A stretch of 64,000 bases of DNA from Eukaryota sp. TZLM1-RC (Eukaryota; Protista; Metamonada: BaSk clade): the NCBI GenBank assembly GCA_040285825.1, contig JAUPSS010000009.1, positions 868,001-932,000 of the forward strand, read 5' to 3'. The notes below the pieces were generated by a model. That model was not told where the DNA came from and made no database searches. It saw nothing but the letters and a program-made list of their open reading frames with translations. Position numbers and translations under genes: made by a program. This document shows positions 1-64,000 of the stretch, piece by piece (position 1 is the first letter of the stretch; the number at the start of each line of letters is the position of its first letter).

Positions 1-2016
1 AGTGACAGTTCTCATGACAACTTCATAAAGAATGCAAATAGCTTTATCAAAAGTGTCAAAATTTTTGAGAATTTTTACAAAATTTATCATTGTTGAATGA
101 CAGTCACACTTGGAATTAGAAAAGATCATTAACAGATCAATGACAAGTGCTTCAAAATATTGAGAATCAATAGGATAGTGAGAAGAGCTCTCCAAAAAAG
201 TGACCACTTGAGAATTAAAAATTTGACAAATTGCAATATTGCGGTGGAAAAGTGCTGACTTCAAGGTCAAAATATTTGAATTTTTGGGACTTTGACCAGT
301 AACGACAGGAGGAATAGGATTCTCTAATATTTGATGATATAGAACTTCCATAAGGTCGAAATCAATCAAATCACAATCAACTTCCGACTTGATTGACTCT
401 GTAAACGTCAACAAATCCATTTTGTTTTGAACTGACTTATTGTGTAAATCAGTATGCAATAAAAGAGATGCAAATGAAATATAATGAAGATCATTGAAAA
501 TTTTCTTCAAAATTTTGCCCTTGTCACTCTCACTGACACTTTCATTGTCAGTGTTTGAATATTTCACCAATAATTGACCTCCAATAGTCAGCTTCGAGCT
601 CAAAGAAGCGACTAGTTCAGCAAAATGCTCAAAAATTCGATCAATCATTTGAGCTTCCCCAGGCAGATTAGGGATCAAAAGAACAAAATTTGACAGTAAG
701 AACCAAAATTCAGTTGTCGAATCTTTAATCTGAGCAAGAAAAATTTTGGAAAGATGTTTTGAATTGGGATCAGCAAAAATTTCACCAATATTTGTTAAAG
801 GATGTGTGAGTGCTGACCAAGCAACCAAATTTTCAAAATGAAATTTAGATTTATAATGAGCTTGATTATTCCTTGATTCAAAATTTGACAGCATTTCAGT
901 AAGCTTATTGGTATCTGAAATTGGGGAAATTTTCGAAAACAAATTGAAAATTTCAGTTTTGAAGGAATCGGTTTCAGTTTTGGAGAAATCAACATTGGTA
1001 TAATCAAGTTGATGGACAAAATTTTCTAAAATTTTAACAACAGTAGAATAATGATCTCTTTTAGTTGTCAGTTGAGGTGTCAGCAGCTCTGTTAAAATTT
1101 TCGAAAAACAAGACGGTAAGCATGGATGATATTCCAAGAAGCAAAGTTTTGGGAAAAAATTGGTTGTTTCAGACAAATACCCAAAAATTTCAAAAATTTC
1201 GCCCAACAGTACTTCCAAAATTTTCGACTTGGAGTTACTAATAATGTCGACCAATAAATTCAAAAAAGAGATCACTGACACGGGACAGAGATCAATAGCA
1301 CGAGGCAACAAAAATTTCAGTACGCAGAGACATCTGAGCGAAACAATTCTACATCCTATTAAATTTTCAAAATGGGAACTTCTGAAAATAAAAAAATCAG
1401 CTATATTTCCCAACAAAAAATTAGTACAATCACCATTAATACAACAATTTTCACCATTTGTCACTCCCAGCACCACCAAATTATACAAGACAGATCTTAT
1501 TTCAAGAGGAAATTCCGAAAATTTGGAAAAAGATTTTAAAACTAAATTGGGAGAGTTCTTGGTAATTTCTATTAAGGAATCTCTGGCACAAACACGTAGA
1601 GAATTATCAATACCAGTGTCAGAAAATGCAATGCTGAGGGTGTAGTCTAATGTAGATAGAGGAAGGGTGAAGTAGGAAGAGAGACGGGTGAGAGTAGTGA
1701 GGTAACGTACCATAATAGAAGGTTCAGTGTGGAGGTTAAGGTGTGAGGTGATTGTGGTGATGGAGGAGATAAGGGGAGCATGAAGGACAGGAGAAATAGC
1801 AAATGTAGGAAATGTTGAGAGAATACTGAGTTTGACAGGTGTGGATCCAGAAGAAAAGACTTGAGGACATGAGGAGAGAAACTCAGTGAAGTTTGAATCA
1901 GCAAGAGATGTGAAGAGAGATGATGCAAGTGTGGAGTAAGATGCTATGTCAGGGTCCAGTTTGAGGATGGTGGTGATAACATGAGCGTCAGTTTTAAAGA
2001 GAAGACGCTCATACAT
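1..2016 (-). CDS. Large hypothetical protein, 3'-partial (>672 aa), Leu/Ile/Phe-rich, possibly an alpha-helical solenoid (HEAT/ARM-like)
   Basis: Manual translation from the ATG at 2016 (MYERLLFKTDAHVITTILKLDPDIASYSTL...) shows no in-frame stop down to base 1; an in-frame TAA lies just upstream at 2026-2028. The ORF track probably omits it because the stop is outside the window. The fold is inferred from composition only. Confidence 0.8.
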   Translation of the reverse strand, partial: MYERLLFKTDAHVITTILKLDPDIASYSTLASSLFTSLADSNFTEFLSSCPQVFSSGSTPVKLSILSTFPTFAISPVLHAPLISSITTITSHLNLHTEPSIMVRYLTTLTRLSSYFTLPLSTLDYTLSIAFSDTGIDNSLRVCARDSLIEITKNSPNLVLKSFSKFSEFPLEIRSVLYNLVVLGVTNGENCCINGDCTNFLLGNIADFFIFRSSHFENLIGCRIVSLRCLCVLKFLLPRAIDLCPVSVISFLNLLVDIISNSKSKILEVLLGEIFEIFGYLSETTNFFPKLCFLEYHPCLPSCFSKILTELLTPQLTTKRDHYSTVVKILENFVHQLDYTNVDFSKTETDSFKTEIFNLFSKISPISDTNKLTEMLSNFESRNNQAHYKSKFHFENLVAWSALTHPLTNIGEIFADPNSKHLSKIFLAQIKDSTTEFWFLLSNFVLLIPNLPGEAQMIDRIFEHFAELVASLSSKLTIGGQLLVKYSNTDNESVSESDKGKILKKIFNDLHYISFASLLLHTDLHNKSVQNKMDLLTFTESIKSEVDCDLIDFDLMEVLYHQILENPIPPVVTGQSPKNSNILTLKSALFHRNIAICQIFNSQVVTFLESSSHYPIDSQYFEALVIDLLMIFSNSKCDCHSTMINFVKILKNFDTFDKAICILYEVVMRTVT

Positions 2017-4266
2017 TGTTTGGGATTATGATCAATAAAAAACAAAAAAAGGAAAATAGTCTATCAAATAAAAATAAAAACTATTCTGCTTCAGCAATAT
2101 TAGCACGATTTAAACCACTAATCCAGTTCGGATGAAGCCTACCTTCAGGCCAATAGGACACAATGAACTCTTCATCAATTTGATGAAACACGTGGATATT
2201 TGAAGTTGACAGTCAAAGAATCTGGGGTATTTTAATCTGGGGCGTCCTTTTCTTTCAAATGATGAAATGACTGACAGGGAAATAATTTGGAGGGGAATTC
2301 AATGACTGACATCCAACGTATGAGTCCAAAAGGACATAAATTTTTGGTCATATTTTTTGAATTTAAATAAATCATTCAGCAAAAAAAGGCTACAAATTCA
2401 ACAACATCATGAAAACTGATGGTTTTGCTGACTGTATTAAGAACAAGAGAAGATTGCAGGATCAACTAGAAAAACGTTATTTTTTTGAACTGAGCAAACT
2501 ACCCAATTTCAAAGGATTAGCAGAAAACAATGTCGACGTCCTGTCACAGTTGTGCCTCCAGCAGAGGTGCAAGATTGAGGGTAGAAATTACCATCTGAAA
2601 TTTATATTTAAATTCACCTTATGTTGAAAACTGGTCAATTTAATCGTCTAAGTAGTAAATAAATGGAAACACATAAGCAGGAAAATCATTATTCTTATTG
2701 TTAATACAACGTTACATATTTTTATTGTTTCCCTCAAAGTTTGCGAATGACTGTAAATTCCATACTCCCTTATTTATGCTTTTGTTTCAACAGTCTTCAC
2801 CACCATCTTGTCGGAATATGAAGTTAGACTTAAAGTTGATCAACATTGAAGATATCGCGTGTAGAAATTTTTTCAAGAGGTACAGTTGTTTACATATCGC
2901 AATAAATTCCCTATTTTTGGGACAACACTGTGCCAGTAAGTTGTTTATTACTTTCAAAGTGTTGTTTTTGTATACCTGTGGTTCTATAGAAACTGATTTT
3001 CTTACAGCATAATTCTGTTTTTGATACATTGATTTTAATTGATTGTTACAATAATAAAATGAACTATTGATGTCACCCTTGAAAAGATAATTTCTACCAA
3101 TTATTGTATTGAAAACTAAATTAATTCAGATAAAGCAAATATGCATGATCATTACTCAGTCAAATCATTAATGTGGAAATCGTCTTCAACGTTGACTATA
3201 AGGTGGAAGTTGACTTCAGAATTCTGATTCCAGATTGTTTCAGAGACACTTTTTTTGGACATCCGTCAATGAAGTTTTCCATTTTGTTTAGCAATCTGTA
3301 TCTTCATTATTCATTGGGGTCTGCGTCAAAGCCATTTATTTCCTCTAAGGCTGTATCAAGTTGTGGTAGTCATTAAGTGCGGAGAAGAATCTCATCCCAG
3401 AATGAGAATTACGTCGTTTGGACGTTCAGAACTTTTGTTTTAAGTTCCTGATTTAAATGTTCAAGTAGTAGATCCGTCAAAGTCGGAACTGAGAAATCTT
3501 GTACATCAGTAAAATAATCTCTGCTTTGGATGTGGAAAAATATCAAGTTCGAGTTTGTGATGTTAAACAAAGTTGTATTAACCCTGAATAAAATCTACCT
3601 TCATCAATGCTTGTTATGTGGGATAACAGAGGCTCTCGTCAACATCGTTTTGGATCTAAGGTGGAATTAACCTTGGATTCTTGATTATATCAATATTTTA
3701 TAAATTTTTTTCTCAGAAAAATTGTCGAATTTGAGTATTTTTTAATTTTTAATTTTTATTACAATAAAAAACAAACTATACGACAAATTTGAGTTTTGGG
3801 TTATTTATTTCGAGTTCGAATTCGAGTAGAATTTGAGTTGAGAGTTTGGGAATTTTAAGTTGGACTGAAGTTCAATTCAATTTTTGCCCAAACCTATTCC
3901 AGAACGAAAAACAAAAATTATGTACTAAAACTGGTAATCCCAAGTGTACTGCTTCATTTGAACATACAACTCATGAATCACGATAACTGTTAAACACTCA
4001 AACAATCCATTAAAAACAAATTTTCAAAAATGCTGAGAGCACAGTCATCCGCGAAACTTCTTTCATACAGAGAAGTGGTAAGATCCTTGAGAGTGCTTAC
4101 CTTCAATTCTGCGAGGTCCATGAAAAATAATGCGGCAACGAAGCGAAGCGAGAAGCAGGAGTTAGATGAAAGATGTACGTTATTCAAGAAAAATATATGC
4201 ATTTCTGGTGAATTATTATTATTTTTTGAAAGATACACTAATGTTGGGTCTTCAAGATTGTGTTTC

Positions 4267-5121
4267 ATGCATTTCAAGCTCCATTTCAATTGGATTTACG
4301 TTGCATCTGCATTATCTCTAGCGTATTTGCTTGTCCTTTCGATCTATCTTGCTAATGGCAGTTTTGATATCATAGCTAAACGTTCTTTTGATATTGAAGA
4401 GAAACTTCCACCTTATATTTGCCATGCTTTGGGAAGGATTGGGCCCTTGACTGTTTCGAACACACTTGAAGGATTCCTTTTACACTATCACAATGGATGT
4501 CGTTTCTTTGAAGCCGATCTCCACCTTACATCAGATAACGAATTAGTCCTATTTCACAGCAGTAGATCAACCAACGTCACAGAGTTGAGTCAGGTCTTAG
4601 GCGTGGATCAAACTGGTACATACAAGCAGTTCATGTCTGCTCACATGGCAGGACTTACTCAGTTGGATTTGAGAGGGTTGGTCAGTTTAATGGTTAAGTA
4701 TCCCGATTGGTTACTCATAACTGATGTCAAGGCTCCACTCTCAGTCACTCTTCCAATGATTTGCAAGGAAATGCAGAAGGCTGGTTTATCATGTACAAAG
4801 AGAGTTTTGCCTCAATTGTACAACTTTGGTGATCTTGAAGTAGCGAAAGCACTTGGTTTTAAACAAACAATATTAACACTGTACAAGTTGGAAGAGCCTT
4901 CTGCTGAAGATATTCTGAATTTTGTTGAAAAAAACCCTGAAATAGTTGCAGTCACTTTCTTTCCAGATAGATACCCTCCACTTAAGGAAGGTCTTTCAAA
5001 ACTTGATGTTAAGACATTTACTCACACAATAGATGATCCAAAAGAAGTGAAAAAGTACATGGAAGATGGTATTTATGGTGTATATACGAATGAATTGTGT
5101 TCTGGGATAAGCTTCTTATAA
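4267..5121 (+). CDS. Glycerophosphodiester phosphodiesterase (GDPD)-family protein with N-terminal membrane anchor
   Basis: GDPD motifs ICHALG...SNTLEGF...FFEADLHLTSDNELVLFH, ITDVK, FTHTIDD and GIYGVYTN. The likely start is the Met at 4267 (MHFKLHFNWIYVASALSLAYLLVLSIYL, hydrophobic); the ORF is open from 4030. Confidence 0.85.
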   Translation: MHFKLHFNWIYVASALSLAYLLVLSIYLANGSFDIIAKRSFDIEEKLPPYICHALGRIGPLTVSNTLEGFLLHYHNGCRFFEADLHLTSDNELVLFHSSRSTNVTELSQVLGVDQTGTYKQFMSAHMAGLTQLDLRGLVSLMVKYPDWLLITDVKAPLSVTLPMICKEMQKAGLSCTKRVLPQLYNFGDLEVAKALGFKQTILTLYKLEEPSAEDILNFVEKNPEIVAVTFFPDRYPPLKEGLSKLDVKTFTHTIDDPKEVKKYMEDGIYGVYTNELCSGISFL

Positions 5122-5944
5122 ACGAAAATAAACAATGTTATTTTGAACATTTTTTGTTTGTCTGCGGTTCTGTAAAAATTCCCAACTGTACATGTACTAT
5201 TCAGTGATATTTGTTGCATATGAGTCTTATTTAAAAGCTAAAACAAATCAAGTTCAATTACTTTTTGAAAACAAAAGAAGCAAAAAGAGCAAGTTCATCC
5301 AACTCAAACAAATTTTTCCAGGTGTAAGAAATTGGAATGCTTTCAGCTTCGCATATCAACGTGTTTGTTATTTCACTCAAGTCAATTGTGGAAAATGATG
5401 CATTCGGAGAATGTAGTTATATATCAACAGAAACATCAAACTCATTCTATAATGAAACATTTTTGGTTCATTACGTCAATAGTGAAAAACAATCGTCTTT
5501 TTGTAGTCGAAAGGCATGCTAGCTGTAGGATATGGGTTAGGAAAGGCGGGTTAAGACAAGGATAGTTTTATTTAAACTTATATGATGTAAACCAAGGCAC
5601 TCACTAGTGAGATACCTACACTACCTTCTCCCGTTTTCTTGATGAAAATTAATTACACTTTCCGCTTTACTGTTATTTATTCTTCCGCTTCCTTTGCGGA
5701 TAACACTTTTGTTGAGGCACAAGGAGAGCCTGATAACAAATTTGTTGGTAATAATTTCACAGAATTGTCTTTCTATGTCAAGTTGTCTTCTTCGGTGAAG
5801 AAATACAATTTTGTTTTCGAATTTTACCACCACTTTTTCACATGATGTTGCTTTACTGAATTCTGCAAGTAATAATGATAAAGAGACCTTGAAAATAAGC
5901 TTGGTTGTTTGCCACCTGACATTTAGACAAAATGCTTTCCCAAC

Positions 5945-6120
5945 AATGAACAAAAAATACCACCTAGAGCGCTAGTAAATTTCAGGTATTGTGTTAAAAA
6001 ATTGCAACGATAATTAACAATAACTTTTGAAAACTTGGATTTTAATGTTCGTCTTGCTTCGGCCAAAAATGATAACCCCGCTTTCGCAAATCTTTTTAAA
6101 TACCATTCTGTGTTACCAAA
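5945..6120 (+). mobile_element. Short internal fragment of a CRE-like non-LTR retrotransposon
   Basis: Translates to ...VKKLQ..FENLDFNVRLASAKNDNPAFANL, matching family A FESLDFDVRLGLAKKKNPAFANL. Confidence 0.6.
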
Positions 6121-6639
6121 ACAGTTGCTCTTTGTCTTTAATTTCTCAGATTTATTAAATTTATGGTCTTTTTACCTCTCATCTTACCTTTTTAGGTTTG
6201 GGTCCTAATCTTATTTGGTATAAACCCCTATTCAAGATCATCAATAACAGAGAGGTTGGTTTTCCAGTAATGAAATCATAAAATTCACACATTGCCACGG
6301 ATGACACCATAGATGTTGTTTTCCGTTTAAAAATATATATTATTAATTGATGTTAAGACAGTTGACCTAACAAATAATACAAATGCGTATCAAGATGTGA
6401 TGAAAATATTTGGTCGTAACGAATTAACCAAGTAAAATAATGATTTTTTGGTACTCCAAATGAATAAATTTCCTAAATATAAAAGAAATAAACGAAGCTA
6501 ACTGTGAGATTCCATGGTTTTTCAATTTTTTTGAATAAGCGATCAGGACTTGAGGCAAAAAAATTGTTGTCAATGTCTGGTCAGATTGATTTCAACATAA
6601 CTTCAATTTATGAACTTCAATCTAATTTTGTTTACGATT

Positions 6640-8190
6640 TTTCATTTATTTTTAAAACTACAAACGAAAAATCAATTTCTTCAAAACAAGCTTCCACACC
6701 ATCAAACCGTGCAACAGCATTGTTTTCATGATGTTCACTGACAGACATCAAAGCTTTCGAAATCCTTTCTGGAATTGATTTAAAATTAGTAAAAACAATT
6801 CGAGTTAACCTCAAACATAGATCAAAAGGCTTATTCATTCTGCTTTTTACAAAATTTTCAAAATCACAAATAAAATTTATGGCTGTTTCTCCAAGGCGGC
6901 CATAAAAAGATATAGCAAGTGGGCAAATTTGGTAATCCACATGGCAAACATGTTTCAATGCTTTTGAATATTTTTTCCTGTTGTACAATTCTGTATCGTC
7001 AAGGGGGGATACCTCGGATTGTGCATTTCTCAAGGCATTTTCCCAGCAAACAGCCACTGTTACGACATCATCAACATTCAAGACATCATCAAATGAGGGC
7101 ACAATAACGTCAGCACGTCGTTTTCCATCTTCTGAATCTCGTACGTTTTTATTGATATCCAGAGACCCCAACCACGGTTCTACAAATTATTCAATATTTT
7201 AGGAATTACACATTGCATTTATTTGATCTCTGACTGCATCATGCAAAGTAGTACGATAGGAAATAAATCTGTTGCAATTGAATAAATGTGATAATGTCAA
7301 ACCAGCTCCACGTTTGCAAAAACGATCACTGTGCAAATTGTAGGGTCACAAATAACAACGCATTCTTATTGCAGTAGTCCATTGATCGTCATTTAAAAAA
7401 GGCCATAAATTTGGGGAATTTGATTCAACACAACTGCAGATGAACACTCCTTCGAATCAATCAAAAAATTAGCAAAAGCACGATTTACTTCCTTACCCGT
7501 GCTAAGTCGAACAACAAAATCTTTACTTTCAACTTTTCCAAATGATGTCGTTGCAGTATTTTCAACGCAAGTTTCAAAGAAAACAAACTTCTTTTTGGAA
7601 TGCCTTGAATAGCTGAAGGGAAACATGATTGCCATAAGTCGGGAGATAAACTGAATATTTCTTCTCTTAAGTTATTGAGGAATAGACTGTTTGTAGTTTC
7701 AGGAAGATTTTCGGCAAAAGGATATCTTCTAGAAAATTCAAAAATAAAATTTTTTCCACCACCAATAAATGCAGTTTTGATCATATATTTTGATGAACTG
7801 AAACCAACACCGTCAAGTTGAGCATCAGAAAAAAATATGATTTTTCACAATTGACGGATCAACAGACATTAAATAAGCCAAGAAGTCTGAACGTTTTTTG
7901 TTAATGTGTCTAGAAGGACTGTAAGTTAGGGATGGAGGTAGTGATTAAAAGTTAATGGCTCATTTTTCCAGTATAACATATTTTCAAAAAAAACAACTCA
8001 AGATGTCTTTCTAATTCAGGAGTCTTAATGACTTCGAGCTCTTTCTAAATTGAATGCAAATAGTTATAAGAACTATCAAGTGTCTTCGGCAGAACCCAAA
8101 TGACAACCAAATAAACAGAAACTAGTTGAAATATAATCAATAAATGGTACTTTTAGAGAATTAATTATTAACTTAACATTTTTTTCTAGA
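6640..8190 (-). mobile_element. Decayed 3' half of a CRE-like RLE non-LTR retrotransposon (family B)
   Basis: RLE motifs HDAVRDQ, EP, KRRADVIVPSFDDVLNVDDV and RKKY; highly similar to 62222-63150, 51085-51297 and 32170-32690; several stops and frameshifts. Confidence 0.85.
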
Positions 8191-8194
8191 AATA

Positions 8195-8980
8195 CATTTT
8201 CTGGAGTTAAGCAAGGTGATCCTTTTGGGCCTTTACTGTTTTGATACTTCTAACATGAATGAGATTATATTTGAATAATCCCACTTGATCAAGTGCTGTT
8301 AATTCCATAACAGCTCACATTGCGACATTCTCTAAATTGTTAGAAATTGATCACTTTTATATCTTCATTTCAAGTTGCTGTTAGAGACATTGCTTTTATT
8401 ATGACAAGAGAAGCCAAAATCTCATGTATTAAAGAGCCTTTGCTGAAAGAAACACTGTCATTGAATAATTTTGGTTCTGATGGCAGAGGTGATCTATAAT
8501 GTGATTGCATTGATGACTCTGAAGTTGTTGTCGACTTAGTGTTCTGTTGTGTCGCAAATGATACTTTGGTTCAAAGGACAAAAGTTAATCCTGTAAATGC
8601 ACTTGATTTTAAATTCAAAGAAATACATCGAAAATATGGAAAAGATATTGAGGAACCTAATGCTGATAGAAATAGACCACTTGTTTTTATTTCTTTCCCA
8701 TTTTCTATAAACAGAAGACTATCAGTAGATGCAGGAAATTTTTTGAATGATTTTCAGAAAGTGGTTCAAGAGAAAACAATGAAAAGATTCGATGAATTTT
8801 TGTGGCGGCCGCGAATTCAATTTCCTATAGCTAATAGCTTATTTCGGTTCTTTCACCGAAATAGAGAAGTAACTGCGAGAAAACAACCAGATCTGCATTT
8901 TGTAAAGCACATCTTGGTTCATTGAATTTAGTGTCATTAGTGTTTTTTATATATTTTAATTTATTCCAATAAAAAAACTA
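8195..8980 (+). mobile_element. Decayed 3' fragment of a CRE-like retrotransposon (family C-related)
   Basis: SGVKQGDP remnant followed by CIKEPLLKETLSL..GRGD..VANDTLV..KFKEIHRKY, homologous to 40007-40867; ends in AATAAAAAAA. Confidence 0.8.
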
Positions 8981-9186
8981 TACGACAAGGTTAAAATTCT
9001 ATGTCTTCATAACCCAAATCAGCCAAGAAGAACTGACTGTAAGTGTCATTAGTTCTGATTTTGTTTTATTAAGTGTTGAAGTTCAATATAACATGTTGAT
9101 GATCGATTCTATTTTTGTATCTGATCAGACACAAACTTCCTGCCTTACCAGAAGAAACCGCTGCTTCAGTTGTTATTAGTCAAGTC

Positions 9187-11505
9187 ATGTCACAAGATCA
9201 ATACCCAAATGCTCACAGTAGCCCGTTTACATTCCCTGAGCATTCTTCGTCCTTATCACCTCAATGTCAACATCACACACCTTCCCCTTCTGTTGGTTTT
9301 TTCTTTGATACTACTGGTTTGCCTGAGTCCCATGCCGTTTTCCAACAAAATTCTTTTAAAGCCCCTAATGACCTTTCTATGTCCCCACTTCCGGATCAAA
9401 AACCTCCCCATTCAGACAGAGACGGTCTCTCTATCGACTCTTATCATTTTGCAATTGGCACACCCCATGAAGGTCTTCTTGGTAGCTATCCGACAGATCG
9501 CAAGTCGGTTGTAAATCAAGCTTCAAGTAGCTTTCATCACACTCTTCTCCTCACCTATTCTGGTGAAGTTTATGCTTGGGGCTGTAATGATAAAGGTCAG
9601 GTTCTTTATGATGGACCTAAAGCAATCAAATCACCAATCAAACTACCAATCACAAACATTAGCACCATTTCTGCTGGTAATGCTCATTCTTTCGCCCTAT
9701 CTTCTGACGGTGAGCTTTATGGTTGGGGTAGCAATGAACTTAATCAAATCAACATGTCAAACAATAAGTTACTTCCAATTACCCAAATAAACATTCCTTA
9801 TAATATTAAGGAGGTTTTTGGTGGTCATGATTGTTCATTTGCTTTGACTGAAGAAGGTCAAGTTCTCAAATGGGGAGATGGTAAATCATTTGAGTATATG
9901 GCAGAATTTTATAATATTGTTTATCTTTGCATTCAACATCAATCTATTTATGGAAAATTTACTGATTGTATTGCCGCAATTGACAACGCTGGTGATATTT
10001 TCTACTGGGACAGTACTTGCTTAACAAAAATACAAGTAACTAAGTATTTCAACCCTAGAAAACCATTCAAGAGTGGAATTTCTTTTGTTAATGGGGGTGG
10101 TCAATTGCACTCTATTTTTGTTGTTGCTGATAATGGTAATGTTTGGAGATTTAATCTTGGTGATTTTCCTTTTATGATTAAACCCATCAAAGTCTCAGGG
10201 TTGAGTAATGTCGTTTCTATTTTTGGCCAAGGTGGTTTTTCTGCAGTTTCAAATGCTTATGGTAAAGTTATTATTTGGGGTAAGTTGAAAAGATTGAGTG
10301 ATTTATTTGAAGATCGTGATTATAAGCCAATTTGCTTTGAAGCTTTCACTAATGTAGAAGGTATTTCAGTAGGTGATGACTTCCTTTTTGCCTACAAGAA
10401 AAACACTGTTTGGGCTTGGGGAAGGAACCATAAGGGTCAATTAGGTACAGGTGATTTGATCGATCGACCTCAACCTGTCAAAGTCTTTGGATCTGAATTA
10501 TTTGACAATTTTCAATATCCAAAACAACCTTTAGATAGCATGTTTAGTGGTCTCATTAAGTTTGTTTATTGGGAATATTTGAATTATTTGGTAAATCTCT
10601 TTGGTAATCATCCATATGTTAAAGCAAGATTTTACACCAAATGTGGTATTAGTAAAAGGGTAGCCCAATTTGCTCAAGAACTTTTTGAGGAAGTGTTTAA
10701 TGATCATCCAGTCCAAAATAAGAAGTTTTTAAAAGATCCTCAAGATTTAACTTTAACTGAAAATATTTGTGATTTACAATTACAAATATCTACTGATTAT
10801 GATGGTCCCGTAGTTATTAATCCTAGAATTAAAAAACTTGATGTTTTCTTCATTGGCATTGATTATGATCCAGATTTATTGTCTTTGTTCCCAAATTTTG
10901 AAGTTGCTAAGCTCGGTGGATGGACAAGATTTGGCAAATTGTCTGAAAATTTAGCACATTTGTCCAATCTCAAATATCTAGAGCTTACATTTCCCTTTAT
11001 TATAGAAGAATTACCCACTTCACTAGTGAAGTTAGTGCTTCAAAATGACATTGAGGTTGCTGATTTAAGCTACCTTACATCATTACAAGAGTTGGTGGTT
11101 TCCGCTGGTTCGTTCAATTTTGGTTACTCTGTTGCAAATAGGGTATTAGAAGGACAAATACCTTTACCTCAATCCCTTATTAGATTGGAAGTTTGGTTGC
11201 AAGATTCTGTTTTTGCTCATATTCAATTACCAAATTTGAAGGAATTGATAATTGATGGCAAGGTTCCTACCAATATCACTGAACAAAACTTTCCTGCTTT
11301 GAAATTCATTCAATTGATTAGACCTGAGGAGTTTAGTTTGGTACATTCCCCTCTATCTCTAACCACACTTATTAATCAAGGTTTAATTAAATCTGTTAAA
11401 CCCATTAAGAATGAATATTTGGTTGAATTATCTTGTTTTCCGTGGTGGGTCCAGTATCCAGCATCATCTCAACTTTATGAAACTGCTCATAACTTTCACC
11501 ATTAA
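9187..11505 (+). CDS. RCC1-repeat protein with C-terminal leucine-rich-repeat-like region
   Basis: RCC1 repeats (HTLLLTYSGEVYAWGCNDKGQ, ISAGNAHSFALSSDGELYGWGSN, VWAWGRNHKGQLGTGD) and LRR-like segments (LSNLKYLEL, LPTSLVKLVL, LTSLQELVV, LPNLKELII). First ATG in the open frame is 9187. Confidence 0.85.
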   Translation: MSQDQYPNAHSSPFTFPEHSSSLSPQCQHHTPSPSVGFFFDTTGLPESHAVFQQNSFKAPNDLSMSPLPDQKPPHSDRDGLSIDSYHFAIGTPHEGLLGSYPTDRKSVVNQASSSFHHTLLLTYSGEVYAWGCNDKGQVLYDGPKAIKSPIKLPITNISTISAGNAHSFALSSDGELYGWGSNELNQINMSNNKLLPITQINIPYNIKEVFGGHDCSFALTEEGQVLKWGDGKSFEYMAEFYNIVYLCIQHQSIYGKFTDCIAAIDNAGDIFYWDSTCLTKIQVTKYFNPRKPFKSGISFVNGGGQLHSIFVVADNGNVWRFNLGDFPFMIKPIKVSGLSNVVSIFGQGGFSAVSNAYGKVIIWGKLKRLSDLFEDRDYKPICFEAFTNVEGISVGDDFLFAYKKNTVWAWGRNHKGQLGTGDLIDRPQPVKVFGSELFDNFQYPKQPLDSMFSGLIKFVYWEYLNYLVNLFGNHPYVKARFYTKCGISKRVAQFAQELFEEVFNDHPVQNKKFLKDPQDLTLTENICDLQLQISTDYDGPVVINPRIKKLDVFFIGIDYDPDLLSLFPNFEVAKLGGWTRFGKLSENLAHLSNLKYLELTFPFIIEELPTSLVKLVLQNDIEVADLSYLTSLQELVVSAGSFNFGYSVANRVLEGQIPLPQSLIRLEVWLQDSVFAHIQLPNLKELIIDGKVPTNITEQNFPALKFIQLIRPEEFSLVHSPLSLTTLINQGLIKSVKPIKNEYLVELSCFPWWVQYPASSQLYETAHNFHH

Positions 11506-14369
11506 TGTTCATTTCTTTTGTAAAGAATCTTGCTGAAACAAGGGTTTAGTCACAAACATTAACTGATAATTCGGTGGCCACAATGTTTGCCAAAACCTTA
11601 TTTTATTGCATTAAATTTAGGGACACCATATTCTAACCTTCTATTTGATTTCAAGCCATTTTTTCTCCTTCTCCACGCAGTTTTACATAGTCTTTTAACG
11701 TTTTTTTATTACCAACAATAAATCTCCTGGTCATTAGTTTTTGACAAGAGTTGATCCAATAGTTTTTCGAACTTCTTCCCATGTCCCTGATATATACTAT
11801 GCGTGTCTTCTTGCAGCAAGTTAAAATTTATACTGATTGTACATCGGGGGAACTATCTAGTTTAGGGAAAGCAATAAGTTACAATAAACCAGGATTATAA
11901 GCAAGGTGGTAGGAGTTTGATGAATTTGGGGGGAGTGAGAATAAGCGAAATAAGGAAGTGGGAATGAGGTTTGGTTGAGAAGCACGGTATAATTACAATT
12001 TAATTACAAGAATTTGATACAGTTTGACCAAAAATTGAAAGACACTAGATTTTGTGTAAGTCATTAGTGTTGATAAAAATCAATTATTTCAATCAAATAA
12101 AATCAAATATGAAAAATTGCAGAATTTTGATACCCATTTTTTGATTACTGTTCAACATTTTCAAGTATTAAAGAATATTGGTGTAAATAAGCATATTTTT
12201 GGACGTCTACTCACAAGTAATATACATTATTCAAAGTGTTCTGATTCACCTTTCGCATGGTTAGCGATGCCGAAACTGGAGTTTTACTTGAGTCCACAAA
12301 AAGAAACTCGACTTCAACTCGACTCGAGTGATACTCAAGTGGAGTGATCGGCTCCTCTACGCATGGTGAATCCACATTTAGTGCACATGATTACAATAAT
12401 AAATTTGTCTCACTGAGATTTGACAAAATCGAAAGTTTATTTTTCTATTTTTTTTATTTCTAGTTTTTGATGAAAGTATGTTGATCAATTTTGGATCTTT
12501 TTGACAACTTTTATTGCTTTTGACTCTCTTGTCGTCAATTCAGCTACTACTGCAGAATCCTTACACTCCTTCAACATGTCTGTTCCATCATCTACATTAA
12601 TGCTACTGGAGGACAAAAGGATAATGTTAAACCACTTTTAATTATTAAAAAGGGGATTGTTGCATTTGTGTGAACATTTGCATTTCTACTTTTTTAATGA
12701 CTCATTATTCTAAAGAACAGACAATTTCAAAAGAAAGAAAGGTAAAACTGCAAAAGTATTCAACAAATATCTAATGAATTCAGTACATTTGTGAATGTAT
12801 ATAGCAACTGAAAGAACGTACACTAGCCGATTTGGGCTCAGTTAATTCATGTTTCGATCGTTGGAATCACTGAAATACAGCATAACAACCTTATGAACCA
12901 ACAAAGAAAAGGTACATTGCTGAACAAAATGAAGATTGCGGAGATGTGTAACACGGTTTGTATTCAACTGTGAAGACCATAGCAATCGTCATCAAGTTTT
13001 TGGGAAAAGTAAAAGCAAAAAAGTATTTATTACCAATACAACTGATGGTGCGAAACAACTTTCGATTAGTGAAAGCACATACTAGAGTAAGTAGCTCATA
13101 AAAGAGAGGATCAGAGGCAATGATTCATCACTGTCTAAAGACTGTGAACAGGTCTGTTGTTTTCATCAGATAATCATTGTAAGGGAGAGAAACATACTGA
13201 TTCCACACAGACTCCTTCGTACGGAGGAGGAAGAAAATAGAAGTGGGAAAACTTTTTCCAACAAATCCACACTCACCTCTACCTATTTGCTTCACCACCG
13301 GCATTGTCTTCTCTTCCTATGTTCCTTGATCACTCCTCTCCAACTTTTTGCTCTCACTCACCAAATTCCGTGATAATGTCTCTTCACTTGCTCATCTCTT
13401 ACTGTACTCGCTCTTCTTCTCTCAGCTTTCGATGCTGATTTCTATCTCGATTCTTTTGAAATATACTCTTTGATCTGGCAGATGTTCTTCTGTTATCTTA
13501 GTAACTTTTTTGACTCGCAATTGTAATATATTTACCTTAAACAAGAGTAGTTTTTAAACCGTTTACTTACAAACCCATCTTACCTCACAGTACTTTTGTT
13601 TTCAAGGTTTACTCCACTTTAGACATTGTCTGTTGCACTCACAGAGATTTTCATTTTTTATTCAGTTTCTTTCCCTTTGTGAATAACTTTTTCATTAAAA
13701 TTTTCTGAGTCCAAATTTATCAATTTTAGTTGATTCCTTATAGTAAACGTTGAATTTATTTCAATAATTTCAAATTCTTCATTCAATTGACAACGTTTAA
13801 TCTTTGTTTTTGTGTGTTCCGTGGAATTAATTCCAGAAGTTTCCATCATTTATCTGCCCAGAATGTTGCTTTTGTTTAAAAAAACTCTTTTTTGTTTTAT
13901 TTAATTATTTAATTGCAAGATATTATATCCATTTTCTTAATCATTTGTTATTTTCACATCCCTAAATCTAATAATTCTTTGCTTGTTTTAAGTAATTTTT
14001 TGAATAACTAGTATCTTTTATACAGGTTCAATTACTTTTAAGTTTTGAATTTTCATACGATTTTTGTTTTTCACCGAATCTCTACCAAATATTGAGAGTA
14101 ATTCTCCTTATTTAGAGTTTCTATGCAATAAAACATAAACGGCTGAGTAATCATCATTCATTCAGTATTTAACTGTTTGAAGTTGATTACAGTCAAGAAA
14201 AGATCTGAGTCCGTGTGCCTGTATAGTCTACATGTTCTTGGATTTTTTAACAAATTTTCTGCTCAGGTTTATTATTTTGTAATCAAAACTATTTGACAAT
14301 TAATTATCCACAACAGCTCAATTATTATGAGGAGTATTAGTTGTAACTTTTCTATTTGCAATTAGAATC

Positions 14370-15290
14370 TTGAATGAAGTATTATGTATTTCAAACTGAA
14401 AATGTTCTTCATTTTCTATCCATTTATATCAGACTATTTTATTGGATTTTCGATCCAAAAAATACAAACATCAGGCTTGTGACACTTAGAATTTCCTTGA
14501 GGATGCAATTTTTTGGGTTTTTCAAGAGTTTCAGAATTTGCATAAGCCAAGGAAGAGGAAAACAAGGACTGTTTTGCAGCTCCATAACGACCATTTCTGG
14601 AATCTGTAACAACTTTTCTGCAGAATGGACAACAAAGATTATTATTTTCAGAAGAGGAAGGAGAGTGAGCACTGGGAGCATTTGAAGATCAGCGGAATTA
14701 CTATTTTCGGCACAATTCAAGTAGACATCGACTAGAACAGAACATTGGAGAATTTTTTGAGCAGAATTTAATTCAATTTCTTTTTTTTTCTTTTTCAGGG
14801 CGTGTTCTCGAATCATGACCACTGATACCGCAAATCGAACATTCTTTATAACGTTTTAAACACTGATCTGGAAACGATTTATTGGCAAAATGATTTTCAC
14901 AAGAAGTTGCATTAGTTTCAATTTTGTGTTTTGCAGACCTGGCATTGTTTGCAAAACGCACAACTGAACGTAAAAAACGAACAGGAGGCTTTCTGTAGTT
15001 AAATTCGATTTTGGGACCTTTGAATTTTTAGAAAAATTTCCAGCATGAGGTAAGGAGTGTAAAGAATGACTAGGTTGCAAAGATGGCGAAAATGAAGAAG
15101 GAAGAAGTGAAGAAGGAGAAGAATATTTGTTGACATTATCAGTAACACTTCGTTCAGTGTATATTGCTTACCAATTGGTGTCGCCACCATTGTCAGGACA
15201 CATTGTCAGGACCGTGAAAGTCTTACCAATAGACTAGCAAGTAAACAAGACAGAAATTTAGGGTGATGAAAGAGGGAGGAAAAAATAGGG
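14370..15290 (-). mobile_element. Decayed 5' part of a family A-related CRE-like retrotransposon
   Basis: CSICGISGHDSRT zinc knuckle and GRYGAAKQSLFSS..LEKPKKLHP match 60531-62129. The 5' end carries the TTTTTTCCTCCCT motif seen at other element starts. Confidence 0.8.
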
Positions 15291-15409
15291 CCGTGTTATT
15301 GATGTCAATACAAGAATTGAAAGTGTTGATACAATAATGCGCGCTGTCTATAATGACAATGAAATAACAAGTAAAATTAAAAACCATCTTAACAATTATC
15401 TCTGTCTTA

Positions 15410-16010
15410 ATGCCTGTCGTAACACTTCTTCATTCCACATTTCACAGTTTTCATAAAGAAATAGCTCTATTGCTAATGTTTCAGGATGCAATCTGTGAAG
15501 ATTCAGAGCAAGTTGTTGTCGAGTCAGACTAAACAGTTTTTCACATGCATTAGGTGAGGGTGGAATGAATAACGGAAACAGGAAGAACGAAATCTTGAGG
15601 ACAGTTGTAGATCATGGGCTTTTCTAGAGGCCTCAAAAACAAGACTCACTGGCTCTTGTTCTTCAACGATAACGTCTTGTTGTTTCACCAGTAATAAGTG
15701 ATGTGCTTTTGCCTTTTTTTCTGCAGTTAGACTTGGTTTTTCTAAACTTAAGATCCTTACCACAGCACATTCAAATTGAGAGGAGTGCATAATAGGACTC
15801 GGATAGGATAAGTGATTTGTCATTACCGAAAGAGAAAGTTGGTGGAAATCAAAGGCAAGTTTGGCATCAAGAAGAGATAAATTAGCCTTTTGTAACCTTT
15901 GGGTGGTTTCTTCAAACATGGAAAACTTGGAAAATAATTCAGTAAGAAATTGTTCTTCCAGCCTTGTAGACAAAAGTTGAGTAACTGCTGCATCAATTCG
16001 GGGATTTCTT
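15410..16010 (-). mobile_element. hAT-superfamily transposase C-terminal remnant
   Basis: FEETTQRLQKANLSLLDAK, then after a frameshift PPTSNACEKLFS...HRLHPETL, which fits the hAT dimerization motif (PxTSxxxERxFS). Confidence 0.65.
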
Positions 16011-16479
16011 AACCACTTGTATTTCCGCTTTGAAGAGCGTCCCTGTAAATTATTCCCGTATAATTACGGGCAATTCTTCTTTGAGGAATTAGTTTTTACC
16101 CAAGCCTACCTACAAGGAACGGAGAGGGTAAAATATGGTTTCCAGTATCATGGCAACATAAGAGTAGAGGATGTCTTTTTGCAACGGAAGAGGTTCCTTT
16201 AGATTTGTAGAAGCTTTTGGTGAGTTCTTAGTTATTGGATTCTTTACTGGGAGGGAAGAAGTCCCTACACCTAGCTTCAATTCCCAGTAGTACTTAAGTG
16301 TAGAGGGGATTTCACAAATCTTCTGGCGAATTTCTGCGTGAAGTACTCTTCGTGTAACTCTAGTAGGGAGCAACGAAAACAAAAATACAAAAAGGCTTTC
16401 ATTAAAGATCAAAAATCTCAATTACGACGGATTTGTGAACCTCATCTGCAGGCGCACCATACCTATCATTTGTTGCTAC

Positions 16480-17420
16480 CTCATTCCATTCAAATTGGTC
16501 AAAAATTACTTTAGCTTTAGTGTAAAAACCTCCATGAACATTAAAAACCAGAGCAACAACAATTAGTAAACAATTTGGTTTATTAAATTCAATTCTCTTA
16601 AAATTGAATATTTTGAAATTTCATCAGAATATGCTTTCGAAAACACATCACTTCAATTATTACCACAACCTCCAACTATGGTAACATCAAAAGCAATTTT
16701 AGTTGATGTTTGAAAGCCATCAACACGTAACTGAAACCAAATTTGAATTTCCTTCTCAGATTCAAAATTATTTAATTCGTTAATCAATTATTGACTTTGT
16801 CATGTCTTTGTGTAACCATTCTTTATGCCTTTTTACATTGAAACGAGTGATCTAAGCCTAGGTCTCCATAACCGCACAAAGTACATATCACAAATTGTTC
16901 TCATTGAAGCAAGCTCAGATTTATTAGGTATTTAAAGCAATCATCTGAGAACGTGAAATTTTGAGAAATAGGCAAAACTTTCAAGAATCAAGATGATTGA
17001 CTGTCACAATTTGAAATAAATTGTAGTCGTCAAATTTTGATAGTTTTTCCTTCAAAAAACTCAATTTTTCCTTAAAAAAATAAATGCGTGACTTGACGTT
17101 GGCAAATTTTAATTCGTTTGTCCCAAATCAAAGTCAAAACCAGCAAAAAAAGGTGATAAAGCTGATAGTAAAACCCTATACTGATCTCTTGGAATTAAAT
17201 TTGTTAAATCAAGATCACGTACAGCCAAGTATACAGAAATTGAATAGCAAATATGTGCAACTTGGCCCAGATGGAGAAACCCTAATCCTCCCAAAGAATG
17301 AGGCAAATAAATTAAATTAAAACTATTTGATTCTTCCAATCCTATGAAGTTGAAATAAGCAACAAATTCTGAAACCCAAAGATAAAAACCCATTATGGTG
17401 GATTCAGAAGGTTGAGGAAA
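16480..17420 (-). mobile_element. Diverged, decayed 3' fragment of a family D-related retrotransposon
   Basis: GFYLWVSEF..LIYLPHSLGGLGFLHLGQVAHICYSISVYLAVRDLDL parallels family D GFHLWKAEF..FFIPLESGGLGFQDLSVVANIAYSCSLYSSVKDLNL; downstream GLDHSFQC and KIAFDVTIVGG are also shared. Confidence 0.8.
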
Positions 17421-17599
17421 CACAACAAAAGAATACTTCGAAGGAGAACACCCTAGACGAGCGATCACAAACTAAACAAAAACAGTGTGTATCATGGAGT
17501 TGGATCACAGATCTGAAATAATGAAGGACTTAAAATCATATGAGACTGAGTTTAAGCTAAACTCCAATTGAACCCATCTAGACAAAATTATCGACGAAA

Positions 17600-19545
17600 A
17601 TTAAAAAAAAACAGATAACAATTGAGAAATATCAGGAAATCCTAGAGTGTTAGGACAACAATAGTAAACTTTGCTAGGATTTTCTGCCAATGGTAAATAA
17701 TCAAGCTTGGTCTTGGGAACAGTAGCTGTTCTAAGTGAGATAACCAAACCTAAAGAAACAACTCCGTGAAGGTCAGGAGCAAACAGGTTGGAAACGATCG
17801 TATTGAAAGCAAGTCTTTTTTGTTGCTTTCACTTGAATTCTGACAATACCAATAACATTTGCAGCACTTTTGCTATTTATAAGACATTGAACAAAACTAT
17901 TGGGATCTGTTTCTTCAAGAACGGATTAATGGATCATTGGTAAAATTGCATTTATACCAGGATTGTTGACGGGCATAAGAAGTAGAGTACGTTCCTTAAA
18001 GGCTGACCACAATCGAGAATAAAACACAGCATAGTCCTCAAATACACCTTTTTCTGTCAAAACCTCTAACTGGGTGGCTGATAAACGCCATTGGTTGAAG
18101 GGAAATTCAACTTGTGATTGGACATCACAATAAGACGGCATAGAAGGTTTAATGCAAGTCCCAAGTTGTCGGAATTCAAATACCCCAACCTCCCGCATTT
18201 TGCAATTGAGAAACGACTCGAGGGATGTTAAAGTAAGAAAAGGAACACCTGACGCAATGTTGTGAGATTTTTTGCAATGTTGAAGATGAAACAGCAACAT
18301 GAGGCAAGCAAATGACTCCATCAACAAACCAAGAGAGCTGGCACTGATGGGAACAGGTAGGAATGACATCAAAACGTTCTTGGCAGCTCTGTTGAATTGT
18401 TCCTGATCTTCAAGATAAGACCATAGAAAGCTCATAACAAGAGGATCTTTTAGTGGACGACACTTGTAAAGAAAAGGAAGTGACTGAGCAACATTCTCAG
18501 GTAAGTTCACCCCCTCAAGTACATGAAAGCCATTTTCAACAACTTCACAAATATTATTGTGAGAAACCAAACCAAAATTGGCAACAAGAGTAAAAAAACT
18601 CCAGTGGATGCTCCTAATTTGAAAGATTTCATAGCGTTATCTACTTTACCCCGAATGGCCGGTAAAAAATTCAAAAATCTGTTAGCTGCAGCATAAGCTG
18701 TCCAAACAGGACGAATAGTTGTACAATCTGATATAGTGAGAAGAGGGTCTATGGGTGTATCAGGTGAATGACGTTCAGAGTACAGGGAGGGATCCAAGGC
18801 AGTAAAAACAGTCATAAAATGTGATATTGTGTTAGCCTTGAAAATTGGTCCAAGTAAATACAAAGGAGGCTTTGGAGGACGATAAGACGAAACATTGATA
18901 GTATCCGAAACAAATCCTTTAAGCGACATATGAGTGCCAGATACTAAAGCCATAACTGGTTTTAAAGTAGCTAGATTACGAATAGCATATCGCAGGCAAC
19001 GATATAAATTCCATTGAGGACCAAGTTGAATGTGTGAAGTAAAGGAAGAACTGAACAATAAAGTTCCAACTTCATCAAGACATACCACATACTTATCCAT
19101 TGGCAAGTCTTGAATAAGAGATTCTACAAACTGAGCATGATCCTGGTTGTCAAAAGGTTGCTTGCACGATTTCACAAAGGAAAGAAACCTGGAAGATGTA
19201 CTAGAAATAATGCTCTTTAAATACTTCATCCAACCATCTGCAGTGTTTAATAAAACAGTGTCCAGTGGAGATTCTTGCAAGATTTCAACAATAAGCCACT
19301 CAAAATAAATGACCACAACAGCAATACGTTGTTCTAGGCTATAAGATTTATCTAAAGGAATAAAATCCTGAAAAATATCCGATAATTTCACAGTGGGTGG
19401 CCAAGTGTAACAGACATTTTCAGAGTTGTTTCTATTTTTTTCTATTCTAGAAAATGAGAAATATGATATTCCAGTGTTGGGATAATCAAAAGTCTTCACA
19501 CATTCCAACATTAAGCGCGTTTTCACGCGTTTTCACACCTTTCGC
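17600..19545 (-). pseudogene. Crinkler-like P-loop NTPase + putative nuclease gene, 5'-truncated and frameshifted
   Basis: Walker A remnant (KTRLMLE, with a local duplication of gtgaaaacgc), Walker B VVCLDEV, NLYRCLRYAI, and a C-terminal MPVNNPGINAILP resembling the start of a CR-REase. Split over ORFs 18507-19526 and 17926-18570. Confidence 0.5.
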
Positions 19546-19954
19546 ACAACTTTTAGTTTTCCAAATTTCTTCATTCCAAATTTTTTTTGAAACATTTTTT
19601 GTTTTTTCTTACAAAATATTTCCAGAAGGATGAAATATTCCAAACTAGTGATATGAATGTTGGTGAATTTGTGTCAGATTGGATTGCAGTGTCGAATGAA
19701 TATTGACTCGATTGCCCATTGTTAAACTTGTATCTCGTGAATAATGTTGTTAACTGATTAATTTTGAATTCAGCATTTCCATTGAAAAAGGAATTGTACT
19801 GACGGGACTAATTTCTACTGGAATCTGAATGGGAGGTTTAACAGTGTCAGAGGAACAGTGTCAGTTCGTGAGGAGAACATCCCTGGGAATAGGGAAAACA
19901 TACAGGATTTTTTATCTCTGTTGGGACTTCTGAGGAATTACCCGCATTAATTAC

Positions 19955-20147
19955 TGTTGAGGGTGCCCTTGAAGTCAAGTGGTAGTTAAACATTGGAGGT
20001 ACGCTTTATTTCAGGAAACGGGTACGAAGCTAGGCGAGAAAGAAAGAAGGAGGAAAAATAGAATTCTTCCTTTAAGAATATACTCACTAGTGAACCTAAT
20101 AACACCAATAATCTATTAATCTATAAATAGCAGCTGTTCTGCTAACA
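19955..20147 (-). repeat. Possible LTR of an element related to the Gypsy at 51868-59270, with an adjacent decayed gag start
   Basis: TGTT...AACA termini. The right end (ctattaatctataaatag...ctaaca) resembles the intact LTR end (ctattaactataaatac...ctaaca). No partner LTR or TSD found. Confidence 0.35.
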
Positions 20148-21149
20148 ATTCTACCTAGATTAAATGGATTTGTCCTTTCATCAATGTTTGGTTGATTTAA
20201 AGTGTAGCTATTTGAAACCTGAGCAAATCATTTTCTCAGAATGGTAATCACGGTGTGAACAAGGTTTGACATTTATTTAGAACGTGCTTGTCCTTCTTGT
20301 TGTGATCTCTCTTGCACTACAGAAACCCAATCACAAAACACTTTGAAATGATGAGGAAAAAACTGACCCTTCCATAACAACAACTCGAACTGATGCTGGA
20401 ACGTCTCTATTTTGTTCAGGTACATCAATCGTAAAACTCGAGCATGGTCAGATGGATTAATGAAAGCTGAATTTGATGTATTTTGGCCTCGAACACGTGT
20501 TCTCAAGGTTTTTATACCACATGTGGTTCTTCATATTCTCATTTAAATCCATCGAGCTCTGACAGGTGAGTCAACCATTTCAACAGTCTGGTAAAGTCAG
20601 CAGAAACGAGACGTAAATGAGTATTGTAAGAGTTGACTATGTATTCTGATTATTTCCATCATCCAAAAATGAGAGTGTAAGGAAAAGAAAACGGCAAACT
20701 ACGACAAGAGGAATAGATGAGTTGTTTACCCAAGTACTCTCCTCAATAGCAGGAAAATAACGAAGATACTTATCTGAAAGAAAATTTCGAGTTACATTAG
20801 TAGCCTTTCTGGGTAAATACAGAGGTACCTTTCTTTTTTTTTCTTTTTTTCTTTTTTTTCAGGGAGGGAAATTAAAAGAGAATGAAGGTGTTGGTTGAAG
20901 CAGTGTTAGTTTAACAAATTCAATGCTCTCAGTATATTTTGGAAAAGCGTGGCGAATTTGGGTTAATGTGTATATATCCAGGTGGTGTAAAAGACCTTCC
21001 CGTTGTCACTCTGTGCTAACTACACTGCGTAAAACACCGATGGCTTCCGAATGCTGACATGATTTAAAGAGGAACATAAGATGATCAGCAAGTGCTGGAA
21101 AATGATGTTCAATAAGTGTCTCAGGAACCTCGTCAATGAGCACCCGTGT

Positions 21150-21900
21150 TGCTATATGACGACAGTAATTGGGCGTGAATTAGCAAAATCAGTATCATAA
21201 AGTGATTTTCTCTCTTATGGGACCAGTGTCATTGAATCAAAAAGGTCATTGATGATGCCACAGCAATTGTTGATTTCATTCGAGGAAACGTCGAGATGGA
21301 AGCATCATTTGAAAAATCGTCATCCGTGACACTATTACGTCCAGCTAGTAGGCGTTTCTATACTAGTTATATCTTGTTGCAAAGCATAAACACCATATCG
21401 GAGAAGATCAAGATGCTTATTGCTGCCTCTGCCACATAAAACGTTGTCAACGAAGGAGGTTCAAGAGTTCAAAAAGTATTTCAGAGAGTAAATTTAATCA
21501 TTCATAATATACAATATGACTTGTGGTAGCGATTAAGCTCTTTAACAAACTACCTGAAGCCTTTGATTTCGGTACTGAAAGTAACAGACACTAACCAATT
21601 GCTTATCTCAAAGATGTACAAAGAGATGTGTCACGAGCTGACAGATTTTTATCTTATCAGTGATTGTAGTTTTTTAGCAGACTTAGAAATAGTTTCAACA
21701 GTTGGAAGCCTCAATCACAGAATATCCTTGGCATGTTCACTCCTATTTTATTTTGCTTCCTTTTTTTGAGGCCCTGAATTTTAGGCACAGTGTGAACAAG
21801 CAGCTGATTACACTATTGGTACCTTTAGAACTGTGGTGAGGATTGTTGTTTGTCCAGACATTGCAATAAAAGTGTACAGTGAATGGCATAGTTTTTGCAT
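21150..21900 (+). mobile_element. Decayed hAT-like transposase fragment
   Basis: IKKVIDDATAIVDFIR...LLRPASRRFYTSYILLQSI and LKPLISVLKVTDT resemble the hAT catalytic region (PxxTRF); many stops. Confidence 0.45.
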
Positions 21901-22170
21901 AAGAAAAGGTCACTACTGTCAAAAATCTACATGGAAAAGAGCACCCAACATAAGAAATTGATTTTGTGTAGGTTTAGTGTACACACTATATGTAAAAAGA
22001 TAGATTATTTTTCTAGTTATAATACTGACAATTCTTGCTTGTTTAGGTTCAAGGTCAAAGGGGATAAAAGGAATGTTTTAACTGAAATCTAAAATTGAAA
22101 AAATAATAATAGCTCTTCCTCTGTGCATTTCACTTCCAATTCCCCACCTATTTCTCCGCTCTTCTTTTGA

Positions 22171-22911
22171 ATGGACTATCCTCCAGACGCTTATTTTTAT
22201 GATGACTTTATGGAATCCAATCCTCATTTTGGTGAATCGCCGATAGAGTCACCAATAAATCAAGTACCTACGTTACCATCACCCACGTTGTCTTTAACTC
22301 AGTTGCCTGAAGCCAAGGAATTACTGACTGGTCTTGAGTACCGACTGTATAAAAAAGGCAAGAAATTCATAGAACCTGCTGGCCCGCAAACGCTCTACTA
22401 CACCACAATTCCAACAGCAGATGAAATCAGGGACTTACTCATCAATAACTGGAAAGACACAGCCGTGAAGAAAACTCTAGCCGTTCATCCTACTTGGACG
22501 CCAGTTGTACTCTTGAAGCGAGTGAATGCAAAGAATTGGAAGCCCCTTTCGGACACATCTTTGAACACTTGGCTTGAGGAGACAGATCTTTCTTCAATTT
22601 TTTATCTTTTCCAACTAAGGTATGACTTTGATGCAGGACAATATGATGCGTGGCTACAACAAAAAGAACATGTAGAACGTGTTGAAGTTGATGGAACCTC
22701 TCTCCAAGCATCCTTTGAGAACTCCCTCAAAGCAGATACCAAGTACTGGGATATCTGGGCAGCCGCCATCTCAAAAGGTGTTGCAGATTTGAACGAGCCT
22801 CCTGCAACAATCGCTAAATACTATTCTCACAAACGCCGCTTTGAGCTGACAGCGACAGACTCCCTTTATCGAGATCTAACTTCTTGCTTCCGTGCGTCTC
22901 GAAAAAATTGA
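22171..22911 (+). CDS. Hypothetical protein, probably continuing by frameshift to 23077; possibly transposon-associated
   Basis: 246-aa ORF with ATG start and protein-like composition; the overlapping ORF 22892-23077 follows an A-run. No family recognised. Confidence 0.5.
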   Translation: MDYPPDAYFYDDFMESNPHFGESPIESPINQVPTLPSPTLSLTQLPEAKELLTGLEYRLYKKGKKFIEPAGPQTLYYTTIPTADEIRDLLINNWKDTAVKKTLAVHPTWTPVVLLKRVNAKNWKPLSDTSLNTWLEETDLSSIFYLFQLRYDFDAGQYDAWLQQKEHVERVEVDGTSLQASFENSLKADTKYWDIWAAAISKGVADLNEPPATIAKYYSHKRRFELTATDSLYRDLTSCFRASRKN

Positions 22912-23566
22912 CCACCAATGTTCGGAATATCGCCGAACTTTGATGACCAGATCTTTTGCAGAGCAGGAAGAGTTTCTCCTGAACAATTTCGGCACAAACC
23001 GTGATCCAGTGGTAGTGACTCCACCAGTGAAACGCAAATTGTTACAAACTTTAGACATTTTTCATGCCAATATCTAAAAATCAATAAATAAACTATTTAT
23101 TATATTGTCTATTGTTTTCAAATGATTGTTGTAAAAATTCAGCCCTTGATCCTGTCAAATAAGGCGACCAATAGTACTGTCCATCACGATAACCTGCAAT
23201 TTTTTAAGTTGAAGTAAATTGACATCAGAAAAAAAATGATCGGTGTTAAACGGCATGGATTTTGAGAAGTGGGAATGGAAATGGCAATTCACCAATTTTG
23301 CAAAATACTGCTCGAAATGCATATTTCACATTTTCCTCACACTCTCACAATCAAATGTCATCTGATAACATAACCCCTGATTCATCTGTAGGTCGACAGC
23401 TTGACTTTTCATCTGTTGTTTCCAGTAATACAATCAGTCTAGTTGCTCCACCAGGAGGTGCCAGCAGTAGTTGCTCTGTTGGTGTTCTTTTCTGCTTATC
23501 AGGACGTAGAAATAACAAGTTAGACATCGACAGCCTTACACTTGATTACAAAAATCTAACTGATAT

Positions 23567-25623
23567 GGGGAAAACACCAAAATCCACACATACCACAATT
23601 TTTAGTCAAAATCCACAAACATTTCTCAAAGTAATTTTCATAATCCACATCATCCAGAACCTTTGATGAAAATCCACATATGACGTGACCCAAATCATTT
23701 CAAGTTGGTTGATCAAAATCATCTTTATTGAACATCTCTATTCAACTGCTTCTTATGATACAATAAACTATTGATTAGGACGACCTCTTTCGTTATGGTT
23801 TACTTCTCCGCATAAACCACACTTATAAATGCGTTTCTGAGCTGGCTTTAATGAAGTTTGAGATCTTCTGGGCTTATTTCCTGATTTTCTCTCACTTGTA
23901 TTCCTCATACGAACTTTCTTGGGTCTGCCCACTCTCGGCTTGGCAATTGGAGGTCCGCATACATTTACTTCCGGTGCTCTTTCATCAGATTCTACGTTAC
24001 TCCTCAGCGTAACATCATCAACAGATAATATTCTCCCCTCGTAGGCACGTAAATACCATAAAGAAGAGTGCTGTGGTGCACAGTATTCAATTCCTCTTGA
24101 ACCATTCCTTGTCAAAAACATCAGCAAGTGAGCACATGGTATTCCTTCTTTCCCATTACAGCAACTACAACTCTTTTCCCCAATATCAACGTTGAAAACT
24201 CTACCACTGTCTATGTCCTCAAACTTATCGTCATCAACTTCGATAGATTTTAACTCACGCAACAACATCAACCTCTCCTCAGGAATCTTAACAGCTCTTG
24301 GAACTAAAGCAAATTCAATCATTGCCCTGGCTTCTTTTTGTCTTGATACAAACCATTTTCCAAGCATTACTCTGATGCTATCAAACATTTGAACAATAGG
24401 TTGTTCTCTGGCTTCGTTTGATAGCAGCATTGAGTGATTCCCTGACGTTACTGGTGGTATGTCCCCACCTGTTTCCAAGAAACATACACTCGACCCAATG
24501 CTGAGGATCTGCCGTCTTCTCGATATTATCCGCTGCCGTCTGTGAGACAATCTCTGTTTCTTTTAGAATATCGTTGTAGTCATTGAGATTTTTTGCTTTT
24601 GCTAGTCGGAAAATAAAGCCTAGCTTTTTTTGATCCTTTACCTGTTGCATTATCAGCAAGATGTTTTACACAGAATGCATGAGGACATACAAGAAATACA
24701 GCCTCCACTGCATTGATCAGACCTTTTTGCCGATCGGAAATGACTGAAGTATCTGAGATAACAAATATGTTGCAAAGATGATCTAGACACCACAACCAAG
24801 TTGGTGTATTTTCAGTATCAACAACTCCAAACGCTAGAGGGAATGTCTGTCCATTTGCGCCAATTATTGCAGCTACCAAAATTGTTCCAAGATACTGATT
24901 TTGATGAAACAGCCGTCCGATTCGATCACAGGTTTACAATATTGCTGACCAGTGATGGATGCTGAAAACGCCAAAAAAACAACGACTAAAGCGATCATCT
25001 TCACCTGCTTCAACAAAAGCCACAGTTCCTAGCATTTTCTGTTTCAAACGTTCGAAGTAACGAGGTAGTAGGCTGAAGGAATTTTCCTTGTCTCCATATA
25101 ACAACATTTGTGCTTCTTTTACCACTCTAGAACATGCGTTATGATTGATTGACATGTCAGACATCCTTTGCATTCTAGTTGGAGATACTGGTTCACAACG
25201 TCTGAAATTCTCTTTCAAGATATGAGCAACAATTTTTGCAGGAACGTGATTGGTTGATTGTGCTTGACAAGGTGTGTTGTGCTCCACTAACTTCGTAACA
25301 ACCCAAACATCGCAATCAAGAGGAAACGTAGCAATAAAACGAAAGGGACACTTCTCATCATAACACCTGATTTCCTAGCGGGTCTTGTTGTTAGAGGAGA
25401 ACATTTTGTTGATTTCAATATTATTTTGATACAGAGTTGTTATTATTTTGTCACGAGATTCGAAAGCGTCGTTCACTGAGATGGATATAGGTTCAGCAGC
25501 TTTAAGGTTATTAAAACTAAGAGCAATAGTCATTTTTGTGGTTTTTGATGAAAAAGATGGGAATAATGTTGTTGTGGATTTTGATGGAAATTGATTTAAT
25601 CATGTGGATTTTGATGTTTTTCC
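23567..25623 (-). mobile_element. MULE/MuDR DNA transposon with degenerate transposase, TIRs and imperfect TSD
   Basis: MULE domain (FPLAFGVVDTE..W.W, ISDRQKGLINAV, HAFCVKHL, TTSNVRESLN), SWIM finger (CSC..GIPCAH) and CGLCGEVNHN knuckle. Ends are GGGGAAAACACCAAAATCCAC and the reverse complement GGAAAAACATCAAAATCCAC, with repeated AAATCCAC motifs. Flanks are actgatat (23559-23566) and aatgatat (25624-25631). Confidence 0.85.
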
Positions 25624-25639
25624 AATGATATATCCCCAA

Positions 25640-26645
25640 TTGCGTTACAGTCCATCTTTCTTTCAGCTTATAAAGTTGTTATCAAACAACAAGACTCTTT
25701 GACTCATCCAAGAGCCCGTCCCCAATTTATGTTTGAATACGGACGGGGATGGGATTGTTCTAAGGTCTCAAGTGAAACCATAGCAAATTGGATAACCTCC
25801 TGTAATGATAGTGAAGTTAACAAGCGCAGGAGGAAGAATATAATAATCTACACCTGTCTTTCTCATTCCATGAATGATATTTTCGTGATCATGTATGTTA
25901 CATCCATCCAATACTACACAACTTCTTCGACCACCTGACGCATAGAAGACATTATGATGAGAAATGATATAAATTGAGAACGGTCAAAATGGCCTCCTTG
26001 AATATGTGAAAACATATCTTTGACGTCGATATCGGCCACACATGCCGATATTTGTTCTTGTAGAACAGAGGAGAAACTTAGTTTTGTTTGTACTCCTTTA
26101 GGAGACCACACATTATGTCTGCTAAAGTGTTCGGTACGAAAGCTGATTTCATCAATAAAGAGGAGTCGTTGAGTCTGAGTTGGTCCAATTGCTAGACCAA
26201 TTCTGTTTTGAAAAGCCAATATTAGCTGCCCTCTGGCCTTTCTAACCAAAAGCTGACAACGTTTCCAGGAATATCCTGCCTGAACGAGAAACCGATGAAT
26301 TGTTGAGACACTAACATCTTTGTTTCGTTCTCAACGTAAAAGTACAACCATTTCTCTGAGGTATTAATCAGGCTTATGTTCAAGAGTACTGATGATGAAT
26401 TTTCGATCACTTCCATTCAGTATTGCGATGGTCTTCAAGTAACGATCTTTCGGACAAAAGGCTTGCCGTATCCATCTTGATAAAGTAGACTGATTGACGG
26501 CATAAAGAGAAGCTACTTCAACTTGTGATTTTTCCAACCAAAGATTCGTCCAAACAGCACCCACCTTGGTGTCTTCGCTTGCGTGATGAGTCAGTTGAAG
26601 CAGATTTATGTTGGGGTCGCACAGTAAGTCAAAGGTTAAGGGCAT
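25640..26645 (-). mobile_element. IS630/Tc1-mariner-like transposase remnant
   Basis: HTH-like VASLYAVNQSTLSRWIR and first catalytic motif LLFIDEISF..WSPKG; fragmented by frameshifts. Confidence 0.6.
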
Positions 26646-26899
26646 AAGGGATAACAGGCTGTGAGGAAACTTTCACTGTGAGGAAAAGGAAAAATTTTTA
26701 CGCATGCACAATTAAAAATCTCACAGCTCCATATCAAAAAAAGTTGATACTTTTACAATGATTTAGAAATTTCAACGTCCCTTCAGATTATTTTGCACGT
26801 GAAAAAATAAAACTTTCTTGTATATAAAATTAGTCTTTTTCAAATAGCCCAAAAACAGCAGATATTATGAACACTTCTTGGTTATTGACCCATTGTAAT

Positions 26900-28286
26900 T
26901 ATTCCTCATCGCTCAGTTGTTTCAGGTCTTCAGCCTCTTTTTTCCATCTCATTTAACTTTTAGTTATTTTATAATAATAATATTATTTGGCATTTCATTT
27001 GTTGATTTCGTTTCAATATCAATGGCAAGAACAGACCTTAGAGATTTAGCAGCTTTCAGTTCAGCAAAACTGTTTATCTTTATCATGCTTTGTTTTATAT
27101 TTTTGCCTTTTTGTGTTTTTTGTTTTTCCTACTGCCTGTGGGCTTTTTCGGCTGAATCTCAATTTGCTGGGTCTTTACATCAAATTGAGGTATAACTGTG
27201 GTATTTGAAATAACATCATCGATTGTATTTTGTAGCAATAATTCCTCAGCTGACTATAAAGCTTTTTATCTCATATGAAGATTAAGTTTAAGTCGTTTCT
27301 GTCTTGCAGATAGATTTGACAGTGAACTTTTAACGAACTGCTTGAATATTACCTTTTGTTCTGTATCAATAGGGGCAGAAGTTGAATCAACGCTAGGTGA
27401 ATGACTACTTTTATGCATAGTTTTGGGTTTTCTAGTAGCCCTTCAGGTAATTTTTCCCCTTTTTTCTATCAGAGAACAAGGTTCTTGTCTTACAATTTTT
27501 GAAGGAGGGGTTGATTTAGCTGTTGACTTTCTTTTTCTGGGCTGACTATCTAGTCTTGTTCCAGACTGTAGGTACTGCTCAAAATTTGCGGTTCTAGCTT
27601 CTTTGATTTCCCCATCAGTGCAAAGTTGAATATCTAAAATTTCTAAATTCATTCTAAATTCAGCCACGTTTAATCCAGATCCATATAATAAATCTATAAA
27701 ATTCACCAAATCTAAGTGGTGGTCATTTGATTTATACACCTGCTTGGCCATAGCATCGCACCAACATACAAACACTCCACAATCATATCCATTGGTTTGT
27801 CGTGGTATATCATTTAAAGTGACAATTGGTGCCAAGTCACCAAACTGATAAACCATCAATTTTGCAACTTCAAATTTAAGTGATTTAGTCAAAGAATCTT
27901 AATAATAAAAATATCTTGTATTTTTAAAGTTTTCAAAGATTAATGGACTCCAACGTGAACTACCATTTCCTATATAATCATTGAGACAAATAAAACTTAT
28001 TTTATTTTCAAATAAATTTAAATGCCGAGATGCCAACTCGACGTTATTGAAAAAATCAACAATGGTTGCAGGATGAATGAAATCTATGTGTGAAGATTTC
28101 AAAGTGGAATGATAATTGGAAAAAGTCGCGTCATGTAACCATCTGTGGGTAGTGGGGGTGGGGTTGGTGGGGTTGGTGGAAGTTGTGGTGGTGTAACAAC
28201 ATTGGCAACATTGGAAGAGAGGTAACCACGATAAGGGATTGACGAAGCATTGGAAGAGATCAAAGAAGATTAGCTTGACTACTCAT
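26900..28286 (-). pseudogene. Ulp1/SENP-like (C48) cysteine protease remnant with Lys-rich tail
   Basis: PRQTNGYDCGVFVC catalytic Q/C motif; the catalytic His position reads GSSRWS; in-frame stop between ORFs 27899-28102 and 27443-27892. Confidence 0.65.
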
Positions 28287-31200
28287 GACATTCCACATCC
28301 ATTTAACCACATGTAACACTGAGACGTCACTCCGTTAACTTAAATGCAAGGAGCAAAATGTCATTATACAGCAAATAAACCAGATCAATCAAAATTAAAG
28401 TTCTTGTAATTATGAGTTTTCAAATTCTGTTAACTACTGCTATCGCTTTACTTTACTGTATAACAGCTTTAATACATTGATTGTCCATTTAGAAGACATT
28501 TAAAAATCAATATTAGTCAGTTCAAAAAAAATATAAAATATGAAACCTCAATTTATATTATTTTGTATGGTTTGGATATAGTAAATATCGATATTCATTT
28601 AATAATTTAAAGATCAGTAATTTTGAAAAAAAGGAGGAATAAGCGTTGACTTTTCTAAGCTCAAGAAGAATAAGTACAAAACTAATTTTATCTTACTTAG
28701 GTAATTCATCTTTATTTTATCTCTACAACACAAGGCAACAGTAACAGTTTTGGCATCATTTGCACAGTGTTCATCTTTTAAGTTTAAGCGTATTACAAGC
28801 AAGTATCACAAGTCATCACGCAGTAGCCTTTTTTGACTTGTTGTATACCTCATAGTTTAATTTTTAGCGATTTATAGAAACAATTATTACGCATTCATTT
28901 AGAACATTATTTGTAGATCAACTGGAAAAATACTGATTTATTACACTCAATCATAGAAACTATTAAAATGCTTGGCGATATAAAATTCGATAATTAATCT
29001 CAATCACCCAGTGGAAATGTAATCACAAATAGGAATGTCGAAGAGCTTGTGGTACTCTTCATGCTTCTCTGATTGAGTGATTTGGAAAATAACTTTCAAT
29101 AGATATTTGTATTCTCTGTGGCACAGTGATACAATTTTGAGCGTATCGCAAATTGACCATTTGAAATTAGAGAACGATTGCCATGGTCACATGAAGTTGT
29201 AGACAGGTTAAACGTTTTGTTGTGTGAATAGAATTTTTCAGTGTAATCAAACTGGCCACAACACATGGACATGTACTTGAAAAACGATCCACCGCACCTG
29301 ATGCAATTGAAATTCTCATCGAACAGTAGATACATGCAATTTTGTAAACATTACTCTGAAGAAGAGCAAAACTTATCAGGATTGTTATGTGTGGCAGAAT
29401 AAGATAGCTGTCTCTCTATTTGATTGATTAGATCACCAACAACAACAGTTTTTTTGCAATAGAATTCATCAATATAAACCCTTGTTGTTGTTGCTGATAA
29501 ACTAGGTTAAAACAATTCAAGGTTTCACGTGATGATGTGGCCCTTGTTCCAGAACAATTATTTTCATTAATAAATGCTCTTTTTTGACTTTTTTTTGGAA
29601 TTTCTGCCTGATGGAATCACCTTGGGTTATGACCTTTGCCAAATAAATGCTGTTCAATTTTACATACTTTGTCTATTGTCTTATGTATTTAGATTGTTTC
29701 TGACTTACATTACTACTAGTCTTTAACTCTTTGAAGTAAATTAATTACATTTTTAGAGATACTACTCAATTTTTGGATTGTTTTGTGAAAAATTAATAAA
29801 AAATAAATTTTAAAATATTGACGTGGAAAATGGAATTAAATCAAAACAGCAAGTCTTGTTCGATTATACTCTATTTGTGTTATAACAGTACGAATAACAT
29901 CTTATTTAAAAATATATTATTATTAAAAATAACATTCAAAAATCTTATTTGAGAGACTCTACATTTTTTGTACTGACTATTTTCAACATAAAATTCACAC
30001 ATTTTGGTTAATTAATTTGTTTGTGTTTAGAAAATGTTTGAAGATTTTCATCAAGAAAAAAAGAAATCTATACCTTTTAGCTGAAATAACTCGTTGATAA
30101 TGATTCTGTCTTGTGAATGCGACCATGACGCTTTTGCAATCTTTGTGACTATTTGATAATTGTCGCTTTGGTAACTGAATATTGTAAATTTAAGCACAAA
30201 AGTATTCTTCAAATTGGAGGACAATAAGAAATAAAAAAATGATTGGAGGACATGTTTTGGTGTAATGTGTAATACTTTGTTAACATTGTAATGTTAACAG
30301 TTCAAAAGATGAGTAAACAAAAGAGTGTGAATTTTTCCGTGTGAACATTGATATTATTATAGAATAAGCTGACTTTTCAATTTTACGTTTTGTTGACAAT
30401 TTATCTGAGTCCTTTATCCATCAACAATAGAAGGGTAATTACCATGTGTTTAGCTGTTTGGTCTTCTGAACAAATTAAAGGTGCTCCTTTATTATATACA
30501 TGGTGTAATTCATATATGCATTTTTACTGCAACAAAGATTCAAATTACGAATAAAAGAAGCTCAACAGTAGGTAGAATTTCAGCTACTGTTTTGCAAATT
30601 TTCAGCAAAACACTGTGGCTCATCATGGAAATGTGATTACACTATTGTCTAGTTGTGACTGTTATTGTTAGCAATAGTTCAGTTCGACAACATTTAGTTA
30701 AATATTAAATCTCCAAAATAATCCAATACTAAGTTTATCAACAATAATAATTGTGTTTCAACCATACCTGGGTATGGCGTCATGACAATCAGCACTTCTG
30801 TCACAGTGTTGTGACAAATTGAATCTTTTGTACATAACATACTCGCTAAATCAATATACCACCTTTATTCATCAACTTCTTCGTGTCCTCAACTTTGAAC
30901 AAAACACCCACTGAGGGCTTCAAACTGCACTGCCTTCAAAATAGTACACATCTGGCAGGAAGCCTTGTATTTGAGCGCAACTACTGCAATAGTTGTGGAG
31001 ATTTTTGTCGCTGTGGAGGTGGGCATAAAACATTGTGTTTGATTTATTATGATTTACCTAAAACAACAAAAATTAATAAAAAAATATACAATAGCATTAT
31101 TTAAGCACATTGTCATGTCTGTCATGGTAATAGTTATGTCATGGCAGAGGTGTCCTGACAGTGTCATAACAAATGCAAGTTGTTGTGATGCCCAGGTATG

Positions 31201-32169
31201 GTTTCCACACCGCACACATAGTGTCTTATCATCATAAGAGATTAAGGAGGTCATACAGCTTTGCAGTGAAATTGTAAAATTGTCTCTGTTCACAATAGTT
31301 TCATTCCAATAACAAACAACCGGCAGTTCTTTAGCGTTTGAATGGCATTGATTAGAGTCAACATCAACAAATCTCAGTATTGTTCGGCTTTCACACTTTA
31401 TATCAAAATTAAGAACTATTCTTTCCAAAAGTTTCTTTGTCAAATTTCTACGTTCATTAAAAAGACACAAATCAAAAATATTCGGAAAGCATTACAAATG
31501 AAATTTTAAACTCAGCATGTATCAATATTAATGTAGAAGGATGTGATAGACCCCCCTATTTATCACAATATTAGTTTTAGATTTAACGCTTTTTCTGCAG
31601 TAAATCTGTTGGCTTTTTTGATCTTTTCAATTGAATTGAAATTTGCGATTTTCAGTGAGAATGGCCATTAATGGTGAATTCCTCAAAACAAATTACTTTT
31701 TGCGCGTTTTGAAGCTGAAATAGGACCAGCAATGGTGATCAATTCTGAAACTGAACTCAAACTTCACTATCCTCAATACATCAAGTAAATTCAAATCTTT
31801 ATAAGATCAGGACTATTTTCTGAAAGCATCTCTGTTGAACTCAGAAAGCTGAAAAAAATGAAAATTTATTCTGCAAAATAAACAATTTATGATGAAACAT
31901 CGACGAAATTGCTCTCAGACAGAGAGAAAAAATTCATGGAAGCAACAATCTTTATTTATAAATTAATGGCAAACGATCAAGCTAACGAAACAATGCTATT
32001 CTGCCCAAATAGTATGTTTTGACAGATTTTAATCATAGTTCTTGTGTACGTATAAAATTGATTGAAAAAGATTGTGCAGCAATGCAAAATAACCTCAATT
32101 CCAGCAAAACAACTGAAAAACAACAAATTGAGTGATGACAACGAATTACTGTAATCAAAACGTGTGATT

Positions 32170-32690
32170 ATGATACGAGATTCAAAAAGTGGACAACGAC
32201 GTGCTGGTGTGCCCTCATTTGATGATGTTTTGAATTTTGTTGATGTTGTAACAGTGGATGTTTGCAAGAAAAATGCCTTGAAAAATGCACAATCCGAAGT
32301 ACCCCATCTTGATGGTTCAGAATTGTACAAAAAAGAAATAAGGAACTCTTTTGAACGAATTGAAACATGTTCGCCATGTGGATTACCATATTTGCCCATT
32401 TGCTATTTCTTTGTATGGAAGTCGAGGAAGAACTGCAATGATTTTCATTGATGATCTTGAAAAGCTTGTAAAAAGAAGAATCAATAAGCATTTTGACCGC
32501 CGTTTGTGGTTGAATCGTATTGTTTTTACTAATTTCAAATCAATTCCTAAAATGATTTCGAAAGCACTGATGTCAGTCAGTGCATACTAAGGGGACATTG
32601 CTGTTGTTTCGTTCGATGGTGTGGAAGCTTGTTTTGAAGATATTGATTTTTAGACTGTATTTTTTAGATTAAAAGAATATAATAAAAAAC
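32170..32690 (+). mobile_element. 3' fragment of a family B CRE-like retrotransposon
   Basis: RRA.VPSFDDVLN.VDVVTVDVCKKNALKNAQSEV, WLNRIVFTNFKSIP; ends in AATAAAAAA. Confidence 0.85.
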
Positions 32691-32822
32691 GATTGAGCAA
32701 AATTTGTAACAGTGATTTGGTTGTCATTTTTGGAATTGATGTAAGGAACCTAAAAAATCATTGTAATTGAAGTATATTTAGCAGATTGGATTCCATTTCT
32801 TTTTCGAGTTTTCAATTGAAAC

Positions 32823-32951
32823 CATAGTTGAAGATTCCAATTAACAGCCTTTTGTCATGACGTCATGACGTCATAACAGAACTTAAATAACTTAATTAAC
32901 AGAGATTTATTCAAATGTTGTGATGACGTCATGACGTAATCTTCAACTATG
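32823..32951. mobile_element. 129-bp MITE with 14-bp perfect TIRs and 8-bp TSD (hAT- or P-type)
   Basis: CATAGTTGAAGATT (32823-32836) and AATCTTCAACTATG (32938-32951); ATTGAAAC duplicated at 32815-32822 and 32952-32959; internal inverted GTCATGACGTCAT repeats. Confidence 0.85.
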
Positions 32952-33013
32952 ATTGAAACACATTATCACTAGAAATAGATGAAACAACTACCAAAGATAT
33001 CAACAAGACCCAC

Positions 33014-33295
33014 TCAGATACATGCTCCTGCTCGTTGACATGATTGTCTGATACATATGTTGAGGATACACCGACGATTGTGAAAGTTAATACATGCATC
33101 AACACAGGGATCTATCCAGGAAGAAGAAGACAATGAGTAGCAACGAGTGCGACACACTTCAATAGTAGGACTGTATTCAATTATCCTCAAATCTGATCTA
33201 CATTCTGAGCACAGGTCTTGATATTGAGGAGAAAAGGACGCATAAACACAACCAGAAGAGAAGAGTAAAATAAGGCAAAGTGCAGTGATTCTCAT
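33014..33295 (-). CDS. Small secreted cysteine-rich protein, saposin-like candidate (paralog 1)
   Basis: Signal peptide MRITALCLILLFSSGCVYA; mature part has 10 Cys: CxxC..CxxxC..CxxxC..CxxxxCxxxxCxxxGxC; TATA-like sequence ~25-30 nt upstream. Confidence 0.8.
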   Translation of the reverse strand: MRITALCLILLFSSGCVYASFSPQYQDLCSECRSDLRIIEYSPTIEVCRTRCYSLSSSSWIDPCVDACINFHNRRCILNICIRQSCQRAGACI

Positions 33296-33382
33296 TGAAC
33301 AATAGTGAGAGTATAACCTATAATATAATAAGGTTTGAGAAAAAGTTCTTTATTAGACAAGACATAAACATGGAAGAACTTA

Positions 33383-33667
33383 CTAACAGAATCCATAGCG
33401 GTTACAAACTTCATTGATACAAGCGGTTAATGAACATCTTCCTGCTAACAAGTTATAACAAGCACTTAGGCACGCCCTGTGGTAATTTGAGTGGAGAACA
33501 TTGCATCGAAGACCGCACCACTCCCAATTAAGAGCATGTTGGATTGTGCGAAGATCAGTTCTACATTTTGAACATCTGGAATTGCTCTCCTCTACAGAAG
33601 GAGAAGCAGAAGCAGAAGCAAAGTACAACACTGATGCCAAACACAAGAGGATGACTAGGTGACGCAT
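33383..33667 (-). CDS. Small secreted cysteine-rich protein, saposin-like candidate (paralog 2)
   Basis: Signal peptide MRHLVILLCLASVLYFASA; essentially the same 10-Cys spacing as the neighbour; shared CSxCRxDLRxI. Confidence 0.8.
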   Translation of the reverse strand: MRHLVILLCLASVLYFASASASPSVEESNSRCSKCRTDLRTIQHALNWEWCGLRCNVLHSNYHRACLSACYNLLAGRCSLTACINEVCNRYGFC

Positions 33668-34129
33668 GAATCTAGTAATCGTAATGGGAAAATCAAGTCA
33701 AATCAATATTCAATCTAATCAGTTATGAATTAATTTTCTTAAATGTGTATGTTCAATAAATATCCAATCAGATCAGCCAAACAGTTTGTCTTTGCGAATT
33801 ATTATATACAGTTCTGTTAGATTTGTTCTGAAAAGTTTGTTTGACGCACATTTACAAACTAGTATTGTGAGGCTTTATTGTTTCGATGCCATTGGTACAC
33901 TGCAAGGACAACCTCTTAGACTTGATACAATACAAATCAGGTACAAAAAACAAGCTCAACATACCAACAAAACAATCAACCCCAATGTTGAGTCCATATG
34001 TTTACTCTGCTTTTACCAAATACAACAATTGGAAATGACATATTCGCGATTACATTGAGTGTACTAGAAATTTCTTTTCATCAATGTAAATTAGAAAATT
34101 GGGATACAATTTTGGTGAGAAATTAAATA

Positions 34130-34530
34130 ACTTTTGAACATTGTTTACATTTTATTAACTCAGATATCAGTTATCCTCCTCTTCCTGGGGAAAAATCCCA
34201 AATTGCTAAATATGCGAAACCTATTTCTTCTGTTAATGAAAATTAACCTGCCCAATATAATTTACGTCCCATTGTTTGCTCTTTGCTCAATTCTTCGGGG
34301 GCTGTTTATGCATTCCTTGAGGATTTCGCTGTTGTTGTAAAAGAATGGACTAGAAGAATTTACAATCATGTTCACAGGCAAAACAGATGTGAATTTTCTA
34401 TTTTTAAGGGAATAAAAATTTAAAAATTAAATTTATTTCTGATTCACTTCCTTCTTTTGGTAATTAACTGTTTCGATGTAGCAGAGGCAGAATATGAGGA
34501 TATGGAGCTCTATTTGTGTATTTGATTGTT
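34130..34530 (+). mobile_element. Decayed 3' fragment of a CRE-like retrotransposon (family E)
   Basis: Nucleotide similarity to 50860-51085 (aattgctaaatatgcgaaacc...) and 63150-63345 (tctgattcactt..cttcttttgg...gaggat). Confidence 0.7.
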
Positions 34531-34798
34531 CTAGTTTTACTCATGGCTTAAAACCAATTAATCTGTTTTCGATCACAATTATAGATACTATCACTGAATT
34601 TAACCTCCTTGCTCCCCATTTGTGACAATCACTGTTGCCAAGAATAAATAAAGACATAGAGGATATTTATTGTTGCCCAATGTTATTATGCATGAAAAAA
34701 AAGAAATGATCATCAAAATATAGTTAAAAAGGGTTACTTATTCTATTTTAGAGTTAAATATAACAAAAATGATTAAAAAAGACTATTACAAACTAAAT

Positions 34799-35825
34799 CT
34801 ACTTCTTGCTCTTTGAAGATCGGTATTTTCCAATAACTGTGATAAGAAAAATGAAAAAGTAATAACATACCAACTGCATGGTCACGTTCATATGGTTCAA
34901 GTGGAATCTGTTCAATGGGTTTAAAGTTTTCTTTAACAAGTTTTGAAACTTCCCTGGCAAATACGACTTCAGCAGCGACAGTAGAATCGATACAGTTTGC
35001 TTTAATACTAATGAGGAAAGCACCATCGTGTTTTAAAAAGTGATGAGCATTTATGGCAACAATTCTGGCTTGATCTGGCTGGGCGACGTCTGCGAATATG
35101 GTATCTACCATAGGGACAAGCATTCTGTATTTGTGTGGATGACGGGCATCCTCTACAATGGGAACAACGTTGGTCCTTTGCTGGGCAACACCTATCAGAT
35201 CACGACCAGAACGATGAGAGAATTCAACTGCATAGACCATTCCTTCGGGACCAACGATATCAGCTACATGTGAAACTGTGGTTCCATTAGCGGCACCCAG
35301 GTATAAGACCTTGCTTCCTGGGGCAATATAGATATCATCAACACCTCCAATAACGGTTGCTGCAAGCTTGGATCTAAAGGGGTTCCAGACACGATATTCT
35401 ACCTTCTCTTCATTGACATCGACGGAAATACGCTTTTCACCATAGACGGAAACACCAGGAACAGTGTTAAGAGTGGCCAGGGCGTCTTCTTCTTTTCCAA
35501 CAGACTTGACGACGAAGATACCGGGATGACGATGAGGTTCAACGTGGACTTTGCTACCGCCTCCGAGACCGGGCCTTCCACCACGAGAACCACCGCGGCC
35601 ACCTCTATCACCGCCACGACCGCGACCGCCTCTATCACCACCGCGGCCTCTTCCACCACGGCCACCCCTGTCGCCACCACGGAAGCCGCCTCTATCGCCA
35701 CCACGGAAACCACCACGGCCACCTCTATCACCACCGCGACCGCGACCGCCTCTATCGCCACCACGGCCTCTGCCACCACGACCGCCGCGGCCTCCGCGAC
35801 CGCCTCGAGAATCACCAAAAGACAT
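34799..35825 (-). CDS. NOP1: Fibrillarin (box C/D snoRNP 2'-O-methyltransferase); exons 35825-34871 and 34836-34799
   Basis: N-terminal RGG/GAR domain; [56 protein letters not shown]. Removing a 34-nt intron gives the conserved end [18 protein letters not shown]. Confidence 0.97.
34837..34870 (-). other. 34-nt spliceosomal intron in fibrillarin
   Basis: GTATGTTATTACTTTTTCATTTTTCTTATCACAG; removing it restores the canonical fibrillarin C-terminus. Confidence 0.9.
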
Positions 35826-37880
35826 AGGAAAAGAGTAAGAGTTGTGTAAGAGGAAGTGAGTTTGAATACCTGTTTTTGTTACTAAATTACCCTAGCTTAC
35901 TTCAATTCAATGAATCAACCCACAGGTGAATAAACCCCTTCTTTGGTGTTGTATTGATCATGTAAAATAAAAAGTGTCATTTTGGAAGGGTTTAGTTTGG
36001 CTCCTTTGTTAGTTGATTTGCAGAACAGTAAGCAATCAAATTAAATTAAACTTGACGTTTTGATGGTTAATGAAGCTTTGACTTCAGCAAACGTCCTGTT
36101 TCTCCGAAAAGGTATGGTACCGATGATACGTTGCTGCGGGCAACCATTTCCAGATTCTAAAAGAGAAAAAGGAAACCAATCACCATGTGACATTGTTTAT
36201 CAGCTTGCAAAAATCTGTATTTGAAAATTCAGTAACGACTGTTGAAAGAAGCTTTTGAAAAGAAATATGGTGGTTTTCATCAATATGTTTGCAATTGAAG
36301 TTAGAATGTGTAACAACAAAAGGAGTCAATATTTGAGTAGTAGATAGTTGTGGTAATTCAATAATTGATAATATAATTAAATGGGTAGTTTCCCCAATGT
36401 ATCAATGTATCATTTGTCATTTTTTAACAAAGATGGTTCTTTTTGAAGATGAAAGGTACTCTATTTGAATTTTTGAAGGTGATTAGTATTGAGTAGTTCG
36501 ATCTTACTGCTGCTGATGTGTAGTCATCAACCTCTCCATTTAAAGTAAGTTACAGCAGGTCAGTTTGATTTTGTTACCAGATTGGAGAATCCGATAACAA
36601 GAATTCTTGAATTGATTCATTTACTAACAGTTGACTTTACACCATACCTTCAAATTTCAAGAATTCCGTCCAAGATGTCTAATTCGGTGCAATTACAATA
36701 ACTATTGAATGTTTTGCCAAAAGCTTAATCAATTGCAATAATTCCAACATTGTAATTGCAATTCTGAAATTCAGAAATATGTTTGACTAAAAGTACTAAA
36801 CAGTAATTGAACTTTAACGGTTGAGGAAAGTTTTGAAACATCCTATTAATCTTTAGTTTACTTCAACATTTCGAATCCATTTCCAATTAGAATAACAAAA
36901 ACTATAGTAAAATACAACCACATCAGCTGTAGCAGGAGCTTTTATGTAATGGAGACATTAAATGGAGACATAATTCAATTGTCAATATAGTTGTTAATAC
37001 CATAAATAATTCCTGCATTATTACGCTGTTTCCTGTTATTGACCCCAGATATCAAGTACATAATTATGAAAACTTTGCTTTGGTTGTGACTGAATTGCAA
37101 CACTGTCGTTTTTTTTTCACAAAAAATACATGTTTAAGTAAACAGCAGAGAAGGAGCAGTTTATAGGTAGGTCAGGTGTAGTAAAAGACATATAATGTGA
37201 TAATTTTGCATGTAGTGTTTGGGATTAAGAAGTGTTCAACACCGTGTTCTCCTTTCAAATGATGTTGTTTTCAGCAGCGCCTTTGTTTGAAGAACACTGT
37301 TACAAATATTGTAAATTCGAACATAGCTTGCATCATTGTTTATCACTTTAGATTGAATGCTCGAACCAATTCTTATTGGAGATACTGACACAATTGCTTA
37401 TGTTGCATCATTTACGCAAAAAATTCGCATTGTGAACCCATCTATGAAAGATCAACTTGTGATCAAACTTTGTGTGAAATTGTGTGTGAGTAATGTTGGC
37501 TATGTGTTACTTGATCAGTACAAACTCATGATTACATTTTCAATTGATTTTGTATATATCTGAATTAATTGAGTTTATTAATTTTTAAACATTAAATTGT
37601 AAAAAAAATAAAAAATCAAAAACTATACAATTGAATGTTGTAAACTAATAAAACAAATGCTGTAGGTGAAAGAGTATCGTTTTTGATACGATTTACAGAG
37701 GCTCATATCAAGTTCCTAGTTTCGTATATTGACCAATGGTTGTTTATTACAATCGTTGGTCAAATCTTTAAAGTCCATTTTGGGACAATTAATATAACAA
37801 TTGTGGTGTTAAAGTCTGTGCTATGGTCATTTGAGTAGTCATTGGTATGATTGGTTGAATGGTCATTGGTATGATTAGGT

Positions 37881-40800
37881 CTTTATTGAATTTCTAAAAG
37901 AAAAAGAACGAAACAACTATAAAAGTAAATAAAAAAAACATAAACTACCAAAACCTACGAGCTTCATGAATTCTTTGAAGAATAGAATTAAATGCTTGAT
38001 TACATCTAAAACTATTTTTTCTGAATTATACAACTAATTTCACTGCAAAGCTCAATCCAACCAAAACGTTTAAATGTTTCTTTAGTTTTCTTGTACCAAT
38101 CCCCATGGACATTAAAAACTAAAGGAACAATTTCTGAAATTAAATTGTATTCTTTTAGAATACTGTGTTTCCTTATTTTAGTAGCAAAGGCTTGAGAGTA
38201 AGCATCTTGCCATTTATTTCCAAAACCAAGGAAAGTATGCTATCAATATTATTTGGGAATTTTTTGGTTCTTTTTGTCCTCCTTTTGAACAAAATTTCGT
38301 TAATATTTCCGAAGATTTAACCAATATAGCACCGAGAAATCAGTCATCCGAGAAATTAAGTAAAATTTTTGAAGACAAATGCTTTGACAACAAATGGTCC
38401 AAGGCTTTGTCAGCTTTAAGTCCCGGAGTCAAAGCACCGAACAATGAAAATACAGTAGATAAACTGAAAAAACTTCATCCTTATGAAGACCCTGTTATGG
38501 ATCAAAATTTTTACGGCACATACTGGGAAAATTATCCATTGATGCCATCAGAAGTTTTTTTCGGTTATCAAAAAGAGACCTCGTGGTAAGTCTGCCGGAC
38601 TTTCTGGTATTACTATTGATCATGTAAAAGCCGCGATTATTTCTTCAGAAGATTGCCTTGGTTTATTGACCAAATTTTTCAACCAAATATTATCTGGTCA
38701 ACGCAAGTACCCAGAAGAATTAAGAAGTTCTCGTTTGACTGCACTTGTCAAAAATTCAAAAATGGATGTTCGTCCTATTGCAGTCTCTGAGAGCTTACAT
38801 AATATTTTTTTCTGCGTGTTGCTTAAGCAGGTTCAATGAAAAAGCTAAAAGATTTTATTACCCTTTCAATATGGTATAAATACTACAGATGGAGTCTCTT
38901 CAGCGATTTTTGCTACTGATGTCTTATTTCGTCAAAATGAATCCAATGTTTGTATGTCATTGGATTTTTAGTAATGCTTTCAATTCGCTAAGTCGTCGCA
39001 GTATCCATGGTGCTCTATTGCAATATATGCCAGAATTAATACCATATTTTCAATCAACATATTGCACATATTCTAATTTACATTTTGGTAACAACATTTT
39101 GATTTCATCAAGTGGCGTAAAAGCAAGGAGATCCGTTAGGACCTCTTTTGTTTTGTTTGGCCATTCATCCTATTCTACTGCAAATTCAAGAGATGTTTCC
39201 TTCACTAAAAATGATTGCATATATGGATGATGTTGTGCTTATTGGTGAATTAAATATTGTGAAAAAAAGCAACTGTATGTTTTAAAGAATTATTTACCAA
39301 AATTGGTCTCCGACTTAATTTACTTAAATGTGTTTTGTTATCGAATTCTCCAGTTTCCACAATAATTGATGATATTGAAATTCAAGCCAAATTATATTCA
39401 ATTGATGCTATTCGTCATTTGGGTTCTTTTTTTAGGAAATAATGATGAAATTACCAAAAAAATTGTTTGAAAAGTTGAACTCAATTTCTGACAAAATTGA
39501 CCGAATGATGAATTTAGATATAAAAAAACACATCAAATTTACCATTATAAGACTGTGTTTTTAGTTCCAATTTTAATCATATATTTCGATCTACAAATCC
39601 TCTCGTCACTAGACCTTTGGCTCAAAAGTTTAATGAGTTACGTGCAAAAAGTTCTGTCTCAATTACTGGGATGTAAAATGTTTCAAATTCCAGATCATGC
39701 TTACCTTAGTCCACAATATGGTGGTTTAGGGTGGACGAAGGCTTCTATTCTTACCTCGTGTGCTTTTTGTTGGTGGATGCAGAAATGCAATCTTTGAGTT
39801 CTCCGAAAGATTTGCAGATTGGGAAGATTTATTGATGACAACGCAAAAGTTCCACTGTTTTTGCATTAGATGAAGAAATTTCAAGAATTGACGTGAAAAA
39901 TGGGGTCGATGTTTTCCCCAATCATTCAATGGCAATATTCCAGAAAAAATGTTTTAAATTTGAAGTACACTCTTCGAACATTACAGAAAAAGATTGACTG
40001 GAATGTATGAAAAAGATCTTTATAATAATATTTGCAGCTCGGCTGTTTTTAAATCAAGATCTTCACTCATTGTTATTGGAAAAGGGTGTTTGTGAAAACA
40101 AGGTGTCAGATTCTTCACCTTTTGTAACCATTGTACCACGAAGATTTGGATTGTGTGCTACTAATGAAGCATTTGTAACAAAAATGAGATTATATTTGAA
40201 CATCCCCATTAACCAATTATTATCAAAAGAAAAATGTATTTGTTCGAATTCACCTCAACTCACTTTGCGCCATGCTCTAAATTGCTCTAAATTGATAACT
40301 TATCGTTCTTCATTACATGATGCTGTTAGAGACACTGTTTTCAATATGGCACAAACTGCAAGGATATCGTGTATCAAAGAGCCCCTGCTGAAAGAAACAC
40401 TTTCTCTGAATAATTTTAGTTCTGATGATAGAGGTGATGTATACTGTGATTGGATTGATAATTCTGAAGCTATTGTTGACTTTGTCTCATGTAATGTTGC
40501 AAACGATACTTTGGTTCACAGAAGAAATCTTAATCCTGTGGCTGCTCTGGATTTTAAAGCAAAAGAAAAACATAGAAAATATGATAAAGAAATTGAAGAT
40601 GCAAATATCGATAGAAATACACAGCTGGTTTTTATTGCTTTTCCATTTTCGATAAATGGAAGATTATCAGTTGAAGCAGAAACTTTTTGGATGACTTCCA
40701 AAAAAATGGTGAAAGAAAAAACAATGAAAAGATTTGATATTTTTTTATGGCGTTCACGGATTCAATTTGCCATTATTAATAGATTACCGCGGTTTTTCAA

Positions 40801-43800
40801 TCGAATTAGAGAAGCTTTAGCTAGACAGCAAGCAAATCAAGATTTTGTAGAGGAAATCTTGGTTTAATGATAGTCGTCCCATTAGTTATGATTTAATTTA
40901 ATCAAGTGTGCAAATTCAATAAATTAATATATATTTCCAAAACCACCAACTATTGTAATATCAAACGCAATTTTGGTTTTGGGATCAAATAAATCTAAAT
41001 AAATTTTTTTTAAACCAATTTCAAATTCCTTTTCCTTTTCATATTTGGAGATATTTAATAAATAATCTCTAACTTCATCATGTCTGTTTTTAATGCATCG
41101 TGAAACACCTTTACATTGAAAACTATGGTCTAAACCGAGATTTGTGTAACCACATCTGGGACACTGATGATAAAAATTATTAAAAATTAATCGAAGATTC
41201 AGAAAATAAGACATGAATTCATCAGAAAAAGTGAAATTTGCATTAAAAGGTAATGCATTCAAAAAACTACCTGAAAGTTCAGAACAATTAGCTTCTAATT
41301 GTAATTTTTCCATATCAGACATTGTTTTTTGAAGAGAATTCATTTCATTTTTATAAAATTCCTTTGTTAATTTTGATTGAGAAATTATTATGTCTTTATC
41401 CCAAATAGACTCATATCCTACAAATTGTGGATTTAAAGTAGAATAGATGAGGTCCAAGTCGGAATTTGTGACAAAATTCATCAAATTCAAATCTTTGACA
41501 GAAGAATATAGTGAACATGAATAAGCAATGTTAGCTACAACAGAAAGGTCCTGAAAACCTAGTCCACCTGACTCCAAAGGAATAAAAAATAAACTTTTTA
41601 AATTTAATTTCTTGGAAATTGATAAAATTAAAAAAATTAAAAAATTCAGCTTTCCATAGATGAAAACCAAGAACTGTATTGTGAAATGGAATGGTACGAG
41701 CCCAATACATCAAAATAGAATTAATACATTACTTAAAAAGTAATAATTGATTCTGAATTGGTAGTTCCTTTAGTAAATTTAATTTGGGGATAAGTTCATT
41801 CCTTGTTTTATCATCAAGGAACTGACTTTCATATTCATTTGTACCAATAGGACTACCTAAACACATGAAATCCTCATTATTTTGAAAAATCTTTGTTTTT
41901 GCTAAATTTAAACTTAATCCAATTTTTGAATAATGATTAGATAATTCAACCAACAATTGATCACTATCAATTGATTCATCCAGTAAAATATAAGTATCAT
42001 CTAAATAAGATAATACTGACACACCTTCAATATCACTTAGTAATTTAAGAATTTTAGAAGTTCCCAAACTATATAAAAATGGAGAAATTGGATCTCCTTG
42101 TTTGACTCCAGTCGAAGAAAACACAACATTATCTTCAAAAAATAACTTGGTTTGCCATAGGACCAAGTATAAAAATTAATTAATTGTGGATAATTTTGAA
42201 TTAAATTATGATAGATATGATTTCTACTAATACAATTAAATGCATTAAAAATATCTAAACAAATTACCCTATCATATTTTTGGTGCAGTTTTTTCAATCT
42301 TAATGAATGGATAATTTTCTCTGTACCACTCTTAACCTTTACACCAAATTGACCCAAACTTACAAGTTGAGATGGATCTAAATCAACAGTTAAATATTTT
42401 GATGCGATTCTATAAACAATCTCTGAAATTGCAATCGGACGAACACCATTATTAGGTTTGGTAAGCACAATTAATTTGGAACTTAATAAAATAAATGATA
42501 AAGTATCATCTAAACTTCCATTGATTATGTTTTCAATTAAATAAACTAAAACTTCAGTCAACGCTTCACTGAAGATAGTGGGAAGATGAGTTAAATTGAA
42601 TCCCGATATACCACCAGCTGTTCCTTTTTTAAAATAAAATTTTAAAATAAAATTAACCATTTAGCCTTTTCACGTACATTTAATGAAGAGCTAAGAATAA
42701 AATTTTGTACGTGAAAATAAGTTTTTTTAACAGGTTGTAAACTTAGATTAACACATGCTAAAATTTTGAAAACCTGAATAAATAAATCATCAGGTATTTC
42801 AAATAAATCAGTAAAATCATTACTGTTTGAACAATTATTTTCGAAAGTAGATAAATGTTGAAAATAACTAAAAATATCATCCTTTTGGATGTTTTTATGA
42901 ATTATGCCGAAATGTTTTGATATACCATTTTCAGCGTAAATTCTGTCACAATTATCAATTGGACATACAACAAGTGAATTTGATTGTAAAAATTCATCAT
43001 TAAAAAATTCGACTTCATGAATATTTCTATTATTTAAATGTTTTAATAATCTTTGTTGATCTTTGAAAGGGCCAGCTCCACATTGGCATTTATGAATAAA
43101 ATTATTTTCAGTGTTAAATATAACTTCTGATGAAAAAGTGGGTAAAGCAATACTTTCATCTAAAGTGTCAAATAAAGGCAAATAATTAGCACTATTGGAA
43201 TTAAGACCAGTTTTAGCCCACTGATCTGCAATTTCATTTTATTATCATTATTGTGTGCCTTTACCCAATTGAAAATAAATTGAGTATTTAGTTTCTGTAA
43301 CAGTATTTGAATCAAATTAACTTTCTTCTTAATAATATTGACTGTAGCGTTAAATTGACCAGATAACCATTTAATAACATTTTGACTATCAGTGAAAAAT
43401 TCAACTCTTTTAGGTTTGTATTTTAACTTAAGGAGAGATAATAAACCCAAAATAATAGCAGATAACTCAGCAGAGTTGATGGTAGCTTTATCTAACACTT
43501 GACCATATTGATTGAAAATTAGTTTATCCTTTATGTAAAGCTGACATGAACATCCTGCTAAACGTTTAGCGATACCATTATCATCAATAGTGGTTGCTGA
43601 ACCATCTGTATAAATAAAGATGATTGGCGGTTCTGATAAGAGAGAAGATGAGTGTTCAGAAGAGTCTTGTGAACAAGAATGTCTAGATTCGTAATGTGAA
43701 GATGATTTTTCCAAAACTGTATTTTTTGTGTTTGCAGTAGAGTGCAAATTTAAGAAAGAAGAGTTATCAGAAACACTAGTGGAAGACGTAGGGGGTAAAA

Positions 43801-44115
43801 TTGGAGGTTGAGGAGGGCGAGAAGGAAGGGAAGTAGATAAAGATCTGATGTGATTAGAGGTATTGACAAGTGGCACATCCGATATTTTCTTCTTAGGGGG
43901 ATCAAAAATACGTGCGTCAAGTGTCGATGAACGTGGCAGAGAACTTCTTCGTGGTTGACCACCTAATAAACCATTAATTAGTTTTGAGGTTGGTTTTGAG
44001 CTCGAGCAAGACATGCTACGAGTTCTTCTTGTCTCAACCATAAGAAGAAATTTAAAGCTTTGAAGTAGGTTGGAGGATGGTAGGTTATTGAATGATGATA
44101 GGGAGGAAAAAAAAA
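37881..44115 (-). mobile_element. Full-length RNase H-containing CRE-like non-LTR retrotransposon (family D, ~3.5 kb without the nested insert)
   Basis: 12-bp TSD GTATGATTAGGT at 37869-37880 and 44116-44127. Coding from ATG 44041: disordered N-terminus, RNase H (YTDGS, NSAEL, TDSQ, WVKAH, NEIADQWAK), two C2H2-like fingers, RT (VRPIAISE, LDIFNAFN, GVKQGDPISP, YLDD), CCHC knuckle (CPRC..H..C) and RLE (RHDEVRD, FDITIV), continuing at 38228 past the nested insert. Confidence 0.9.
38229..40931 (+). mobile_element. 5'-truncated family C CRE-like retrotransposon nested antisense in the family D endonuclease
   Basis: 14-bp TSD TATTTCCAAAACCA at 38215-38228 and 40932-40945; RT motifs (DVRPIAVSE, LDFSNAFNS, QGDPLGP, AYMDD); RLE (CICS..HALNC, HDAVRD, RGDV, VDF, KHRKY). 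Confidence 0.9.
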
Positions 44116-44240
44116 GTATGATTAGGTGAGTTGCATGTAGTCCTTATGTACTAGATGTGATCAACTTGTGATCAAACTTTGTGTGAAATTGTGTGTGAGT
44201 AATGTTGGCTATGTGTTACTTGATCAGTACAAACTCATGA

Positions 44241-46576
44241 TTTTTTTAAAAAAATTTAATTTTATTCTAAACCTATAAATCAACATCTAAAAAATCCATC
44301 TCTCCCAAAACAAAAACACTAGATGCAACTCTCTCATAGTGAGATCCAAGAGAAAGCAAAGCATCAGAAACCATCTTCAACATCCCCTTAAAAATAGAAA
44401 ACACAATTCTATTTTGCCAAAACAATCTGTTGAAATTTCTGCCAGTTCTTCTCTTTACAATCATTTCAAAATCATCCAAAAAACGTAAAGCAGTTGGTGC
44501 AAGTGAACCAAAAGGGAAAATACAAATGGATACAAATTGTATTTTTGCATGCTGTAGACTGGCCAATTTGGACAAAGGTTCATTGTATTTTTTGAATTTA
44601 AAATTTTCAGCATTTGAAAGGGGATTATGAATTTCAGAATTAACAAGTCTTTCATTTGAGGCATTACAAGGATCAACAGACATTACATCCAATAAAATGA
44701 AGCTTCCATCTAATCCAGGTAATATGACATCACCTCTATTATTCTGATGAAAATCATTTTCAGCATCAAACAGATTTGACAACAAAGGTTCCAAGAAGGA
44801 TTCAATTCTATGAGATTTACACATACAATATAACTGGTCTCTTACAGCATCATGAACCTTGCTTCTAAAAGTAATAAAATGTTTACAATTTAACAAATGA
44901 GTAGTTGTAATTTCTCGAGAACATTTACAAATTAAATTATGAGGTAAATTATCAGGCCAGATAAAGGAACGAAATCTCATATTCAGAGTCCAAGCAGAAT
45001 CGGATAAGAGAGTACCATAAACTTGTGGAATTGTTGTTACTAAGGCAGAAGAAGTACTGTCACACATATCTTGTAAAAGATTTGCAAAAGCGGGATTCTT
45101 TTTCTTGGCCAAGCCAAGTCTAACATCAAAATCCAAGCTTTCAAAAATCTTTGACAATTTTTGTTGAAGCTTTTTACAGCAAAACTGTAAATTAAATAGA
45201 GATCGGTTTGGAATTTCTTGAATTGATTGAGGAAAACATTTGGTCCAAATTTGTGGCGGTAATTTTTCAAGTTCACAAGATAACTCATACAAATAGGGAC
45301 TACAATTGGGGACTAACAGATGAGAATCATCAGGAAATCTACGAGAAAATTCATAAATAAAATTTTGCCACCACCCAAGAATGCTGATTGACACAAAATT
45401 GAAGATTTAGTAAAACCAATACCACCCAAATTTGCTGAAGAAAATAAATGGCTTTTCAACATTCCTGGTTCTACATCCAATAAATCAGCAAAAATTCTGT
45501 TCTCAATGAATTAAAAGATAGACAAAAATCTAATGCTATGGAAGGAGCACAAGATCTCAAAATGTGGGTTATTCTCCCAGTGTAGCAAATTTTAAGCATG
45601 AAAAATTTAATATGCTTTTCTATATCTAAAGAAGAAATTGAATCAAGTTCAATTTTCATTTTTTCCAAAATAACTTGCAATTCATTCTGAATTTGAGGCA
45701 CATTTCCTAACCAACAACCAAGGAACTTAAAAGCATCACTACTATAATTAGTAAAAGGGATAATAGAATCGTTTATCAGGAGGTCTTGAGCAGAAGAGCC
45801 AATCAGAAGGCATTTGCTGGCATTAAGATGAAGCCCAATATTTTCATATGAATCGGCAATTTCTTGAGCAACCAATTCTAGTAAATCAAATGAACCAATC
45901 AAGGATATATCATCCATATAAGCAACTATTTTTATAGAAGGGTATTTTTGCTTAATGATATTTAAAGTTTTGTGAATAGCTAAACAAAACAATAATGGGC
46001 CTAAAGGATCTCCCTGCTTCACTCCAGAAGATGATTTAAGACCAAATGAATTAAAAATTAAATCTGATTCTTTCCCATAAAAATGGTAGAAAAAACTCGA
46101 TAGCTCAGGAAAATCAGATTTAATAACTTCAAAAATTGCTTCTCGCTTTACAGAATTAAAAGCATTTTTAAAGTCGAGATTAAAAATAAAATTATTTTCC
46201 TCTGCATTAAAAAAGGTATCAGAGGCAATAGCAGCAACAGAAGCACCATCAATTGTTTTGATTCCAAATTGATGAGGATTCAAAAATGTAGAAGCTTTGT
46301 CTTTGACACGATCGAAGACAATTGATGCTAGCAAACGAGAAGGGATTCACCAACAGCAATTGGGCGTATTCCATCAGGTTTGATTCCGTTTCCAGGCTTT
46401 ACTAAAGCAATCAGACGTGCTGCGAGTAATTCAAATGGAGGATTAATTTTCAAAACAATCAATTGTTGAAAATAGTGGGCTAGATCATCAGCAATTTCGG
46501 GAGCACTGGAACACGCTATTTTTAACAGATCAAAAGAAATTCCAGATGGGCCTGCTGCTCATCTGCTCATCTGCTC
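44241..46576 (-). mobile_element. 5'-truncated family A CRE-like retrotransposon inserted in the 462-bp repeat
   Basis: TSD AACTCATGA(TT) at 44232-44240 and 46577-46585; A-tail at the left junction; RT (LDFKNAFNS, GVKQGDPLGP, YMDD) and RLE (CKC..HLLNC, HDAVRD, RGDV, LLDV, KFKKY). Confidence 0.92.
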
Positions 46577-47047
46577 AACTCATGATTACATTTTCAATTG
46601 ATTTTGTATATATTTGAATTAATCGAGTTTATTAATTTTTAAACATTAAATTGTAAAAAAAATAAAAAATCAAAAAGTATACAATTGAATGTTGTAAACT
46701 AATAAAACAAATGCTGTAAGTGTAAGAGTATCGTTTTTGATACCATTTACTGAGGCTCATATGAAGTTCCTAGTTTCGTATATTGACCAATGGTTGTTTA
46801 TTACAATCGTTGGTCAAATCTTTAAAGTCCATTTTGGGACAATTATTATAACAATTGTGGTGTTAAAGTCTGTGCTATGGTCATTTGAGTAGTCATTGGT
46901 ATGATTGGTTGAATGGTCATTGGTATGATTAGGTGAGTTGCATGTAGTCCTTATGTACTAGATGTGATCAACTTGTGATCAAACTTTGTGTGAAATTGTG
47001 TGTGAGTAATGTTGGCTATGTGTTACTTGATCAGTACAAACTCATGA

Positions 47048-48994
47048 TTTTTTTTTAAAAAAATTTAATTTTATTCTAAACCTATAAATCAACATCTAAA
47101 AAATCCATCTCTCCTAAAACAAAAACACTAGATGCAACTCTCTCATAGTGAGATCCAAGAGAAAGCAAAGCATCAGAAACCATCTTCAACATCCCCTTAA
47201 AAATAGAAAACACAATTCTATTTTGCCAAAACAATCTGTTGAAATTTCTCCCAGTTCTTCTCTTTACAATCATTTCAAAATCATCCAAAAAACGTAAAGC
47301 AGTTGGTGAAAGTGAACCAAAAAGGGAAAATACAAATGGATACAAATTGTATTTTGCATGCTGTAGACTGGCCAATTGGGACAAAGGTTCATTGTATTTT
47401 TTGAATTTAAAATTTTCAGCATTTGAAAGAGGATTATGAATTTCAGAATTAACAAGCCTTTCATTTGAGGCATTACAAGGATCAACAGCCATTACATCCA
47501 ATAAAATGAAGCTTCCATCTAATCCAGGTAATATGACATCACCTCTATTATTCTTATGAAAATCATCTTCAGCATCAAACAGATTTGACAACAGAGGTTC
47601 CAAGAAGGATTCAATTCTATGAGATTTACACATACAATATAACTGGTCTCTTACAGCATCATGAACCTTGCTTCTAAAAGTAATAAAATGTTTACAATTT
47701 AACAAATGAGTAGTTGTAATTTCTAGGTAGAATGTATTTTTTGAATTAGCACACTTAATTAAATTAAATCATAACTAATGGGACGACTATCATTGAACCA
47801 AGATTTCCTCTACAAAATCTTGATTTGCTTGCTGTCTAGCTAAAGCTTCTCTAATTCGATTGAAAAACCGCGGTAATCTATTAATAATGGCAAATTGAAT
47901 CCGTGAACGCCATAAAAAAATATCAAATCTTTTCATTGTTTTTTCTTGCACCATTTTTTGGAAGTCATCCAAAAAAGTTTCTACTTCGACTGATAATCTA
48001 CCATTTATCGAAAATGGGAAAGCAATAAAAACCAGCTGTGTATTTCTATCGACATTTGCCTCTTCAATATCTTTATCATATTTTCTATGTTTCTCTTTTG
48101 CTTTAAAATCCAGAGCAGCCACCGGATTAAGTTTTCTTCTGTGAACCAAAGTATCATTTGCAACATTACATGAGACAAAGTCAACAATAGCTTCAGAATT
48201 ATCAATCCAATCACAGTATACATCACCTCTATCATCAGAACCAAAATTATTCAGAGAAAGTGTTTCCTTCAGCAGGGGCTCTTTGATACACGATATCCTT
48301 GCAGTTTGTGCATATTGAAAACAGTGTCTCTAACAGCATCATGTAATGAAGAACGATAAGTTATCAATTTAGAGCAATTCAGAGCATGGCGCAAAGTGAG
48401 TTGAGGTGAATTCGAACAAATACATTTTTCTTTTGATAATAATTGTAATTTCTCGAGAACATTTACAAATTAAATTATGAGGTAAATTATCAGGCCAGAT
48501 AAAGGAACGAAATCTCATATTCAGAGTCCAAGCAGAATCGGTTAAGAGAGTACCATAAACTTGTGGAATTGTTGTTACTAAGGCAGAAGAAGTACTGTCA
48601 CACATATCTTGTAAAAGATTTGCAAAAGCGGGATTCTTTTTCTTGGCCAAGCCAAGTCTAACATCAAAATCCAAGCTTTCAAAAATCTTTGACAATTTTT
48701 GTTGAAGCTTTTTACAGCAAAACTGTAAATTAAAAAGAGTTCGGTTTGGAATTTCTTGAATTGATTGAGGAAAACATTTGGTCCAAATTTGTGGCGGCAA
48801 TTTTTCAAGTTCACAAGATAACTCATACAAATAAGGACTGCAATTGGGAACTAACAGATGAGAATCATCAGGAAATCTACGAGAAAATTCATAAATAAAA
48901 TTTTTGCCACCACCCAAGAATGCTGATTGACACAAAATTGAAGATTTAGTAAATCCAATACCACCCAAATTTGCTGAAGAAAGTAAATGGCTTT
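47048..48994 (-). mobile_element. Second family A copy at the same position of the next repeat unit, 5'-truncated, with a nested family C fragment
   Basis: 3' junction gatcagtacaaactcatga|TTTTTTTT as at 44240; differs from copy 1 by several substitutions (AEDDFHKN vs AENDFHQN, MAVD vs MSVD). Confidence 0.9.
47725..48442 (-). mobile_element. 5'-truncated family C copy nested in family A
   Basis: 11-bp TSD TTGTAATTTCT at 47714-47724 and 48443-48453; near-identical to 40215-40920. Confidence 0.9.
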
Positions 48995-49014
48995 AGGAAC
49001 ATTTTTCGATAGTT

Positions 49015-49200
49015 TTTTGTTGTTTGCGGAACAAAAAAAATATTTTATTCAACAACAAATATGAAAACATAAAATGCACAATTAAAACTCCACATCCTCA
49101 AAACCTGCCTCCCCTACATCAAAACAACTAATTGCCAAAGATTCAGAAAATTTCCCAAAAGAAGACAGTGAATCAGAAATCAGTTTTACCATTCCCTTAA
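49015..49200 (-). mobile_element. Family E 3'-end fragment
   Basis: Reverse complement of 63195-63345 (...FDVGEAGFEDVEF, AATAAA). Confidence 0.75.
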
Positions 49201-49204
49201 TTTT

Positions 49205-50487
49205 TTTAACTGGAATATTTATCGAGGAAAATCAATCTATCTAGAATTCAATATTTCCAAACAAGCTTCACTATTACTAAACCTACTCACAGCATTACGT
49301 TCATATTCTACACCAATAGCTAAAAGTGCCTCTGAAATCATTGTTGGAATAGACTTGAAAATGCAAAAAACAATTCTATTTAACGAGAAAGTGGAATTCA
49401 TTGTTTTACCAGACCTTTTCAGAAACACTTTTTTGAAGTTTTCAAAAAAGTGCAACCCTTAAGGTCCAATATTGCCAAAAAGAGAAATTGCAAACGGCAC
49501 AAACTGATATTTCACATGTTCCACTCTACCTAACTGTGCCAAAGGTTCTTCATATTTTTTTATCTTCTTTTTTTCGGCATTAGATAACGGCGAATCAGCG
49601 GAATACACTAAACGAGCAGCAGAATTTTTGTAAACATTAACTGAGACAACATCCACAACATTGAGAACACCATCGATCCCGGGAGCTACTAAATCTGCCC
49701 TTCTTTTACCAAAGGAATCATCAGTTTGATCTGAAGACAGCTTACGTACTAATGGCTCAATAAATGCCTCTATATTGAAACTTTTGCACATGGCATATAA
49801 TTGATCACGAACTGAGTCATGAACAATTGAGCGATAAGTTATAAAATACTTACAGTTTAAAATATGGGAAAGCGTAACAACACTCTTGCAGCGACAAATT
49901 AAATCATTTGGTAAAGAACAAGGCCATAGAAAACATCTCAATCTCATTGCAGTGGTCCATTGGTGATCATTGAGTAGAAGGCCATAAATGTTGGGAATTT
50001 GGGAGATTAGGCAACTTGAGCAACTGTCTTCAAGATCAATCAAAAAGTTTGCAAAAACGGGATTTTTTTCTTTAGCCAAGCTAAGACGTACAATATAATC
50101 CAAGTTTTCTAAAACTTTTAAAATTTTTTTTCTGCAATTTTGCAAAAGTCAGTGGTAGGGAGGGCAAGCTTCTTGGAGGAAGTTCCACAATATCATAGGG
50201 GAAACATTTAGACCAAATATTGGGTGAAAGAGTTTCAATTTCTTGTTGCAAAGAAATAAGATAAGAGCTGCCACAATTTTCAATGAGATCAATTTTTTCT
50301 GGAAAACGATTCACAAATTCATAAATAAAATTTTTACAACCTCCAATAAAGGCAGCTTTACAAAGGTAGCTTGATTTATGAAAATCAACACCACCAAAAT
50401 TTGTACCACAAAAAGTGTGGTTTCGTAACTGAGATGCATCAATTTCCAATAATTTTGCTAAAAAATTGAAATTTATTTTCAACGCTA
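49205..50487 (-). mobile_element. Family F CRE-like retrotransposon, 3' part
   Basis: ICRCK..SHILNC, HDSVRDQ, IEPL, KRRADLVAPGIDGVLNVVDV, KIKKY, FVPFAISLFG; sequence distinct from families A-C. Confidence 0.85.
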
Positions 50488-50494
50488 ACAAAAC

Positions 50495-50665
50495 ATTATA
50501 AAAAACTAGAACTCAATATCCTCAATAAACGCATCAACATCATCAAATCTTTTAAGCGCGCGATTTTCATACACTATTCCTAATTGTAACAGTGCTTTGG
50601 TCAACATTTCTGGAATTGCTTTAAGAATACTAAAAACAATTCTATTGTGCCGAAATTTTTTTTCT
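50495..50665 (-). mobile_element. 3'-end fragment of a further CRE-like family (G)
   Basis: HNRIVFSILKAIPEMLTKALLQLGIVYENRALKRFDDVDAFIEDIEF*, homologous to the C-termini of families A, B and F. Confidence 0.7.
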
Positions 50666-50669
50666 TCCC

Positions 50670-51085
50670 CCCAGCATCGAACTTCCATCCTCTCCATCAT
50701 GATTGTTGAAAACCTCCCTTTTCATGGTCCAGGCCCTCCTATTGTTTTCTTAACCATTATTGAATACTGCTCTACGTTGTATCCCTCTTCTTTTTTGACT
50801 CTACTGAATGTTTTTCCACTGATAACATCATTGAAAATTCTTCCAACGAACATCTCATTAACTCGGATGTAAATAATCCTCTTCTTGCAGGCGAAAAATA
50901 TAAAATTGCTAAATATGCGAAACCCATTTCCTCGGTTAATGAAAATTCTCATGCCCAATATAATTTATGTCCATTTGTTTTTTCTTTGCTTGGATCTCTA
51001 GGTAAGGCTGCTATGGCTTTCCTTGAGGATTTTGTTGTTGTTGTAAAGGAAAGAACTGGAAGAATTTTCAATCGTGTTTACTTTT
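50670..51085 (+). mobile_element. Family E endonuclease-region fragment
   Basis: KIAKYAKP..YNLCPFVFSLLGSLGKAAMAFLEDFVVVVKERTGRIFNRV; similar to 34130-34380. Confidence 0.65.
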
Positions 51086-51297
51086 TAATTTAATTTTAAT
51101 TTATTTTCAAAACCACAGTCTAAAAGTCAATATCTTCAAAACAAGCTTCCACACAATCAAACCTTACAGCAGCAATGTTTTCATAATGTACACTGACAGA
51201 CATTAAAGCTTTCGAAATCATTTTAGGAATTGATTTGAAAATAGTAAAAACAATACGATTTAGCCACAAGCGACGATCAAAACGCTTATTCATTCTT
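51085..51297 (-). mobile_element. Family B 3'-end fragment
   Basis: RMNKRFDRRLWLNRIVFTIFKSIPKMISKALMSVSVHYEN...EDIDF*. Confidence 0.8.
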
Positions 51298-51867
51298 TTT
51301 TTTTAATAATTTTAATTTTATTCTAAACCTATAAATCAACATCTAAAAAATCCATCTCTCCCAAAACAAAAACACTAGATGCAACTCTCTCATAGTGAGA
51401 TCCAAGAGAAAGCAAAGCAACGGAAACCATCTTCAACATCCCCTTAAAAATAGAAAACACAATTCTATTTTGCCAAAACAATCTGTTGAAATTTCTGCTA
51501 GTTCTTCTCTTTACAATCATTTCAAAATCATCCAAAAAACGTAAAGCAGTTGGTGCAAGTGAACCAAAAAGGGAAAATACAAATGGATACAAATTGTATT
51601 TTGCATGCTGTAGACTGGCCAATTTGGACAAAGGTTCATTGTATTTTTTGAATTTAAAATTTTCAGCATTTGAAAGGGGATTATGAATTTCAGAATTAAC
51701 AAGCCTTTCATTTGAGGCATTACAAGGATCAACAGACATTACATCCAATAAAATGAAGCTTCCATCTAATCCAGGTAATATGACATCACCTCTATTATTC
51801 TTATGAAAATCATTTTCAGCATCAAACAGATTTGACAACAAAGGTTCCAAGAAGGATTCAATTCTAT

Positions 51868-52021
51868 TGATGGTCTTGGCTGTTGGTTATTGTCTGACAT
51901 ACAATGTAGAGTAACAGAAGTGTAATTTATTACGAAGAGGAATTGTATTCTCTCTTCTTAAGCTAACAGGCAGAATACTAATAACTAAACTATTAACTAT
52001 AAATACTATTCAAGACTAACA
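51868..52021 (-). repeat. 3' LTR (154 bp)
   Basis: Identical to 59117-59270; termini TGTTAGTCTTG...CAAGACCATCA form an imperfect inverted repeat. Confidence 0.95.
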
Positions 52022-55000
52022 CTGCCTTTTCCTCTCTTTCGAGCGACGAGCCCTGGAAGCTCTAGTCACAGGAGGTGAACTAATGGAATTATTACGCTTC
52101 TTGGGAGGAGCGGATTTAGTACGGTGACGTGCTTTTGAAGTCTTGATAAAGTCTTTATACGCGGCAGTATTTTGGACTGTAGACACATGCTCAGTGGTGA
52201 TCTCTTTTCCAGGCCATTGCACTTGGTAAAAGTCACCGTCCTGACTGAGCACTTTTTCAATGATGTGTTCTTCGACATCACCTGAGCGACCCAGGAGTGG
52301 AACTCATCGTTGGTGGGCAAGCTGGAGTGCCAGGGTGCTAAATGTTTGACGCTAGCTTGGACAATCGTACCTGTGCAGAGATTCTTAATATTCACAGACG
52401 AATTGGATACGATTTCAGTAATTAGGAAGGGTCCTGAATATTCTCCATGAAGCTTAGCGGAAGAGCCAGATGCTCTCAATACCAATTGACCAACTTCAAA
52501 AGGGTTTGGAGTTGACGATCTAGTTAGCTTGGAAGCTTTGGAAGCTTGATGGTGTGCTGCCTTTTCCTGTTTCTCTTTCAATCTTCGAAATTTAGATTGA
52601 ATTTCTTGAATAAAAGATGACTCAGACGTCGAGCTTTCAATGATTTCAAGAATTTTGCCAGGGTCTGATCTGGGAGACACATCTGAGCCAAAGATCACTT
52701 GGTATGGGGTTTGGTTGGTAATTGTGCTCTTGGAAGAGTTGATCAATAATTGCACATAAGGCAAGTATTCAGACCACACATCGTAGGCGTTGAAGTCTAC
52801 CAGCAATTTCCTCAGGTTTTGCAGGATGTCTCTGTGTCGGCGCTCTACCAAGCCGTTGGACTGAGAAAACCTAGGAATTGACTTTGACACCTCTATGCCC
52901 AAAAATTTACTTAATTCGTCAAAGACAGCCTTGGAAAATTCAGGTCCATTATCGCTGTGTATTTGAAATGGAATACCAAAGGTGGCACAGACTTTCCAAA
53001 TTAATGCATCTGCAGTAAGATTAGCATTTATCTCTTTTAAGGGCACGATGATTGTGAACCTAGAGAAGCTGTCAATAAATACGAGGATGTATTTGTAGCC
53101 TTCTTGATCTTCTGGTAGAGAACCAATAACGTCGGCGTTGACGCGAGCAAAAGGTCTGTCAGCCCACAATGAACCGGTTGGGGGAACATGCAGTTTGGGA
53201 ACTGGCTTTGTTTTCTGACAGGAGGGGCATTCTTGGACGTGCATATTCATGTCGGTGAGCATGTTTGGCCACCAATAATCGCTGTTCCTGAGCTTGTTCA
53301 GGCTTTCAGCTTTGCTTGGATGGCCTCCTTGCAGAAGTCCATGCAACAAGTTAAGGGTGTCCTTAATGAGTGATTTGGGAATCACTATCTTGTTGTCGTG
53401 CATCATAAATAAATCAAGGTTATTGTTATGACCACAGTTGTTGAAAGAGGGGTCTTTGGAAGCTATGGCAAGCTTCTGTTCGGACCTAATCCTACAGAGC
53501 CATGGCTCGAAAATAGGCAGGTCGTTGGAACATCGTTCTCTGATGACCATGATACGTTCGAAGTTGTTTAAGTCTTCGATGTAGTATCTTTCATTTTCTG
53601 TTCCATCAATTTTATCGATGTAAAATATTGGATGAAAATTTGGAGATATTTGATGGGACAAATGATTGATCTCTTGATGGTCTATAGGCGGAACTATTCG
53701 AGACAACATATCAGCCCAGAAGTTATCTTCCCCTTTGGTATGTACCAAATCAAAGCAGAATTCAGAGAATATGGGTAACCATCTTGTTACAATTCTGTTC
53801 TTCTCAGGAGCCGTGAACATGTAGGTAAGGTTTTGATGGTCTGTGAATATAACCAGTTTCCTTCCTTTCAAGTAGTTTTCAAAACCACTTTGAGTTAACA
53901 TGAGCAGGATGGCATAGAGTTCCATTTGGTTTGTCGGCCAGTTCTTTTGCGAGTTGGTTAACAACCGGCTGAAGAAGCTGATAGGCCTACATTTCCTGTT
54001 GATCAGGGGGGTACCGGGGTCGTCGACTTGTTCCATTTGTTCCCATATGACGCCGTCTACAGCAATGTCGGATGCATCGCAACTAATTAAAATTTGGTTT
54101 TCCAGCGGAGGTAAGCTGAGCGGCATGTGCTTCGCTATCAGTTGTTTGAACTTTTGAAGGAGTCCGTCGTGCATGTCGGTCCATTGAAGGCGTTGCGCGC
54201 GGGGTTTGGGTTTAACGTTGGAGTTATTTCCATCCTTCTTAGTCAATCTGATGATAGGAGCGATGAGCTCTGATACCTGAAAAAGCCATTCTCTAATGAA
54301 GTTGACTGATCCTACGAGGCTGCGGACGTCTTTGATTGTCTTTGGTCTAGGTAGATTCAGCAAAGATTCAACGCGAGTGGGATCGATAGTCCGTTGTTTG
54401 TTTTGGAAAACACTGCCCAGTATCTTGATTGGGTGTCTGGAAGACACGAAATGGCACTTTGGAAGTCCCAAGGAAACTCTTTTGCATCTGGCTTGATCAA
54501 GGACGCGACGGAGGCGTTCAATGAATTCGTCAAAGGTTGAACCCATGATTATGATGTCATCTATGTAAATGAAGACACCGTCTCCAGAGAAGATGTCAGC
54601 CATGACGTTTTGGAAAACGGCTGGGACATTCTTTAGGCCAAAAGCTGCACGTTTGAACATGATGCTTTTTGCCAGGAATGCTCAGGGCTGTTTTTCTGCC
54701 AATCCTTTTCAGCAATCTTGAGTTGCCAAAAGGCTTTGGGAAGGTCAAGGGTGCCTATGTAGTTCGCTTGGGAGAGAAATACCAGCACATGGGAGATCCT
54801 TGGAAGGTTGGGCTCAACAGGAATGGTGTTGGCGTTGACTCCGTCCTTGCCACTATAATCACCAGTAAGGCGGGGCTTACGGTGATCTGGGTAGACCACT
54901 AGACAGACAGGGGAGCTGAACTCATGGTTCGATGGGACAGCGAATCCTGAGTCTACGAGTTCGTCGAAAATTTGGTTAGCGACCTCTAGCCTGGCTGGAT

Positions 55001-55733
55001 TCAGGGTCCTGGGGGGTCTTCTAACTCTGACGTCTTCATTGTAGAAGTTGATTTCCATGGGAGGGCAATCAATACCTTCAGCATGAGGCTTGAGGGTAAA
55101 AACGTCTTCGAACTCTTTCAAAGTTTGAAGTAGGGACTTCTTGAAATGGTCGTTGTCGAGGTTGATGGTACAACCAGATGAGTTGATGTGTTCCAACCAA
55201 CGTGTGGAAACGTTGACGACTTCTGAAGCTTGCGATATTCGATGGTCGAATTCGGCTTCAGGTAATAGTAGTGTACGACAGGCGTCGTCCATTCTAATGT
55301 AAATGCCCTTGTTGTTCATCAGCCCAAGGTGACTCAACAAGTCAGCACCAATGAGAATGGTCTCATGTCCAGGAACGATGCTGAACATGTGTTTCACGTG
55401 TACAATCTGGGTAACACTACCTAGTCTAATGCTAAGGGTTCCAGAAGCAGTTCCAAGGGACTGTGAGGTAGTTCCATCAGCAATCTTGTATGATATGGTT
55501 TCGTTGGAACGCCCCATGTTACAGTTACTGATGACGTCTTCCGTGACTACTGAGCATGTTGCACCAGAGTCAATTATGCCTTTAACTTCGACATTGTTGA
55601 TCAAGAAGTTTAATTGTAGGCAGTTGTGATTCATGGATTGTACCATAAAAATTGTATCACAATCATGTCCATTTAAGTCGGCTTGTTCTGAGAAGAAGTT
55701 AGCCTGACTGTTGGGTATTTTGGTAGTTTCCAA
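52016..55733 (-). CDS. Gypsy pol (protease, RT, RNase H, integrase, chromodomain-like tail), frameshifted in this assembly
   Basis: IIDSGAT; LDLPKAFWQ, FGLKNVP, YIDD; CDASD, ELYAI, TDHQNL, ADMLSR; HHCC, SDNG, VERRH, GPF; after a frameshift EEHIIEKVLSQDGDFYQVQWPG. Confidence 0.92.
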
Positions 55734-55919
55734 GTTGGCAAGTGGATTGATTAGAGAATCTTTCCATGCTGAACTTTCTGTGTGTGGTTGTGTTGTTGTA
55801 GGGGGTATGGTTTCTAAAGTACATAAATAGTGACGGGAACGTTTATTGTAAGAAGAGCCTCTGCCTCTGCCGCGAGTACCTCTTCGACTACGGAAACCAG
55901 AACCTCTAGAACTTCTACC

Positions 55920-58900
55920 TCAAGCTTGTTGTTGAGCTTGTTGCTCTCTCCATTTCTTGCTCCTTTGGCAGTCTTCACTGGGACACCTTTCGGTCGGATG
56001 GCCCTTTTGCTTACAGAAGTTGCATTGGACATCAGCGGCCTGGGCAGACGATTGTGGTAGGCTTCCTCCTCTCTTACTTTGTTTGGGGCGTTTACCTGGA
56101 CCAGAACCTCGTGATCTGGGGATGTCAGGTGGGGAGGGAACGACCATGGGAGGTCGGCGAGAGGCCTGCTGGTGATTTACTTGGTTCTGATAGGTGAAAT
56201 CGACATGGTTTAGCTGTTCCATGAACGATCTGGCGTTACAAAAATTCTAGTATTCAATTTGGAGAACACTAAAGAATTCACCAAGGGTGTGACCATCAGA
56301 TGAGTAATGAGAGGGAGAGGACCAGATCCTGAGGAGTCTGTTCCTGATAGGGATAATTCCTACGCTTTCTAGGACATGAGTAGCGACTACCCAGTCTGAA
56401 AGTCTATCCGCTGGAGGGTGGAGCTTATGGAGAATGTTCTCAATTGATGAGAGATGCCCCTAAACTCTTGGATGGCAGTGAAGCGAGTCAGAACTCTGCC
56501 AATGTTGACCATGAAGTCAATCCATCTATTGCCATAATCTCTTTCCGACCAGTCCATGTTAGTTGCGAGGAGAGCTCGATTAGCCTCATCCAGTCTGCTG
56601 AATTGGGTTCTTCTCAGAATTTGAGCCCAAATTATGCGTTCGTCTCTTGAGGTAGGAACCGTGGGAGAAGACATAGCTAGGTGAGCACCTTGATATCTTA
56701 ACGCATTTAGCACCTCAGGGGTGACACATTCAGCGAGGCCTCGGGGGTTGATCCTCATGGCTTGACGGAACAAGTCCCATTCGTGAACTGGTTCTCCAGT
56801 GATGTTACCAAAATACTCATTTGTCGATGGTTGGGAACCTTCTCTAGCTAGTTCTAATTCTTCACGTAGTCTGGCAACTTCGTTGGCTAGAGCTATCTGG
56901 GCTGGATCCTCAACGTTGCCTCTTGTTTCTCTTAGGACTCGGTCGGTACGACTCCAGAGAATGAATTTGTTGACAAACTTCAGAAGTTTATCAGCGTCTC
57001 TCAAATCGGAAGCTTCAAGATATGGACGTTTAAGGCGGTCCCTACGTCTGTCATCTCGATCTCTTGATCCAATCATTGAAGAAAGGAGAAGGCTACTTTC
57101 GTATGTGCCCGAGAAGGGTGATTGATGAGAGGAAATAGAGGTTGTTGAACCTGTCGTGGAAGGTGTAGGTTGGGGTTGAGGGGCTCGACTAACGGGAGTG
57201 ATGGGAGCAGGTACTGCATCAGAAGATGTGATGGGAGTGGGTGATTCACTGCTCACAGTGATGGCGTCGTCGTCGGCTTGTTCCATAGCAGATTGGTTGG
57301 GATTAGGGGTTTCCGTGGTAGAAAATGAATCAGTTTCCATAGGAGGTTGTGATGATTCAGAAGCTTGAGCGGAGGAAGATGGAGCTTCACTCCGTTGAGG
57401 TTGGGGTTGGGCAGAAGGTTCTGTCTCTTCAATCTGGGCTGGGACCTGATAAGAAGAGATCGCTGGTTGGACCAAGCGTGTCTTTTCAATTCGACCTTCA
57501 ACCATGACCCATTTTAACATCCTGGATTCTATGCATCCAGGGAAAACCGTGACGAGCTGGAGAGTTCTTTGAAGATTGCCCGATCTTCTGTGGTCAGGAC
57601 CACAATATGAAGCTATATGGTCAGGACGTCTGTCGTAAAGGAAGAGTCTTTCACCATATGTGGTTTCGGTAAACCACCACCCTGTTCTATAATCTCTGTC
57701 GATGAGGATATCGAGAGATGCGTTGTACCCAGGGCTGAACCTAGGGTATGGGCAAGGGTTGTGAACATTTATGAAGAGGTTGTCTTCTTCTCCAGCGAAG
57801 CGTCTGAATACTCCTTCTCGAGTAGTTCTCATGAACCTAACTCCGGGTCTTGGTTCATAAGTTGGTTCAGGGTCATTCCTGGAGGTTTCTGGGGTGATCC
57901 TTTCATCGGAAAGAAATGGACCAATTCTGGGAGAGATCCATAATCCTAAGTCGTTCTCGACTTTGGGACCGTAGAAAGGAGGCCGTTTATTGCTCATTTC
58001 CGTGGGAGGGATGGCTTCTGGATCCCCTGGAATGACTCGTGTGTCCCTATATCTAGCGTAAGGGTTGTGCTGACGGGAAGCACCATGATAAACACTTGAG
58101 CTAGCGTAGGAGCTAGTTTGAGAAGGGGTAAGTTGAGCAGGTGTAGAGGATGTTCCTCTTCTAGCTTCAATCTCTCTGTCCAATCTTTTTCTGTGTTCCC
58201 AGTTTCGTTCTTCTTGGAGAAAACGCTCTATATATTCTTTAGAGACCTCACCAGGAATTTTGTCAATTTCAGAAGAAGGTGCCGTGGGAGGGACCTGATG
58301 TTGAGGTAGAGGGGAGAATTCCTTGGGAGGTTCCTCGTACTCAACCAAATCTGAAAAGATTTGTTCGTACCTTTTCCTTTGCTCTTCGGAAAGATACGAA
58401 GGAAGGTTAGAAAGGCTAGGAATGGGATCACTAGCCTGGTGAGGGGAAACAGATAGATTATTAACTCCACTAACTGTTGAAGTCAGAGGAGACCCTGAAG
58501 CTGGAACAGCAGGATTTTGAATGTTCCTCCTAACAGTTGGAACTGGAGGGAGGAGCTGTTGAGAATGAGAGGGTGGAACCTCAGAACTAGATGGAAGGGA
58601 TGAAAATGGTACTTAAATGGCCTTCTTAGAGGAGGAAGAAGGTTGGTCTTCCAATCCTTCCTTTGCGGTGAGAAAAGGTTGAACAGTCTCTCTGCTCTGA
58701 GTAGAAGGTGAAGGTGGTACTTCAGAGCTTCTTTCAGGGAGGGGAGAAGATGGGACTTCAGATGCCCTCAATTGCGAAGGAGGAAGAGGAGCAACGAAAT
58801 CCTCTACATCCTCGTCGTCGTAGAAGACCAACGAAGGACTTATTCCTTCCGAAGGAACAGAATCCTTGGGAGGGTTGTCTCCTTCCACAGGAACGGATTC

Positions 58901-59149
58901 CCGAGGAGGGGAACTTCCTTCCATGGGAACGGAATCCTCTGGAAGGGAACTGTCTTCCTTTGGGATGGAACCCTCAGGGAGAGTTGCTTCAGGAAGCGCA
59001 GAAGCTTCAACCGAAGAAGGAGGCACGGAAGCTGGGTCTGTGGTTAGTGGTGAGGAAGAGGGACCAGTCTCTTCCTCGTGGATCCTACGTCGAGCCTCAG
59101 GGGACCCAATACGTATTGATGGTCTTGGCTGTTGGTTATTGTCTGACAT
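55920..59149 (-). CDS. Gypsy gag-like region (long, Pro/Ser/Glu-rich), in several frames in this assembly
   Basis: ORFs 58613-59149, 56387-58348 and 55920-56222 are colinear; C-terminal zinc knuckle CNFCKQKGHPTERC; the first ATG lies within the 5' LTR. Confidence 0.75.
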
Positions 59150-59270
59150 ACAATGTAGAGTAACAGAAGTGTAATTTATTACGAAGAGGAATTGTATTCT
59201 CTCTTCTTAAGCTAACAGGCAGAATACTAATAACTAAACTATTAACTATAAATACTATTCAAGACTAACA
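59117..59270 (-). repeat. 5' LTR (154 bp)
   Basis: Identical to 51868-52021. Confidence 0.95.
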
Positions 59271-62221
59271 CTATGAGATTTACACATACAATATAACTGG
59301 TCTCTTACAGCATCATGAACCTTGCTTCTAAAAGTAATAAAATGTTTACAATTTAACAAATGAGTAGTTGTAATTTCTCGAGAACATTTACAAATTAAAT
59401 TATGAGGTAAATTATCAGGCCAGATAAAGGACCGAAATCTCATATTCAGAGTCCAAGCAGAATCGGATAAGAGAGTACCATAAACTTGTGGAATTGTTGT
59501 TACTAAGGCAGAAGAAGTACTGTCACACATATCTTGTAAAAGATTTGCAAAAGCGGGATTCTTTTTCTTGGCCAAGCCAAGTCTAACATCAAAATCCAAG
59601 CTTTCAAAAATCTTTGACAATTTTTGTTGAAGCTTTTTTACAGCAAAACTGTAAATTAAATAGAGATCGGTTTGGAATTTCTTGAATTGATTGAGGAAAA
59701 CATTTGGTCCAAATTTGTGGCGGTAATTTTTTTCAAGTTCACAAGATAACTCATACAAATAGGGACTACAATTGGGGACTAACAGATGAGAATCATCAGG
59801 AAATCTACGAGAAAATTCATAAATAAAATTTTTGCCACCACCCAAGAATGCTGATTGACACAAAATTGAAGATTTAGTAAAAACCAATACCACCCAAATT
59901 GGCTGAAGAAAAATAAATGGCTTTTCAACATTCCTGGTTCTACATCCAATAAATCAGCAAAAAAATTCTGTTCTCAATGAATTGAATGAACGACAAAAAA
60001 ATCTAATGCTATGGAAGGAGCACAAGATCTCAAAATGTGGGTTATTCTCCCAGTGTAGCAAATTTTAAGCATGAAAAAAATTTAATATGCTTTTCTATAT
60101 CTAAAGAAGAAATTGAATCAAGTTCAATTTTCATTTTTTCCAAAATAACTTGCAATTCATTCTGAATTTGAGGCACATTTCTAACCAACAACCAAGGAAC
60201 TTAAAAAAACATCACTACTATAATTAGTAAAAGGGACAATAGAATCGTTTATCACGAGGTCTTGAGCAGAAGAGCCAATCAGAAGGCATTTGCTGGCATT
60301 AAGATGAAGCCCAATATTTTCATATGAATCGGCAATTTCTTGAGCAACCAATTCTAGTAAATCAAATGAACCAATCAAGGATATATCATCCATATAAGCA
60401 ACTATTTTTTTATAGAAGGGTATTTTTTTGCTTAATGATATTTAAAGTTTTGTGAATAGCTAAACAAAACAATAATGGGCCTACAGGATCTCCCTGCTTC
60501 ACTCCAGAAGATGATTTAAGACCAAATGAATTAAAAATTAAATCTGATTCTTTCCCATAAAAATGGTAGAAAAAAACTCGATAGCTCAGGAAAATCAGAT
60601 TTAATAACTTCAAAAATTGCTTCTCGCTTTACAGAATTAAAAGCATTTTTAAAGTCGAGATTAAAAATAAAATTATTTTCCTCTGCATTAAAAAAGGTAT
60701 CAGAGGCAATAGCAGCAACAGAAGCACCATCAATTGTTTTGATTCCAAATTGATGAGGATTCAAAAATGTAGAAGCTTTGTCTTTGACACGATCGAAGAC
60801 AATTGATGCTAGCAAACGAGAAAGAGATTCACCAACAGCAATTGGGCGTATTCCATCAGGTTTGATTCCGTTTTCAGGCTTTACTAACGCAATCAGACGT
60901 GCTGCGAGTAATTCAAATGGAGGATTAATTTTCAAAACAATTAATTGTTGAAAATAATGGGCTAGATCATCAGCAATTTCGGGAGCACTGGAACACGCTA
61001 TTTTTAACAGATCAAAAGAAACTTCAGATGGGCCTGCTGCTTTCCCCTTTGGCAATTTTTGAATAGCTTTAAGAACTTCAATTGCAGTAATAGGATTTTC
61101 AATCCAAAAAGGACACACTTCAGGCTTGCTGCACTTGAAATTTTCTTGAGGATGCAACTTTTGAAGTTTTTCAAGGGTATCAGAGTTTGCATCAGCCAAA
61201 GAAGAGGAAAACAAAGACTGCTTTGCGGCACCATAACGACCACGTAAGCACAATTTTCGGCAAATTTTTGATTTTACAATTTTTCTATTTCCAAATTTTT
61301 TCTTAAAACAATTTTTGTTTTTTCTAGCAAAAATATTTCCAGAAGGATGAAAGATTCGACTTATTATTTTTTTCAATTCAGAAGTAAAATTTCTCATTTC
61401 CATTGAGAAGGGGATTGTGCTGGCGGGACTTATTTCTACTGGGATCCGGATCGGGGTCTTACGGTATCAACGGCTTTACAATTCGTACAAAACAGAAGTT
61501 TTTCGACCATTTCGTGAATCTGCAACATCCTTTTTGCAAAATGGACAACAAAAAAATCACTGTTTTTCAGAAGGGGAAGAAGAGGGAACACTAAAAGCAT
61601 TTAACTGTTGATCGTCAGAAACATTATTTTTCAGCACCTTTCACAACGGCAACAGCTGGAACAGAACATTTGAGAATTTGTTGAGCAGATTTTTAATTCA
61701 AATTCTCTTTTTTTGTTTTTCAGGGCACGTTCTCGAATTATGACCACTGATACCACAAATCGAACATTTTTTAGAACCTTTTAATGGCAGTGGTTTCATT
61801 TTTTCAGTTCTTTCAATTTTGTCAATTTGTGAGTTAAAAGTAGAAAGAGACTTTTGACTTTTTGCAGTTTCAGCTGGAGAAAACAAATTTCGAGAAACGG
61901 AGTTGTTAATAGAACGCGCAACAGAACGCAAGGAACGTAATGGTGGTTTTTCTGTGTTTTTTCTGGTACAATGATCAGTTTTTGAATGAAAATTTTTTTG
62001 AGATGAATTTCGAGCATAGCTTGTATTGTGGGGAGAGTGGGGAAGTGGAGAGGATGAGCTTGATCTGACTGGTAGAATCTTTGCTTGGGCGTTCCAATCA
62101 GTATCAGAGTCACTATCAGCCAAAGGCATCGTTTTGACAGAGAAACAGTACGACTTTGACGCCTTGACAGAAAGTGAAATATGAAAGGGTTGACTAAAGG
62201 AGGGAGAAAAAAAAAGGGAGG

Positions 62222-63150
62222 GCGAACATGTTTCAATTCTTTTAAAGGATTTGCATACTTTTTCCGTTTGTACAATTCGGAGTCATCAAGGGGGGATACT
62301 TCGGATTGAGCATTTTTCAAGGCATTTTTCTTGCAAACATCCACTGTTACGACATCAACAACATTCATGACATCATCAAACGAGGGCACAACAACATCAG
62401 CACGTCGTTTTCCATATTCTGAATCTCTTACGCTTTCATTTATATCAAGAGACCTCAACAAAGGTTCTACAAAAGATTCAATATGATAGGAATTACACAT
62501 TGCATGGATTTGATCTCTGACTGCATCATGCAACGTAGAACGATAGGAAATATATCTATTACAATTAAATAAATGTGATAATGTCAAACCAGCTCCACAT
62601 TTACAAAACAAATCATTGGGCAAATTACAAGGCCATAAATAACAACGCATTCTCATAGCAGTGGTCCATTGGTCGTCATTCAAAAATAGACCATAAATCT
62701 GGGGAATTTGATTTATCAAAACTGCAGATGAACTGTCCTTCAAATTAATCAAAAAAATTGGCAAAAAGCAGGATTTTCTTTCTTAGCCGTGCTAAGTCGA
62801 ACAATGAAATCCTTGTTTTCAAAATTTTTCAAAAGATGTCGTTGGAGCTTTTTTTCAACGCAAATTTTAATGAATATAAACTTCTGTCTGGAATTTCTTG
62901 AATGGATATGGGGAAACATGATTGCCATAAGTCGGGAGATAAACTGGATATTTCTTCTCTTAAGTTATCCAGGAATAGGCTATTTGTATTTTTCAAGAAG
63001 ATTTTCGGCAAAGGATATCTTCTAGAGAATTCAAATACAAAAATTTTTTTCCACCACCAATAAAATGCAGCTTTGGTCAAATATTTTGATGAATTGAATC
63101 CAACACCGCCAAGTTGAACATCAGAAAAAAATATGATTTTTTTCAAAAAT
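62222..63150 (-). mobile_element. Family B CRE-like retrotransposon fragment abutting the 5' end of family A
   Basis: CKCGAGLTLSHLFNC, HDAVRDQ, KRRADVVVPSFDD, KRKKY. ORF 61796-62764 in the track is a chimera across the junction. Confidence 0.88.
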
Positions 63151-63348
63151 TATCGTGTTTACTGGCAAAACAGGATTGTATTTTCTATTTTTTTAAGGGA
63201 ATGGTGAAACTGATTTCTGATTCACTTTCTTCTTTTGGGAAATTTTCTGAATCTTTAGCAATTAATTGTTTTGATGTAGGGGAGGCAGGTTTTGAGGATG
63301 TAGAGTTTTTAATTGTGTATTTCATATTTGTTGTTGAATAAAAAAATA
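63150..63348 (+). mobile_element. Family E 3'-end fragment with A-tail
   Basis: YWQNRIVFSIFKGMVKLISDSL..FDVGEAGFEDVEF; AATAAAAAAA. Confidence 0.75.
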
Positions 63349-63482
63349 AGGATGATGTAAAAAACTGATAACATCATCCTTTGAAACATCAATTTGGAGA
63401 CAAATTAGTTCTCTTCTCACAAGCATTTTGTTTATTGTTCAATTTGACTTGACCATCAGCAGATGTTCGCATTTCTCTTCTC

Positions 63483-63719
63483 ATGAAAAGCTTGCTGTCG
63501 CCTTTAAACCGCTCTTGGAGCTTCTCAGACGGCCGCTTAGTAATGGAAATAGAAAGTTTGTGATCTCTTTACTGAAGGTTTGGTTAGTTGTTCTTGAGAT
63601 AGAATTCTCATTCTTCTTATTGGATGTTGTTGCTGGTTCAAACAATCGTATGTGTGATGAAAAGCTTGCTGTCGCCTTTAAAACGCTCTTGGAGCATCTC
63701 AGACGGCCGCTTAGTAATG
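63483..63719. repeat. Two ~63-bp direct repeats, 174 bp apart
   Basis: atgaaaagcttgctgtcgcctttaaa.cgctcttggagc.tctcagacggccgcttagtaatg at 63483 and 63657. Confidence 0.8.
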
Positions 63720-63864
63720 TCAATCATGTACTTTTTTGCTTTGTGCTGGTTGTTCAGTGTCTTTTTGGAGTATTGACTACTAGTAGTGGAGTAGTTGGAT
63801 GAGGAATTTCTGAATTGTCGTAGTATTTAGCTCATTTAATAATAAAAGTATTTTAAGGTAAAAA

Positions 63865-64000
63865 AAATTGTGCCAGAAATTGAAGTTCAATTCTTTTCCT
63901 GCTCTTTTTTTTATTAAACTTCTGAAACCTTCAAGAAATTTAATGCCAGATATTCCAATGTTACCAAAAAGAGAAACAGCAAATGGAACCAACTGATACT
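63865..64000 (-). mobile_element. Endonuclease-region fragment of another CRE-like family (H), running off the window
   Basis: YQLVPFAVSLFGNIG..GIKFLEGFRSLIKKRAGKELNFNFWHN, homologous to family F FVPFAISLFGNIG. Confidence 0.7.

Follow-up and report, generated by a model that had tools for sequence, protein, structure and literature searches.

Two retrotransposon families occupy fixed bases of a ribosomal spacer repeat in Skoliomonas litria

The locus described here raises the question of what kind of DNA a 462-bp tandem repeat represents, and why retrotransposons have entered it at defined points. It lies in a 64-kb stretch (the window) of assembly GCA_040285825.1 from Eukaryota sp. TZLM1-RC, which is Skoliomonas litria, and the original prediction was that the repeat might be a small-RNA gene array, similar to spliced-leader genes, used as a safe harbour by several site-preferring retrotransposon families. 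The best joint explanation, to which we give a probability of about 80%, is that the window holds an orphan repeat of the ribosomal DNA spacer, that families D and D2 are specific for single sites in this repeat, and that family A is a generalist.

The window contains merely 2.2 units of the repeat, all on the + strand. The array begins at 37450 against unique DNA with a partial unit (37450-37531), the last 82 nt, which is identical to the ends of both following units. Unit 1 (37532-37880 plus 44128-44240, 462 bp in total) is split by a family D element; its first 349 nt (37532-37880) end in a 12-bp target duplication at 37869-37880, and behind the element the second copy of this duplication (44116-44127) is followed by the last 113 nt of the unit, so that this part spans 44116-44240. 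Unit 2 (46586-47047, 462 bp) is intact, and the hairpin, the D2 site, the D site and the donor-like motif discussed below all lie inside it. The two units are 97.5% identical. Searches with two pieces of unit 2 and its border (46572-46647 and 46685-47047) showed that the repeat is a real multicopy sequence, as predicted, and that it is not confined to this place: 111 further units were sampled at six loci on five contigs, with a period of 454-465 bp and 83-98% identity to the window unit. Four DNA sequencing runs of one study, one of which carries a second organism label, also contained 23-50% of the words of the unit. Exact look-ups of ORFs from the window gave no record, and a look-up of P0066 led to a paralogous element. 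The array at another locus, L010, starts at the same position of the unit as that in the window; the flanks of these two arrays gave a match of 68% over about 300 bp, which was in the wrong orientation and was not counted as evidence.

The surroundings of the long arrays indicated their identity. At two loci the array was found upstream of the 5′ part of an 18S rRNA gene and in the same orientation, at a distance of 2.4 kb in L015 (Rfam match at 1-451, 419 bits) and 6.8 kb in L017 (1-539, 480 bits). Since the array precedes 18S in the same direction at two loci, the unit is a sub-repeat of the ribosomal DNA spacer, about 460 bp long, which fills the intergenic spacer upstream of 18S, and the 2.2 units in the window, where no rRNA gene was found within the 64 kb, are an orphan fragment of it. 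No large-subunit rRNA was matched by Rfam in the pieces of the unit, and no 28S gene was seen beside an array among the loci examined. Spacer sub-repeats of this kind are familiar from animals and plants (Xenopus, Drosophila, mouse), where tandem units of a few hundred bp lie between the rRNA genes, are homogenised within a species and often go back to duplications of the ends or control regions of the transcription unit. Skoliomonas litria differs in having an orphan array away from the rRNA genes, that of the window, and in that specialised retrotransposons have settled at fixed bases of its units.

Five contigs have a long array at their start or close to it: three arrays begin at the first base of the contig or within about 400 bases of it, and two more lie at most 75 kb from the start. 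Such positions would also suit a subtelomeric or centromeric satellite unrelated to rDNA, with D and D2 as chromosome-end elements like GilM/GilT or MoTeR. It would fit this satellite as well that, of the assemblies in the genome paper, only two others and not GCA_040285825.1 are described as having telomere repeats at their contig ends (PMC11316075). But a TTAGGG run was absent from every locus examined, with the contigs stopping inside the arrays and no join to telomere repeats among them, and two arrays stand directly upstream of 18S genes. We consider a chromosome-end satellite very improbable. The arrays stand at contig starts because the contigs end inside ribosomal DNA clusters, and their identity as spacer explains why the assembly stops in a 460-bp satellite.

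The same spacer identity bears on the predicted RNA gene, a spliced-leader-like array whose leader would end in ...GGTATGATTAG, followed by a GT donor and downstream hairpins. What had been noticed in the window is there: the donor-like motif AGGTGAGT at 46937-46944 of unit 2 (AG|GTGAGT), the 24-nt internal duplication, an ATTTTGG loop, and a 15-bp hairpin at 46783-46817 that folds better on the + strand (-20.3 kcal/mol, against -11.8 on the - strand), which is the rRNA-sense strand. This hairpin had no match in a metagenome scan. However, the perfect splice donor is a minority variant. Across 77 units, AGGTGAGT occupies the donor position in 6, AGATGAGT in 49 and TTGGTGAGT in 15, which means that most units lack the GT that a spliced-leader array would keep invariant. 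Rfam gave nothing at gathering score for the unit, with matches of chance level only at E up to 10, and a comparison of units showed compensatory base changes in 0 of 24 proposed pairs. Trans-splicing is also unmentioned in the genome paper (PMC11316075). With the arrays in ribosomal spacer, we give the spliced-leader gene almost no credence, and a tempting but wrong candidate for trans-splicing is thereby removed for this protist group.

The safe-harbour part of the prediction held for family D. The window copy (37881-44115, - strand) is full-length but frameshifted, has no poly(A) tail, and carries an element of another family nested on the + strand at about 38229-40924. It is flanked by the 12-bp target duplication gtatgattaggt at 37869-37880 and 44116-44127, as had been described with coordinates that were about right. 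Five further copies elsewhere join the unit at the same base, so the junction is beyond chance. Both the 3′ and the 5′ junctions could be mapped in four copies, which all have the 12-bp duplication, and the five mapped 5′ ends are all different: one is full length and the others lack about 176, 2620, 2670 and 3020 nt. In the intact unit 2, this site corresponds to 46940. A relative of family D, named D2, has its own fixed site some 180 bp from that of D, near 46743 in unit 2 and beside the GTATC...GATAC stem. Its 17 copies there, at unit coordinate 169-180, fall into seven or more classes by their 5′ ends; their target duplication, which is only approximately delimited, is roughly 9-14 bp. Thus independent copies of D and of D2, told apart by their 5′ truncations, share one target base and a duplication within each family. 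The unit together with a D2 fragment is also repeated as such, seven times with a period of 1025 in L014 and twice in L017. Two D2-like copies, about 90% identical, lie outside the repeat, one in L016 and one in the window at 16473-17402.

In family D, the reverse transcriptase (RVT_1, E = 3e-23) is preceded by an RNase H domain and followed by a CCHC motif and an endonuclease-like C-terminus. The closest solved proteins are those of R2 (E = 8e-9), a protein search with the polymerase returned only four relatives with 23-33% identity, none of them named, and a structure search of the Atlas gave neighbours that include carriers of an Ulp1-type protease. Among D, D2 and A relatives, the CCHC, H and D residues, with a conserved RHD among them, vary little or not at all; the fold model of the C-terminal domain of D has a pLDDT of 49. 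The D2 fragments examined cover the C-terminal region only, and this is the same C-terminal region as in D; RVT_1 hits in the gene calls beside D2 copies (tables of the L002 type) belong to other families only. Judged from these sequences, family D appears to be a compact R2-like retrotransposon with a putative restriction-like endonuclease (RLE) region.

The fixed junctions, duplications and truncations suggest how the copies may arise. D and D2 would each recognise one short sequence in the unit and nick it at a fixed base, which for D is probably on the rRNA-sense strand at ...GATTAG(A/G)T^GAGTTGC. Target-primed reverse transcription would then turn the element RNA into a DNA copy at this site, in antisense orientation to the rRNA. 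This would yield 5′-truncated copies with a target duplication, about 12 bp long for D, and units bearing an insertion might sometimes be multiplied by unequal exchange within the array. The spacer would serve as a harmless landing place.

Retrotransposons specialised for rDNA are the classic mobile elements in a multicopy safe harbour. To our knowledge, those already known insert into rRNA genes and inactivate the gene copy that they enter. D and D2 agree with R2, R4, R8 and R9 in using one fixed base of ribosomal DNA with 5′-truncated copies, and D, as presumably D2, also in being of the single-ORF type with the reverse transcriptase before a CCHC plus putative endonuclease region. They differ in that the target is a spacer sub-repeat and not the 28S or 18S gene, in the RNase H that precedes the reverse transcriptase in D and presumably in D2, and in their antisense orientation to the rRNA, which makes co-transcription with rRNA unlikely. 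In this deep-branching free-living protist, the non-coding spacer repeat is divided between D and D2, each with a fixed base of its own and lying antisense to rRNA; a literature search under narrow search terms found no retrotransposons specific to spacer repeats. Each family also adds a new natural example of a target sequence paired with a putative endonuclease.

CRE1/CRE2, SLACS, CZAR and NeSL-1 are RLE retrotransposons that likewise have a tandem multicopy array as safe harbour, but their targets are spliced-leader genes, and that of D and D2 is not one. Utopia of oomycetes is closer in layout, as it combines an RLE, which is putative in D, with a multicopy target and an RNase H upstream of the reverse transcriptase, a position called unique by Kojima and Jurka 2015 (PMC4640811); the layout of D has so far been reported only there. 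The Utopia group typically has an Ulp1-type protease, as do structure-search neighbours of D. However, Utopia targets U2 snRNA genes, and no U2 snRNA was matched by Rfam in the unit; the likeness is one of layout. GilM and GilT come from Giardia, a host of a related protist group (the sister lineage Fornicata) whose rRNA genes are also at chromosome ends. As far as the cited account goes, these elements are confined to chromosome-end regions, linked to telomere repeats and arranged in head-to-tail arrays of their own (Arkhipova and Morrison 2001, cited in PMC10999387), but no telomere repeat was seen at the D and D2 loci examined.

For family A, the claim of a preferred site was not supported. 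The predicted junctions themselves are correct. Copy A1 (44241-46576, - strand) is 5′-truncated, with its poly(A) tail at 44241, and copy A2 (47048-48994, - strand) joins the next unit at the same base; on the + strand, both 3′ ends appear as T-runs, from 44241 and 47048, directly after ...caaactcatga, and nothing has entered the matching site at 37531/37532. A target duplication of 9 bp, aactcatga (44232-44240 and 46577-46585), flanks A1, which also has 17 extra bases at 46560-46576. A2 contains a nested insertion (47725-48439) and has lost its 5′ end; it has no target duplication. The third copy, A3 (51297-62215, - strand), is of full length, with an LTR retrotransposon inside it at 52024-59113, and was indeed inserted elsewhere, its host being another element and not the repeat. 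About 50 other 3′ ends of family A lie in some 35-40 distinct flanks, which are unrelated and share no motif, and none of the 111 units elsewhere carries a copy, so most copies have no target in common. Family A is an abundant generalist, probably in both window units by chance.

How A1 and A2 came to the same base can be explained in more than one way. Unequal exchange may have duplicated a single insertion along with its unit, after which gene conversion from another A copy would have overwritten the body of A2, and we put this at about even odds. The repeat often contains amplified units with an insertion, at least five of nine other loci have locally recurring, identical A junctions, there is no difference in the flanking 125 nt, and A1 and A2 share a run of seven T in the last 30 nt that is rare and exclusive to these two copies. 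But this needs a conversion tract longer than 1 kb with its end 70-210 nt short of the junction, and the 5′ ends of the two copies differ.

These different 5′ ends would be expected if family A were drawn to the base after ...CTCATGA and A1 and A2 were two independent insertions, for which we see a somewhat less than even chance. The copies differ at nine to ten linked sites, where A2 has the haplotype of another subfamily, common to the copies in L003 and L008; their poly(A) lengths are 7 and 9, and A1 has a duplication of its own. Another generalist family also has two insertions at almost one and the same place in the unit, in opposite orientations (L010 and L014). On the other hand, mosaic patterns are general among A copies, A2 lacks a duplication, the T run is shared, and neither the other 3′ ends nor the other units show any such preference.

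A further and rather improbable explanation is that the base after ...CTCATGA is a recurrent nick or break point used by generalist retrotransposons, with A1 and A2 as independent captures at a lesion made by the host. The break might then be caused by a replication-fork barrier, a transcription end or a third endonuclease. Judging by yeast 25S, the base may lie in a part of the unit that derives from the 3′ end of 28S.

Protein searches assigned the window to Eukaryota sp. TZLM1-RC (assembly GCA_040285825.1), a strain named Skoliomonas litria in the genome literature. Re-examination of the window showed that the original prediction had described the 462-bp repeat, its insertions and their junctions accurately. 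The array begins with the last 82 nt of a unit (37450-37531, + strand), which borders unique DNA, followed by unit 1 (37532-37880 and 44128-44240, +, 462 bp in total) and the uninterrupted unit 2 (46586-47047, +, 462 bp), and these 2.2 units were the whole repeat content of the window. Unit 1 is split by a 6235-bp copy of retrotransposon family D (37881-44115, - strand), which sits, as predicted, at a second site and is flanked by the 12-bp target duplication gtatgattaggt (37869-37880 and 44116-44127). Two copies of retrotransposon family A, both on the - strand, joined the repeat directly after ...caaactcatga, while the equivalent site at 37531/37532 was empty, also as predicted. The first, A1 (44241-46576), is 5'-truncated, its poly(A) tail begins at 44241, and it has a 9-bp target duplication, aactcatga (44232-44240 and 46577-46585). 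Between the truncated element and this duplication lie 17 extra bases (46560-46576), nearly two repeats of catctgctc. The second, A2 (47048-48994, poly(A) tail from 47048), carries a nested insertion at 47725-48439; its family A homology ends at 48994, with no duplication and no further unit beyond. A third copy, A3 (51297-52023 and 59114-62215, -), is full length, split by an LTR element, and was confirmed to lie outside the repeat, in another element.

The repeat proved to be a genuine satellite. Three loci were reached through relatives of the C-terminal ORF of D, each at or within about 400 bases of the first base of its contig, namely L010 (contig 12, bases 1-12837), L011 (contig 7, bases 407-22710) and L012 (contig 9, bases 1-16674), and tandem copies of the window unit filled all three. 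Further arrays were found in L014 and L017 on contig 4 and in L015 on contig 13. The check originally proposed, a search for the unit beyond this locus, thus yielded 111 units in six further loci, with a period of 454-465 bp and 83-98% identity to unit 2. A higher-order repeat of the unit plus a 542-bp fragment of D2, a relative of D, was present in seven copies in L014 (period 1025) and in two copies in L017. The arrays in the window (37450) and L010 (9830) share exactly their starting point within the unit, ...AAGTTGATC on the reverse strand, and have unrelated flanks; this position may be the natural start of the amplified segment; the array boundaries in L011, L012 and L017 differ from it. 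A further generalist family, which occurs in L003 too, had copies within the A/T-rich part of the unit at L010 8811-9694 and L014 8435-9625, with opposite orientations. In addition, a DNA run under a different organism label (X3) contained 35% of the unit's 31-letter words; it comes either from the same strain, labelled differently, or from a close relative sharing the spacer repeat.

Rfam analysis placed the satellite in a ribosomal context. The 5' part of the 18S rRNA was found at L015 1-451 (419 bits) and L017 1-539 (480 bits), and the arrays lay 2.4 kb and 6.8 kb upstream of it, respectively, with the same orientation as the gene, which means that the window + strand is rRNA-sense and that D and D2 are antisense. 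The interval from the 460-bp array to the 18S gene contains a second spacer repeat of 1.15 kb, in three copies in L017 (4072-7321) and, at about the same length, in one to two copies in L015 (1009-2175); in L017 an LTR retrotransposon (gene 1421-3957) separates this repeat from the 18S gene. Assemblies halting inside ribosomal DNA clusters are the best explanation for contigs with the satellite at their start. No TTAGGG run was found in any fetched locus, and the genome paper named only two other assemblies with apparent telomere repeats on contig ends (PMC11316075). Unit pieces scanned with Rfam gave no large-subunit rRNA match. The unit stretch ...GTTACTTGATCAG...TGATTTTGT presumably resembles the yeast 25S 3' terminus, which we take as a lead only. 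At a distance of 1.6 kb from the window's orphan spacer repeat is a fibrillarin gene (34773-35825, -; Pfam Fibrillarin E = 3e-101) whose product has an RGG-rich N-terminus and whose reading frame continues into an apparent intron close to the C-terminus; a nucleolar-protein gene beside a ribosomal-spacer relic is probably a coincidence.

The unit had been proposed as a candidate spliced-leader-like small-RNA gene array with a perfect splice-donor motif. We reject this reading, and the rejection is itself a new result. In an alignment of 78 unit copies, 77 of which covered the donor region, the variants were AGATGAGT (49/77), TTGGTGAGT (15/77) and the window's own AGGTGAGT (6/77), and the donor GT was not conserved. 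Rfam found no known RNA gene in the whole window. The 15-bp hairpin was conserved and folded well, and better on the + strand: folding energies on the rRNA-sense and the opposite strand were -20.7 (z = -6.4) and -16.2 kcal/mol for the majority form, and -20.3 and -11.8 for the window form. None of the 24 proposed pairs showed a compensatory change on both sides and shuffle controls equalled the observed values, so covariation is uninformative either way. A transcribed-spacer origin is just as compatible as a small-RNA gene with a hairpin that favours the rRNA-sense strand.

Family D is specific for the satellite unit. It encodes an N-terminal RNase_H, then RVT_1, then a region in which a CCHC motif precedes conserved RHD, D and K residues, and among proteins of solved structure R2 proteins are its nearest relatives (E = 8e-9). 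The D copy in the window is full length and, read on its own strand, starts with a T9 run and a C-rich tract, but it is frameshifted and carries a nested element. All six D copies (window, L010, L011, L012 and two in L014) occupied one identical base, not random junctions: along the element strand, ...TTCAATAAAG at the end of the element precedes A(C/T)CTAATCATAC (ACCAAATCATAC in L012), with the same 12 bases at the 5' junction; both junctions were mapped in four copies. The five mapped 5' ends were all different (full length, and shorter by about 176, 2620, 2670 and 3020 nt). The copies share one site yet differ in their 5' ends, and are therefore independent insertions. D2, whose protein is 48% identical to that of D and whose 3' end shows about 70% DNA identity, joined the unit at coordinate 169-180 in every case, adjoining the small GTATC...GATAC stem; 17 copies were counted, and their 5' ends fell into at least seven classes. 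Among ordinary genes, away from the repeat, are two D2-like copies with about 90% identity to D2 (window 16473-17402, -, and L016 6031-7063). The flank of the latter starts with AGTAAATC, resembling the D2 target; either D2 terminates in these bases or a look-alike site was chosen.

The fixed junctions, duplications and 5' truncations suggest that D and D2 would nick their target sequence-specifically and that their RNA would be copied in by target-primed reverse transcription, as in R2-type elements. They differ from these in targeting a spacer sub-repeat instead of the rRNA gene, in their orientation antisense to rRNA, and, as seen in D, in having RNase H ahead of the reverse transcriptase. 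The latter order, shared with Utopia, was termed unique to this oomycete element (Kojima and Jurka, PMC4640811), but the target does not agree with membership in Utopia, because the unit contains no U2 sequence. A literature search with narrow terms found no retrotransposons specific to spacer repeats; the base-level proof of target site for two families at two sites is new.

The proposal of a safe harbour for several site-preferring families thus held for D and D2 but not for family A, which is a generalist not specific for the repeat, another new result. Family A has RVT_1 and a C-terminal ORF without Pfam match, and protein searches indicated hundreds of copies, 94-99.7% identical (mostly 97-99.5%). 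In nine loci (187 kb) reached via an A protein, none of about 50 A 3' ends adjoined the repeat, queries with pieces of the unit did not find it, and the 3' flanks were mutually unrelated save for a weak tendency to begin with T.

How A1 and A2 came to share one base is about an even bet between two histories. They may be independent insertions: nine to ten linked sites differ, A2 having the haplotype of another subfamily (common to an L003 copy, partly to one in L008), the poly(A) tails are 7 and 9 residues long, and the 5' ends are different. With equal odds, a single insertion may have been copied along with its unit and partly converted afterwards, since a generalist would not be expected beforehand to hit one base of a 462-bp unit twice. 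Copying also agrees with a T7 run within the final 30 nt that, among about 45 copies, only A1 and A2 possess, with the amplification of insertion-bearing units elsewhere in the repeat, with the general mosaicism of A copies (4/4 combinations at alignment sites 43 and 709), and with A2 lacking a target duplication. Both histories require a single recombination event whose breakpoint falls between alignment columns 1063 and 1203.

At least five of the nine loci each contained identical A junctions more than once, in element fragments copied in tandem or as segments: L001 (period about 940 bp, three copies), L003 (1139 bp), L004 (about 5.2 kb), L005 (3340 bp) and L009 (inverted pair). L006 contained an internal 655-bp A fragment in tandem, with three full repeats and then a longer copy. 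It seems common for element fragments to be amplified locally in the TZLM1-RC genome. A fragments with their flanks formed short tandem arrays or multi-kb tandem duplications at L001 9300-11750, L006 7650-10800, L003 300-1650 and L004 2300-11800.

Follow-up and report, generated by a model that had tools for sequence, protein, structure and literature searches.

Element H and its satellite target

R2-like elements serve as the model of site-specific target-primed integration and are now being engineered for gene insertion. They normally carry no RNase H, and clearance of the RNA template before second-strand synthesis is a weak point of their mechanism. A locus in a 64-kb stretch of DNA (the window) from the metamonad Skoliomonas litria (GCA_040285825.1, “Eukaryota sp. 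TZLM1-RC”) raises the question of whether such an element can have an RNase H of its own, placed before the reverse transcriptase (RT), and if so, how it came by it. Our answer, to which we give a probability of about 0.85, is that the element (here H) is a site-specific, R2-like non-LTR retrotransposon of the restriction-like endonuclease (RLE) type, encoding one polyprotein of ~1,276 aa with the RNase H before the RT. A previous sequence-only reading had proposed an RLE-type element, and this identity was upheld by an RT-CCHC-RLE open reading frame (ORF), a match to R2 profiles and the footprint of target-primed reverse transcription (TPRT). Its domain order also held on the minus strand: S/P-rich N terminus, RNase H, two C2H2-like fingers, RT (YLDD), CCHC and RLE (Table 1).

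The window copy lies on the minus strand within positions 37881-44115 and comprises 3,518 bp of H sequence. It had been described as a ~3.5-kb element bounded by target site duplications (TSDs). A 12-bp TSD is indeed present, but comparison with the copy at locus L003 (99.3% identity) gives an intact length of ~3.97 kb with an ORF of ~1,276 aa, ~448 nt having been deleted from the window copy near position 42640. The frameshift noticed near 43240 is real in the window copy and absent from L003, the two differing by 1 nt in a run of A, but it is not the only lesion: further differences from L003 are a loss of 4 nt near 42145, a TAA codon (41729-41731) and gains of 1 nt near 41599 and near 38020. 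A nested insertion and one stop codon, added to the ~448-nt deletion and the four small indels, leave the window copy of H dead. The nested element is 2.7 kb long, of RLE type and of a family other than H, with its own 14-bp TSD (38215-38228 / 40932-40945); the L002 and L003 copies of H are uninterrupted across its site. Twin priming was considered as the origin of this tail-to-tail pair and rejected because it would put the 3′ ends outward; simple nested insertion was adopted instead.

Table 1. Positions in the window of element H, its target, the nested element and a related relic.
Feature	Position	Strand	Remark
Right 12-bp TSD copy, GTATGATTAGGT on + strand	44116-44127		In ~455-bp satellite
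H 5′ UTR, beginning T9 then C-rich tract	44042-44115	-	Full-length 5′ end
ATG and S/P-rich N-terminal region, ~134 aa	43640-44041	-	Probably disordered
RNase H domain (DEDHD: YTDGS, SAEL, TDSQ, KAH, NEIAD)	43212-43639	-	1-nt indel ~43240
C2H2-like finger 1 (C-x-C ... H-x6-H)	43017-43088	-	Pattern level only
C2H2-like finger 2 (C-x4-C-x11-H-x4-H)	42897-42965	-	Pattern level only
Site of ~448-nt internal deletion vs L003	42635-42646	-	RT N-terminal extension lost, including conserved ...KLHP... motif
RT (PF00078; YLDD)	41729-42660	-	4-nt deletion ~42145, in-frame TAA 41729-41731
Thumb/linker, CCHC, first half of RLE (RHD..., D, DITIV)	40932-41728	-	+1 indel ~41599
CCHC knuckle of H	41113-41163	-	
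Nested 5′-truncated family B RLE element, RNase H-less	38229-40931	+	Divides H
C-terminal half of H endonuclease (…GFGN|KWQDAY…K..K(H/Y)…)	38017-38228	-	ORF end shortened by +1 indel ~38020
H 3′ UTR ending ...AATTCAATAAAG on target	37881-38016	-	No A tail
Left 12-bp TSD copy, GTATGATTAGGT	37869-37880		
Relic of sister family H2, degenerate, 5′-truncated, RLE part only	16471-17411	-	Outside satellite

In L003 the RNase H runs into the zinc-finger region without a frameshift, reading KAHNNDNKNEIADQWAK in one frame. There, ORF 9048-10166 holds the RNase H and the fingers, while ORF 10284-12710 (808 aa, RT-CCHC-RLE) is unbroken and shares that frame, the two being parted only by −1 and −2 indels ~55 nt from each other. 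H encodes one reading frame; no stretch of it is interrupted in both of the two 99.3%-identical copies. In L003 the frame is continuous across the join of RNase H and fingers, but none of the copies seen was fully intact. The two long ones (window and L003) bear indels, mostly within homopolymer runs, and since the S. litria assembly is Nanopore-based (PMC11316075), a part of these may have arisen in assembly. All searches reported here used natural uninterrupted ORFs or pieces as queries, with no joined or mended protein.

Within a ~455-bp satellite, H inserts at a single nucleotide position and duplicates 12 bp there. Four copies were seen (window, L003, L002 and L006), each with a different 5′ end; in the three whose 3′ junction was read (window, L003 and L002), that junction in the satellite was identical and the TSD was A(T/C)CTAATCATAC. 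The combination of different 5′ truncations with one common 3′ junction in the satellite argues that H is site-specific and made by TPRT, all four marks of which (fixed 3′ junction, variable 5′ truncation, TSD and site specificity) were found. The reported absence of an A tail was confirmed in the copies read at this junction, with ...AATTCAATAAAG sitting directly on the target. Rfam at gathering score gave no U2, SL RNA or other RNA family over the 64-kb window, and on one satellite unit (E ≤ 5) nothing significant, U2 and SL RNA included. No tRNA genes were found in the window.

Pfam RVT_1 matched ORFs of both the window and L003. A profile built from the 808-aa ORF and its homologues matched solved R2 proteins from the RT through the RLE (E = 1e-54), whereas with L1 ORF2 the RT part alone matched, and the CCHC, RH, D and K columns were conserved in alignment A4. 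ORF 10284-12710 of L003 unites RT, CCHC and a PD-(D/E)xK endonuclease, as in RLE-type elements, and no Pfam match to an APE endonuclease was obtained in window or L003 ORFs. Evidence for the C2H2-like fingers is at pattern level (Pfam E = 0.16 only), and the N-terminal ORFs of H gave no Pfam match to Myb.

The RNase H domain and its possible source

Pfam PF00075 matched the window ORF at 43160-44041 with E = 4.5e-11 and the unbroken RNase H of L003 with E = 1.4e-15, the latter match covering positions 4 to 140 of the 141 in the profile. The domain has both the RNase H fold and the D-E-D-(H)-D set of PF00075 members. Each RNase HI catalytic position previously read from the letters is present (D of YTDGS, E of SAEL, D of TDSQ, H of KAH and D of NEIAD), with the D, E and D columns invariant in alignment A1; the presence of His was likewise correctly called, at E. 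coli-like H-x9-D spacing. A second RNase H-bearing family, H3 (~34% RT identity to H), gave a PF00075 match of E = 2.8e-15, again with His present.

The AF2 model of the RNase H of H (pLDDT 89) matched solved RNases H1 at TM 0.73-0.77, its top Foldseek hits being 4e19, 3hst, 3aly and 4h8k (TM 0.69-0.77). The best structural matches are protrusion-less enzymes, and the DSQ-to-WVKAH spacing of 38 aa is the same as in protrusion-less types. As modeled, the fold comes closest to the archaeal and the Rv2228c-type RNases H1. The label “cellular-type” therefore needs qualifying, since the fold is compact and lacks both the basic protrusion and the N-terminal hybrid-binding domain of eukaryotic cellular RNase H1, the latter giving no Pfam match in the N-terminal ORFs of H.

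A phmmer search with the domain against 1.84 billion representative proteins returned the window's own ORF and ~39 weak stand-alone RNases H, with no RT-linked RNase H and no close relative; the best E value (5e-8) was a repeat-protein artefact. A homologue search with the RNase H ORF found itself as the sole match, and sequence-only PDB searches with single pieces of H were uninformative. It is possible, at somewhat under even odds, that the source of the RNase H was not a host cellular RNase H1 but a different retroelement, such as an I/Tad/Loa-type LINE or LTR element, or else a gene of a prokaryote or phage. Such a source would agree with the closest sequence and feature neighbors, which are short stand-alone RNase H proteins in atlas clusters labeled bacterial or phage, and with the two features of eukaryotic RNase H1 that H lacks. 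However, none of the matches is strong (E of about 1e-6 at best, ≤36% identity), and the RNase H tree gave no resolved placement.

Comparison with known elements

Among known systems, R2 (solved R2Bm, R2Tg and related structures) resembles H in the profile-level homology of RT, linker, CCHC and RLE given above, and in N-terminal fingers, absence of an A tail, a fixed 3′ junction, 5′ truncations and TPRT. In contrast to H, R2 has no RNase H, carries a Myb motif (none detected in H) and targets 28S rDNA; H has neither this target nor the N-terminal combination of zinc fingers and Myb that characterizes the R2 clade. The CRE clade is marked by a spliced-leader gene or telomere target and by RT monophyly with CRE/SLACS. 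Another metamonad, Giardia, has the early-branching RLE-type LINEs GilM/GilT (“Genie”), which occupy tandem or subtelomeric repeats and, to our knowledge, are not reported to carry RNase H. Dualen additionally has an APE endonuclease, and its RNase H is downstream of the RT. Dualen/RandI does resemble H in uniting RLE and RNase H within a single non-LTR element (cited in PMC4640811), but in H no APE was detected and the RNase H is upstream of the RT.

In the literature on RLE elements with an upstream RNase H, Utopia alone was found; RNase H is not mentioned for FoTeR elements. All families of oomycete Utopia encode RNase H upstream of the RT (Kojima & Jurka 2015, PMC4640811). The architecture is thus partly catalogued already, and the suggested unusual position of the RNase H has a precedent in an RLE clade. 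The suggestion of a possibly undescribed lineage is supported in that no close relative of it appeared among 1.8 billion representative proteins. Oomycete Utopia elements and H each have one ORF with zinc fingers at its N terminus, RNase H before the RT, and CCHC and RLE at its C terminus, and both are site-specific in a multicopy repeat. They differ in that the oomycete Utopia RNase H is of the “archaeal” type (aRNH), with Arg in place of His (PMC4640811), whereas H and H3 have His, at H-x9-D spacing in H. The targets differ too, being U2 snRNA genes or U2-derived repeats for Utopia and a ~455-bp satellite without a detectable RNA gene for H, as do the hosts (oomycetes versus a metamonad).

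It is improbable that H is a Utopia/NeSL-clade element whose RNase H derives from the same acquisition as that of oomycete Utopia, making it catalogued in kind. The shared architecture (PMC4640811), a modeled fold closest to RNases H1 that are archaeal-type and lack the basic protrusion, and the several Arg-type enzymes among the best sequence matches would fit a common acquisition, but the His of H does not, nor does a target satellite without an Rfam match to U2 or other RNA. Moreover, the database homologues, whether of the RNase H or of the RT-RLE of H, included no RLE protein bearing RNase H, and Utopia families outside oomycetes have no RNase H (PMC4640811).

RNase H across related families

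RNase H is a property of family H and also of its deep sister family H3. In RT trees, H and H3 were sisters (UFBoot 98 / SH-aLRT 95), apart from RNase H-less families, and when either was removed the remaining one kept the same position; both RTs have long branches and biased composition. A single origin of their RNase H domains was not rejected (p-AU 0.84). In a related H3 copy, a zinc finger, an RNase H remnant, two further zinc fingers and the RT follow one another in one frame. Rearrangement of the region that holds the complete H3 RNase H meant that no physical link between it and an RT was seen in the retrieved DNA.

That the window copy alone gained its RNase H as a chance chimera, for example through 5′ template switching onto a host RNase H mRNA or juxtaposition of two insertions, would suit a domain previously seen at a single locus and linked to the fingers only across a frameshift, but is hardly credible when the independently inserted L003, at the same target with another 5′ truncation point, has the same RNase H in frame, when the frame of the finger ORF encodes the last catalytic helix of the RNase H, and when the N-terminal fingers of H3 likewise include an RNase H in their midst. 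As their 5′ ends differ, the window copy and L003 are unlikely to be segmental duplicates of one insertion. Two independently inserted copies and a distant sister family therefore confirm that the RNase H is part of the element.

We lean towards the view that a metamonad-specific RLE clade (H and H3) acquired a compact His-type RNase H upstream of its zinc fingers, independently of oomycete Utopia, and kept it as the RTs diverged to ~34% identity. The diverged relative reported at 16480-17420 exists, but it belongs to the sister family H2 and has no N-terminal part at all; its aa identity is 71-92% to P0042 and 39-50% to H. Family B of the same genome is without RNase H, as are the closest long database homologues.

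Proposed role in integration

R2 elements manage RNA removal without an RNase H of their own. In the mechanism proposed for H, the fingers and RLE would recognize the satellite site, the RLE would nick the bottom strand, and the RT would use the resulting 3′-OH as primer, starting from the ...AAUAAAG 3′ end of its own RNA. A cut in the top strand would fall 12 bp downstream, the predicted nicks on the satellite unit lying 12 bp apart and flanking ATCTAATCATAC. The built-in RNase H could then clear RNA from the cDNA:RNA hybrid, making second-strand synthesis possible. Both the activity of this RNase H and its part in integration are inferences.

H represents a second RLE lineage with RNase H before the RT, apparently separate from Utopia and with a different RNase H type. 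If the gain was independent, an “RNase H first” arrangement would be recurrent and therefore probably advantageous for R2-like target-primed integration, and H would offer a natural R2-like enzyme with a built-in RNase H, open to assay. Retrotransposons are not mentioned in the skoliomonad genome paper (PMC11316075), and the present description is the first of transposable elements from the barthelonid/skoliomonad group. The host is a deep-branching, free-living metamonad, the copies are recent (99.3% identity), and the satellite target with its 12-bp stagger is precisely defined; together with the different RNase H type, this host, these recent copies and this defined target allow H to serve as a comparative test of the benefit of an element-encoded RNase H.

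Structure and reading frame of element H

The interval 37881-44115 holds one minus-strand, R2-like non-LTR retrotransposon, H, whose 3,518 bp are split in two by a nested insertion: the two halves of its restriction-like endonuclease (RLE) are separated by an RLE element of another family, B. The ORF listing and reading of the strand gave five consecutive ORF pieces of H at 44041-40924. Two proteins of the same genome were matched in a search with the H endonuclease ORF, and their loci hold further H copies. The lesions of the window copy were defined relative to the copy at locus L003 (start of contig 7; 99.3% nucleotide identity).

Features of H and its surroundings in the window, with lesions relative to the L003 copy
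Feature	Position	Strand	Evidence or detail
S/P-rich N terminus fused to RNase H domain		minus	PF00075 E=4.5e-11
179-aa ORF piece, two C2H2-like patterns		minus	pattern reading
RT, two ORF pieces		minus	PF00078
CCHC at end plus first half of endonuclease		minus	
C-terminal half of endonuclease	38228-38017	minus	
Nested RLE element, family B, 2.7 kb, between endonuclease halves	38229-40931	plus	own 14-bp duplication flanking
12-bp duplication around H, GTATGATTAGGT	37869-37880 and 44116-44127		
Surrounding repeat unit, recurrences	37450-37878, 44116-44257, 46577-47066		
Lesion, -1 nt in A run	about 43240		
Lesion, ~448-nt internal deletion	about 42640		RT N-terminal extension lost
Lesion, -4 nt	about 42145		
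Lesion, in-frame TAA	41729-41731		TAT in L003
Lesion, +1 nt	about 41599		
Lesion, +1 nt	about 38020		

The sequence-only reading had proposed a frameshift near 43240 between RNase H and fingers, which the window copy indeed carries, and had suggested other genomic copies as a test for one continuous ORF. At L003, an ORF at 9048-10166 joins the N-terminal region, a complete RNase H (PF00075 E=1.4e-15, covering positions 4-140 of the 141 in the profile) and the finger region in one frame; it reads KAHNNDNKNEIADQWAK and lacks the frameshift at that junction. A chimera confined to the window copy is contradicted by this in-frame RNase H in another copy. A second, uninterrupted ORF in the same frame (10284-12710; 808 aa) comprises RT extension, RT, thumb, CCHC and RLE; only -1 and -2 indels, ~55 nt apart, lie between the two ORFs, and the window copy is open there. 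In the alignment of both copies, each part of the ORF is open in at least one, and no copy seen is fully intact. By arithmetic on this alignment, an intact H would measure about 3,969 bp and comprise a 5′ UTR of 74 nt, an ORF of ~1,276 aa and a 3′ UTR of 64 nt.

Satellite target and insertion footprint

H lies in a ~455-bp satellite, seen at window 37450-47066, L003:1-13852, L002:1-8865 and L006/L007. At L002, L003 and L006/L007 the satellite is arrayed over long stretches located at contig ends or close to them, and Rfam showed no RNA gene in its unit. The 3′ junction of H is identical in the window, L003 and L002 (...GAAATTCAATAAAG abutting A(T/C)CTAATCATAC), with the lack of an A tail noted earlier for the window holding in all three, and these copies have the 12-bp duplication in common. 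Their 5′ ends vary: the window copy is full length, L003 lacks 175 nt and L002 retains only the last 896 bp; a fourth, truncated copy is found at L006. A fixed 3′ junction, common target-site duplication (TSD) and variable 5′ ends are what target-primed reverse transcription at a specific sequence, with no A tail, classically leaves behind, and the same footprint marks the H copies as independent insertions from RNA already containing RNase H.

Each of three RLE families has its own site in this satellite: A(T/C)CTAATCATAC for H, AGTAAATCGT (TSD) for its sister family H2 and AATCATGAGTT for B. A 5′-truncated B element at 44258-46576 of the window has at its 5′ junction extra GAGCAGAT-like repeats absent from the target.

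The RT-RLE module and related families

A profile built from the 808-aa L003 ORF and 23 homologues matched solved R2 proteins at E=1e-54, from the start of the RT to where the RLE ends; LINE-1 ORF2 matched in the RT only. Database homologues of the H RT-RLE are all ≤30% identical; neither precomputed Pfam annotation nor our own scan of eight long homologues showed an RNase H, and one carries an OTU protease. The closest, P0043 (1,410 aa, 27% identity), lies on a metagenome contig (ENA ERZ21736675:ctg10131c) in head-to-tail copies with a period of 5,148 bp, an arrangement that suggests another repeat-targeting RLE element.

H2 (protein P0042; at least 29 annotated fragments) is 48-50% identical to H in the RLE, and all copies seen are 5′ truncated. 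The diverged relative that the sequence-only reading placed at 16480-17420 exists as a relic at 16471-17411, belonging to H2. At L006:3735-7390 and 11459-13057, H2 fragments of ~579 bp, all truncated identically at the 5′ end, repeat with a period of ~1,025 bp; insertion-carrying satellite units seem to have been co-amplified, a pattern that resembles unequal crossing-over more than a series of separate insertions.

RNase H is also carried by another family, H3, at L006/L007. In one copy an N-terminal finger region precedes a complete RNase H domain (PF00075 E=2.8e-15), which shares about 31% identity with that of H, and a finger follows. A related copy, with the 5′ 427 nt in common at 87% identity, has in one frame a finger, a C-terminal RNase H remnant (GHVGHYRNQMADKLA), two fingers and RT. 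A complete H3 RNase H joined to RT was not seen in the L006/L007 DNA examined, where the region is rearranged. RT trees placed H and H3 as sisters (UFBoot 98/SH-aLRT 95), both on long, compositionally biased branches, and when either was left out the other joined the same RNase H-less group; B, without RNase H, fell elsewhere. A single origin of the H and H3 RNase H domains was not rejected (p-AU 0.84). On the minus strand of L007:~4600-8500, an H3 element has its RNase H region split by a ~1.9-kb unit in tandem duplication (99.8% identity). The unit carries two ORFs, one resembling a His-Me finger homing endonuclease (PF05551 E=1e-13; e.g., L007:7595-7882) and one of 200 aa that is rich in S/P/T.

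The RNase H domain and comparison with Utopia

Aligned with its best database matches, the H RNase H has the invariant D, E and D, with His and final Asp positioned as in the majority "WVKGH...NExAD" type and the H-x9-D spacing of Escherichia coli RNase HI. Because the DSQ-to-WVKAH segment is short (38 aa), the basic protrusion is absent; a hybrid-binding domain was looked for and not found. For the AF2 model (pLDDT 89), the best superpositions were on enzymes without the protrusion (Halobacterium RNase H1, Rv2228c N-domain, Sulfolobus RNase HI and LC11; TM 0.69-0.77). The domain has no close relative among 1.84 billion representatives: below 1e-10, phmmer returned only its own ORF, on record solely from GCA_040285825.1 contig JAUPSS010000009.1; atlas neighbors are small stand-alone RNases H. 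The domain may derive from the host, a prokaryote or phage, or another retroelement. We infer that it is active, with a role in second-strand synthesis.

The position of RNase H before RT, earlier considered unusual, is so only relatively, as it has a precedent in oomycete Utopia, in which all families have this order and the position was called unique (Kojima & Jurka 2015, PMC4640811). By published description, Utopia differs from H in RNase H type (archaeal, with Arg replacing His), target (U2 snRNA genes) and host, and its non-oomycete families lack RNase H (PMC4640811); Ustyantsev et al. (PMC5348765) confirm these findings. The RT of H may fall within NeSL/Utopia, CRE or the Giardia Genie lineage, or form a new clade. 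H comes from TZLM1-RC, the type strain of the free-living, anaerobic metamonad Skoliomonas litria (PMC11603281); homologous ORFs of the assembly are labeled "Eukaryota sp. TZLM1-RC". The assembly is Nanopore based and Illumina polished; retrotransposons go unmentioned in the genome paper (PMC11316075).

Other features of the window

The stretch at 58-64 kb is filled by several B copies, nested or truncated. Family B, as read at 60531-62129 (minus), lacks RNase H; its RT is preceded by a separate ORF (61698-62129, weak Pfam hits) that contains a CCHC zinc knuckle. An LTR-retrotransposon pol (protease, RT, RNase H, integrase) with a 653-aa upstream ORF occupies 52066-58348 (minus), at 43-48% GC versus about 33% elsewhere in the window. 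A host gene at 34773-35825 encodes fibrillarin (PF01269 E=3e-101), with an RGG repeat at its N terminus, and lacks introns; another, at 9115-11505, encodes a 796-aa protein with RCC1 repeats.
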